A DNA stretch of 63,931 nt, counting the filler, from Reclinomonas americana ATCC 50394 (lineage: Eukaryota): the NCBI GenBank assembly GCA_048213135.1. It is 11 parts of 11 records of this genome, joined end to end, with 100 filler letters (N's around TTAATTAATTAA, not from the genome) between each part and the next. Parts side by side here need not be neighbours in the genome. Positions count along the whole stretch, not along the records: positions 24,465 to 37,141 come from AFZH01017870.1; positions 37,242 to 44,860 come from AFZH01017872.1; 9 more parts are not named here. One strand, written 5' to 3'. How positions within the stretch are numbered: position 1 is the first letter of the stretch; the number at the start of each line of letters is the position of its first letter. A program made the translations under genes and the position numbers. Under the pieces are notes generated by a model. It made no database searches. It was not told the DNA's origin and saw only the letters and a list, made by a program, of their open reading frames with translations. Shown here piece after piece: positions 1 to 63,931 of the stretch.

Positions 1-69
1 CTGCACCACCGGCCGCCACCAGCCGCAGCCGACGAAGACGAGGATGTCGACGTTGGTGATTTAGAATGA
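1..69 (+). CDS. 3' end of an upstream gene (acidic C-terminus ...DEDEDVDVGDLE*)
   Basis: Frame 1 is open from the window start to TGA at 67-69 and is protein-like; identity unknown. Confidence 0.3.
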   Translation: MHHRPPPAAADEDEDVDVGDLE

Positions 70-147
70 AAACACATCCATGTCCAGCGCGTGTCCTCTT
101 GCTCGTTCCTCTATCGTCATTGTTGTGTTGCATCGGCCACCAGCGTC

Positions 148-1190
148 ATGGACAAGGCCAACCTCGATGGCGTTCCCTTCCGGAAAACAGTGCGTCTTCC
201 CCTGTGTGAGGCGCACGCGAGAGAGGCAATGTCCGCACCATCACCTCTCACTCTCCTCACTCTCTCTGCCAACTCTGCCCTCTCTCACTTTCACACACAC
301 ATCACAAGCACATTCGCATCCAGCTGCAGAGAGAGTGATATGAGGAGACATGCATGCATGCGTGACACGCAGACTGTGTGTCTGTGAGCATGAATAATGA
401 GAGTTCCTCCGAAGTGAGCTGACGTGACTGCTGTGTGGCGTTGTCGCGCAGGTGGCACTCATCAACGAGTTCACATTGCGAACGGGCGAGTTTCTGAATC
501 GCTTTGCTCGTGCATGCGAGACGAAGCTGCATGAGGTCGGTCAGAATCTGCATCGATTGGAGGTCACACTCGGCATTCTCGAGGGCAAGTTGCAGAGGTG
601 AGCAGCCGAGGCGAGAGAGAAAGAGACAGGAAGATGACAGGAGTTCGGAGATGCTTGAAACGTGACGGAAGGAGCAGCAAAGGAGTGAGAACAAGGCAGA
701 CACTTGGAGATTAGAGATAGCACGAGTCGGCTATTCATATCCGCCGTGCAGTATCGAGGGGCTGGATGCTGTCGGACCGGTGGCGCCTGCCGATGCACCA
801 CCACCATCAGCGATTCCACAGGGCACCGGACCGATGATGCCACCAGCGCCAGCACCAGGAGCACCAGGTTTGCAGTGTGTGCGGCATTTCACGGCTCCCC
901 AGCCTCATCACCATCTTGTGTATATTGCAGGCGCAGCACCACCTGCTGGCGGCGATGCAGCAGCAGCAAGTGGCGGCGGTGCTCCACCGGGTGTGCTGAC
1001 CAATCGGCAGCACCCGATGCTGATGAGTTTCTTCAAGATGGTCAATTTTGGTGTGCCCGCCGGTGCCGTGAAGCAAAAGATGGCACTTGCCGGCTTCGAC
1101 CCGAACCTGCTCGACAGTCCCGACGCACCTGCACCCGCTGATCTGCCCATACCACCACCAGAGTCCGACTCGGATTCAGATGGCGATTGA
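148..1190 (+). CDS. WASHC3: WASH complex subunit 3 (CCDC53), multi-exon
   Basis: Spliced MDKANLDGVPFRKT|VALINEFTLRTGEFLNRFARACETKLHEVGQNLHRLEVTLGILEGKLQ|SIEGLD and C-terminal FFKMVNFGVPAGAVKQKMALAGFDPNLLDSPDAP match both conserved CCDC53 blocks. Confidence 0.9.
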
Positions 1191-1352
1191 TCGCAGGCAA
1201 GTGCGACGCGCACGTGCGACCAGACAGACCACGAATGCAGCAGAGGAGACCATGTGTTGTGAATGTGCAGCCAAAGTAGTACACTGGGGGGAAAACATAA
1301 GCAACGTTCGTGGTGGGGGCAACGCAAGTGTCCTCTCGTTTCAAAAAAGACA

Positions 1353-2519
1353 ATGTGGTGCAGTGCGCTGGCGCGACGGCTCTTCTCACGACGTGCAGAC
1401 TCGCTCAACCCACGGCCACCTGTGCGGTTGCATCGTGTAACACCACTGCGGTGTGCAGCCACCCCAATCACACTCTCCGATTCTTTCTCTCTCTCCACTC
1501 ATCCTTCCTTCGTCGCATCAGACCTGTGCCGAGCCACATTCGCCGACCGCCGTACGTGAGCGACCCGGGCATACTCGACCGCTCGCCACCCACAGCACCC
1601 GTGCTAAAGACAGCCGAGCAGATTGATCGCATGCGTGAGGTGTGTGCCGAGGGACGTGCTGTGCTCGACTTTGCGGGCACACTCGTCGCCCCGGGCGTCT
1701 CCACCGACGAGATCGATCGGCGAGTGCACGAGTTCATCGTCGGCCGCAACCTGTACCCGTCGCCGCTGCGATACCGTGGCTTCCCGAAGAGTGTGTGCAC
1801 GTCGGTGAACGAGATCATGTGTCACGGCATTCCCGACATGCGACCGCTGGAGGAGGGCGACATTGTCAACGTGGATGTCACGGTGCGAGGGCGGCAGCGC
1901 TGCTCTCTTCTCGCGCTTCCGTGATCGTGCCTGAGCTCTTCTTTTGGTGCAGGTGTATTCGAAGCACGGATTCCACGGCGACTTGTCGGAGACTTTCTGC
2001 GTTGGCCAGGTCGACAATGCCGCGCGTGCGCTTGTGGAGGCCTCGCGACGGGCCACCGAAGCAGGTGTGGCGCGCTGCGGACCGGGCGTCAAACTGCGAG
2101 CGGTTGGAGAAGCCATTGAGGCGTCGGTGGCGAAGCACTGGCCAGCGCACAGGTGTGCGATTTTTAGCGATGTGCATGTGTGTGTGTGTGCTTGGGATGC
2201 TCATCGCCGCGTTTGGGGGCGCAGGTACGGCTTGCCTCCGGATTTCACGGGGCACGGTATCGGAGAGACGTTTCACGAACTGCCGTACGTGTACCCGCGT
2301 GCCACTGGTGTGGCGCACAATGAAGCCGGGTGCGACGTGCTGCTGCCGGGCATGGTGTTTACCGTGGAACCAATAGTTACGGAATCAGGCGAGATCAAGT
2401 GGCGCATGTGGCGCGACGGGTGGACCGTGGTGGCAGCCGATCGGAGTCGTAGCGCGCAGTGTGAGCACACTGTGCTCATCACACCGCACGGTCACGAAGT
2501 GTTGACACGCAAATCATGA
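1353..2519 (+). CDS. METAP1D: Methionine aminopeptidase type 1, mitochondrial-type (M24A), multi-exon
   Basis: YPSPLRYRGFPKSVCTSVNEIMCHGIPD, DIVNVDVT, HGDLSETF, GHGIG, FTVEP and SAQCEHTVLIT supply all the metal ligands; Arg-rich N-terminal transit-like peptide. Confidence 0.9.
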
Positions 2520-2608
2520 GTGTACCCCACTCCAACTAAGTTTTCACTGACACTACATACTTGCGACTCCCTTCACATCATCAACTATCGACTGCACGCA
2601 ACACATTC

Positions 2609-3388
2609 CTAAAACGGCTGATGCACGTCTCTGTGTGTTCGCCTTGCGGCACCACGCACATCGGCGGCACCTCGCACCATCACCGACGCCGGTGGGTACG
2701 CGACACCAGCTGCTCCCCACGCAGCATCTGTGAGTGAATGGGTGAGTGAACGGCTGGAAACTATTGGTCCAACCATCAAGAGACGCACCTCCGAGTCCAT
2801 TGGCTCCCGCATACGGCATCCCGTTGCCAGCAGCGTACATGGCTCCACCCGAACCATACGCCTGCGGCTGTGGCTGCTGTGGTGGCGGCTGCATCTGCTG
2901 CGGTGGCGGCGGCGGTGGTGGTGGCGGTGCTGGCTGGCTCCACGCCGACGACGACATCCAAATCGACGAACCCTCCGCATACGGCGGTGGCGATGCCTTT
3001 AGTGGTGACGCGGAGGATTGAGAGTGCGAAGCGACAACACCAAGAAGCGACGCCAATGACCCCGATGACCCCGATGACGAAACCGATGACAATGTCGACG
3101 ACGAAGATGCCGGCTGCGACGGCACTGCACCCCCCTGACCGGCCGCGGCAGCTGGTGCGGGGAACGTATCCGCACGGTAACCCACATGCATCGGCAACAA
3201 GTCGCGCAGCGTGGCCTGCATCCGTGCCTGTCACAAGACAGGCGCACGCACGTGAGCAAACGATGCGCAAGAAATATAAACAACAACATCCCTATCACAC
3301 TCACTGTCTCGTCAGCCGACAGCAATCCAGATCCGCTCAGACCACCGCCTGCAGCTGCGGCTGCCGACAGCCGTTGTTGCTGTTGTTG

Positions 3389-3419
<31 letters not shown>

Positions 3420-3609
3420 TGTTGCTGTTGCTGAAAGTAGTACTGCTGTTGTTGTTGCTGTTGTTGTTGCCGTTGCAGCTGCTGCTGTTGGTAGGCGTAC
3501 TGCTGCTGCTGCTGATGCTGCAGGTACAACAACTGCTGCTCCGTAAAGGCCATGGGTTGCTGCTGTGGTGCCGCCGCCTGCGACATGAGTGATGACTGAC
3601 GAAGATACT

Positions 3610-3640
<31 letters not shown>

Positions 3641-6590
3641 TTGAAGTTGCTGCTGTTGTTGTAGTTGCTGCTGCTGCATTGCTGCGTACTGTGCCCGTTG
3701 CGCCATCATCTCATCCTGTGCCTCCTCTTGCGCAAACTGGAACCGAGACCGGCCTCCGCGAGAGACGCCACCAGCGCCGACAAGATCCGGCGCCACCGCG
3801 GACTGCATCGGCGCCGACATGGACCGCCCGAGAGCAGCGTCGCCGCCAAACATGGCCGAGCTCTGCGCAAGTGACTCCGTGCACGTCAACAACACCTCCT
3901 CCTCCTCCTTCGGAACACGCAGGAGAGAAACGTACCATGGGTGGTGGCTTGTTCGCGGGTGGTGTGGCCGCCGCCATGAACCACGACTCGAAGGACGACT
4001 TGTCAATCTGCAGCAGCAGCATCATCATGAGCAATCACAAACACGACACACTGCCGCCATTGTCCTCAATGGTGACGCAACAGCTCCCGTAGCAGCACTT
4101 GCTGGAGGCTTCATGGGCTGGGCGACCTCGGTGGCAAACGCCGATTTGAGAATTTCCTGCGCACACACACGAGTGGTTAGCGCGCGCGCACACACACACA
4201 TTGTTGGTAATAACGGTAGGTGCGACGCAACGCTAATGTTTGGCGCCACAACGACCTCCACAGTCGCAATCTCCTCGGTGGCCTTGCCCGGTTTCCACAA
4301 GTCTACAATCGCGGTGAGCCAGGCAACATCAGCAGCAGCAACAACAACAGCAGCAGCACTCGACAAACCATCGGGTGTTGGTGTAAGCGGTGTCTGCGGC
4401 GCAGACGGCATTGGTGTCGGCAGAGAGTGAGATTCCACGACAGCTACTGGTGGTGTTGGTGGTGGCTGTGCTGGCTGTGGCGCCGACAGGTCGTCTTCTT
4501 CTGGTCTTGGTTGTGCCTTGCTGGCGCTGCTCGGTGCAGAGCTGGCAGCGGCCGCCGCCTGTGCTGGTGGGACCTTGGAGGCAGCCGGAGAAGCCTTGGT
4601 GGCAGTAGCCGCAGGCAAGGACGACGCAGCGGCAAGTGACGATGATGACGACGATGATGCCTTGGAAGACGATGACGGCGCCTGCTTGCCCCCTGCTGCT
4701 TTCCTCTCCGCCACTGGTGGTGTCTGCGGTGTCTGGATGGGCGCAGGGAACGCTGGTGGCACCGCTGCTGCGGCGGGGGAGCCCTCATTGCGTGTCTCCG
4801 GTGGTGATGACGATCCTCGCGCCTTGTTGCCCCACGACGCCGTCCGAGGCAACAGCGCCGACACAATCTCCTCCTTTTTCTGTTTTCTCAGCTTGTCGTC
4901 CTTGGGCTTTGACAAGCGAAGCGACACACAATGAGTGTCTGACAACGAAAAAAGAAGGGTGGAACGCAAAGTAGTAGTTCGATAGGCACCTTTTGGTTCT
5001 CCGCCGGATTCGCCTTCACATCGAGCACCGTCGGCCACTCACTCGGATTGAGTGTTGGTGGAGTGACCGCAGGCTTGCTCCCACCCCACGCCTTGCCAAA
5101 CGAACCCGATCTCGACACCTCTGCAGCCGAAGACGCAGGGGTTTGGAAATTCGCCTCATTCTCCCATTCTTCCTCGTCATCTGCCGGTGCATCCGCGTAC
5201 ACTGCGAGGCGAGTGAGCACGACGGACTGACGAAAAAGAGTGGTGGTGGTGGCGGCGCATAAACTACCTTCCTCGTCTCCAAACACAAACGACATTGGTG
5301 GCAGACCCTTGCTGCACTCGCGCACAACAATCGCAGTCAGTCGGTGAACATTGGCTATCGCTCGGCCCACGTGTACACGAACCCCTCAAACTCCTCCACC
5401 ACCGGGAACGACTCTGGATTCACCGTCGAGCTAAATACACCACGCCTACGGCAAATTCGCCAATGAGTGCACCCAAGCAGCTATTTCCCCCTCCCAGTCA
5501 AACACACGCACATGTCCAACAGATCCTCTTTGGTAAACGTGTCGGCCTGGTCACCCACGTAGTGGAGGTACATGCACTCAGGATTCGGGCACGAGATGCC
5601 ACGCAAAAAGTGACTGCAGTACTTGGTGGTACCAAAGCACGTCCTGCGCCAGCACACATATACACACTATTTCAGCGATACCTAAACAACGAGACGCTGA
5701 TGCATGGCGTTGTTCCGCAGCGCACCGAATCTGCCGACCCTCCAAATACGCTCCGTTTGTACAACAAATGGCATTGTACGCATCATCCTCATCCTCGTAC
5801 GTAATATACGCCGTCGCCGGGCTCTTGTTGCCCACACGCGTCACAACCACCTTGGCCACAATACCGTACTGAGCGAAATACTCATGTCTCCGTAGTATCT
5901 GCGCACGCGATGAGCAAGAGTGGCCGGCTTGCACGAGAGAAAAAGCACACAGCGAGCCGGACCTCCTCACGGGCCAGCGACACGGGCAGACCAATGACAT
6001 ACACCAGGTTGCGCTGCACCACGCGCACATTCTCTAGCGCCCTCCGCTGCGGTATCACCGGCGGTGGACCCGTCATCATCGGAGCCGGCGGAGCATTCGG
6101 ATCAAAGTCTGGCACCGCAGGTGGTGAGTTCCCGCGCCGCCCCTCCCCCGAATGCTGCCGCCGCCGAGGTCCAGCTCGATCACGAGCAGGACCCTCGGCG
6201 GCAGCACTGCCATTTTTGCCACCCGAGCCACCACGCCGCCGTCGCCCACGATCCTGCTGCGACTGTATCGCCTGGAGATCGAGGGTGGAGGCCGTCGATT
6301 GTGATCCTCTGTGTAACGCCAAGTGAGCACGTGCAACACTCCTCAGTGCACGCACGCACACACTCAACTCGGGTGGTGCCTCCAGTCGCACTTTGTCGGG
6401 GTCATACGGACTACGGCAGTTCGGGCAGCGACCATCCATCTTCTCGTTGATGTTGTGGTAGCACCACACACACACCTGCAATCAACAAAGTGATGAGCTG
6501 GAAGCACCTACACCACGGGAGGTCAGAGGTGCACCACGCAACTCGGTAGCCACACGGACACGGGCGGAATCGCATGTCTATGCATGCACA
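2609..6590 (-). CDS. CNOT4: CCR4-NOT subunit 4 (RING-RRM-CCCH E3 ligase) with long low-complexity/polyQ C-terminus; 5' end in gap
   Basis: FRPCPCGYR|VCVWCYHNI..GRCPNCRSPY RING; NVRVVQRNLVYVIGL..EYFAQYG..AYITY RRM; FGTTKYC..C.NPECMYLH zinc finger. The 3' end (stop at 2609) is inferred. Confidence 0.9.
3373..3680 (-). repeat. CAG/CAA trinucleotide tracts encoding polyglutamine in CNOT4
   Basis: (TGC/TGT)n runs on the + strand; runs of Q in ORF 2999..4006. Confidence 0.9.
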
Positions 6591-6690
6591 NNNNNNNNNN
6601 NNNNNNNNNNNNNNNNNNNNNNNNNNNNNNNNNNTTAATTAATTAANNNNNNNNNNNNNNNNNNNNNNNNNNNNNNNNNNNNNNNNNNNN

Positions 6691-9600
6691 CGCGGAGGCT
6701 GAGCTGGTACCGCAGTCGCCAGGCGTTCTGGTGGGTGCCTGGATTCACCGAGCCCATCAACTCCACCCATTCGTCCTCGTACAGTACATCGCTACGCATC
6801 ACCGATCGTCGAGCCAGTGCCTCAAGCTGCGTCGCAGGCAGAGGGAGTGTGGGTTGCAAAAAAGGTGGCAACACATGTTTGCGATGAATTCCCCCTCTCT
6901 CCACCTGCGACACATGGAACTCGGTGCCCTGGTGAACGCCGTTGACCAGCATCGCCAGCACCGAGTCGTGCGTGATGCCGTGCCCGTTCATGGCCAGCAT
7001 GGAACGCTCGAAGACATGCTTCAGCTCCACCTCCGACACATCCGAGTACAACTGGCGAAGTACCAGATAGAGTTCGCGCTCCGTCCGACAGTCGCCCTGC
7101 CGCCGACCCCTCCACCAGTCAACAACACGATACACTCACCACTCTGACAGGCAACATAACACACAAAAAAACATACCTGCACAGCAAGCATGGCCGAGAG
7201 ACGACGGAACATGCTGCCGAGGTGACCGCAAGCCGGATCGCCATTGATGCGCAGCGTCTCTGCAAACATGCGCAACTCGGCAGCCGGGTCTGGTTACGCA
7301 TGTGTGTGAGATGCCAGCAGTTGCTCGCAGCCGAGAAAGAAGACCTCCTCACCTGGCGGTTCGAGCCTGGTGGACGCGGTAGGAGAGTCCTCGCCATCCA
7401 CCGCCGCTGGTGCGTGTAATGGTGGTGGTGGTGGTGGTGGCGCTGCTGCTGCAGCTAATGGCGACCCTGCGTCACCTCCACCATCGCCACCATCGCCCTC
7501 TTCATCCTCTGCATCCTCCACCGCCGAACCCCCTTCGTCACCCTCGTCTCGTTTCTCCGCGACCAGCGACGCCACCACGCTCAAAAACTCGTACATCACC
7601 TGATGACACAACTCCGGCAACACGTACTTGACGCTGATGAACTCCATGAGTGCATCCTACAAAACGGTGGCGTGGAGAGTGAGTTGCATGGCGCAACACA
7701 GAGAATTGTGGGCGTGAACTCGAAACGAACCGCCAGCGACACTGCCGTCTTCTCTTTGCTCATGTCGCGCAACAGTGGCATCATAATGTGCCGATCGTAC
7801 GCACCGTCCATGATGCCGAGACACACGTTGAGGTCCATGGAGCGTGGCCACAGTGGCGCACTCCGACCGTAGTTCTGCACGAAAGCGGCCCACATGGGGT
7901 CGGTGAACTTTTCGCGCAGCTGCCGACTTTCGAGTGCACGAATGTGCCGCCATTCGCCACGAATGCCACCGACCACGTCGGACTCGCCGAGCTCCGGCCC
8001 GCCCTCGTCCGTGAAGGAGAATATTCTCAGCGGATGGGGCGCAATCTTCCGAGACGCCGACAGCCGCATGATGGTGGTCGCAGCGGCACCGACGGCACTC
8101 ATCGGTTGTGCAGGAGGAAGCGGGAAAGTCTTGATGACAGGCACACAAAGTGGAATGAGTGCGAAGAGAGATGAAAAGACACAAAAGGAGAAGAGCTCAC
8201 TCTCACATACTGTACACACCTCCGACATGTCTTCGCGGTTCACTTCCACGCGTCGAATGGATGCAAAGGGGCTCTGCGGGTTGCGCGCCATCTGCACATC
8301 AATGACCATCTGTGGCATGGTGACTTCGTAGTCGGGCGAGAAGGCGGTAATGATGCGTCTCTGCTCCACTCGTGGCACGGTCGCCGACTCGCCAACTGGA
8401 AGCGTGTAGCATGTCAAATACATCACCCGACATGCAGCACTCACATGAGCACGCAACAGGTGACCGCAGTGGACATGAGCTGACGGATCAGTTCCTCGCA
8501 CTCGCCGAGGGAGCGGCCCGATGAGCGGAACCATCGCCGTGCCGGTGACGAGTTGCCGGTGCTGCGAGACGACAATGAGTAGGGGGTGAAACAAGGCACA
8601 TTTACGCCGACACAAGAGGAGGTACTCACGGTTTTGTCGACTCCACATCCATTTTGTAGAGCCTATCGTACACCTTCTGAATGACGCCAATGTGGGTCCG
8701 CACTCGGTGCAGCTCGTCGACGAGCGCACGATTGGTGAACATGAATTCTTCGCGGATTTGACGAATCACTGCACCGCTGACCAGCGTCGTCGCAATCTCA
8801 TAGTCGGTGAGTCGGCAGTTGAGAATGCGACAGAGGTCGGCGCACGTCTCGAGCGAGCGCGATACTTCGTGGTCAAAGTGCGTATAGTCGATTTCCTGCC
8901 GCCCTCGGTGTCAGCTCGCATCGTATCACCAACAAAGCACGCACAAGCGCGATACCTGACTGGCGGCCTCCTTGGCACGCTGGAACTCCTTCGCCACCTG
9001 GCGTCGCATGTCGTTCGTGGTCGACAGTTTCGCCACGCGGTCGTTGGCCTTGTGCAGTTTTTTCTGCACGAATACAATATCATTAGTGACGTGTGCGTCG
9101 CACGACATGAGACGCAGCAGAGGACGCCGCACCACAGTGTCGTCAAGCGTGTCGGTGAGGAAGCCGATCTGGGCCTGTGCGTCTCGGTGCGCCGCTTGCA
9201 TCTTGGCCAGCTGCTCACGCAACTCGGCAAGCTCCTGCATGTGATGCCCCTGCACGACGGCCAGCTGGCGTGCAAGAGCCTCCCGCTCCTTTTTCAGCTC
9301 CTGGTAGCTATCGAGTGTGTCCTGGATGCGGGCACGCTCGTCTTCCAGCACCGCACGCTCATCCTGCATGCCGACACGTGAGTGACGATCGCACGAGCGC
9401 GTGCTAATAGAAATGAACAAGTAGTACCTGCACGTCGTGCATGGCATCCCGCACACGCCCAAAGGCCTCAAAGTACGGCACTCTCTCGTACTCGGGCGCC
9501 TCTGCCGCCCCCGCCGTCCGCGTCACCTCGTTCACTGTTAACAGATCCGTGAGCGTGCACGCTTCCAGTTGCTCACGCAGTGCGCGAAAGACACCGGCAA

Positions 9601-9888
9601 AGGGTGGCATGATTGAGCCCAGAGTGCCTGTGCGATCGGGCGTGATGAGCCAAGAGAAAATCACGAGTAGAGAGACAGAGAGAGAGAGGAGCATGAGAGC
9701 ACGCAACTGAGCGTGTCGAGACACACACGCAGCGACTGCCGTGATGGCGACTCGAACGGAGTCCGATTTTCGAGGAGTGCGACCTCGAGATGAATAGCTG
9801 CGAGGTAAGGATGCACGCACGAGAGCATTGGTGGGTGCGTGCGTGCGGTGAGAGCATCTCCCCCGTCCCCTCGAGCACAAACCTTGAC
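6691..9888 (-). CDS. Large multi-exon coiled-coil/helical hypothetical protein, possibly remote TSNAXIP1-like; both ends in gaps
   Basis: Chain of spliceable exons on the - strand (..GSIMPPFAGVFRALREQLEAC..RVPYFEAF; coiled coil DERAVLEDERAR..; MEFISVKY..VMYEFL; ELYLVLRQLYSDV). The family resemblance is weak. Confidence 0.5.
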
Positions 9889-10133
9889 NNNNNNNNNNNN
9901 NNNNNNNNNNNNNNNNNNNNNNNNNNNNNNNNTTAATTAATTAANNNNNNNNNNNNNNNNNNNNNNNNNNNNNNNNNNNNNNNNNNNNGCATTGTGGACT
10001 GAAGCAGTTGCACGGTGTCACTGGTGTCCATCATCATCATCATCAAGCAATGCATGGATGACTCGATCGGCGACGAGGCAAGTGCAGTTGCCGCGCCCGT
10101 AATTCGTTCCTTCAGCTCGTGCGGCGAGCAAGA

Positions 10134-12128
10134 ATGTACGCACGTGCACCGCTGTTGGTGTGGCTGCTGGTGGCGATAATCGGCGTCGTGATGGCCGTGC
10201 CGCAGTTGCAGAAGCCGGCGTCGTTCGTCAGCGAGCAGAGTCCGCCGGGCACCTTCGGTCTGCATCTGGCGGTGGCGTTGAGTGACTCAGCGATGTACAC
10301 TGGCGAGTGGACCACGTACAGCCTGGTGGGTGGGGCGCAGAATGCACCACTCCTGCATCCCGTGCGCGTCACTGCGCGACGACTGCCCACCGAATCGAAA
10401 AAGAGTGAGTCGTTTCCATGAACCCACCATCATCAACACTGTGAAACAGCACTCACATACATGTGTGTGTGTGCTGCAGCGGTGGTGCTCGAGCAGCATC
10501 GAATCATGTTCAACGCGTACGAGGACGTGGACAGCAGCGTACCGTGTTCGATTGGTTGGAAGGTTCGTTTTCACAGCAGGACGTGTGAAGCAAAGTCGAT
10601 TGCTGACAGTGTGCGACTTTTCCCTTGCCAGTTACCCTCGCATATGTGCTCCACCCAGGACCCGTACGCTTCACTCCCTGGACGACGACTCACCAATGCT
10701 GGAATGCAAATGGATACGGAAACTGGTCGATCAACTCGAATATTTCGTGAGCGTGCGGCTTCAGCGCCCACGGCCAGTGATTTTGAGTTTGCCGTGGAGA
10801 AGCAGGATCAGGCCAACAAACGACTGCTGCCCAGCATGCCGAGCTCAGCTGGCCTGTCGGCGGAAGGGTTGCTGCCGGCTAACGAGGTCAACCTGGCGGT
10901 GACGACTGGTGGAGGAAGTGGGAGTTCCGGGTCGGTCAGTCGAGCCGCCACAGGCTACATCCTGCCAGTGTACGTCGACGAGGCGGAGGGTGCACTGTAC
11001 CCAGACGAATACACGGCGAATGCCGACTCTACGCTATGCTGCGCCGGCGGTTCGCGACGTGGCGACGGTCTGCACTGTCTGAATTACAAAACCGACCAAT
11101 TATTTGCCGAATATTACCCGGTTCGGTCGACGTACACTCACGTGTGGGAAGTCATTGTGCAGGTGAGTGGGGGTGCCGACTACAGAAGAGTGGTCCTGCT
11201 GTTGTGCTCATGTATCCCTTCTCGCATGCACAGCAATTCAATCGCACAGCCGCGTGTCCGTCGGTCATCTCCTGCATGCCGCTCTTCCGCTCCGATGTCA
11301 TGCGCCCAACGTCGCTGCAGACCGACTATGCTGGAACTTCTTCGGTGCGTTCTGAGGGCGCCCCTGCATGCACGCGTGAGTGTCTCTCATTTCCCCCCTC
11401 GTCACAGGCCTACGCAGAGGAGGACTACACTCTCGACCAAACGGCGTGGATCAGAACAGCCACTCTGCAGTCCGAGTACCTCGTCGAGCTCATTCCCAAC
11501 CGCCCGTGCAACGCCTCATTACGCACTCTGGAGTTGCGTGCTTCCTCTTCTCCCTTCTCTTCTTACACGGCCCACGGTGGGCTGACATGAAATTCGCACA
11601 GCAACTGGTTTGTCACCGACAGTAGTGACGAGCGACTCCAGCGGCTCGGCGTGCGCCGATCGAGCTGGTCGCCGAACGCGTACGGCGGCTGCGCCGACAA
11701 CATGCACTCGCAGACATCCACACTTCCAGACTCAGTTTCGAGCGTCTGGTCTCCCACGTGCGTCGTGCCCGTGATCCTCGATGACCGTCGCCCACCTCAT
11801 GCTGACACGCACACACTCTCTTGTCGGCAGTGACCAGTTTGCCGGCTTTCGCAACAGCACATTGCGCAGCCAGTGGGTAAACGCGTTCCAGCGCGGTACT
11901 TCGACAATCACCATGACACCAAAGCCGGAAGCCGAGGCGGCGGCAAACCCACAAAAGTGCTCCTCGACCGACCTCGCACAATTCTTACGGTACACGCCGT
12001 CCACATCTTTTTCCACAACACAGCACGAGCTCACCGACCCTCTGCACAGTTTAACTCTCGATGTGGACCGTGACGCCGCGCCCAGTGAGGTGCTGCAGAT
12101 CAAGGTGCTCGAATTACGCGGCATGTGA
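10134..12128 (+). CDS. Secreted Cys-containing protein (~520 aa, 7 exons) with HAP2/GCS1 fusexin domain I-II-like motif order; no TM anchor
   Basis: Signal peptide MYARAPLLVWLLVAIIGVVMA; exons join in frame through GT-AG introns; motifs HPVRVT, FNAYE, C-x10-C, DSTLCC, LHCLNY, NWFVTD..RLGV..GGC, HSLTLDVDRD. The gene is well supported; the fusexin call is inference. Confidence 0.55.
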
Positions 12129-12155
12129 TGAGGATGACGACCGGCACATTCTTCA

Positions 12156-15100
12156 TCACGGCATGACTCTTCTCAACACGAATGCCAACATGACACCGAG
12201 GAGGAACATGAAAGAGAGAATGCACAGGAACCAGGTGTAGTTGTCATCGGGGTTGCCTTCGCCAGTAAAATGACCGGGAAGCTGCAAGGGAGAAAAAGGC
12301 AGCAAGAATGAGCACTGAGGCGGTGTGAAATGAGAATTGGCCAACACACACCTTGATGTTCATGCCAAAGATGCCAGAGATCTGTACGACACAGCACACA
12401 ACAGCAGTCATCAGCGAGGAGCGCTCGAGAACGATGGCTAACGGAAAAAACGCAACCAGGGTGAGAGGCAAGAAGATGATGCTGACCACGGAGAGAGTCT
12501 TCATCGACTGACTCATGCGCAAGTTGATCTCGTTCATCTGCGCCCCGGAGATTAGTCACTGTCTTTAACTCACTTACTCTCCCGCTCACACACACGTACC
12601 TCGAGACTGATCTTGGCCTGATAGTTATTGTACGCCTGATTGATCTGGTCACGCGCTTGGTCGAGCCTGTCAATGTAGAGCATCACATGCGACAACACGT
12701 CACGCATGTGCAGCTGCACGTCGCGATGCAGCAGATCCGTCTTGCGCGTCATCAGATACGAAATGAGTGTGCGCTTTGGCAGCAGACTACGTCGCAGCGT
12801 GTGCAGTTTCAGCCTGTGTTCCAGATGTGTCAGAAGGATTCTTGTCGTCCGCCAGGAAGAGGAAAGACAAGGAGCACACAAACCGAGTGTTCTTGATGCG
12901 TAAGAACACATCGGCTGCACGACCGGGAGTGAGAACGATTGCAGACCATGGGGGAAAAGAAGGGGCGAGACTCAAAAAACACCTTGCTCACTCATCGGGA
13001 ACTGCAGTACAGCAACAGGATGAGTGACACTGCCCGCATAAGCATTGCACAATTTAGCGCACTCACCGACATGGAGATTTCGTCCATGGCCACCGCCTTT
13101 TTGCGCACAAGTAGGAGTAAGATGTTGCGAGAGAGAGAGGCGCACACAAGAAGTCACATCTACACAATGGCACGTTACCTCTGAACCGACTTCGTCCACA
13201 CTAGTCGCACACAAATCAACCTGCACATCAAAGTGCACGTGCATAATGTAGCTCGTGTGCGGAATCGGGTGTCTCTGCGTGGGAAAAAGAGATAATGAAC
13301 ACAGCAACTCGCAACAGGGCAACTCACGGTGTGCCGACAGACGCACATCAGTGAGCACACGTCGCACAATCTCCATGCTGCCAAAATAGTTCTTGTGGTG
13401 CATCGTGATGACGACATTGTCGAACAAGATGATGTTGGCTGGGCAGTGATGCTCGACATCGACAGCCCCATCGCTCCTGCGCCAGAGTGTAAGATACGAG
13501 ACACATGCCGACCGACTGGTTGAAGATATCACCACCACGCACATCGAGGCAAAGCCGTGGAGAACCACAAAGAGGTAATTATCGTAGGCCTCCCATTTCT
13601 CTGCGCCCACACAGCGTGAGGAGGAGGCAGTCACTCTTGTGCGCAATTTGCACGCATGACTGACCGGGTGTGTCCTCGCTGAGAATGTCTTCGGTGGTGA
13701 GCGGATGCACCGCGTACACCTCCTCCAACAGCACCGACTCGTCCTCGGTGAGGTCCATGATGTCGATCCAGTACGACATGTCCTCGCTCTCGATGACGGC
13801 CTTGCGCAAGTAATGCAGGCACGCACGCAGCGAATCAAACGTGAACATGCTCTCCATGCGCGTGGGACTGCATGCAGAGTGAATGTGATTGTTTGGAGAG
13901 AATGCGATGCGAGGGGTTCCAGACGAAACGGTGATCCGGTAGCCGGAGCCATGCCACGCTTGGAAGGAGCGGCCAGCTCCACTGGACTGTTGAGACCCAC
14001 GATCTGGTGTCGAATAAGGTGAGCGACGAATACAAGTGTGCCAGGCATGCATATCACGTTCGGGAGTTACCAGCTTCACACGTCTCTCCATTTCGTGCTC
14101 AAACACTCGAATGCTCTCCCTGCGCGCGGCAGGTGAGTTATCACACAATCAAAGGGAGGAAAGGGGCATGAATACAGGTATGCACGAAACAATTCAGCGT
14201 CGACGACGGAGCGGTGATGCGGATGCGCAAAGGGAATTGTCATATCCTGTGACATCATGCACGAGTCAGTGTCCTTGCTCGACCACGATACGTAATCAAA
14301 GAGAAGAGAGAGAGAAACGAAGCTCGCTGGCCATTGTTGAAGCGGCGGAGGAGTGCCGGCGTGATTCTGCGGAACAGCTCACTCTGCGCAAAGTGCTGGC
14401 TGAAGGCCACCGCACGGTCCACTGCGACACGAACATACCAAAGTAGAGGAGAGTCAGCACGCGACACTGCTGGTTGTTGCATGCGTGTGGGACTGACCCT
14501 CGGCTTCTTCGCCGGCCAGCGAGATGCGATCGAAGCGCTCGACAATGTAATTGGCGGTCTCTATCGACGCCAGACTGCCCGATGACTGCAGAGCCGCGTG
14601 CCCAGACAGATCCGTCTGTGCGCAACAGCCATGAGTGAGCTCCTCAGCACATGGTGGGAACTGAACGAAAGGGCGTAGAGAAAAAGTCACCTCCGAATCC
14701 GACGGCAGCAGCGGGTGGTCGTGCATGTCCAAGGAGCCACTGGCACACGGACTCTCTCGTTCCTCATGGAGAGCAGCCGACTGACTGGCAATCATCACCT
14801 CGGCTGCGCACCGTGGCAACAGCGCATCAGCCAACGGACAGCATGTCGGAATCACACACGACAGGTGGAGTTACGCACTGCTTCGTCGACCACCAATGGC
14901 ACCAGGAACTACCATGCGTGACATGGTGTGCTCGAGAGCGGCATGCCGCTCGTGACCTTCGTCCTCAATCTCTGCAAACGAATCCGCGCTGGGCATTGGA
15001 GAACTGGCCAGATTCAAGTCATCACAACTCGGCGACGCTGCACCGGCAGAGTTGCCGAGTGGTACCATTGTCGGCAAGTGCAACAGCGACGGCTCGAGAC

Positions 15101-16166
15101 CCGAGACCTGCGGTGACGGTGAACACGGTGGCTCCACGCCAACGACAACTGCGGCCACATCGCTGCTGTCGACGACTGTGGCAGCGAATGGCGATGCTCT
15201 GCGACCGACAGCAGCGTGAGTGGAGAAAGCGGTGAATGAAAACATGAGTATCACGCAGACCGATCGCCAACAAAGGCTGCTGGTGTTGCTGTTGGCGGAG
15301 GCGACGGTTGTTGGAGCGTGATCCCCGGCGACTCGGCAGCTGCTGACGGCAGCGGGGAGACAGTCTCATCGAACGGATTCGGAGGCACCAGTCCCGGTGT
15401 GAAAGGAATGACAGCCGGCGTCGGTGGCACAGCCGACAGAAACGCTACGGGGAAGACAAAGGGCGACGGTGTCGACACACCAGCCGCCGGTGTGTTCGCC
15501 GGAGTGTATGACATCTCACGCTCCACCGCAGCTGCTGCGCGACGCCGACGCTCACCCGCCGCCATGGCGCGCACACGCTCCGACTGCGCTGATATGGACT
15601 GTGTGCCAAAAGGTGCGTGCGAAACGCAACGCAGTGAGGAGGCGGCAAGGGAATCAAGAGCACGCAGCGCAAAGCGGACGCAACATTGTGCCGCGGGCGT
15701 CCGTGCCCATTGGCACCAGCAATGAACCACGGCACGTGACCGTGGTGCCCGTGCTCTGCCGTCATCGCTGCCGGCGTCTCTTGCGACACATCCGAACGGT
15801 GACGATGCTGGCGAGGATGAGTGTGGCGGTGTGGGTGATGGCTCTCGTGCTTTGGCCGCCGTGCACGGCCAGAGGACCTGCGCTCCGCAGTCGTCTCCGG
15901 ATCAAATCGCACTCCGCGGCCATCACCACCACCACCAGCACCAGCAGCAGCCACCGCACCCACTGGTGGAGTGGCGACATCGCTTCCCTCACCGCCAGCG
16001 TCTTCGCCCGCCAGCAAGCCCTCATTGGAGCTCGTCTCCGATTCCGACCCCTCATCGCTTTCATCATCATCATCATCATCTTCATCATCGTCGTCCACCA
16101 CCTCCGCGCCATTCTCCTTGCGTGGCTGCTCACCACAGCGAGCAGTGGACTGCGTGACAAGAGAAA

Positions 16167-16197
<31 letters not shown>

Positions 16198-16545
16198 CCG
16201 CTGTCACCACTCAATGCACGCATGGAGGAGTGCGCTCAGGCATACCGATTTGCGTCGTGTGACCGGGCGCAGCTCCACGTTGGTCACATCCAGCACATCC
16301 TCCTCCCCCTCCGCACCACCACCATTCACACCACGCGCACCAGCGGGCTGCGGAGTGGCCGGGTCGTCGCCTCCAAACTCCACAGTGGTCGCGGACGACG
16401 ACGACGACTGCTGCGGAAACAGCAGTGGCAAGGCCGCCGAGGTGCCGGTGGACGAGGGCGAAGGCGACGGACTCGAGCCCTCTTCCTTGTCCTCGCTGCT
16501 GCCACCGCCACCACCGCGAGTGCGAGCGCGCAACTGCGACGACAT
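12156..16545 (-). CDS. CorA-family Mg2+ transporter, Alr1/Mnr2-like, with long disordered N-terminus
   Basis: YWIDI..VHPLTTEDILSEDTP|EKWEAYDNYLFVV; SQSMKTLSVVSIIFLPLTL|ISGIFGMNIK (GMN motif) followed by a second TM. The start at 16545 is inferred. Confidence 0.9.
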
Positions 16546-16635
16546 GTCGTTTCGTTGTTGGCGGTGAGTTGCAACGTCCCGTCGTCCTCTCCGTCTCTCT
16601 TCCGTCTCCGATTAGATCGTCGACTGACAACGAGG

Positions 16636-18343
16636 ATGGGGTACTTGGAGAACCCGCGGGCCATCCTGGAACACCAGTACGCCGCAGAGGGTTACGTGTG
16701 CACGTGGAACTATGTGTGTGTCTGTCTTTTCTCGCCAAGCAAAACATGCATGCATTCCGTCTGGAAGCGTGTGTTCTGCGTTCCGTTCTGTCCCTGCATG
16801 TGTGTGCGCACGTGCGTCTGCCTGTTAGCCTCCACATCCGCTGCGTGTGTCGTCTCGTTGTTTTGCGTGGTCGGCGTTGAGTGGAAATGTCGGAACTTAC
16901 TCACTCTCTCTCTCTTGCGCGTCGCAGATCACTCGATCCTCATTCGCCTGGTGTTTGGCCAGTTCTGGAACCAGACTGTGGTGCCGCGCATTCCGCGATG
17001 GATCGCACCAAACGTGATTACGCTGACGGGAAGGTTTGATTGCAACTTGGTTTCTTGCTGAACTCCGCTCCTGCTTACACAAGAAACAAAAACGCCTGTG
17101 CTCTTTTCGCGCAGTGCGGGTGTGTGGGTCGCTCTCGGACTGTATCTGTGGTTCGCGCCGACGCTCAGTGAACCGCTGCCGACATGGGTGGTTGTTTTCG
17201 CTGCGGTGTCGATCATGTTTTACCATCAGATGGATGCACTCGATGGGAAGCAGGCACGACGACTGGGCGCAGGGTGCGTGGCGTTGCAGAAGGGTGGCCT
17301 GGGGAGCGATGGCAACAGTAGAGACTCACTGTGTCTTGTCGCACAGCAATTGTCTTGGCGAGTTCTTTGATCACGGATGCGACAGCATGGTCATCACTGT
17401 GGTTGTTCTGCTGCTCATTGGCACACTACGACTCGGCGACTCGTGGGCCGGCGTCATGGTGACAGTGTCGGTGTCATACGTCGGCTTTTACATGGCGCAC
17501 TGGGAAGAGTACCACACGCACATGATGATTCTCGGCGTGGCCAATGGACCCAACGAGGTTTGTGTGTCTCGGCAGCGTGCTGCTCTCTTGCTTTTGCGAC
17601 GGATGCTGACGTGTGTGATGGCCTTGGCAGGGTGCATACGTGCAGGCGTCGGTCATGCTGTTCACTGCGGCCGTGGGACCCGACTGGTGGCCGAGCCACG
17701 AGAACATTCGCTTCATCACGATTGTGCTGCTGTCGTTTGCTGGCGTCGGCTACATGGTGGTACAGAACGTGCTCAACACCATTCCAGTGGTCAACCGGGA
17801 AAAGCCGCCACACGGAAAGCGACCGTGCGTCCTTCATTTCTGCTCACTTCTGTCTTCATCAGCACGCTCATTTTCGCACGACAGTGTGCTCGGCGAGGGC
17901 TGGATCGATGCACTCTTTGTGCTCATCCCGCTGATTCCGCTGATCATCTTTACGCCGCTCTTCAAGCTCGCCGCACCGTCGGTGTTTGCCTCGTCTGCGC
18001 CGATGGCGTACCTGATGCAGATGCTCATCTTGGCCTACCTGAACGGCTACCTGCTGGTGTGCCACATGGCGCACGAGAAGTTCCCGCGTTTCCACCCCGT
18101 GGCTCTGGTGCCGATTCTGATTCTCGCCAACTGCTAGTTGCGTGCCCAGCCGACGTGGGGGAGGCTGTTTCTGTTGTCTCAACGCGTGTGCACAGCATTG
18201 GACCGCTGGATAACCTGCTGGCGCTGCGTATCGGCACGGCCCTCTGCCTGCTGCAGCACGCACATTTCATCGCATGGACGATCCGTACCTTCCAGTCGAT
18301 CCTCCAGTGCCCGATCCTGACCGTCGACAAGAGCAAGCAGTGA
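16636..18343 (+). CDS. CEPT1: Choline/ethanolamine phosphotransferase (CDP-alcohol phosphatidyltransferase)
   Basis: PRWIAPNVITLTG, DALDGKQARRLGAG|NCLGEFFDHGCDS (CDP-AP motif), FYMAHWEEYHT; multiple TM segments. Confidence 0.85.
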
Positions 18344-18637
18344 GCGCTGGTGTCAAGTGGCTAACTAAGTGACCAGTCTCTCTCGCTGCATGTTTTTTTG
18401 TGGTGTGTACTATCTATCGTTGCGTCAGCATCGTGGTCATGAGTTCACTTTCCTTGTCTCCTTTGCCACAACACAATCGTCACTCGTCGATGGCTGATGG
18501 TCACTTAATACGGGGAGCACACACAACGAAGGCCCTCCCCACCCGTCTTACACAAGTGAGGGGGGACATGCAAAAAACACGGCAGATGATACACACAAAC
18601 AGAGATTGAGAGATAGAGGTAGAGAGAGGCTCCGACG

Positions 18638-20210
18638 TTAGAAGCAATTGTTGCCTGCCACCGACCGGTACTGGAAGTACTTGACCGTGGCCCACCTGCG
18701 TGCACGTTCCGACGAGTCAACAACACCTGCAGTGACAACGACAGGCAGCAAACGACGACATACCACCACAGCAGCGCCGCCAGGATGATGAAAATGTGCC
18801 ACCAGTGGTGGCTCGCTCCGAGCAAGTCGAACCGACCCGGCCACTGTCGCTCGGGCCACCTGCAGCGACACGTGAGCGGATGCTGCCTTCCCGACACACG
18901 GCAGAATGGACACGGAACGCAACATGGCAAAGTAGAACACGAATGCAATAATGTACAGCATGAACATGGACACCATGGGAATGAAGAAGAGGAACACCTC
19001 CTCCAACTGCGCACGACAAGGAGAATGAACACAGCGCACAGCAAGGAATGGTGTTGCAGGGGAGGAGGATTGCGCGCACCGTCGCAATACCAAACAGCCA
19101 GTGGAACGTGGGAACCAGGCCGAACAGCGCATTGGCCAGGAAGAAGAAGGTGCGCACCATGACGAGAGCCGGCCGCCGCGAGATCTGTGGGATGCAAGCC
19201 AGCACCAGGCCGACGACGAAGAAGAAGGCCAGGATGCCGAGGTACACGGCCTGTGCCACCGAGTGGCAGTAGAAGCCGTAGTCTGCACGTGCCGCGTGTA
19301 AGGGGAAAGGGAGGGGGAGGGAGAGAGAGCACACACACAAGGGTGACGCAACAAATGCCGGGGAAGCTGGAACCCATAATCNNNNNNNNNNNNNNNNNNN
19401 NNNNNNNNNNNNNNNNNNNNNNNNNTTAATTAATTAANNNNNNNNNNNNNNNNNNNNNNNNNNNNNNNNNNNNNNNNNNNNCACACACACATTCACATTC
19501 TCACGCGCAAAAACGAAACTCGGCACACAACAGTCCAACAGCGACACTGCCGCCGGGCGCTCCATGTCAAAGCAGTCGCGCTCAGCATCCGGGCGCGTCT
19601 TGCGCTTCAACCCCTCACCCTTCTGCGCACACGCCGCGAAGAATCTCAGAAAAAAACATCAATAAAAACAGTCAACTCACACACTCGCTCTCACCTTTCT
19701 TCTCTTCCTGGGCGCGCCTGGCGACGACGCCTCTCCCACTGCGCCATCTGTGGTGGTGGTCGTCGTCACCGTGGCCACCACTGTAGTCACCGTTGTTGTT
19801 GACTGATGCTGTTGCTGTTGCTGTTGTGAATCGTCCAGTGCCTTCTCCTCCTGCTCCTCTTCTGCCTGTGGCTGGCGAGTGACCGTCGTCGTGGTCATGG
19901 TCTTGGTGGTGTGCGTGGAGGTCGCCGACGACGCAGACGCAGCTGCGGCGGCAGCAGTGGCCGCCGCCACTGCCACCTTGATGGCGTGCTGTTGGTGTTG
20001 CTGGAGGAGACGGTTGTGACCCTCCTCTACATCCTCGTCTTCCTCTTCATACTCCTCGTCGTCTTCCTCCTCGTCGGCGTGGTCCAGAAACGAGGCATAT
20101 TCGGCGGCCTCGGAGGCGCCAATGGCGTGCGAGATGAAGGCCAGAGTGGTGCTGCTCGAGGCCGGCTCGCTGTTGCTGCCGAGCGAGGAGGCACTGCCAC
20201 TGCGCAGCAT
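18638..20210 (-). CDS. PAQR/adiponectin-receptor (haemolysin III) family membrane protein spanning a gap; acidic low-complexity N-terminal exon probable
   Basis: IMGSSFPGI..YGFYCH, WPERQWPGRFDLLGASHHWWHIFI in 18638-19381. Linkage to the 19482-20210 exons across the gap is inferred. Confidence 0.75.
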
Positions 20211-20262
20211 TCTGGTGATTGAGATGATGTCCTGCAACGCGCGAAGTTGAATCGTCGAAAGA

Positions 20263-20609
20263 ATGAGGTCGTGGGTGTGCGTGGTGTGTGTGGTGCTGTG
20301 TGTGGTGTGCGTGGTCAGCGCCGATGCGTTTGCCACGGGCGATGTGGTGCCGGCGAGAAAGCGCTCGCAGTTCAAAAAGGTGTGTGTGTGTGTGCACTGC
20401 CTGCGCAAGTTTGTTATTGTGTGGAGCTCACCTGCGTGTGTGTGCAGCAACGCACACAATGGAGCGAGTTGATTGCGTCGCAGTGCCCGCGCTTTGGCGT
20501 TGATCGCGCGGTCAACTTGCAGCTGCCGGCTGACACGCTGCTGAGCTTGGATGAGCAGCGAGGGTCGGATTACAAGTTGTTGCGTGTGTGGGAGACGCAC
20601 ACACACACA

Positions 20610-20652
<43 letters not shown>

Positions 20653-21136
20653 GCACATGTATGCATGACACGACGAGACGATTCACATGACACGCCTCAT
20701 CTCTTTCTCAGTGCCTTTGAGTTTGGTGGCGTGCGTGCTACGCCGTGGATTCTCGTGTACAGTGTCGGCACCGAGGCCAAGATGCTGTCGCAGCTGGTGT
20801 TTGAGTTTACGCACACGCGCGGCAACATTCGCGCCCTCAAGTACACCACCTACTATCAGGATGTGGACCCCGATCGACCTGTTGGTGCGCGCTGTTGCTT
20901 GCTTGCTTTCCCGCATGCCCCACCGTGTGTTCTTCTCTCATGAGCGGCGTGAGGCAGTCGGTCACCGCGTGTCGGTGGTGTACAAGTGGATCGACGAGGC
21001 CTCCGATCCCGACTTGTCGTACGCCTCCACGTTTGTCGCCTTCCTCGGTCTCGTCGGCTGCGTGGCCATTGGGTTCATCATCTGGCGCGACTCGGGTCGC
21101 CAGATGCGCACCATGAAGAACAACTTCAACGCATGA
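20263..21136 (+). CDS. Uncharacterised type I membrane protein resembling a conserved plant/algal family
   Basis: Signal peptide, then FATGDVVPA..RTQWSELIASQCPRFG..DYKF|AFEFG..TPWI..VSVVYKWIDE, then a C-terminal TM; four exons. Confidence 0.65.
20598..20656. repeat. (CA)n microsatellite inside an intron
   Basis: Near-perfect CA dinucleotide run. Confidence 0.9.
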
Positions 21137-21197
21137 TAGAGGAAGACACACACGTCGCCTGCAGCGCAAACGACGACGGCAATAACAACAAAGAAAT

Positions 21198-21838
21198 TCA
21201 TCGTCTCTTTCTCTTCTTTTGTGGTGGTTCTCCTGCTGCTGCTGCGGCTGCTGTTGCTGTCTTTTGCGTGCCGCGTGGGGCGAGGGCGGCCACCTGCTGC
21301 GCGGACCACTGCCGTGACGAGGGCGCAGTGAGAGTGGCGAGGAACGGCGACACACGGTCGACGACCAGCTTGCAGGCGCGCCCGGCCACCTCCGACACAA
21401 ACGTCAGTGCCGACCACGCCTTGGTCACTTGCCGGCGATCGGAGAGCACCAGAATGGCATTGCGCGTGCTCTCGTCATAGTGTAGCACATCGAGGCAGCA
21501 CGATGCCGCCCCGACCACGCCCAGCGTCGCACGCAGTGTCTCCGCCATGAGTTGCGCAAAGCGAGCGCGAGAGACCTCCACATCGCGTTCTGCGCGGCCG
21601 AAGACTCTGCGCGGGGAGTGAGTGCGAGGTGTTGAAGACGCAGTAGGCATGAGCGCAACAGTGTGCATTTGAAAAACACGCGCGATGGTCGCCACGATCG
21701 ACGCTGCATGGAGCCCGCAGAGCTCTCCTCCACTTCCGCGTCCTCCATCTCCCTCTCCTCTGCAGGCTCGTCATCGGCACTCGAGCCGGAGCTGTGCATG
21801 CGGTCGTCGCCGTCGTCGTCTTCTCCGTCGCTTTGCAT
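21198..21838 (-). CDS. RPP14: Rpp14/Pop5-family RNase P/MRP subunit
   Basis: LRATLGVVGAA..LDVLHYDE..AILV..KAWSALTF..VVDRVSPFLATL; C-terminal basic NLS-like KKRKRR. Confidence 0.7.
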
Positions 21839-21931
21839 GTGGGTCAAACAAACACAGGACCTTTTTGTTCGACGTTCTTTACTACGTAAGGATTTGGCAC
21901 ACGTGCCCCACGTCGCAGCCGGGTGGGCGGC

Positions 21932-24364
21932 TCACCGAATGCGCCCTCGCTTCAGTCGTTTTACGCGTTCAAGTAGGCCTTCGAGATGGATCGGAGTCCA
22001 GGAGGTGGAACCGCTTTGCGCATCCGTATCTTGCGCATACACCAGATCCTTGTCGAGGAACACCGTGACGCCGCCAAAGCTGTACAGCTGGCGACCCTCG
22101 TGCCTGGCGTTCTGCTTGGGCATAAACAACACCTCATTCTCCTCGGCGTGCAGGCAGGCAACACAAAGAGTCAAGGACGACAGGGGGGAACGAAACAACA
22201 TGACACGCGGATGAAGAAGCAAACACAAAGGATATGAATCGCTCGACCACGTCCTTGATGCTGACGGTGGCACGCTGGCGTGCGTAGTTCCGCAATGCTT
22301 CGGCCTCGGCAGCTTCACGCTCCAACGCACGATGGCGCTCCACGTCGGAGGTGGCAGCGGCCACGCGCGGCCGCAAATGGGCGTCGGAGATGGGCTGATT
22401 GCTGACGGCCTGGTTCATCATGGCCAGCGCCTGCGTGAACTTGGCGCGCACCGGCTCGAGTTGGGCCACGGCCTCTGGGAACAGCGACTTCCAGCCGAGG
22501 TACCACCGCGTGACCTCTTCGTAGTTGGGCTGACTCTGCAACCACGTGTACAACACGTGGAACCACTTGGGGAAGAAGTTGGCGTCCAGGATCGCTACCA
22601 TTTGATGCTGCGAAGACAAGGCACACCATCTCGTGAGTCGCATAGACGATCAAGACGAGGCGGTGGTGGTGACGGTGATGATGTAACCCACCGGGAACAA
22701 CATGTCGGCCCAGAGCATCACCCACTGGAAGCGCTCGATGCGCTGGTCCTTTGGGTTGATCTCGAGTGCGTCCATGGCGAGCGCCAGCTTCGGCACAATG
22801 CTGCGTCCCAGCAGCGCCTCCAGCGACGCGACATCAAACACATTCTTCCACGGCAGCAGAATCACGTGTGCCGAGGAGTCGGACGGGTGCCACTCCTGCA
22901 GCGCCTGTTGCATTTTCGTGCGAATCGTACTGAAGATGCCGTGCGTCTCGAATTGCCGATCTGCAGACACGCACACAGGCGCGTCAGCGATTACTCATGG
23001 AAGGGGAGGGAAGGGCACACGTACCAAAGAAGGTGAGCCACGGCAGCACCCACGAATGAATGGGCACCGAGTCCAGCCGCGGATTCCACTCATCCACCGT
23101 CATGCGCAGCTTCGGCAGCACCACCTGCTCGAGAATGTAGCGCAGAATCGGATGCGGCAAGAGGCCACTGAATGCTTCGACAATGTACAATGCCGGGTCG
23201 GGGTCGCGGGGGTCCCACAAGTTGCTGCGCAGAGACGATTCAGCGAGTTAGACAAACAAAAACAATACGATCATTATCGTGCGGGTCGTCAACTCACCAC
23301 AAGGCAGAGCGGATTCGATGCAGCACAACTTCGCTGATGAGCTGCGTGTATGGTCCCTTGCGATCCGCGGCATCTGACGGCACATACACACACACACACA
23401 CAGTGAGACATGCAAACTCATACCATAAACCCAGTCTCCCACTCGCTGCTCCTCACCGTCGCCACCGCCGGCGGTCAACAACAACTTCCACGGTCGTAGT
23501 ATTTGTGCGGCCATCTCCGCGTCCGTCAGCGGATTCCACGTGCCCAGCCGTCTCTTGATTTCGGGAGCGGCAATCGAGGCCGCAATGGCCGGCACGCCGT
23601 ACTGCATGTACTCGACGGGGTAGCGGTGCTTCAGATTGTCAAAGACATCCACCAACGACTCCAACAGCGATGCCGTTTGCTCTGCTCACACCAATGAGAC
23701 AGACAGATCGACACAAGAGGGACGGGCACGACTGCAAACAACAACTGACCTTGTACGCGCGCCTCAGTCACCATCTTGTGACAGCGCCGTGCAATGTCTA
23801 GTACCTCTGTCACGCGCTTCGCTCGCTGCTCGATCTCACCGAGCCTGGTCTCCAACGTCTTGGCCTCGTGTTGCAAATTAACCAGCTTATCGGCGGCCGT
23901 GCTGATTTCCCGCACCACATCACCACGATGTGAGGAGGAGAAAGGCACGACATCTGCGGGTAGGACTTGCAGCACATACCTTCGTCGTCGATTAAACTCC
24001 AGCACGTCTCTCTCGCTGAGCTCTGCGAGGCGCTGCAGATTGTAGCGCAGCTCCTTCAGCGGACCCTTGATGTGCTCGTGTGGTGCGACGGCCGCCGGTG
24101 CCGCAGCCGAGGCACCAGCCAGACTCGGCAGCACTCGCTCCACTCCCGAGGTGTAGTCGATGATGAGCTGCTTTTGCGCGGACGGAGCCACCGACCGGAG
24201 CAGTTCGTCAACCGTTTTGTAGACGACCTTGACTTTCTGTGCACGGCGGTGAGAAGGGAGACATTCACAGTTTCACACAGTCGGGCAGAGAGGCACGTAC
24301 CCTGCCACCACGCCGCCAGTTGCCGGTGGGAGCCGTCTCCACATCCACTCCTGCGCCGGCGTCA
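21932..24364 (-). CDS. TFIP11: Tuftelin-interacting protein 11 / Ntr1 (spliceosome disassembly), GCFC domain; 5' end in gap
   Basis: IIDYTSG, ELRYNL, VVLPKL..WNP..IHSWVLPWL, WHPSDSSA..PWK, FFPKW..WL..PNYEEVTRWYLGWKSLFP. Confidence 0.9.
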
Positions 24365-24464
24365 NNNNNNNNNNNNNNNNNNNNNNNNNNNNNNNNNNNN
24401 NNNNNNNNTTAATTAATTAANNNNNNNNNNNNNNNNNNNNNNNNNNNNNNNNNNNNNNNNNNNN

Positions 24465-26087
24465 TGACTCCCGCGGTCGATGGACCATTTACCTGGCGTC
24501 GTGGTGGATGATTGGTGCCGTGTTCTGCGCGCTGCTGGCGCTGCTGACGATCGAGCAGCTCGGGTGGAGAATTTTCGTGGCCCTGTGCTCCTTGCCGTGC
24601 ATCCTGTGCGCCTGCTTCTTCACTCTGGTGGTGGCCGGTACGTGCTGGCGGTGTGCGAGTGTCTCACTTCTGTCGATTATTTATTGCTAATTGGTTGGCG
24701 GGCAGAGTCACCAAGGTTCCAGCTGGTGCACGGAAACCTGCAGGGCGCAGTCAAGACCCTCCAGCAGATGCTCATTGTGAATCGCACTGGTCAGCTCGGA
24801 TGCAAGTTGTGTTTCTGTCACCCTTTTTGTTTGCACGATGCCGTCCGAGCCGTCTCACTGGGAGAGAAAATTGTACGTCGTGGGCAGGAGCGTCACCAAC
24901 AGCGCACAGTCCGATCGGCGACTGCGCGAGTTGTGGTTCTCGTCGGTGACCCCGCTCATGGCAAAAGAGGACGGTACGGGTGCCGGTCATCGCGCCGAGA
25001 CGCCAATGGCCGACGCCAACACGTCAAATCACTCGGCCAGTGACGAAGAACTGGAGTCGGCCATGTCGGCGGGCAAACCGGCGCAAGTACGCATCACGGA
25101 GCGCGAAACACTTCTCGACGACCAACAATGTTGCGTCTGCGTGTGGTGTGCCACCGCGCTCGCCTCCACGCACGTTCACTGATGGATGGGTGGTCAACGC
25201 AGCGACCGATGCCGGCCTGCTCATCTGTGGCAAACGGCGCTGCTTGCACATTGGCTCGGGCGGCACACGGCGCACCGTGATCTTGTCGTTCTTCTTGCTG
25301 TTTGGCGTGTGGTTCTTCCTGTCGTTTGGCTGGTACGGATTGTTGTTGTGGCTGCCGGAGCTGCAAAAGCAAAAGGTGACAATGGGAGAGACGAAAAACA
25401 GAGGAGGGTGGATTACTGATTGTTGTCCGCAGGGCATTCCCGACGCCGATGTGTACGTCAACAATGTGATTGTGGCGCTCGGCAATCTACCCGGCAACCT
25501 CGTGTCGGCGTGGTTGGTCGAGGCGATTGGGCGCAAGTGGACGCTCGCGTGGTCCATGGTGTTGGGGTACGTTTTTGCGTTTGTTAGCTTGGTCTTGATA
25601 TTTGTTGTTGATTACGCACCGCAGCTGCGTGAGTGTGTTTGCCTTCTTCCTCGCCGAGTCCACGTGGGGTGTGGTGATTGCCGCCACCGTCTTCAATGCC
25701 GTCTCCGTCGGTGGCTGGAATGTGCTCGACGTGTACTCGGCCGAACCGTTCCCCACCACCATCCGCTCCACCGCCATGGTGCGCTGACCTGCCATTCTCA
25801 CTGTGTTGTGTGAATCTCTGACGCTAGCTCGGCAGGGCACCCTGAGCGCCGGTGGCCGTATCGGCGCCATTGTGGCCACGACTCTGGCCGGCGCGCTGAT
25901 CGAGACGCACGTCTCCGTGGTGCTCTTGGTCAACTCGGTCGCCGTGCTGATTGGTTGCCTGTGCGCACTGGTATTGCCGCGCGACATGGCGCACCAATAC
26001 ATGGCCGACACCACCATGCACACACCGGAGACAGCAGAGCATGCACCCGCGGCCGTCGAGAACGGCGACGGTGTGATTAGAATCTAA
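24465..26087 (+). CDS. MFS transporter, SV2/SVOP-like; 5' end in gap
   Basis: RGRW..GWRIF..ESPRF, SFGWYGLLLWLP, LPGNL..IGRK, VYSAEPFPTTIRSTAMG..GRIGAI. Confidence 0.85.
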
Positions 26088-26186
26088 ACCTGCGGTGTTT
26101 TGTTGATATTGTTCAAGTGAATGAGTTTGACACATATGCATGCATATGTCGGCGTTGTCGGAGCTCGACAGGTGCGTCGACGTGCC

Positions 26187-28061
26187 ATGGGTAACGCCTG
26201 GCAAGCTGCGAGTCCGGTGTACCACCACCACCAGAGCACGTCGCGTGCATGTCCTTTCAAAGTCCGTCCAGCACACGTCAAGTTCGCCGAATGGGCTGTG
26301 CAGGCAGCTCACGAGCTGTTGCGTGCCTGCCTGCTTACTTCTCTCTCACACACACTGTGTGCATCCTTCACGGATGATGACGAGCATGCATGCATTTTCT
26401 CACCTCCGTGCATGCAGGACGACCCTGGTGTCATCATGGCAGGCTATCTGCTCAAAGAGGGTGTGTGTGCGCGCTTGCACTTGTGTGTGCATGTGTGCGT
26501 GTATACACATCGCCTCATCGTGTGAATGCGCAGGAGAAAAAGTCCGCACGTGGAAACGACGCTTTTTTGTGTTGCGCGGTCGCACTCTGCGCTACTACCG
26601 TCGCCAAACAGTGCGTGTGTGTGTCTGAGAGAGAGAATGAGACTTGCTCATCTTGCATGCAGTCACAACAACCACTCGGAGAGATCGATGTGCCGTCGGT
26701 GCCTGTGCTGCGTGGAGCCATGAGACCGGTTGCGTGCACAGCTCTACACTCGATGGCTGGTGCAGTTGTTTATCGTGTGCACTCGTGTGTGCAGAATGCA
26801 CTGGTGTTGCGCACGCCTTCGCGCTGGTACTTTGTGGCCTCGGAGCAGGCCGACGAACGAGAGATCCTCACGTGGCAGCGGGCCATTGAGGCACAGCAGA
26901 GGGTGCGTTGGTGGCCTCGGCGACGTGTGCACCGGTTGTGTGTGTGTGTGTTCTTCGCTCACCGCGCTGCAGTTGTACGAGACGCCGACTGAGACTGCGC
27001 GACGCGAGGAGGCCATAGCGCGTGAGGTTTGTCAGTTGTTTGTTGTTTGGCGACGACATCCACACAGACGACAGCCCTTATCGCTCTCTCGTGCCTATTG
27101 CAGAAAGAGCTGGGGACGTCGACCGACAGCGCCATCATCAAGAGCGGCTCATTGTACTCGGACGAGGACAGTGGTCAGCGGTGGGTGGTGCTGCAGGGCA
27201 CCGAACTCACCGTGTACAAGAAACTCGGGGTACGTGTGCCTTGCGTGTAGCGTGTTCTTCTTCCAGCCAGACACCAACCGCGCGTGCGCGCAGGGCAAAC
27301 GACTGCAGCGCTTCCACTTGGAGGGTGCGCACATTCACTGGCTGCGCGTGGAGCAGGGCCGGAGAACGCTGCGCTTGGTCGACTCGTTCCAGCGATTCGT
27401 GTTGCTCTCCGACCGCATGTCCAATCGGCAAAACATCAACGAGTGGTTCTTGGCCATCCAGGCGCAAATCAAGCGCGCCACCGTGGCCAACACTCCGCGC
27501 AGTCCGTTTGCGGCCTTGTCGCAAGGCGAAGGCGACGAGTCGTTCCGGCGTCTCAGCGGCGTTGATTTCGAACTGGCTCCGCTGCAACCCTCCTCCATGT
27601 CGTCTTCGTCGGCGTCGGCCGCGGCCGTCGCCGGATCGCCAACACCACCGACGTCTCTCATCAGCGCCTCGCCCCGCGCCTCGGCTGCGTCGCGTCACGA
27701 CTCGCTCCAAGCCGCAGCACCGCCTCCGGCACCCATACCGCAAGAACGCACTTCTTTTGGTTTGTTTCCTTCCAGCTCGCCGTGCACCCATTGCTTGTTT
27801 TTCATGTTCACGCTGTTGATCTCCCACAAAGTGTCGTCACCACCACCACCTGCGGTCACGCGCTCTGCGACAGTTCGCGTCGGTGAGCCGGGCTGTTGTT
27901 GCATGTCGCTGTTTTCTTATTGCAGACGCTGATGTTATTCTCTTTTGTGTGCGTGCGCGCGCGCAGCCAAGCAAGCAGCTTCTCAGGACTTCGACTCGGT
28001 GGCCAGAAGGAGAAGCAGTGGAGACGTGACACGCTATGTGGCATTTGAGGACAGCAAATGA
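26187..28061 (+). CDS. Tandem PH-domain protein
   Basis: MAGYLLKEG|EKVRTWKRRFFVLRGRTLRYY..PLGEI..WQRAI; second PH-like unit IIKSGSL..RWVVLQG..EWFLAIQ. Confidence 0.75.
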
Positions 28062-28110
28062 AGCCGGCAACCATTCGTCCTCGTTTCTCTTTGCGTGCTT
28101 CTACAACTGT

Positions 28111-29980
28111 TTAATACTCGGGGAACGTCGGGTCGACCTCTCTGCTCCACGCCTGCATGCCGCCCGCCACATTGTACACACGGAGGAAACCATTGTCGAG
28201 CAGCAGCCGGGTGGCGCGCACGGAATCAATGCCGCGCCGGCACACGACAAACACTAAAGAAGGAAGGGAGGAAGTCACGACGAGTGCACAAACAACGGAC
28301 TCGCCAGCAAACATACCCGATGGAGGTGACGCATCCTCGTCACCCTCGCTGCGCACTTCATCCACCCACTGCGTCAGCTCCTCTAGTCGAGTTGAAAGCG
28401 TCGCCAGCGGCACATCTGCTCACAGCCGTGTCACCACAAAGACACTTGCAGCCCCCAGACACAGTGCATCGCAACTCCTCGATCCCTGCAGCGCGGCCAT
28501 GGCGAATTGCGTTGGGCCACGCACGTCCAGCAGCACATGCGGCTCCACCTGTACGCGACTGGCAAACTCGGTGACAGACACGTGGTGCTCGGCTGGCACT
28601 TCGGGGAGGTTAGTGGGCCGCAGAGTGCACTCCTTGGTCACGCCGTACGCCACCAGCGACGAGATGGTCGGATCGTCACCTGGCCTCAGCATGAGTGCAC
28701 TCACTTTGTCTTTCTCTGGTCTCTCTCTCTCTCTCCCACATACCGCACACGGCGCAAGCGCGATTCCGTGGTCGCGTCCGCACAGTTCGAAACGACGGCT
28801 CGAGACCGTCGTAGATCAGCATGCGTTCCGACAAGACGTTGCCGACTCGTGCAATGACCTTGATCGCCTCCAGTGCCTGCAGGCAGCCCATCACACCCGG
28901 CACAGGTCCCACCACGCCACCGTCAGCACAGTTGGTGACAGCCGCCGCCGGTGGTGGCTCCGGAAAGAGACATCGGTAGCACGGACCGCGCACGTCACCC
29001 AACGCATGGCCGTACACGGTCAGCTGTGCAGCCGCGCGGGTGTCAGGTGACACACATAGGCAGAAGAAGACTCCTTTGTCTGTGGTATGTTCACCTGTCC
29101 TTGGAATCGCAGCGCTGACGCCGAGATCAGCGGCTTGCCTCGCAGCGCACAGGCGTCGTTCACCAGGTACCGCGTCGCCACATTGTCGGTGCAGTCGAGC
29201 ACCACATCGTACCTGCAGTGTGTGGCGGTGAGTGCGTGTGTCGGACTGCGTGGAAGCTTTGGCGAAACGCACCCCTCGACAATGGCCAGTCCGTTGCTTT
29301 CCACAAGTCCCTCATTGTAGGTGTCGACAGCCACCAGTGGATTCAGGCTGGCGACGCACAGTCAGCACACCGTCGTCGGAACTTCAACAACGCCAACAAC
29401 AATAAGAGAGACCTCTGCACGGCCATCTTGGCGGACTCGGCCTTGGGCACGCCGACCCGATCACTCGGGTGAATCACCTGCCGGTGCAGGTTGCTGGCGT
29501 CGACACAGTCCTGATCCACAATGCCGACTCGCCCTGCACACCGCGCATGTCAGAGACACCAGAGACTCCGAAAATGGACGCAGCACAACAACGTCGCACC
29601 AACACCAGCGCCCGCCAAGTACAGAAGCGCTGGCGAACCGAGTCCACCAGCACCCACCACCAGCACCGCAGCCTCCTTTAGTCGCTGCTGGCCTGTGATC
29701 GCAAGTCACGCGCCCAGTTGTCTCACCACACAGACGCGCACGCACACACAGACGCACCAGCGACCCCAAAGTTCGGCAACAGCAGCTGCCGACTGTAACG
29801 CGACACCTCGGCCGGCGACAGCGCAGTTGCGTGTGTGAAGGCGAGGGGGCTCACCAGTGACTCACATTCGCGAACTTCCGCCCGTGGTGGTGCGTCTTCC
29901 AAGGATGCTCGCAGCGAGGCCAGCTCCTCCTCCAACTCGCAGATGCGACGGCGACGACGCGCGTGCTCCTCGCTCTCCAT
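28111..29980 (-). CDS. MOCS3: Adenylyltransferase/sulfurtransferase MOCS3 (Uba4): ThiF plus rhodanese
   Basis: [48 protein letters not shown], and rhodanese [24 protein letters not shown]. Confidence 0.95.
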
Positions 29981-30035
29981 GTACGACTTGATTGACGGAG
30001 GACAGCTCCGTCCTGCGTGAGTGTGTTTGCAATTA

Positions 30036-33000
30036 ATGTCGCTCGTCAGCTGTGAGTCGGTGCTGGTGGCACTGGATGCGCTGGCGCAGTCGACATCGAC
30101 TCCGACTGCGCATGTCGTTGTCGCGTGCTGGCAAGTGCTGCGGAGCATCAAGTCGTCGATTGCAAGCGGTGAGTGTATAGCAAGCAGTCTTTCACTCTTC
30201 TCCTCCTCTTCTCATGCATTCCGTGCTGCAGATGGCGTTGCCTTCCCGCCCGCCATTCTGCAGTCGATGCCGACTTGTCCGGGTTTGTGTTTCTCATCCT
30301 TTGCACTTGCCGTGTCGTGCTGCTGACTGCGTGAACGGACAAGATGTGGAGGTGCCAGTGGAAGGGCACGCGGAGCGATGTGTGCTGCTGTCGCAGGCGC
30401 ACATTGACACGTCGGTTCGGTGGTTTGTGAGTGGAATGCACTGTTGACTGCTTGCTCATGCGCGCTTGCAGGATCAGTCGGCCTGTGTGCTTGTCGAGCG
30501 GCGCGTTCTTCATCACCTGCTGCATGCACTGTATATGCGGTCCATGTACGCCAGTGCATTCCATGTGGCGCGGCTCATTGTCTGTTGCGTGTGACCTCAG
30601 TCTCCTCCTCCTCTCCCCGTCACGCGCCTCACGCGACCTAGCATCATTACCGGCACCGGGGTGGTCGATCGAGGCGTTGCGAGTGCGCGCGCATGTGCTG
30701 TGCATGGTCAAAGAGGTGCTCTGTGATACCTACCGTGTTTTTCCTCGCGCTCTCGTTTCCGCCGCTGATGCCAGTCGCATGTTCAGTGCTCCGACAGGCC
30801 ACAGGAGGCGGTGCAAGCGGCGGTGGATGGCTGGTGGACCGAGACCACGCGCTTCCTGTACGAAGACCCAGGTGTGGCGCGTGGCTGTGCACTCGCACGC
30901 GCAGTTCTCTCACGCTGCACCTGGCCATCGCAGATCGCACCTCGCGTCGCGTGGCACACTTGTGCTCCTTGCGGGCTGTGCCCACGGTGGCGGCGTTCTT
31001 GGATCTGGTGGCAGCGCATCTGGCCTGTGTGTTGCACCTGGTGCTGCGTGGATTGAAGAGTGCCGACGACGCAGATGAAGGCCGAGTGGCGCGGTACGCT
31101 ACCGATCATGCACGTGATGTGTGCAGTCTGCTGGCATGGTGAGCGCCCTGCCTGGTTCGTGTCACCATTTCTCTGACTTGTGTCCTGCTGCCAGTCTGGA
31201 GAGCAGCAGTCGCGAGGATACGTCCGACACAATCGCTCTGGTGCGTGTCGGGTGCGTGCCTCTGGTGCCTGTCTGCGTTTGCCACTCATCATTGAACCGC
31301 CACTAGCGAGGAAGCCTATCGCGCTGCTTGACGCTTCTTGCCGCTCGCCTCGTGATTCATCGCACAGACTGTGCCGACGCTGAGTGGCTGGCGCAGCAAG
31401 CTGTGCGTGTCGCCGTCGCATCTCACCCAGTTTCGGCGCACTTGCGTGAGGTGTACGAGGAGGCCATGTACGTACACGTGTGCGTGCGTCTGTGGGTTGC
31501 CGACGAGCACGGCCACGAGCCGTCGGCGGTGCTTGACGACGTGCTGCCGGCGGCTCCCTGTCGTTTCGCGCCACTGCTGACCTTGCAAGGTGCGCGTGGC
31601 CACACGCGCATATGTGCGTGTCTGCTGCATTGCTTACCTTTGCACGCAGCGGCACGTGCGACGCTGCGCGGACAACCGCAATCCTGCGTCGACCTGCTAA
31701 AGGCGAACACTGGTCGCCACCAATCGTCCAGCGCTGTGTCACAATGCCTGCAGGCAGAGTCGCATCTCTTGCTTGGCGAGGTTAGTCGGCGAAAAACTTG
31801 GGCGCCGCACTGTCTGTCGCGTGTGACCCACATGGTGTATTGCGCTAGCGTGCTGCTGCGTTGATCGTACTGCAGAAACTGGTGACCGGTTCGTCGTGCA
31901 TCACGGCGCTGCACAATGCTGCCGTGGCACAGCTAGATGCGCCACCGGCATGGGATCGCTTTGTGCGTCTTACGGAGCTGGAGTTGCAGGTGCGCGTGAG
32001 GAGAAAGTCGGCAGGAAAAAAGAGAGACATGAGACTGCGATTGTTGCTCACATGCCGAGAAATCACAGCTCCTGACGACCGTTCGAGAAGAGCCGGGCGC
32101 GATTGTCGCGGCCTCCTTTCCCGGCTGCTGGCAATCAGTGCGTCTGCAGAGAGACGTGGATGCGATTGATGCTCTGGAGGATGCTGATGTTCCACGGGCA
32201 AAGGTCAGCGAAGTTCTCGCTTTCTTTTCCTGCACCTGCTGCTGAAAAAATGTCTGTGAGCAGAGTGCCCTGTTTCCGTCGACACTCTCACATCTGTCTC
32301 CGCTGCGCTCGGCTCTCGTGCTGGCCCACGTCTACGCTCGTCGCGGCTCCTTTGCCAAGTGCATGCAGACGTGCCGGCGCATCCTGCGGCAGCTCACGCA
32401 CGTGGAGGTAGGACGATTTATTGTGCACCACAGCCACACCCTTGCACGCACCGCTCACTCGACTCTCCAACCTGCAGGATGATGGTGACGATGGTCGGGG
32501 CCGGTGGTGGGGCTCGTTGCCCAACAGTCGTGCGATTGTCCTGTCGCTGTTCAACCTGTATGCCGTCTCGCTGTTGCGATGCGGTCGTGTCGAGGCCGCC
32601 AGCGATGTGTGTCACCACGTAGTGCGGTGCATGGGTGGCATGGAGCGGGCGCCAGTTGCGTGCACCTGTTGCGAGTGTCTTTGTTCTCTTGCTGACGTGG
32701 CTGCCCGACACAGCTGCAATTCGTGGCGCTGCTGGCCGAAGCCACTCTCGCCGGCGAGCAACCTGCGCGCACTCTCGATCTGCTCGACAGCACGGTGGAT
32801 CGAGTGCGACAAATGATGGCCACAGTTGCCGGCGGCGACGACGACGAGCAGCTCACAGTGCTGTTGTCTGAGCTGCTGGTCAATCGTGCCGTGGTGCTGA
32901 CGTGCCTGGAGAGGACGGAGGAGGTGCGTCACTCGTGCGTGTTTCTTCATGCACACGATACCGCGGTGAACGTGACAATGGTGGGCGCCACAGGCGCTGT

Positions 33001-33646
33001 GCCACTTGCGGGACGCGTACAGCTCGGTGGCCACCATTGGTGCTGCGCATGCGTGTCGCGAGGCTGCGGCGTACAACCTCGGCATACTGCAGCTGCGATG
33101 TGCGTCGGCCTCGGGGAGCGGTGACGCCACTGCGCTGTATCGCGCCGCTCTGCAGACGTGGGCCGAGCTGCGTGGCGTGTCGGTGGACGGCACGTCGGCG
33201 GCAGTAGACGATCGTTTGCGTCAGTTGTTGGTGGATGTGAGGTGAGACGAAGAGAAGGGGGAAGAGAGTGGAAAGAGGGTGAAGTAGCGAGAACATATCT
33301 CTTGAGGAGGAAACTAGAGGGGAGGGAGTGAAGTGCGACGAAGAGGGGAGAAGAAGGGGACACTTGAGACAAAGAGACTTGCTGGTCGTGGCTGTCCATT
33401 CCTCACCGACTGCCGAACAGCCACATGCCAGTCGCACCCTTTCATTCCCACGTTGCCGGCCGTCCCAGTGAACGCGGAGTGCTGCTGCTGGAGGTTGGTT
33501 TCGTGAGCTCCCGTGCTGTGCTGCTTTTCGACCGACTCAACTTCCTCGCTCGTGTACACACACACACACAGATTGCCTTCACCACAGTCATGCTGTGGAA
33601 GGCGCACAGCGAGCAAACCGCCCGACGCACAGCACTGCCACGCTGA
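30036..33646 (+). CDS. Large multi-exon alpha-helical/TPR-like hypothetical protein
   Basis: Series of spliceable Leu/Ala-rich exons, including TALHNAAV, SLFNLYAVSLLRCG and AAYNLGILQL; no family recognised. Confidence 0.5.
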
Positions 33647-33774
33647 GGTGGATGCAGATGGTGGACGACGAGGGAGGGCAAAAAAAACTACTGCGCCCGC
33701 AGCGCCGTATATACTGGCGTGGTGCGTGCGCGAGACGATAATTCTAACATCAATGGTGACTGCGGCGCGTGCTG

Positions 33775-34726
33775 TTACAACTGTGGCGCCTGGTCTCGTC
33801 GCTGCAGCCATGATTCGCGGTCCTCGGCGGCCATCACGTGCAACACTGTGTTTCGCACCATGAGGCATACGAGCATGGAACACAACCGTGCAGAGAACGC
33901 AACTCATAATGTACTCCCGCATGCTCTCGTCGGGGACTGCGTGGTGCAGGGCGCGCACCATGTCTTCGTCTTTGGTTACTCGCGTGAGATCGGCGGGCTT
34001 GACTTCTGCGCGAGAGTGCAGAAGGATGAGACTCAAGAAGACAAGGACGTGTGTAACCCACAGAGAGAGAGAGAGAAGCACACGGAACGCACAGAGCATA
34101 AGAACAACGCTGGAAGCAGGCATAGATAGAGAGAAGCACATGGAAATGCACTCAAAACACAAGCAGATGAGAGAGATTCGAACAAGCGATCAATGCAGCA
34201 AGTCACGAGCTCTCTCCTTGCTCTCTCTCTCTCCCTCTCTCTCCCCACTGCATCATCAACTCAGCGCCACACACGCACATGCACATGCACACTTGCACTT
34301 CTCCTCATCCGACATGGCCACCATGCACACTCTTTCTCACCCACTCACCTTCCTCCTTGTCCTCCTCATCACCATCGTCCTCGCCCTCCTCATCATCCGC
34401 ACCCTCATCCCCACTCTCCGCGCCCTGCTCAGCCGCAGAGTCACCACTGGCCGCCGACTCTGACGCCGCCACAGCCGAGGGCGCCGATGCAGCGCCTGCG
34501 GATGCAGCTGGTGCCGCAGGGTGCGTCTTGCTCAACCACCGGTCGAGCCACAGTGCGCCAATGGCGCCGGCCGCAAACAACATGTTGGCCGCAGTCGCCC
34601 ACCACCACGGATCATCACGCGCTGTGGAGATTGTCGAAGAGGAGCTCGGTGTTGCCTGCGGGTGAAGCACACACATGAGAGGGATGGAGCAAGAGAGGGA
34701 GGATACATGCAGCGGCGGCTCACCAT
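33775..34726 (-). CDS. Small single-pass membrane protein with acidic tract (hypothetical)
   Basis: ATG|intron|ATPSSS..DDPWWWATAANMLFAAGAIGALWLDRWL..EGADDEEGEDD..|EVKPADL..|..QAPQL*. Confidence 0.45.
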
Positions 34727-34768
34727 CAGTGTGCAAGAAGAAGATCTTTCGTTGATCGGCCGGTTCCG

Positions 34769-35360
34769 ATGATGTCGTCGCGCCGGCACGTGGGCACCAT
34801 GCTGCGCATGTATGCCGACGCCTTTGTGCCGCAGGGAGACCTTCCGCACTCGCGTGTCGTGCAGTACTCGTTGACATGGATGGGTGTGTCTTCAGTGAAT
34901 GAGGTGAGCGAGTGCATGTGTGTGTGCTCATGCGCATGCGCACACAGATCAATGGGAAAAGCAGCGCATGGAGGCGGACGAGGAGCGCGATGAGCTGGCG
35001 GCGATTGCACAGATGCCTGCCGGGCCACTTGTCCACTGGCTGCAAGTGGTGTGGAGGACGGTGCTGGCGCCGTTGTGGCAGCGTGCGCGCGTGTCTATGG
35101 TGGACCGCGTGAGCGCTGGTGCGGGTGCGTCGTTGCTGGAGGCGATGCGACGCAGTGATCGGAGGATTGCCGTGGAGCGTGAGCGAGTGCGTGTGCATCT
35201 CGAGCTGGAGCGCGCACCACCGTCGGCATCGCTTGCACCGGCCATTGTTGCTGCGAGGGATGCCGAGGTCGCGCCACCATCCCCACCACCATCACCGACG
35301 GCCGTGGATCCACTCATGCAGGACGTTCGATCGCTGTTGGCCAGTGTGACGCACCGGTGA
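34769..35360 (+). CDS. Hypothetical protein, two exons
   Basis: MMSSRRH..YSLTWM|DQWEKQRMEADEERDELAAIAQ..VTHR*; protein-like helical composition. Confidence 0.4.
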
Positions 35361-35541
35361 CAGCTTGCACATGTGTTTCTTCGGCTTTCGCAAGCAGAGA
35401 TGCGACGGCCGGTGCCTCACTCGCCGATGCTCATCCACCGTAGGAGCACGGCCAGGGCTTCGCCACGGTGTGCAAGTATCATTGACGCCATCGACGGAAC
35501 GCAGTGCAGCATGCAAACAAGCAAGTCATTATATGTTTCTG

Positions 35542-38500
35542 TTATGATGATTCATCAGCTTGGTGGCGGTGCAGCAACTGGCGCAGCACGGCACGCATCT
35601 CCGCCAACTCGCTCTCGAGCATTTCGACGCGAGCTTCCAGCGCGCTTCTCCTCTTCTCCTCGTCAGCTAACCGTTCCGTTTGCTCGTTCACGGCGTCCAC
35701 CAAAAGCGCGGTGAGCGCCTTGTAGTTGACATGGCGCACGGTGGTGTCCACGTGCCGATGCGTCTCATGCATGACGAGGCCAGATGCGCGGACCAACTCT
35801 GGAAACGCTGCCTCCAATTCCTGAGCCAGCACGCCGTACTCGGCGGAGCCGGGCCGCCGGCCAAGGGCGGAGGCGCCGGGTGCCCAGGTGAAATCGTACG
35901 AATGAACTGAGCGCAGACGCTGCGCCACGTCGCCCCCAATGCGTCGAATGTTCGTTTTGAAACGCGCATCCGACAGGTCATTGGTGGTAGCACAAGCGTA
36001 GATGTTACCGATCGAATCCGTGAAGCTCAACTGCGCGACAGGTGCAGCACGACATGGGAAAAAGTAAGCACTTGCGGAGTGCACACACACATAGTGCACA
36101 GAGTTGCACATGATCACTCACCCGCTCGCCACTCTCGCCGACGTCGGTGAAAAAGATTGTATTCCACGGCCCCCCGTTTGCCATCGGCGGCGTTACGAAC
36201 GAATGGTTGTGCTTGAGCATCAGGTATCCATTGTCATTGGAACTTGCCGGCGATACGAACACGTTGCCACTGGTAACAGAGAGATCCGCAGCTATTGATG
36301 CCACACCGCCAACATCCAGCGTGGACGACACACTCATGGAGGAACACGCTACAAGTCCAGCGACTTGCAGGCCACCCATCACGGTGGCCATGCCGCCGAC
36401 TGTCAAGTTACCAGCCGCTGTCAGACCACCGCCCACACTCAAGGAGCCAGCAAAGGTGGAGGAGCCAGTGCCTTGGACCACGAGCACACCAGGATTGGCA
36501 ATGGTGAGGGTGTTTCCCAGCTGGAGACCGCCTGTCAGCGTCGTAAGACCGACCACACTCAACGATCCTCCGAGCAGCGTGGCACCACGGCCAACGGTCA
36601 GCGTGCTTGCTGAGAGCAGTTCCAGGCTGCCGTTGACAAAAGACACGCCGGTTACGTTCACGCCACCGCCTAGGGTACAAGCGCCAGCTACTGACAGGCT
36701 GCCTCCGAGAGTGGTGGCGCCTGTTCCCACTGAAAACGAATTCGTACCAAGCACCTGCGAGAGAGGACATGTCACAAAAACAGGCGAGACGAGTAACGCC
36801 ACACACCCCAGCACCTCCGTACCTGCAAAGGACCACTGTGACTGGCTCCCACACCGACAATACTTTGCGCAAAAGTAGCGATACCATTCACGAGAACAGA
36901 GGCGCTCGCCGTCAGCGGCCCGCGCACCTGCAAGTCTTGCACCGTGGTTGTGCCCGCCGACACTGTCAGTCCACCGCCCAGTGTCGTCAATCCGCTCGCC
37001 ACACTCAGCGTCGCCGGCGCATTCAGCTGCACAGCACCATTGAACGTGCTCGATCCAGACACCGTCACCGACGCACCGCGCAGCAGTGTCACTCCCTGCA
37101 CCTCCAGATCGCCTTGCAGCGTTGACTTTCCCATCGCCACANNNNNNNNNNNNNNNNNNNNNNNNNNNNNNNNNNNNNNNNNNNNTTAATTAATTAANNN
37201 NNNNNNNNNNNNNNNNNNNNNNNNNNNNNNNNNNNNNNNNNCGTCGTGTCGGTGGTGCTCAGCGGTCCATTCAGTGTTGTTGTGCCGCCGACAGTCAGCG
37301 TGCCACTCAGCGTGGTGGCACCGCCGCCTGCCACAGTCAGTGAGCTGCCGCCAACAATGGAGACATTGCCGCTTAGCGTCGAAGGACCAGCGACCGCCAG
37401 GTCGTTGACAACAACAACGCTGCCAGTGATGGTTACGCTGCTGCCGGTGATGCTGGTGAGTGACGATGATGCGCCCAGGCGAACGGTGCCGACGGTACCA
37501 ACGCCGAGATTTAGCGTCTTCCCGGCATTCAATGAAACGGAACCGGCGCCGGCAGTTGCGTCCACCACCACCGTCGGCGATTTCAACGTCAGCACCGAAG
37601 TCGTACTGTCGAGCGCCACAGTGAGCGCGGCGGCTGCATCGCACAACTGAATGAGGCCCGTGCTCATCGAAATGCGGGCCGGCGTTGCCGCCAACGCAGT
37701 AGAAGGAGCCTGTTCGATCGACACCGTGGAGCCAATCGCTCGCACGACTGCGCCAGTTGACGACACCGTCACCGACGAGTTCGCACTGTTTCCCAGCTGC
37801 ACCATGTTCGCTGTCAGCGTGCCGATAAGCACGTTGCCGCGAGCCCCGGTACCGCCGGCACTGGCGCCTGCGTCCATCAGTACGTTGCCACCGTTGTTGT
37901 TGGCACCGAGCGCATTCTGGCCGCTGATTCGGAGATCGCTGCCTGCGCCGTTTGAAGCCCGTGCGTTGCGCGCCAACGCAACGGCGATCCCGTCGGGAGC
38001 CACCAAATTGACTCGACCTGTGGCGGGACTGAGCGCAAGATCTCCACTTTGCGTTGTCACGGAGGGCGTTGAGACTGTTACGCTGGCCACGGCCGTGTTG
38101 CACGTGAGGGTGCTGCCGAGCACAGTGGCGGACTCGTTGACAAGAAGCGGGCCCATGACTCGCGTGTTTTTGCCAGCTGCAGCCAGTTGCACCTCACCGT
38201 AATACGACGACACCGCAACGTTGCCCGAGTTGGTGGTGAGTGTTATCCCACTGTCGGCCAGCACAGACACAAAACGCGACTGCGTCTGAATCGAGTTAGT
38301 GCGGAAGGAACTCGCGCCCAAGATCAGGTTGCCATCTAGGCCACTCGACGTGCTCTGTCCAGGCTCAATTCGAAGGTCGGCACCACTGCCGCTCGTACCC
38401 AGGCGGCGCAGCACAAACGTGGCGCCGGTAGCGTCACCAAAGGTCACTTGCTGAGTGACCGACTGCACATTGCCTGTCGCGAGTAGCAGCGTGCTGCCAA

Positions 38501-40710
38501 CTGCCACAGTGGAGCTGGTGACCAACAGGCCCGACGCTGGCGAGCCCACGCTCACGCCATTTGCAAAGGAGCCGTCGCCATTCACTGTGAGATGCAGAGA
38601 GAAATCACACACATAGCACAACAAGAGAGCAGCCGCAAGTGCGTTCATACGCACCTAAGAGCATGTTTCCGCTCCGCACCATGGCATTCACACTGTCCAA
38701 CTGCAACGTTCCGCGCACATCGAAGGAGGAGTACACCACAGCAGCACTCGTGGATGTGCCGGGGATCTCCAGTCGCTTACTGGAGGTGGCGTAGAAGACC
38801 AGAGACGAGACGGTGCTCCGGCCACGCGGCTGCACATTATGTGCTTCCCGTGCAGCGGCAGTGGTCACTGAGGTGGTCGCGGCAAAAATGCCCGTCCCAC
38901 TCACTCCTGGAGGACCAAACACCAATCCGACGTCGGCATCGTCGCCGCTGCTGCTGGAGATTGGTTCACCCGACAGCACTCGCATGCCGCCGAGGACAGA
39001 CATGGAACGATCGGTGGTACACGTATTAATCCCCACCATACCACCACTGCCACTGCTTGTTGAGTTGGTGCACAGCAAGTCTGCAAAAAAAAAGAACGTC
39101 AGCAGGGGGAGGACAGACTCACACACACGCACAAGCGCGCACAAGCTCCCTCCCTCCCTCCCATCTTCTCTCACACGCAAACCTTGTCTTACACGAAGGT
39201 CGCCAGTGATTATGGTGTTGCCCACCGAGGAGAGGTTTCCCTCCGCCGTCACATTCGTCTTTTGGCGCAACACAAAGTACAGCGTCAGCGACACGGCCAA
39301 GAGGAGCGCGAGGAGTGTCGCTGCAGCTGTCCACAAGAGCGCGACATGCTGCGGGGTGGCGAGAGCAAGGATGTTGAGCGCCACTTTCTCTCTCGCCCCA
39401 GTTCTCGATGGTCAAGTCACCTTCCTGGTCCCAAGTCGAGACGGCTTGCGCTGAGCAGCGGCGGACGCGACGATTGCCTCGTGCGCGACAGCTTGCGCTG
39501 TTGGCGCTGGCTGCTGATTGTGATGGGACAAAGGAGGAAGGTCGCGTGATGCGGCAAGTGCCCCGACAGCAACACGCGGGCGAGAGATGGGGTCGCCAAT
39601 ACGTAGCTCCAAGTCTGTGAGCCCAATTGGGCGCGACGGGGTGCCGCCGGGGGCATCAAGTTCGCCACTATCGTGGGACGGAGGGCGGTACGGCTTGATT
39701 GCGGCAGCTGGTGGCATTAGGCGGTGTTCGTAGGCGGAAGCGGCCGTCACCGAGGCAGGGTGCACCGCCAGTACTTCGCGATGAGCTGTGGTCGCATCCG
39801 CCAGTGGCAGTGGCAGGCGCAGTGCGTCGCCGAGCTGACGCGCAGCGCTTGCGCGAACCGACATTTCAGCCGCGGCCGGCTGCGAGGCGTCCGAGTCCGT
39901 GTCGTCCATGGTTTGCTCCGTCGACGGCATCTCCTCACTCAGCCCCGTACTGATGACAACCGGATTCATGACGACTGCAGCCGCTAAAGGTGCCAACTGC
40001 AGTGGTGGCGGGGATGCGGATAGCGTCGTAGTCGTCGCCGCCGCCGCAGTGGTCCGAGTGTCCGTCTGAGGCGGTCGACTGGCGATATCGTTGTGGTTAT
40101 TGTTGTTGGTCATGACAATGCGCGTCTCCAGCAAGCTACCACCACTGCTTCCTGCAGTGTCGGAGCTCGCAGCCGATGTCGCTACGGAGGGTGCGGCAGC
40201 GGATGCCACTGGACTGGCGAACCGCGTGCGCGGTGACGGCAAGGGCGATGAGGGTGGCGTTCCCGCTGGTGTTCGCGTCCGTGGCGAAATCGCGGGAGAC
40301 GGGGACTTGCCTTGGAGCGGACTTGCCGTCGGACGTGGTGGAAGGCCAGTGGCTGGCGGTGACGGAAGCGAGGCCAGGGACGGCCTGAGTACCGGCGGTG
40401 AAAATGATGGGGCACGGAAACGCTTCACAGAGGCCGGAAACATGACTGCCAGAGCATTTGGACTGACGGCGGCCGGCTCTTGTTGGCCTGGCGCCACGGG
40501 AAGCCGTAGTGGACGCGGTGGGAGCTGGTACTGCTGTTTTTCCGACTGCGCCAGAATCAAGAGAACCAAGACAGGGGTGAGTTTCGTCGCCCCCGGGTGC
40601 ACGTGGTGGCGGGCACTCACCGGTGGCACTATGTCCTTCAATTCAAAGGCAAGCGGTGTGTGAGCAGGTGGGAGGGGAATGGAGAGCGCCGTGTTGCTCG
40701 GCGGGGTCAT
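35542..40710 (-). CDS. Type II membrane protein: Pro/Ser-rich cytosolic N-terminus, TM, tail-fibre-like beta-repeat ectodomain, C-terminal peptidase S74 intramolecular chaperone and coiled coil; spans one gap
   Basis: RKPSRLGTRK|HVALLWTAAATLLALLLAVSLTLYFVL TM (intron 39349-39420); MVGINT, GGNVLMDAG and (L.V.G.TTL.G.)n repeats; SDARFKTNI..YGVLAQELEAAFPELV..VNYKALTALLVDAVNE. Confidence 0.85.
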
Positions 40711-41488
40711 GAGTTGCGGGAGGCGTATGCGAACTGTTGTGAGTGAAAGAGAAAGAGAGAGAATGTGTGTGTCAGTATATAGGATGATGTGCCCATCCCC
40801 CTTCTGTCAGAGCGGAATTGTGAGAATGAAAGAGAGAGAGAGAAAGAGATAGAAATGAAGAGGAAAGCTAACCGCGGCGACGTGGACATACTGTTGATTG
40901 GAAGACAACGCGACACTAGTGATCGTGAGCGTCTGGTGTGCATCCAGAATGCACGTGAACACTGACTCGCCCCCTCCCTCTCTGCTACATGATTCCATGT
41001 ATGTGCGCGCGTGTGTGTGTGTGCGTGCGTGCGTCGCTGGTGCCACGAGTGTGTGACATGTGAGTCCACACGAGAAAACAGAACACAAATCACACGCAAC
41101 CGTGGTAGCGGGTGGTCTCTGCAGCCTCCGCTGCTGCCGTCTGCACCGCTGTCACATGCGGTGGCGCTCGAGGTTGATCAGACGGCGTCGTTGAAGAGGA
41201 GGTTGCAGAGGTGGTGTCGTCGTGAGATGATTGCGACATTCCCGTATCTCTCGCTCTCTCGCAGTGCTGGAAATTGAAGAATATCGGACACCTGTATCAG
41301 CGATGAAGGCCTTGTGTTTCTTGTTTTCTTCGTCGCCTATCTTACTCTCCACACTCCACTCGTTGCAGGCGCACAGGGATTGGCCTGTCTGTCTTCTCAC
41401 AGGTGTGTGTCAGTTCGCGAAAAACGGTGCATCAACATTGTCGGACATACAGGACTTGGACGCACAATCAAACAGTGCCTGTGAGAGA

Positions 41489-42100
41489 ATGAGTCTGGAG
41501 GAGCTCAACGCTACGCTGGCGCAAGTGGAGTCATTTTTTGACAGCTGCGTATGCTGGTGTCAGCATGCAAGCAGTGTGTGCTGTTGGACATGCACGACAC
41601 TCACACCCACTTGCACTTGCAGGTGCAGATGGCCAGGCGCAGCTGGAGCAGCAGTTCAAGAATGCCGACGCTGACGACTCGGGGAAGCTCGATCGCGCAG
41701 AGGTGTGAAACAGCATATCATGAGCGAGATGTGCACTCGTGTGTTGGGTTCTGTTTTGTTTCTCACATGTGCGCGCGTGCGGGCGGCCATTTCCCTCGTT
41801 TCGCGCAGGTGGAGCGCTTGCTGCAGGAGCTTGCCAGCAGTGGCATGGTGCCAACTGTGACTTCTGTGAACGAGGAGGTCGTCAATGACGTGTTCACACA
41901 GTTTGACAAGGACGGCTCGGGTGAGTGCGAGTTGTGCTGCGCGCGCAATGTGGTTCATGACGAGTACCCCTCACCGCTGCGCACATTCAGGCACACTGGA
42001 GCTCGACGAATTCAAGGCACTGGCCAAACAGGTGGTCCTCGCCACAGTGCGCTTTATGGCTGAGCTCGCCGCCTCCATGGCCGCGGGCACGGACGAGTGA
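41489..42100 (+). CDS. Small EF-hand Ca2+-binding protein (two EF-hands)
   Basis: Loops DADDSGKLDRAE and DKDGSGTLELDE; four exons, the first intron GC-AG. Confidence 0.8.
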
Positions 42101-42501
42101 CAGCGTGTGCGGACTCGCATTGCCACATTTGGGCTGAATCTTCGCTGTTTTTTTGACCGACTCTCTTCCCTTTTCTTCCCATCGTTGTCTTGCCGCATGC
42201 CTCTCTTTTACGTGAGACACACCGAGTGCATGTAAATCCATCCGCATTAATTTCATGCGGAATACATTGCACAGAAAAAATATTGGTTGTCTGGTAACCT
42301 CGCAGTTGCTATAGGTTCATGAGCGCCTCATTACCACAGGTTACCAGCAGTGCGCCGAGTTTGCATTCGACACGAGCAAGCCAGTGAGTGAGTGAGTGAG
42401 TGAGGGCAGCGTGCCTGGTGCACCCGGAGTTGGCGTGTCCTAGTGGTTGCCATTTTTGTTTCATTTGAGTTTTCAACGGCGAGCGGGCGGTGCCACGAGT
42501 G

Positions 42502-45500
42502 ATGCGAGTGCACCCGTGCACTCTCGAGTCAGGGGGCGCATGTACTGACACTAGCAGGTGGTGGCGGTGGCGATGTGGGAGACGAGTATCGACAACCGCT
42601 GTGTTGATCATGATGTTGGTCATGGTGGTGGTACTCGCACACTCGCCATGGCCATGCGCGTCGGCGTCCCCGTTGCCAGAGCGGCACACCTTAACGAATC
42701 AGCAAGTGATCTCGCTCTCTCAGCAGCAGCCGTTGTCGACATCCGCCCTGTGTGTGGGTGAGTGCACGCATCGCATTCGCAGCGTATGTGTGTCCGGCAT
42801 TGCCCGTATGGCCGTATTCATCACGTGATTGATCTCGTGTGTTGCCTCACAGTGCACGTCTCCTCCACTGGCCCCACGCCTGTCGACGCGTGCGGCATCG
42901 ACGACGTCCACCCATGCACACTGCAGGATGCACCATCCTCGTGTGTCACGGCACAAGGGTTCGATGGCGACTCGCCCGACTGGGCCCTCCATGTGTTGCT
43001 GGCCGACGATGGGCCCCCCTACGCCGCCTCCTCCTGGCACCTCGAGGTGACAGGTGCACACATATATACACTATGATTCCACTTCTTCTTCTTCTTCTTC
43101 TTCCTCATCGCAACACAGGGCGCAACACGACACTGGAGGCGAGCGTCACCTCGGCTGCCGTGGTGCTGTGGACCCCTCCCGGCAACACCGTCATTCGCGT
43201 GCAAGACTGCGCCGACTTTCGCCTCATCAACCTCGTGCTGAAGGCCGGCGACGCGAGTGTCTCCGACCCCGCACCTGCCGTTTTGCAACCTGCGGTCTCG
43301 TGGACACCGGCAGTGGCGGGCGGCGCAGACGCCACGAGCGTCAGTGGTGTCGTCTCCATCTCTGGCTCCTCTTTCCTGGGCACGGTGGGCGTGCTGTTGG
43401 ATACATCGTCTTCGGCAGCGGGTCTGGCGTCGGTGATCGCCAGCGACGTGCGCGTTCACATTGAAGACGCGGTGTTTGCCGACCACCGCGATCTGTCGGC
43501 GCTGACTATCATCCACACAAGTGCTTCTCCCGCCTCCACCAGCTCCCTTGCTGTGACGCTGGTGAACTCCACTTGGCGCAACAACGCCAAGCACGGCAAG
43601 GACGCTTCGGGGGCGGCCGTGTCGGTGATTGCGACGGCTGCGACGGCAGATGTTGTGGCAGTGGACGACGACGTGCAGCTCCACATGATCAACTGCACGT
43701 TTGTCGACAACTCGGTGGTGGGAACGGGCGACGCAAGCTCCTCACTCGGTCACGCTGGCGGCGGTGCCGTCTTCATCAGTGTCGCCACAGGGTCTCTCTC
43801 CGTCACCACCAGCGGATGCACGTTATCTGGCAACTCAGCCACGCAGCTTGCCGGCGTTCAAACCGGCGGTGGCGCGATGTACATTGTCGCATCGCCGACG
43901 ACGCATCCCGCGTCGTTGACGGACTTGAACAGTGTGTGGAGCGACAACCACGTCGTGCAGTGTGGCATGGGAGACATGGTCTCGCCGAGGGGCGCGAGTA
44001 ATGTGGGCGGCGGTGCGCTGTGGGCGCTCAACATCGACACGATGGCCCAATCGGGCACAGTGTGGTCGGGAAACAGCGTGACCGGCAGCGGCAGTGCTCT
44101 CCAGTGCAGCAGTTCTGGCACGCCACTGTGCGATGTTGCGCGTGCCGAAGGTGGTGTTCACGTCGGTGGCGGAGCTGTGTGGCTGCGCCTTGGCGGAGGA
44201 GGGGGAGGAGGAGGAGTGATGTCGTCCTCCGACGTTGTCGTCACACTCGAGGTTTAGTTTGTTGTTGGTCGACAACGCGCGAGACTCCCTTGTTCTCTCA
44301 CCGTCTTGCGTGCCTGTTCATGTAGAGTGTGTCGGTCACCGGCAACCGTGTTGTCGACAGCTGTCGCGGTGGCAGTGCTCTGACTGGCGACGGCAACAGT
44401 GGATATCTGTGTGGAGGTGGCTTTCTGTGGCTGCACGGAGGTGGCGATGACAATGGCGCCGGTGATGCGGTGAGCGCAAGTGTGCACATCAACAGAGGCG
44501 TGTTTGTCAACAACACAGTCTCCGGTGTGGCGAGTGGTGGCGACGGGAACACTGGCAGCGGCGATGCGATTGGCGTCGATACGTTGTTCTCCGATCTTGG
44601 TGCGCAGATGAGCCTGTCGGGAGGCGGGGCAGTGTGGTCGTTCTTCCCCGCGAACGTGCAGGCAGCAGTCGAGGTGCGTGGGCGGAAGGGAAGGGAGAAG
44701 AAGGGAAGGGATGAGGAAGGGATGAATGGATAGAGGGAGAGTGGGCGAGGTGATAGGGTGAAAGAGAAGGGAAGATAAGAGGGTGAGAGGGAGAGAGGGA
44801 GGGAGGGAGAGAGAGAGGAGGGAGAGAGAGAGGGAGGGGAAGGAGGAGGAGAGAGAGAGTNNNNNNNNNNNNNNNNNNNNNNNNNNNNNNNNNNNNNNNN
44901 NNNNTTAATTAATTAANNNNNNNNNNNNNNNNNNNNNNNNNNNNNNNNNNNNNNNNNNNNAGTTGGCTCGTCGTGCAACGGTGGCACGGGAAGCATGCGC
45001 TCTCGCGACTCCCGCGGCGGTGGCTGTGGTGGTGGGGCGATTCTCTCAATGTTCGCTGCTCGATCCTCGCAGGTGAGCGAGTGGGGTCGACTTTGAGAGG
45101 GCGTGCGTACACCGCTTCTGACTGACGCGAGATGCAGAACATCAACGACTGCAAGTTCGTGAGCAACGCAGTCACCGCCAGCGGCAACGGGGGCACGGCT
45201 GACGGTATGCATTCCAGCTTCATGCGTGCAAGAGAAGGGGAGACTCACCAGGTGTGCGGGCAGGTGCGCGAGGCAGTGCAGACTCGTGGGGCGGAAATCA
45301 CGGTGGCGGGGGTTTGTGGGTCGCCTTTGCGGATGATGGAGTGCAGGTGAGCCGTGTGCGCTGCGTGCAAGCGACTCGATTTCGTATATGAATACCCCGT
45401 GATGTGGCTTGCAGGTGATCACACAGTGTGAGTTTACCAGCAACGAGGCACGCGCCCTCGGAAGTGGAGGCACCTCTGGTGAGTATAATCGCGTGCAAAA

Positions 45501-48500
45501 AAATGTGACTGCGTGGTTACGTTTCTCATTCTCGGTGCAGAGGAAGACAGTGCAAGTGCCAACGCCGTGTCGCCGCATGCTGGGGGTGCTGGCGTGTTTG
45601 TCAATTTTGTGAAGAAGGGGGACCAGGTGAGAATTACATTCATGATTCCTGTTGCGCGTGCTGCTCACGTGGCGAGCGACGACGCAGACAATTACCCAGT
45701 GCCTGTTTCAGCGCAACAAGTCCAGCGACAACCTGACGGGCGGTGTCAGCGGTAATCTTGGGCGTGTACATTGCTGTGTCCCACTCTCGCGCCTGATCTA
45801 GCATCTCTCTCTTTCTCTCCCACTCCTTCTCTCCCTTCAGATGGTTTCGTCAGCACAGCTGACAGCATGCGGTCGACTCTGGGAGGCGGTGGCGGTGCAC
45901 TGTGGATCTCCATGGCCGGCGCTCTCTCACGGCAGGTACTGCAGAGTCGCATGAGTGACTCCCTTGTTTCATTCGCGCCGTCTCACAGCAAGAGATTTAG
46001 GTCCTGTCGCAGTGCGACTTTGTGGCGAACGAGTCACTTCGCAACGGCCGTGGAGGAAGCGCTGGTGCGGCGCTAGTCGAACAGAACACGAGTCGTCGCC
46101 ATTCCATCTTCTCTTTTCTTCTCACTTCTCCGAGGTAGGGGGCGACTATGGCAGTGCGAATGGACTGGGAGGCTTCCACGGTGGTGGCGCGATGTGGTTT
46201 CAGGCCACGAGCAGCGCCACGCAGACGATTGATGGGTGCACGTTTTCGCAAAACCATGTCGTCGGCAACAACAATGGCGGTCTCGCTTGTTGCGTTTTAT
46301 TTCGCGCGCGCGGCCCACCTGTGACTGTGCGTTGTTGACGAGTCTGGTCGTTACTTTCATGCCATCGCAGCACATGCGGGCGGTCAGGCGGACTCTGTTG
46401 GCGGGTTCACTGGTGGTGGCGCCTTGTACGTTTTGGTGTACTATTCGACGAATTTTGTCATGGTAAGTCGCACGTGCAATCCGTTGTCAGCGCATCAGTG
46501 TTTGCTGAACTCGATCGTCTGTACGCCAGCTTGTCAACAATTGTACGTTCGTGGAGAATTCGGTCACTGACACGGCCAACGGTGGCGTCGGAGGTAAGAA
46601 GGAGGATGAAGGACAGTATGGATGAGAGAGTGGATCGCAGCCCTCGTTGCTCACTCATTTCAACAGGTGATGTGACTGACGGCGATGCCAGCTGTGCGGG
46701 TGCCTACTATGGTGGCGGAGCATTGTGGATGTCGATTGACTCGAAGAACAGCACGCAGGTGGAGGGCACGCACACAGATGCTTGATCATGTCTGTGTCAC
46801 ATCTCATGGCTTCATTCTACAGACGATTAGCAACTCGCGCTTTGTGAACAATGTGGTCGAGAATGTGGCACTTGGCGGCCACGATGGATACGATGGCAAG
46901 ACAGCTGCGCTGGCGAGTGGCGGCGGTGGCCTGCTGATGCAAACCGTGCAAGACTCGTCGGTGGTGTGTCCGCCGCTCCCCCCCTCGTGTGACGCATCGC
47001 GGCGGTTGATTGATCATACCGTGGCTCACTGTAGACCGAGATCACCAACTGTGACTTTGTCGGCAACACGGTGCGGCACACTGCGGCCGGTGGCACGCGC
47101 AACTTCAACCGTGGCGATGCCTCCGGGTTTGCCAATGGCGGTGGAGGGCTGCTGGCCGCACTGCCCGGCACACTGCGGGTATGCGTGCATCCAGTGGTCT
47201 GACAAACGGTATGCTGACTGTGCGTCTGCCTTTTCATCTGCAGATTTCTGGCAGCCGCTTTGCGAACAACACTGCGGCGGAGAATGGTAAGAAATGTCGC
47301 TTACTGTACTCCCTGTTCTTCCCCGCCTCATTCCCCTGACTTCATGCGTCATCCGTCAGCCACTGGAGGCGATCACAATGGTCAGTCGGCCAACAGCGCG
47401 TCGACATACGCAGGTGGCGGTGGTCTGCTTGTGTACTCGCCACCGACGCAGTTGGCACGCTTGGTGCGGTGATGACAATCGTGTAATAACCCCCGCACAG
47501 TTCTTGCTTGCTCACCGCTCGTGCGTGCAGGTTCTGCGTGACAGCTCATTCACCTTCAACGTCAGCACCCGCAACTGCGCCGGTGGCTCGTACACTGGCA
47601 GTGGGTCGTCTTTTGCTACGTTTTGCGGTGGCGGAGGGGCACTGCTTGTGGCCCCCGTGCTCACCGCAGCACAGGTATATTCATTCGTTCTGTTGCTTGC
47701 GAGGCGCTTGCCGCGATCTCTCATATGCATGTCACGTGTCGACAGACGACATTCACAGTCAGCAACACCACCTTCTCGCACAATGCATCTGTGCTCGACG
47801 GCAGCGGCGGCCTGCACAACTCGCTCAACGGGCAAGGCAGTTCGCATCACGGTGGCGGAGGCCTTCTCATTGCGAACCCCCCGGCTCTGGTGACAGGCTC
47901 TCAGTTTCTCGGCAACCGCGTGGTCGATGCTGGTGCCGGCAACGGGCAGTTTGTTTCTGGCCAGTTGTGCGGCGGTGGCGGTGCCATGCTGTTCAACTCG
48001 GTCTCCCTTGTCTCGTCGGCGTTGAGTGGCAACTCGGTGACCTCGAGTGTGCCGGAGGTGATTGCTGGTCGAGCCTGCGGTGGCGGCGCTATGCTCCTCG
48101 ACAGTGCCAGCACGGCGAGCGCTGTGGTGGCCTCCAGCAACGCGGTGATTGGTGACTTGATTAGTGGAGGTGGTGTCTTGATCGGCGCGCAGTCGTTGCT
48201 GGCGCAATCGACTGTGTCCACCAACCAGGCGGACGCGGCTGGCGGTGGAGTTGCCATGGGTGGTGTCGGTAGTCGCCTTGTTGCTACGACAGTTTCCGGC
48301 AATTCCTCGCCGCACGGCTACGGTGGTGGTATCGCGCTGAATGAGGTGGCGACGGAAGCGACGCTGCAGGCGGTGGTCGTCTCCCGCAATCGTGCACGGT
48401 ACGGCGGTGGTATCACCGTACAAGCTGATCGTGCGCACCTGCTTCTCTCGGCAGCCACAGTGGTTGAGCGCAACGTTGCCGATCGCAACGGCGGCGGAAT

Positions 48501-51500
48501 CTATCTGACTGCAACCGGTGCGCTGTCGGTGACAGAGGGATCCGCTCTGCGCAGCAACCTTGCGCACCAGTTTGGCGGCGGTCTCTTTGCCGACTCGCAA
48601 TCGCAGTCGCAGTTGTTGAATGCCGTCATCAGTGACAATGTGGCGGCGTTCGGTAGCGGCATGTATGCCGGCGAAGAGAGTGTGCACGAGTTGCAGCGCA
48701 CCGACATTGCCCGTAATGTGGCATCGACGGCTGACGGAGGCGGACTGTGCCTGGAGGGAGCCACCTCCATGGTTCTCACTGAGTGCACGTTGACGGACAA
48801 CAGCGCAGCACTCGCTGGAGGCGCCGCTTTCTTGTCTCAGTTGGCCAATGTGCACTCTGACGATTGTCAGTTTACGGGCAATCAAGCGGCAACGTCGGGC
48901 GGCCATGTGTACGCCGGTGGCCTGAGCGCATGGGCGGACGCGGGCAGTTCGCTGCGTGGTGGCCTGGCGCAGCTCCGCGGTGGCGCTGCGTACGTGGCGG
49001 GGAGCGTGCAGGCCACTCTGGAGGACACGGTGCTCACTGACAACTCGGTTGCGGCGGGGGTTGGCGGTGGAATGTCGATTGCAGAGACTGCGAATGTGAC
49101 GTTGACGCGAGCCGAATTGACGGCCAATCAAGCTCAATCGGGTGGAGCAGTGCACACCGACAACGCACCACAACTGGTGTTGCTCGACACTGTATTGCAG
49201 GGGAATCGTGCCGTGGCTGCCGGTGGCGCTCTCTACGGCGGTGGCCACGGAGTGATTCGCAGTAGCGGCTGCCACTTTGAGGAGAACGTGGCCCTGCGTG
49301 GCGACGGTGGTGCAGCGTCGCTCAGCAACAGCACCATGGTGACACTTACGGATGCAGTATTCGACAGCAACGTGTCGGGCAGTCGCGGCGGAGCCCTTGC
49401 TCTCAACATGACTGCCGCGAGCGCGAATCAGATGACGGCTGGTGCGCATGACGCACCGCCGACTGGTATGACACTCGAACGAGTAGTACTGCGTCGCAAC
49501 CGCGCCGAGGCTCCAGCGGCGCAGGAGGGTGCGCGAACGCTCGGCCAAGGTGCTGGTGGAGGCTTGTTCTGGGACGGCGGCAGTGATCCGCAGTTGCTCG
49601 CCACTGTCGCAGCCGCGTTTGAGGAGAGCGGCGGATGGCGGCACTGGCTACAGGCACGCGACGTGGCAACCGAAGACAATATGGCGACCAACGCAGAAGC
49701 AAGTGATATTGGCAGCAGTTGCGTATGCTGTTGATTGACAGCGTGCGCCCAGTTCTTTTTTTGTTCCTTTTCGTTGCATAACGTACGTGCATGTGCTATT
49801 GTGTGCAGCATTCTTCGACGTGGTGCTGGATGTGTCCAGCGGACTACCGTACTCGTCGCCCGAGACGCCGCGCGTCTTGCGTGTGAACGCCACCGATGTG
49901 GCCGGCCAATTCATGTCGACGTTGGACAGCACGCTGTTCACAGTCTACTGTCCCGGTTGCAGTGCAGGCGTTGCGTGCTGCTCACCATTGCGCCAATTGC
50001 GGTATGCGTGCGTTCACTGATTGTTCCTCGAATGCATCGGCAGAGCACGAGTCAATCACAGGCGACGCACAACGGCACCGCAGTGTATCAGTTGCTTGTC
50101 AATGTGCGCGGCGAAGACGGTGGCGGTGGTGCGGTCAACCGCACATTTCGTGCGGACGACTCGACGACAACTACCGCCACTACGTTTACCGTCTCCGTGA
50201 CTACCACCGGCAGTGGCTCCTTTTCTGGTTTTTCGCCCGCCCTGGCCATGGAAGTAGAGCCGTGTCCCGCGGGCATGGAGTACACGAATGTTGGTTGCCA
50301 GCAGTGTCCGCTGGGGTTCTACTCGCTTCCTGGCCCCTCGTTCAATCAGACGTGCCTGGTGTGCCCCGAGCATGTCGAGTGTCTCGGCGGCACTGCAGTA
50401 CTCGTGACCAGTACCTACTGGACGTTCCCTCTGGATGCGGACTGGATAATACAGCCGGCACACGCGCGCGGTACCACGGGAGCCACCGTCCTTCCGCCAG
50501 CCAACGGCAAGCTAGTGGCCTACCCGTGTCCTTTCAATTACTGCGAGCGACCCGACGGTGCCTCAGTGGCAGCAACTGACGACCAGCCCGCTGATTACTG
50601 CAATGAGGTGTCCGACCGGGATCCCAAGTCGCCGATGTGCGGTGCTTGTCGGGTGGGTGGGAGGAGAAGGGGAAGGGGGAAGGGGGAGGGAAGGGGAGGG
50701 AAGGGGAAGGGAGGGAGGGAGGGAGGGAGGGAGGGAGGGAGGGAGGAGGNNNNNNNNNNNNNNNNNNNNNNNNNNNNNNNNNNNNNNNNNNNNTTAATTA
50801 ATTAANNNNNNNNNNNNNNNNNNNNNNNNNNNNNNNNNNNNNNNNNNNNGGGAGTGAGAGGAGGAACAGGGCAAAGGGGAATTGGAAAGGAGAAAGAGGG
50901 GAAAGAACGGGGAAGACTAGTAAAGGAGGGGGAAAACAGAAAGAGTGGGAAGACGAAGAGTCGGGAAAGGGTGAAGGGGGCGAAAGTCGATGAGTGATGG
51001 TGAGGGTTGTGAGACTGAGAGCAGTGGGCTCACGAATTGTAGAGTTGAGGTAGAAAAATAGGAGTGATAAAATGGTGAGGGAAGAAGACGATGAGATGGT
51101 AGATGGGTGTTCGTCGCAAAGTTACAGAGAACTTCGTGATTGTACTGTGGCAAGAGGAGGGAGAATAGCGCAAGTGGGTTGCAGTGAAATATTACTGAGA
51201 GTTGGAATGCGATATGCAAAAAACGTGGAAGGGCGAAGACAGAGTACGTGAGAGAGACGATGAGATTGTGGAAGAGTTGTGAACGCCGCCGTATCGGAGC
51301 AGGATGCGGGAGAGATGAGAGGTGATGATGAGGCGTATGCGCGAGAGATAGAGAGTGGACAGGGGCTAAGAAATCAACAGCGGAGGTGCCGAGGAAGTCT
51401 TCGAGAGAGAGAAATGACGATGATGCAGGAGAAACGTGATTCTTAGCTGTCTGTCTTCTCACTTATCCACCCTCCTTCCACCTCACGCCTCTCCTTTCCC

Positions 51501-54155
51501 CTCTCACTTGGCGACAGAGTCGCCTCGTCCTCCATTCACTTCTTACTCCGCGAACCCTTCCTGTTCCACATTATTGACCTTTGTCCGTAAGAATATCACC
51601 GATTTTGTGATCTGTTCTCATGGCTTGTGTTGTTGATGTACATGGCAGGCGGGTTTCGCGCACTGGCAAGGCGAATGTGTGCCGTGTGAAAAAACCACGG
51701 CGCTGGCGCGCTTCGTCACCTTGGCGAAGATGTGGGGCTTTGTCATTTTCACGCACTTTATCTTTCAGGGTGGTGGTGGTGGTACGTTGACATGCTTTAC
51801 CACAAACACCATGCGCCACGCTGTCTCACTCTGAGTGTGTGCCCGCAGCGTCGGCAGAGATGTTGATTTTTACGCTCCAGACGACCGCGCAGCTCTTCTA
51901 CCCCAACACGGAACTTTTGTCGGTCACTGAGCTTCTTGATTTTGCGGTGCCCGCCTTCTTTGACGTCGGCTGTGCCTTCAACCTCGACGCTGCTTCGGAC
52001 TTGGTCGGTCACACGGTCACGCAACTGTCGTACCTGCTGATGCTGTGGTGCACATTCTCGGTGCACCGTCTGCTCAGCTGGCTCCTGGTACGGTGCACTG
52101 CCACCAAGACCAAGGCCACCGCACCGATTTCACCCGTAATACCGAGACCAATGTCGCCTGACGCGGATACGTCACCACCGGCGGCACCGCTGCAGCGAAC
52201 GTCGTCCATGGCGCGTTTCGCTCAGTGGGCGCGTCGGACCGCATCGGTCGACTCGTACATGACAACGACGGTGATTCTGCTCATCGGCTGCTACGAGGGT
52301 CTGGCGGAGACAGCGCTCACGTTTTTCACGTGCACTCGAGTGGGCCAGTCGAGTGTGGTACTCTTTTCGCCCAGCATCGTCTGCTACGAGGGAGTGTGCG
52401 TCGTCTTGATTTTGCCGCGGCGTGCTTGATACCGGACTGATCCGATGTATGTCACACACAGATGGAACAAGCTGCTGCCGATGTATATCATTCAGATGGC
52501 CGCCGCCGCCTCGGCGCCTGTGCTGGTGGCGATATGGACTGTGCGCCTTCGAAGTCAGCACCGCCTGCACGACCCGCAGGTATGCTTGGCCAGTGATCCG
52601 TCACACTCCACCATCAGTTTGATGATGGTTTGTGGCGCAGGTTATGAGGCGGTATGGAGCACTTTACGATCATTTCCGGCCACGAGTGGTGTGGTATCAA
52701 GGTGCGGTGAATGGCGAGGGAGGGGGGAAAGGGGAGAGGGGCAAGAAGTTGAAGGGTGTGTACGTGTGGGCAAGTGAGTGTGACAATGCGTGGTGAATGT
52801 GAGTGTGTGAGCGCGTGAGACACGAAGACCATGAGGCGGATGAGTGGGAGAATAGAAACAGACGAGATGAAAACATATGCCAAGGAAGGACAGTGCAGAA
52901 GAGAAGAAGAGACTGAAGAGGAGGAGGATGAGGATTATCCGTGCTGTGGGTACTGGAAGCGAAAGGAATACTTCGTTTTGATCGTCTCTCGCTTGTCACG
53001 TTTGCTCAAGTTGGAGGGTGTAGAGATCCTGTCGAGTGTTTCTCTCTCAGCGAATCTGTGTGGCAGTGAATGGCTGCAGACAAGCTGTATGTCACCACGA
53101 AACTGGAGAGATTTCGACATAACACTGCTTACCGAACTAGCTCTCTCTCTCTCTCTCTCTTGTTCATCGCTATGCTGTTACTGACACTGGCGATTTCTTG
53201 CCGCAGGATACCAGCTCTCTCGGCGTCTGATCGTGCTCGGAACTTTATTCCCGATTGCCGCGATCAACGCGCTCGACGTGTTGCCACTGGCCTTGTGGGT
53301 AGTCTGCGTGCTATTCTTGACGGTACACCTAGCGGTGCAACCGTACGAGCACCGCCTCTACAATATTCTCGAGGCCATTGGCTTGGGCGGCCTGGTGGCC
53401 ATCGCCACCATCTTTACGTCGTCGGTGTCACTCGACTTCAAAGTACGCACCTCCATCGCTCTGCTTCTGATCGTGGGTGCCGTCCTTGCGGCACCGCTCG
53501 CGTTAGACGCACTGAAGATGCTGCGCAATGTGTGGCGGAGAATACGACGCAGGTGCTGCGCATGCGGCAGCAAGTTGGTGCAGAGCAAGTTGTCGGCGTT
53601 TGAAGGTGCGTGGTGGTGGAGCTGAGTGCTTCCTCTCGCTCAGACGAATAATGGGTGGTTGCAAAAACAGAGGCGGACAGTGGTAGCAGCTCACTGCACG
53701 AGTTACCGCTACTAGGCGTGGCGCCCGGAACTCCGCACTTTGCACCGACACTATTATCATTCGTGGCGCCGGAGGGCGCTTTCAGTGCAAAGAACGACGA
53801 GGACGGCTCAGAGGGTGTGGACCGCGGTGATGAATTGCGGCTAGTTGCGTGTATCCTCGCAAATGTCTGTGCGCGACAAGGATGGGGGGAATGAGTAACC
53901 CATAGTGGATTACAGTTCACACCGAGTCGGCGAGCGCGCTTGCTCAGCGCCTACGAAATTTCGCCGTTGCACGAGTCGCTGCCTCCAGCGCCTCAGTTGC
54001 CAGCGACACCACCGCGACTGCCAACCGCGCCTCGACGGGTATTGATCGCGTCATTCGATGAGGAAGACGGTGTGGCCGGAGAGCGCGAGCTTGCAAGAGA
54101 GATGCAAGTCCGCCCGCAATCAGCCGCGCGGACGATGCCACATGTTGTAGAGTGA
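42502..54155 (+). CDS. Giant surface receptor: signal peptide, Pmp/pectin-lyase-like beta-helix (GGA(I/L/V) and FxxN repeats), Cys-rich GCC2/TNFR-like region, multi-pass TM domain; spans two gaps
   Basis: Dozens of GGG(A/G)-hydrophobic and F..N motifs; CPAG..CQQCPLGFYS..CLVCP..CLGG..YW..CP..YC; C-terminal RRYGALY..WY, L.RR and HLAVQPY..NILE motifs. Continuity across the gaps is inferred. Confidence 0.75.
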
Positions 54156-54186
54156 AGTGAGATCAGCAGAATGAATGACCTGCTAT

Positions 54187-54898
54187 TCATTGTATGGCGG
54201 AATACCACTCAGGCGCACGGCGTTCAATCACCTCCGCATCCTCCAACACAAAACATCGCAGCACGACGTCCACAAGGATCCAGTCGTGGTCGTGGTCGGC
54301 AAGCAGCTCGTTGACGGCCAGCACGGCTGATCGTGCGGCCGCAAGCTCTTGCCGGGCCAGCCCGCGCGGCGTGGACCACACTCGGATCGTCTCGTCCTGA
54401 CTCGCGCTTACCACATGCAGACCATCGGGAGTGACGGCGACAGAGAACGCACCTCCAGTGTGACCCACTAAACGTCGCAATTCTTGCCCACTCGTCAGCG
54501 ACCACACCCGCACCGTCTTGTCATCGCTGCCGCTCACAACGTACTGACCATCGGGAGTGACGGCGACGGATCCCACCGCGCCAGTGTGCCCCTCCAAACG
54601 CCGCATTTCTTCACCACTCGCCAGTAACCACACCCACACAGTCCTATCCCTGCCACTCACGATATGCAGGCCATCGGGAGTGACAGCGACAGAATTAACC
54701 CACCTGGAGAGTCCCTCCATCCGTAGTAATTCTTCTCCACTCGCCAGTGACCACACCCGCACTGTTCTGTCCTCACCCCCGCTCACAATGTATTGGCCGT
54801 TGGTAGTGACAGCAAGGGACCACACGACACCAGCACATCTCGCCAACTGGCGCACTTCTTTGCCACTCGCCAGTGACCACACACGTACCATACCAAAA
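54187..54898 (-). CDS. Intronless WD40-repeat protein (HET-E/NWD-like highly similar repeats), copy A; 5' end in gap
   Basis: About four 42-aa units GH..V.SVAVTPDG..VSG..D.TVRVW followed by a unique helical tail. Confidence 0.85.
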
Positions 54899-55321
54899 NN
54901 NNNNNNNNNNNNNNNNNNNNNNNNNNNNNNNNNNNNNNNNNNTTAATTAATTAANNNNNNNNNNNNNNNNNNNNNNNNNNNNNNNNNNNNNNNNNNNNGG
55001 AGAGTCACAGGGAACAGGAGAGGAACGACCAGCACAGCCGCTCAGCGATGAAGTGGCAGCTGTGTTAACGTTGTGAGGCTCGCCTCCTCTCACCCAAGTC
55101 ACAGTCAATGCCTCGCGCCTTCAATCACACTCACAGTCGGTCGGTGCATTATCTCATGCATGCACTGTGTGGCACGGAACCACGTGTCTTCGCATGCCAG
55201 TGACGAGTCACTTGCCAGCACGCCTGTCACACAGAATTGAGTTAGTCAATCTCCAAGTCTCACCAACTTACTCCTCAACGCAGATGCAGAACACACACGT
55301 ACGCACCAGGCCACGTGCGCG

Positions 55322-55617
55322 TCTGCAGTCTCCCATGGCCATCACCATCATTACTTGGCGGCGACAGCAGCAACCAAGAAGCGCACGTGCACATCATCGA
55401 TCCGCTCTGACTTGCCTATCGGGATCGAGAACGATCCACCGACCAGGCCACCCATCGGGAAACACGACACTAGATTGCCTAGCCCGTATCTGCAGTCTTC
55501 CATGACCACCAGCATCATCACTCGACAGAGACGGCGGCAGCCAAGGTGCGCACATTATCGATCCGCTCCGACTTGCCAGCCGGATTGAAAACGATCCACC
55601 GACCAGGCCATCCATCG
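55322..55617. repeat. Degenerate direct repeat, two copies (~55322-55457 and ~55489-55617)
   Basis: Shared TCTGCAGTCT.CCATG..ATCGATCCGCTC.GACTTGCC..AACGATCCACCGACCAGGCCA.CCATCG. Confidence 0.85.
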
Positions 55618-56711
55618 CACATCACGGCACACATGTGTACACCCATCCACGTCACGCACTCCATGGCCTGCACGACCTGCATAATTGAGGTGAGTGGGAG
55701 GGAAGGAGGAGAGAGAGATCACGAAGAACAGGGCCACACAACTGCTGAGTGCATGGTGGGATGCGAGTGGGGAGCCGAGTGAGTGAGGTGACGGTCGACA
55801 ACGGGCAATGCACATCACGCCTGTCATTACCACGACATGCCTTCCATGGTCTCTGCATGCCGGTGTGCTGTGAATAAAAGGAATAGAGGAAGAGGAGCGC
55901 TTGTCTCACGTGACAAACACACCGATCAGCACTTGATACCAACTCGTGTTTGGACAGAGGCAAGCCGAGGGACGCTCACACAACCATCCTCAAGGGAGCG
56001 AAGGAGCAGAGTCAGTATGCAGGTATGCCATGTCACACACTTCGGCATCGGGAAGCTCACCATGATGGACTGGCAGGATGGCAGTCGGAAAGCAATGAGC
56101 AGACCAGCATGCTCGACCTTGAGCGTGTGCAAGGAGGGGCGGATTACTGGGGAATCAGATGAGCGCACAAAGGCAGGGAGATGGCGGAGAAAAAGATAGA
56201 CTCTGCAGGAGGCTGGAAAAAGAGAGCTGAATGACAGGCATCCCGCAGAGACGGAAGGAGAATGTCCACGGCGCACGTGCACAATGGGAAGCAGAGCAGT
56301 GATGCCAAGGAAGTATGCAAAGCAAGACGCGAAGGAAACAATCATTGGCGGCTCGCTCTTCTGAGGCGCATACACGAACGACGGAAGAAGCACGCACAAC
56401 AAATATCACAACGATACAAATTGACACACCAGATTTCCAAGCAATCCATCTTGCTCGCACACACAAATAGAGGTGAGAAAGAGTCACGTAAACAGCGAGA
56501 GACATGCTTCACAACCGCACACCCGCATTCACATGATAGGGCAACAAGCAGAGAGAACAATTCTGCATCATCCACGTCGACTTCTCTCCTCTCGTCTGTC
56601 GTCCTCTCTTCTTCAATCTGCACCATGCACAACCACCCACTCTCCCTCAAAAGACACGAAAAACAACTCCCAGTCACCAGCAGCCACCTTCCCTCCCTTC
56701 GACTCACCGAC

Positions 56712-57604
56712 TCAGCACCTGAAAAGGACGACCTCGGCATCCTCGACGATGAAACAGCGCAGAACCTGCTCGGGAAGGCATCGAGAATCTGCTTCTTCCT
56801 CCTGCATCTCCTGCACAGCCTGCATGGCCAAGCGCGCGGCGTCGAGTTCGAGACGGGCAAGGCCACGCGGCGTCGACCACACTCGCACGGTCTTGTCGTA
56901 GCCACCGGCACTCACAATGTGCTGACCATCGTGAGAGACGGCAACAGACGACACCCATCCAGTGTGTTGCTCCAACTGTCGTACTTCCTCCCCACTCTCC
57001 AGAGACCACACCCGAATGGTGCTGTCTCCGCTCCCGCTAACAATACGCCGACCATCTGGAGTGACGGCCACAGACCACACCGCACCATTGTGTCCGTCCA
57101 ACCGTCGCACTTGGTCTCCATTCATCAGTGACCACACTCTCGCCGTGTTGTCCCAACTGCCACTCACGATGTGTTGACCATCGGGGGTGACGGTGACAGA
57201 GTATACCCGTCCAGTGTGTCCTTCCTGCCGTCGCACTTCTACCCCACTCGCCAGCAACCACACTCGCACGGTATGATCTCCACCCCCACTCACAATGTGC
57301 TCACTATCACGGGTGACAGCGACTGACCAAATCTCGTCAGTATGCCCCTCCAGCCGTCGCACCTCCTCCCCACTCGCCAGTGACCACACTCGCACTGTGT
57401 AGTCCCAGCTCCCACTCACGATGTGATGACCATCTGGAGTAACAGCGACAGACCACACCTTAACATCGTGTCCCTCCAGCCGTCGTACCTCCTCGCCACT
57501 CTCCAGCGACCACACTCGCACTGTCTTGTCGAAGCCGCCGCTGACGACGTGCTGTCCATTGGGGGTGACGGCGACAGACCACACCTTATATATCGTGTCC
57601 CTCT
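56712..57604 (-). CDS. Intronless WD40-repeat protein, copy B (paralogue of copy A); apparent 1-nt insertion near the gap edge
   Basis: Six 42-aa WD40 units plus tail WSTPRGLARLELDAAR..LPEQVLRCFIVEDAEV, homologous to copy A. Confidence 0.85.
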
Positions 57605-57818
57605 NNNNNNNNNNNNNNNNNNNNNNNNNNNNNNNNNNNNNNNNNNNNTTAATTAATTAANNNNNNNNNNNNNNNNNNNNNNNNNNNNNNNNNNNNNNNN
57701 NNNNCGGGAGTGCTCGCATTTCCTTTTTAAGTGTTTTTCCTTTTTTGTAGAGGCCAACCAGACTGACTGGACGGAGCATATTCCTATGCCCCCTTTTTGT
57801 TTCGTGATTCGACTCGAC

Positions 57819-60203
57819 TCACTCGCGCGGCAACTTGGTCAGCTCCTCGCAGTAGGCGGCCAGCAGCTTGATGCCCTGGATGTAGTTCTCGCGGTCAAAC
57901 TTTTCGTTCTGGCCATGAGCTGCGCGACGACGGAGGAGGGGAACGGATTTGAGCCTTGTTCTCTGACAGCGACACACAAGTGCAAAGGGAGGACGCACCG
58001 CCGTCGTCGCTGCGGCCGAGCGGAAGCATCAGCACCGTCTTGCCGGTGGCCTCTGTGAAGGTGAGCGTGATCGGGATCGAGCCGCCCTCGCGAGTGAAAT
58101 CGGGCGTCACGCCCCACACCAACTCGGTGGCCTTGCGACCAGCCACTGTACACACACTGTTAGGAGCGATGGAGGAACCACGCCGCGGAGGGAAGGCATG
58201 CACGCAACCGTCTGTGCACGAGGAGCGAGGTGAGAAAAGCGGAAACCAAGATATCAATGCATATATAGCATGCATTCGGACGAAACAGTTCGGGTGGTCG
58301 GGGTTGGCCAGCCACGGCTTGCCCGGGTGCTCGCACCACAGACGCATCTCGTTCGGTGAGCCGAGTCCCGCAAACACGCGCTCAACGTGGCGGCGAGTGA
58401 CCTCAATGGCCTGATCCGGCGTCATGTCCGGCACGAGGCTGTATGCGACACTTCAGCTCGACGAAATGCAACGCAAGAACACTCCGCCCACCACCACCTA
58501 CCGGATGGAGAACTTGCCGACAACGCGTCCCGGAATCACCGTCTTGCCACCGACACCGTAAAAGGCGCCCTCCACGCCGTGGATGGAGAGCGAGGGGTAG
58601 CGCCAGCGCTGCATCAGCGTGCGGATCTTGTCCTCCCTACCCACTCTCCCCAATCAGCAACACAACAGCGACCAATGACAAGAGAAGGCGACAGAACTTG
58701 TGGATGACATGCGCGCCACCGGCGTCGCTCGAGAACTCGGTGAGCGAAAAGTCAATCGGCTCGTACAGAGCGCGCTCCTCGTCGGTGACGGGACGCACCA
58801 GGTCAGAGATGCCCTCGATCTGGATGTTGCCACGCGGGTCCACCAGCGAGCTGAAAATGTGCACGAGATCGGTCATCGGCTCGTGCACGGTGCCGCCAAA
58901 GAGACCACTGTGCAGATCCTTGCGCGGACCCACAATCTCCACAAAGAAGTAGGTCAGCCCACGCAGGCCTGCGCATGCAGGAGAGTCGTGTGGTGAGCCA
59001 CCGTACGCCTGGGGGAAAGACGACACAACCTCCACCTACTCCACCCCACTCACCGTACGTCAGGCACGGCTTGCTCTTGCTCAGCCAGTAGTTGTCGCTG
59101 ATGCACACAAAGTCGGTGCCGGCCATGAACTCGCGACCCCGCGGTCCGAGCACAAACTCCTCCAGACCAAGGCTGCCACTCTCCTCCATGCCCTCGGAGA
59201 TGAGCTGCGGGAGAGTTGAGCAACAGAGGGAGAAGGGAGGAGGATCAAGAAAGAAGCACAACCTTGATGTTGACGGGAAGTTCCCGTCCCAGTGACTGGT
59301 ACGCCTCCACAACCCACAGCTGATTGGCATGGTAAGCGACTCATGAGAGTCGCAGGCACACAACAACATACACGTCAACACAAACGAACCCACGCGAGGC
59401 CAGGGCCCTGCATCGCACACCAAAGCATATGAGAAAAACACGTGCAACATACATTTTCCGGTGCAAGCAAACAGCACCTTGTCATCAGTGGTACCACGGC
59501 CCCACAGCTTGCCGTCCAACTCGGTCATGGTGAACCTGTGCACAACCAGCACAGCGCATGAGAGACACGCGACACGACGCGCACAGAGGCCACTGCCGGC
59601 ACTCACGGAGGCTGCATTACGAGAGTGAGACAACAAGGAAGGAAAACGTCGACTGATGCAACGCACCGTGTTCCAGCCATCGTCCAAGCGCGCCGGCTGC
59701 ACATCGTAGTGGAAGTAGATGAGCAGTGTCGGCTTGGAGGCGTCACTGCCAAACTGCGCCAGAAGGATCTGCAGCACAGAGAGAGAGAGAGAGAGAGTGT
59801 CAGAGACAAGAGAGAGTGACAACAGACAACAGAAGGAACGCAACAGGCGGCAGCTGCATGCTGGTGCCCTCCTGTGTGGCAGTAGCAGCAGTGTGAGTGA
59901 GCGCGTGAGTGAGAATGTAAGAGAGCATTCATGCATGCGAGTTTTTTTTCACCTGTGCGCCGAGCTCACACAGCTCTGCCGTGCCTCCCAGGCGACGCAC
60001 CCACTCAACAAGCCACTCGGCCTGACGCACGCAGTCGCCTGTGCATGCACAGTGAGCGAGAGGTGCAAGAAAGAAAGAGAGAGAGAGTGAAAGTAACTGC
60101 GATGCGCGGGGTCCGAGCTCACACTGGGAATGGCCACGGCCTCGCCCAAGCGCGCCACGTACTCGTCGGCATGTGCATCCACAAACGCAAAGAACTCCTC
60201 CAT
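57819..60203 (-). CDS. CNDP2: Cytosolic non-specific dipeptidase (M20, Dug1-like)
   Basis: [68 protein letters not shown]. Confidence 0.95.
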
Positions 60204-60294
60204 CTCCACTCGTCACAGTCACAGTCACAACAACAATGAAAACTCCGACGGAGGACACACACTTCGCACGTCCTTCTATTCTTCGTTCAGCTTC

Positions 60295-61789
60295 ATGCTG
60301 AGCTGCGGCTGTGGTGCGCTTCTCCTCTCTCTCCCCTCCTCCTCCTCTCTGTTGCCTCCGCCTTATCATCTCCGTGCAGGCCGCGAGGGCGAGCTGGGTG
60401 CCGGCCACGTGCTGGAGAGCGATGTTCCCATTCGCGTCGAGTGTGCTGCGTTTGCTGCAGTTCCGTCCACCGCGCCTCCTTCTCTCTCTCCTCTCCCCAT
60501 ATGTGCGCCCGCTCACTGTGTCGTCGCAGGAGAGTGGCGATGCAGGTGTGCATCACTGGCGTGTTTCATCGTTCTGTGTTTTGGCACTGAACTCCTTCCT
60601 GTGATGATGCAGCTGGTGTGGGCCTCGTGACGGTGGCGAGTGTGGAGCCTGTGGAGCGTGTGGTTCGCGTGTCGGCGGGCGAGCACCATGCGCTGGCTGT
60701 CACTGGTGATTTCTCGCTCGATCATTGCAGTCTCCATTGTGCACCACTGACGATCCATGCTGGTGGATGCAGACGCGGGTCGGTTGTACAGTTGGGGATG
60801 TGGATCGCGCTGGTGTCTTGGACGTGAGAGCACCGCCGATGCCAACACGCCGCAGGTGGTGAGCTTTCCGGACCTGGAAGATGGAAGGGCGCGACGAGTG
60901 ATTGCTGCGGCGGCTGGATCGCAGTGCAGTGCGGCGGTCACCAGTTACGTGCAGTGTACATGCTGATTGACCGCTTCTCGTTGCCCGGGACTCACCCGCT
61001 GTGCAGACGACGGGATCTTGTGGACGTGGGGCTTTTCTCGAGAGGGTCAACTGGGTCACTCGGACTTTCGGCATCGAGCGCTGCCGACGGTGGTGGAGGC
61101 GCTGCGACGCAAGGCGATTGTCGATGTGAGCTGCGGCGACTCGCACCTGGTCGCTCTCTCAGGTATCCTATGCCATTCAGGGGAGAAGAGAGAGGGAGAG
61201 AGTTTGTTTACGCATCGCATCGCGGCAGAGGCTGGCGATCTGTTTGCGTGCGGCTGGAACGACTACGGCCGCCTCGGTCTCGGAGACAAGCAGCTGCGCT
61301 CCATTCCACAGCAACTGCGGCGCTTCACGCCAGACGGCTGCAACATTGTGCAGGTGGCCTGTGGCTGGCGCCACACGCTGACTCTCTCCGGTGAGCACAT
61401 GCACACTCACACGAGTCTGTCCAATCACCCTCGCACTGCTGCTCTCAAAGTGTGTACGCATGCCAGACTCGGGAGTAATATGGTCCTTCGGCTCCAACGC
61501 CTACGGACAGCTGGGCGTCGGCGATACCAAGGATCGTCTGGTCGCCGCGCAGATCACCTTGGCCGAGACCATCGACTCGGCCGCTGGCTCCATGACGCCG
61601 GTGTTTACTCGCATCGCTGCTGGACAGCGCTTCAGCGCGGCTGTGTCAGGTGTGACTCTCTGTGATCGCCCCTTATGTGTCTGTTCTTCAAGGATATGCT
61701 GACACTTGTGTCAAAAGACGACGGTCGTGCCTGGTGTTGGGGCAGCTCGGCGCGTGGACAACTGGGACTCGGCGATGGTCAGCCGCCAG
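60295..61789 (+). CDS. RCC1/BLIP-II repeat protein; 3' end in gap
   Basis: Repeats VSAGEHHALAV, LYSWG, WGFSREGQLG..VSCGDSH, CGWNDYGRLGLG..VACGWRH, FGSNAYGQLG. Confidence 0.85.
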
Positions 61790-61889
61790 NNNNNNNNNNN
61801 NNNNNNNNNNNNNNNNNNNNNNNNNNNNNNNNNTTAATTAATTAANNNNNNNNNNNNNNNNNNNNNNNNNNNNNNNNNNNNNNNNNNNN

Positions 61890-62465
61890 TGATGGTTAGG
61901 TCGATATCGACTGTCAAACATGGGGGATGTGAATGATGATTAACCTTGGCGAGGTTGGGCAGGTTGACGCCCAGCGACATTGAGCGATCGCATCGGAACT
62001 TCTTGAAGCCCTGCACACCAACAATTGTGAGGGGAAGATTGAGAGAGAGAGAGGCAAGGTGGCCATGGACAACCCCCCTCTCGACAGACATCGCCACTCT
62101 TTCTTCTTCTTCCCTCTCCTTCTCTCTCGTATCTCTCCCGTCTCTCACGTGTGACGCAACATCAGCGCGCAGCATCATGTGGACGAGAGAGACGTGTGAG
62201 GGATCCATGGCCTGCAGCGACAATCCCGATGATGATGCCTGCTCATTGACTCACATGAGCACACATACAGAGCAGAGAGCAGAGAGCAGAGAGTAGTCGC
62301 GGGGTTGCGCAACATCAAAGTTTGCCTCAATCACCAACTCCTTCACTGTGAGTGAGTGTGTGAGTGTGTGAGTGCGTGATGAGGTACTTTGATCATCACT
62401 GCGCGCTCACCAGCCTCAAGCACTCGCTTGAGCACGTGTCCTTGTTGCATCCGAGCCTCGAACAT
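61890..62465 (-). CDS. PCNA: Proliferating cell nuclear antigen, 5' part (remainder in gap)
   Basis: MFEARM..LKRVLEA|VKELV.EANFD|ASSSGLSLQAMDPSHVSLV..|GF..FRCDRSMSLGVNL. Confidence 0.95.
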
Positions 62466-62748
62466 GGTAATTAGAGTGGTGGTGGTGGTTGCGCGCGCGC
62501 TGTGTTGACACGATTGAAGCAAATGGGCAAACCCCTGGACAGATTTGTGTCGCGCGGGAGGTACTCGCGACGTCGCTCGATCGGCAACCACAAGCACGAG
62601 TGGAAGGCAGCGCACGGTGCTGTTGCGCACTGCATTTAACATAGCCACACGTGGACGCGAAGAAGAAGGAAAGAGAAATGACATCAAGTGTCCTGCGATT
62701 GCAACGTCGACGTCGCTTCTGTCTCTTCTTGCACACACACGGGAGCGA

Positions 62749-63931
62749 ATGAGTGAAGCTGCAATGGCCGGAGAGGCCACTGGCACCGCCGGAGTGGCGC
62801 CCATCAAACCCGAGTTGCGTCTCAACTCACGCACACGTTCACACACGCCATGTCACACTCACTCACACTGATGCACAACAGGTTCATTCTTGCTCGTCCT
62901 CCTCCGCCGCCACCGCCGCCAGTAGCAGCAGCAGCAGCACCAGTTGAAGCGACTGATGCAGCCAGTGGCAGTGGTGTATCAGTGCCGGTGGATCTCGGCG
63001 ATCAGGTGACGCTGGAGGGCACTGGCAAACGTGAACGAGCAGAGGTAAGTCTCTCTCTCTCTCTACTCTCTCACTGTGCATTGCATCCTGCTGAACGAAC
63101 GACTCGCCGCAGCAAGTGGAAGCAGAGCCGCGACGGAAGCGACAACGCGGCATGAATCGTGGAGCCGAGCGCCCGCGCAATCCAGTGCCGAAGGAGGTGC
63201 ATTACTTTGCTTGCCTTCCTTGTCCACGCACGTGCCTGAGTGAGTAATGTGCAGCGTACGCAAGGGCTGCCATCGGGTCGCCTGACCGAGTTCAACTGCT
63301 TCTCCAGCACGCTGCTGCGCGACTTGCGCAAGCGGCGCAATTTTCCGCGCACCAAGGCCGCCGAGAGACACGCTGCGGCCGCCATCAAGGTGCTGCTGCC
63401 GGCGTCTACAGTGGCCGCAGCGGCGGCGGCTGCTGCAGAGGCGGAGAATGCGGCAGAGGCGGCGGCGGCAGTGGTGGTGGCGACTGCGGGTGAGTCGTCG
63501 TCATCTTCGGCACCAGTTGTCGACGATCGCGAGGAAAAGGTGACTGTCGATGGTGATGGCGATGCCACCATGACGACGCCAACACCGCCGACTGCGGCTG
63601 CCCCGCTGCACGCCGGCGGAGGCGAGTACGTGGAGACGCGGCAGCTGGCGCGCGAGAAGAAGAAGGTGTCGTGAGCGCATGCGTACAGAGGAGACGAGTG
63701 GAGGGAAGTGTGAGCTGATGATGTCTGTCGTGTGTACAGCTGGATTTTAAGGACAAGCTGTATCTCGCCCCGCTGACCACCGTCGGTAATCTGCCATTCC
63801 GGTGCGTGTGCAAGCGACTCGGTGCCGATGTCACCATTGGTGAGATGGCCATGACACCAGAGTGCATGAAGGTGTGTGATTTCTTCTCTTCTGCGGGCCG
63901 TGAGTGCGAACGGTGAGGAGTGGTACTCACA
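62749..63931 (+). CDS. DUS3L: tRNA-dihydrouridine(47) synthase, 5' part
   Basis: [10 protein letters not shown]-terminus, RGMN, LRKR, and [36 protein letters not shown]. Confidence 0.9.

Follow-up and report, generated by a model that had tools for sequence, protein, structure and literature searches.

The gene on the minus strand between positions 40710 and 35542 of the window (the whole stretch of Reclinomonas americana DNA analysed, 63,931 nucleotides with filler) is best read as a spliced gene on the chromosome of a GC-rich eukaryote, encoding a trimeric surface spike that is anchored in the membrane as a type II protein and whose C-terminal chaperone is shed, a reading to which we assign a probability of somewhat more than one half (about 0.55). 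In silico, the gene combines an S74 domain, together with its motif, fold and predicted trimer, with a single hydrophobic helix, an interrupted exon-intron structure and a cellular context. If the reading is correct, this is a cellular use of the S74 self-cleaving folding domain unlike that in the transcription factor MYRF.

As modelled, the gene consists of at least seven exons joined by six introns, with at least 1525 codons and one contig gap inside. The start at ATG 40710 and the stop at TAA 35544-35542 are as given in a preliminary description of this DNA, to which gene model five GT..CAG introns have been added, including a possible 75 nt intron at 40620-40546. The features are:

40621..40710, minus strand: exon 1a, holding the start codon ATG 40710-40708, which is the first ATG in the frame of 464 codons, and the start of the Pro/Ser/Ala-rich tail
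40546..40620, minus strand: possible intron, 75 nt, GTGAGTGC...GGCGCAG, called purely from splice-site consensus and pyrimidine tract
39421..40545, minus strand: exon 1b, remainder of the predicted cytosolic low-complexity tail, ending QRKPSRLGTRK
39349..39420, minus strand: intron, 72 nt, GTGACTTG...CCCGCAG, containing an in-frame TGA (39414-39412)
39195..39348, minus strand: exon 2, transmembrane/signal-anchor helix predicted from hydrophobicity, then the first sequons
39081..39194, minus strand: intron, 114 nt, GTGTAAGA...TTTGCAG, in frame and stop-free, with a long T-tract ahead of the AG
38655..39080, minus strand: exon 3, predicted membrane-proximal ectodomain with the motifs VGINT, GTGIF, LVFY and RLEI
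38585..38654, minus strand: intron, 70 nt, GTGCGTAT...CTCACAG, required for frame
37242..38584, minus strand: exon 4, 447 codons, Gly/Ser/Thr/Val/Leu-rich beta region, open to the contig end
37142..37241, no strand: contig join, N44 + TTAATTAATTAA + N44, with coding sequence missing
36823..37141, minus strand: exon 5, repeats of the shaft, with the frame open at the contig edge
36755..36822, minus strand: intron, 68 nt, GTACGGAG...CTCGCAG, required for frame
36122..36754, minus strand: exon 6, part of the shaft, showing repeats of period 6/12 and x-L-x-V-x-G type, and the segment preceding S74
36031..36121, minus strand: intron, 91 nt, GTGAGTGA...GCGCAG, required for frame
35545..36030, minus strand: exon 7, 162 codons, carrying the cleavage motif and the complete intramolecular chaperone domain, followed by the stop TAA 35544-35542
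35788..35973, minus strand: Pfam Peptidase_S74 match (PF13884)
35548..35724, minus strand: long helix at the C-terminus (residues 103-161 of exon 7), predicted to form the chaperone's three-stranded coiled coil

All six introns are of the GT..CAG type and 68-114 nt long, and four of them are required to restore the frame or to remove a stop, among them the 72 nt intron already described, which runs from GT to AG and holds the in-frame TGA. The introns of 75 and 114 nt are in frame and stop-free and were placed by splice-site consensus; the former may for that reason be retained, while the boundary of the latter was picked to preserve the frame and its donor may be 2 nt off. Stops are estimated to occur at about 0.032 per codon at this base composition, so that frames of 447 codons (exon 4) or 464 codons (39412-40806, with 40710 as its first ATG) are beyond chance. 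A 475 nt DNA contig (run X1) is identical to positions 39731-40205 within exon 1b.

The last exon encodes a genuine Peptidase_S74/intramolecular-chaperone domain with an intact Ser-Lys dyad, for which cleavage is predicted. The HMMER comparison with PF13884 that had been proposed gave E 5.7e-12 and 46.2 bits (cut-off 22) over profile positions 1-58 of 58, and the catalytic codons lie where they had been placed, within LSDARFK, with Ser at 35973-35971 as predicted nucleophile and Lys at 35958-35956 as predicted general base. Residues S20, D21 and K25 (exon-7 numbering) are invariant in 19 aligned sequences, as are the GV.AQE block, the FPELV block and Y103. In PHROG, 27 tail-fibre/baseplate families match exon 7, in every case at the C-terminus of the family (best E 1.5e-17), and 287 phage records match it by tblastn, with 29.6-37.2% identity among the best 15 of the 287. 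A search of PDB sequences returned a phage long tail fibre (6f45, distal subunit) at E 7.9e-6 and MyRF (7dc3) at E 7e-3. The AlphaFold model of the exon has a pLDDT of 84.5, and its top Foldseek matches are all ICA domains: 7dc3 (E 1.7e-6, TM 0.61/0.71), 3gud, 3gw6 and 4uw8. In the long helix (103-161) the pLDDT is 92-98, and contacts in the trimer model recur every 3-4 residues from 107 to 156. The trimer model scores 0.84 against 0.15 for the best of three controls, a pass that may represent memory of solved ICA trimers; at least 92% of its contacts are common between runs, partner pLDDT is at least 79, and among proteins of solved structure the same mark was attained by 21 of 30 that are pairs of one chain and by none of 23 that are single chains. 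Uncultured sources account for the closest S74 sequences (33-43% identity); at least two such proteins start with a hydrophobic leader that was taken, on inspection by eye, for a bacterial-type signal peptide. Candidate donors of the module are a phage, a giant or other large DNA virus, a polinton-like virus or a bacterium.

Ahead of this domain the shaft resembles a repetitive beta-solenoid and has hardly any relatives. The short motifs noted previously (VGINT, GTGIF, LVFY, RLEI, GSDLRISG and GGNVLMDAG) are all present in the spliced translation, but the interpretation of VGINT as a fibre-type motif did not hold: a ‘VGIGT’ profile built from 38 distinct 28-residue phage/bacterial units of 18 S74 homologues scores -1.4 to 2.5 bits on the protein, below the 11.0 bits of the best of 500 shuffles. 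Exon 4 carries two DLRI..GQ..GN motifs and, in an exhaustive HMMER search of 1.84 billion representatives, has just four matches, three of them short metagenomic fragments with 39-49% identity; no full-length relatives were found. For exon 3, which matches no Pfam or PHROG family, the nearest language-model clusters are tailed-phage hypothetical proteins (0.95), a lead only. Exon 6 shows autocorrelation peaks at 6, 12 and 13, and its AlphaFold single-sequence monomer model (pLDDT 60.5, pTM 0.60) has 22 short strands; the best structural alignments are with single-chain beta-helices (Z 14.2 to 10), Foldseek gave no match at E ≤0.001, and confidence in the shaft model is middling. Thus, of the claim that a viral fibre architecture is retained, the order of a beta-repeat shaft followed by a C-terminal S74 domain stands, whereas no exon outside S74 matches a PHROG or Pfam family and exons 4 and 6 have no relative in IMG/VR.

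The N-terminal region was correctly described as a Pro/Ser-rich stretch of about 430 residues: it has 430 codons (A 16.5%, P 16.0%, S 11.4%), or 405 residues after removal of the 75 nt intron, and contains no sequons. As had also been noted, it ends in a basic stretch, QRKPSRLGTRK, which immediately precedes the sole strong hydrophobic segment, a helix of 27 residues (about 39348-39268; Kyte-Doolittle 19-residue maximum 2.38). A single other window reaches 1.6, at tail residue 214, and the scan found no hydrophobic helix past this one, including after S74. Five K/R residues occur in the 15 positions before the helix and two after it. An N-terminal, signal-anchor-like helix with a basic N-flank agrees with the proposed type II anchor and, by the positive-inside rule on which the orientation rests, would therefore place the fibre and S74 on the luminal or extracellular side. 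The many N-glycosylation sequons cited after the helix are not an enrichment: there are 10 N-X-S/T sites in 1093 residues against 13.1 ± 3.1 expected from 2000 composition-preserving shuffles, 88% of which reach 10, and because this is at chance it provides no composition signal for a secretory location.

From these features we infer the following course of events. The product would span the membrane once, as a type II (N-in) protein at least 1525 residues long, in which a disordered Pro/Ser/Ala-rich tail of about 405 residues is kept in the cytosol, the one helix serves as membrane anchor, and a beta-solenoid-like shaft of more than 1000 residues, rich in Gly, Ser, Thr, Val and Leu, enters the secretory lumen and later reaches the cell exterior. 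The C-terminal Peptidase_S74 domain would trimerise via its coiled coil, template the folding of three shafts, and then cut itself at the Ser of ...NDL|SDARFK... by means of the Ser-Lys dyad, so freeing a 143-residue fragment. What remains would be a trimeric spike, stable and fixed in the membrane through its three N-terminal helices, with surface adhesion or a cell coat as the likely role.

It is quite unlikely that modelling has produced one long gene artefactually, with the Pro/Ser-rich frame being a separate gene or non-coding, or two paralogues having been joined at 37142-37241, in which case there would be no single protein with tail, helix, shaft and S74. The scaffold is indeed a chain of short contigs with ten linkers in the window, contig breaks are frequent within repeats common to paralogues, and the tail-to-helix intron is a multiple of three, with the tail frame stopping at the TGA inside it. 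However, the helix exon lacks any in-frame ATG ahead of the helix, and the tail frame resumes exactly after a GT..CAG interval of typical length. No paralogue was found elsewhere in the window, and at either contig edge the frame is open, on one strand and within one type of repeat (tblastn 39% over 67 residues, E 8e-4), features from which the two halves appear to be one gene.

That the gene is a relic of an endogenised virus, either a large DNA virus or a polinton-like one, and once encoded a virion fibre with its N-terminal helix in a viral membrane, is unlikely, though polinton-like viruses integrated in protist genomes are reported to have long fibre proteins with a C-terminal S74 ubiquitously (PMC12220804). 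The near-orphan status of the gene and the resemblance of its shaft repeats to a Tetraselmis striata protein would also fit. Introns would then have been gained and host composition acquired, with no cellular function or a virus-related one only; endogenous giant-virus genes are able to gain introns. Against this, the six introns are host-style: the ThiF/MOCS3-like gene about 5.6 kb downstream has GT..CAG ends in five of five introns (60-71 nt), and the supposedly acquired introns appear to share the style of this housekeeping neighbour. The upstream flank is likewise cellular, with an EF-hand-like ORF about 1 kb away. Codon usage is host-like: its RSCU values correlate at 0.83 with those of five neighbouring ORFs supported by Pfam, and an out-of-frame control reaches 0.60. 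The GC3 of 0.68 compares with 0.63-0.67 in four of these ORFs and 0.81 in the short GCFC ORF, and the GC content of 0.58-0.61 equals that of the remainder of the window. Among 303 of the 324 ORFs of at least 100 codons in the 64 kb window, the families matched were cellular only (CCDC53, M24, RRM, RING, CorA, HlyIII, Pop5, GCFC, ThiF, WD40, RCC1, PCNA and Beta_helix); families of capsid, packaging, polymerase or integrase proteins were not found, nor was any other viral hallmark. The lack of IMG/VR relatives for exons 4 and 6 also speaks against a viral relic, and that at least 1525 codons have stayed open speaks for selection. Extremely improbable is a divergent membrane-bound transcription factor of the MYRF/MrfA type with its DNA-binding domain within the gap. 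MYRF, too, has a Pro-rich N-terminus, type II membrane topology and an ICA domain (PMC3742443), and the MyRF domain is the best structural match of the model. Yet neither NDT80/PhoG nor the MRF C-terminal families were found in any exon by Pfam, the gap falls between shaft repeats on the predicted non-cytosolic side, and the sequence is nearer to the phage fibre (E 7.9e-6) than to MyRF (E 7e-3). The sole helix lies more than 1000 residues ahead of S74 with none behind, so that cleavage would free the chaperone only and not an N-terminal factor. A MYRF identity is thus nearly refuted, in line with the preliminary description.

Compared with known systems, the protein resembles phage ICA fibres (K1F/NF endosialidase 3gw6, GA-1 neck appendage 3gud, T5 L-shaped fibre pb1 4uw8, and 6f45) in the C-terminal position of the domain behind a long beta-rich passenger, and in the S-D-x-R-x-K motif, the GV.AQE and FPELV blocks, the fold, the coiled coil and the predicted trimer. 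It differs from them in being encoded by a spliced eukaryotic chromosomal gene, in its predicted cytosolic tail and membrane helix in place of a virion-attachment domain, in a passenger that matches no phage family, and in an S74 identity of only about 30-37% among the matches listed. The bacterial or uncultured ‘tail fiber domain-containing’ proteins (P0001-P0018), whose S74 domains are the closest (33-43% identity), share a secreted or surface-exposed beta-rich passenger, but their VGIGT repeat unit is not detectable here and they have neither cytosolic tail nor type II anchor. Period-6/12 x-L-x-V-x-G repeats are shared with the bactofilin-type beta-helix repeats (PF04519) of the 2318-residue Tetraselmis striata protein P0021, which matches Bactofilin in Pfam at E 6.7e-19 and in which Pfam found no S74; exon 6 is 36% identical to it over 153 residues (E 9e-13), and its model is a beta-solenoid, whereas the gene's own exons outside S74 reach no Pfam threshold and the likeness of the repeats may be convergent.

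The architecture was not recognised in the preliminary description as a known system, but it is not entirely without precedent: S74-ended long fibres have been reported from polinton-like viruses in protist genomes (PMC12220804). Those polinton-like and giant-virus fibres are also modular proteins of more than 1000 residues with one C-terminal S74, but the protein described here has no laminin-G, collagen, adenovirus-fibre or baseplate modules, and its gene has six predicted spliceosomal introns, a predicted cytosolic tail and helix at the N-terminus, and no viral neighbours among the ORFs scanned in 64 kb. MYRF and Dictyostelium MrfA are alike in being a cellular eukaryotic use of ICA in a type II protein with a Pro-rich N-terminus, and MYRF also in the ICA fold (7dc3). 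The protein described here differs from both in having no NDT80 DNA-binding domain or MRF C-terminal domains in its exons and in a reversed order, helix first and ICA last, because of which the ICA would act in the lumen or outside the cell and free a chaperone rather than a nuclear factor.

The spike gene is read on the minus strand from 40710 to 35542 as a series of open frames linked by six GT...CAG intervals, giving introns of 75, 72, 114, 70, 68 and 91 nt. The 70, 68 and 91 nt introns are required to restore the frame, and there is an in-frame TGA inside the 72 nt intron; the 75 and 114 nt introns are in frame and contain no stop, so that the evidence for these two consists of splice-site consensus and pyrimidine tracts. 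A preliminary description of the locus, made by a model from the sequence alone, was largely right in what it observed; the positions it had assigned to the ATG, the stop codon, the intron, the gap and the Ser and Lys codons were all found to be correct when re-read in the sequence. The window consists of eukaryotic draft sequence (GC 0.53–0.62) and is a chain of 3–13 kb contigs, so contig order and adjacency depend on the scaffolder.

Contig joins in the window, each of the form N44 + TTAATTAATTAA + N44
6591-6690
9889-9988
19382-19481
24365-24464
37142-37241
44861-44960
50750-50849
54899-54998
57605-57704
61790-61889

One of these ten joins (37142-37241) lies within the gene, with 1046 codons of the model upstream and 479 downstream. 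When the region 37242-40900 was compared with a DNA sequencing run that contained 9% of the sampled words, a single identical contig of 475 nt was obtained (39731-40205), which spans part of exon 1 only and is uninformative on introns or gap.

The last exon (35545-36030) matches the Pfam family Peptidase_S74 (PF13884), also called the intramolecular chaperone (ICA) domain, over profile positions 1–58 of 58 (E 5.7e-12), its 46.2 bits exceeding the curated cut-off of 22, and so upholds the earlier assignment to this family. The Ser-Lys dyad of the S-D-x-R-x-K motif is present as LSDARFK (Ser at 35973-35971, Lys at 35958-35956), and an alignment of 19 sequences shows no variation in the Ser, Asp and Lys of this motif or in the GV.AQE, FPELV and NY blocks. 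The dyad is catalytic in the ICA domain, according to PMC3742443. In PHROGs, 27 tail-fibre or baseplate families match the exon through their C-termini (best E 1.5e-17), and a tblastn search gave 287 phage records, with 29.6–37.2% identity among the 15 listed, including T5-like and lateral tail fibres. A word-indexed search returned 18 longer proteins (33–43% identity), all with PF13884 and all from uncultured sources, and an IMG/VR scan gave 11 loci at 27–38% identity. When solved structures were compared by sequence, the phage long tail fibre 6f45 was best (E 7.9e-6), with MyRF 7dc3 behind it (E 7e-3).

An AlphaFold model of this exon (pLDDT 84.5; helix over residues 103–161) has the ICA fold of beta-hairpins and a long C-terminal helix: Foldseek ranks 1–12 are all ICA structures, with MyRF 7dc3 on top (E 1.7e-6, TM 0.61/0.71), followed by 3gud, 3gw6 and 4uw8. 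Three copies of the domain are predicted to form a homotrimer with a score of 0.84 (best control 0.15). The pass mark was attained by 21 of 30 proteins whose solved structures are pairs of one chain, and by 0 of 23 whose solved structures are single chains; the tool cautions that a model may pass by remembering solved relatives, and ICA trimers have been solved. At least 92% of the contacts agree between runs, with a partner pLDDT of at least 79. The trimerisation proposed earlier for the S74 domain is borne out to this extent, as a prediction. Judged on sequence and models, the spike protein is a member of the S74 family, with four of the five defining features found in silico and the fifth, autocatalytic shedding of the domain after folding, proposed.

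The protein has one strong hydrophobic segment, at residues 406–432, where the Kyte-Doolittle 19-residue maximum is 2.38; a single second window reaches 1.6 or more, at residue 214 of the tail, and none is found past the helix or S74. Five Lys/Arg residues occur in the 15 residues preceding the helix and two in the 15 following it. The positive-inside rule, together with the lack of a signal peptide in the 405-residue N-terminal region, makes N-in (type II) the likely orientation. The helix exon has no in-frame ATG and its frame runs on from the Pro/Ser/Ala-rich exon, for which reason tail and helix are placed in one gene. This N-terminus thus consists of a low-complexity tail and a helix, with no virion-attachment N-terminus seen. 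The N-glycosylation sequons that had been described as numerous beyond the helix are not enriched: the 1093 residues contain 10, where their composition would predict 13.1 ± 3.1.

Pfam gave no family match for the exons outside S74, including those of the shaft, and PHROGs gave none for exon 3 (38655-39080), exon 4 (37242-38584) or exon 5 (36823-37141) and one weak match, to a family of unknown function (E 0.0055), for exon 6 (36122-36754). Exhaustive HMMER comparison of exon 4 with 1.84 billion representatives yielded four proteins, three of them short metagenomic fragments (P0019, P0020 and P0022; 39–49% identity) and the fourth a 2318-residue protein of Tetraselmis striata (P0021). Among longer proteins, a word-indexed search with exon 4 found none at E <= 0.01; IMG/VR scans with exons 4 and 6 found no relative, and a scan of JGI metagenomes with our alignment A3 gave 124 pattern matches, 0 of them confirmed. 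The three fragments share the motif DLRIE.GQ..S...GNL.LGA, and P0019 continues beyond its matching part into intron-like sequence; all three probably represent exons from related genes of uncultured eukaryotes. P0021, a giant algal protein from EukProt, is the sole full-length protein resembling the shaft and contains dozens of ~12-residue L.V.G..TL repeats, to which exon 6 is 36% identical over 153 residues (E 9e-13, composition-adjusted). These repeats match Pfam Bactofilin (PF04519; E 6.7e-19), whereas the window exons give no such match; S74 was not found on P0021 by Pfam.

Autocorrelation revealed periods of 6 and 12–13 residues toward the C-terminal end of the shaft, and a single-sequence AlphaFold model of exon 6 contains 22 short strands at middling confidence (pLDDT 60.5, pTM 0.60). 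Foldseek against the PDB returned nothing at E <= 0.001 for this model, and a wide structural search aligned it with single-chain right-handed beta-helices at Z 10–14, values that are inflated by repeat folds. The best alignment is to a Caldicellulosiruptor adhesin (Z 14.2, rmsd 2.9 over 169 residues), and others are to a lyase-like protein, two-partner-secretion domains, autotransporter passengers and phage tailspikes. Given the repeat periodicity, the middling model and the beta-helix alignments, and with no phage family, we consider "beta-solenoid shaft" a reasonable description and do not use "phage-type fibre shaft".

The interpretation in the preliminary description is partly supported. 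A retained viral fibre architecture agrees with the C-terminal S74 domain and the beta-solenoid-like shaft, and fails in that the shaft matched no phage fibre family. VGINT, listed there as a fibre-type motif, is literally present, but when a profile was built from 38 distinct VGIGT units, the window protein scored lower against it than shuffled copies did, and homology of VGINT to the VGIGT fibre unit is not supported on this ground; a VGINT-like motif also precedes S74 in MyRF and in the S74 homologues. In a language-model search, exon 3 lies closest to clusters of hypothetical proteins from tailed phages, at 0.95; roughly one shuffled protein in 100 attains this value, and the likeness is treated as a weak lead. 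Chlorophyta-labelled clusters found for exon 4 at 0.92 in an Atlas search are a weak lead.

The surroundings of the gene bear on whether it is cellular or viral. The 64-kb window contains 324 open frames of 100 codons or more, of which 303 were scanned; the remaining 21 overlap the spike gene. The scan returned cellular families only: CCDC53 of the WASH complex, M24 aminopeptidase, RRM, RING, CorA, HlyIII, Pop5, GCFC, ThiF, WD40, RCC1, PCNA and one Beta_helix protein.

Genes and open frames around the spike gene
1301-2516, plus strand, methionine aminopeptidase (M24) gene, best database relatives at most 43% identical
28745-29835, minus strand, ThiF/MOCS3-like gene, 5/5 introns GT..CAG of 60–71 nt, host intron reference
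41231-42100, plus strand, frames with EF-hand-like loops (D.D.SG.L...E, DKDGSGE), just upstream of the spike gene on the opposite strand
47542-49731, plus strand, open frame of 730 codons, Pfam Beta_helix (E 3.4e-19), with NosD and Chlam_PMP repeat matches
54190-54897 and 56715-57602, minus strand, two WD40 frames with very regular near-identical repeats (...VRVWSLESGEEVRRLEGH...), contig linkers between

The ThiF/MOCS3-like gene lies 5.6 kb from the spike gene and has the same intron style as the six spike-gene introns. Codon usage of the spike gene correlates with that of five neighbouring Pfam-supported frames at r = 0.83 (out-of-frame control 0.60), and its GC3 of 0.68 compares with 0.63–0.67 in four of the five, the short GCFC frame having 0.81. 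No paralogue occurs elsewhere in the window. Cellular families only, host-style introns, host-like codon usage and the lack of a window paralogue together favour a long-resident cellular gene. Its source may have been an old viral insertion, as polinton-like viruses integrated in protist genomes are reported to have long fibres with a C-terminal S74 domain ubiquitously (PMC12220804); against this, no capsid, packaging, polymerase or integrase family was found in the 303 frames of the window (a scan that short or heavily spliced viral genes could escape), and the introns and codon usage are host-like.

At a distance of 7 kb from the spike gene, the 47542-49731 frame encodes another large beta-helix protein, for which PHROGs gave no match. 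The two WD40 frames resemble what we take to be the highly repetitive WD40 arrays of NACHT/NWD-type proteins. For the EF-hand-like frames, no Pfam match was listed at the thresholds used. The distance of the M24 relatives suggests a poorly sampled lineage for the source organism.

We favour, with a probability of about 0.55, a membrane-anchored, self-cleaving trimeric surface spike. The Ser-Lys dyad would cut ahead of the Ser in SDARFK, releasing 143 residues, and the mature trimer, held by its N-terminal helices, would move to the cell surface. The domain with its motif, fold and predicted trimer, the helix, the introns and the genomic context are in silico findings, from which the orientation, the cleavage, an oligomeric shaft, the location and the role are inferred. 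More tentatively, and accepting that it may well prove wrong, we suggest that this represents a second, independent eukaryotic co-option of the phage ICA domain, resulting in a trimeric beta-helical spike that is anchored in the plasma membrane and extends a long tail into the cytosol. The ICA domain would then act on the opposite side of the membrane from that of MYRF, in the secretory pathway, serving as trimerisation template and folding sensor as in phages and being shed afterwards, and the product would be a cell-owned "tailspike" for adhesion, prey or partner recognition, or use as a virus decoy. If so, eukaryotes also kept the original job of the ICA domain, which is to build and proof-read a trimeric fibre, and fibre modules from viruses or bacteria can turn into ordinary cell-surface proteins. 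The gene would also offer a simple system for testing whether the Ser-Lys dyad cleaves within the secretory pathway, and a yardstick by which S74 genes of protist genomes could be sorted into cellular and endogenous-viral ones. Were the gene just a viral remnant in decay, or its model mis-joined, it would matter little.

To our knowledge, the phage ICA/S74 domain has been well studied in one cellular setting only, that of MYRF, where it acts in the cytosol and frees a transcription factor. The spike protein was not placed in the MYRF/MrfA family, as none of the three defining features tested was found. In MYRF/MrfA the helix is C-terminal to the ICA domain and the N-terminal part is freed, whereas the helix of the spike protein lies more than 1000 residues before S74. 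Pfam detected no NDT80/PhoG-type DNA-binding domain in the sequenced exons (E <= 0.1 to 1; gap 37142-37241 aside). The MRF C-terminal domains likewise gave no Pfam match, and the C-terminus of the protein lies 143 residues beyond the catalytic Ser. In the available portion of PMC13294678, eukaryotic S74 domains are listed solely in combination with NDT80 domains. We found no description in the literature of a spliced, membrane-anchored cellular S74 fibre, although supplementary fibre figures of PMC12220804 may show similar N-terminal anchors. Fibre genes of integrated polinton-like or giant viruses sit among hallmark genes, whereas the spike gene has none in the 64-kb window, and phage fibres possess a virion-attachment N-terminus and a phage-family passenger, neither of which was found here. 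This comparison does not establish the spike protein as the fibre of a phage or of an integrated virus, yet the protein would work much like an ICA-bearing phage tail fibre or tailspike, with which it has the S74 domain in common.
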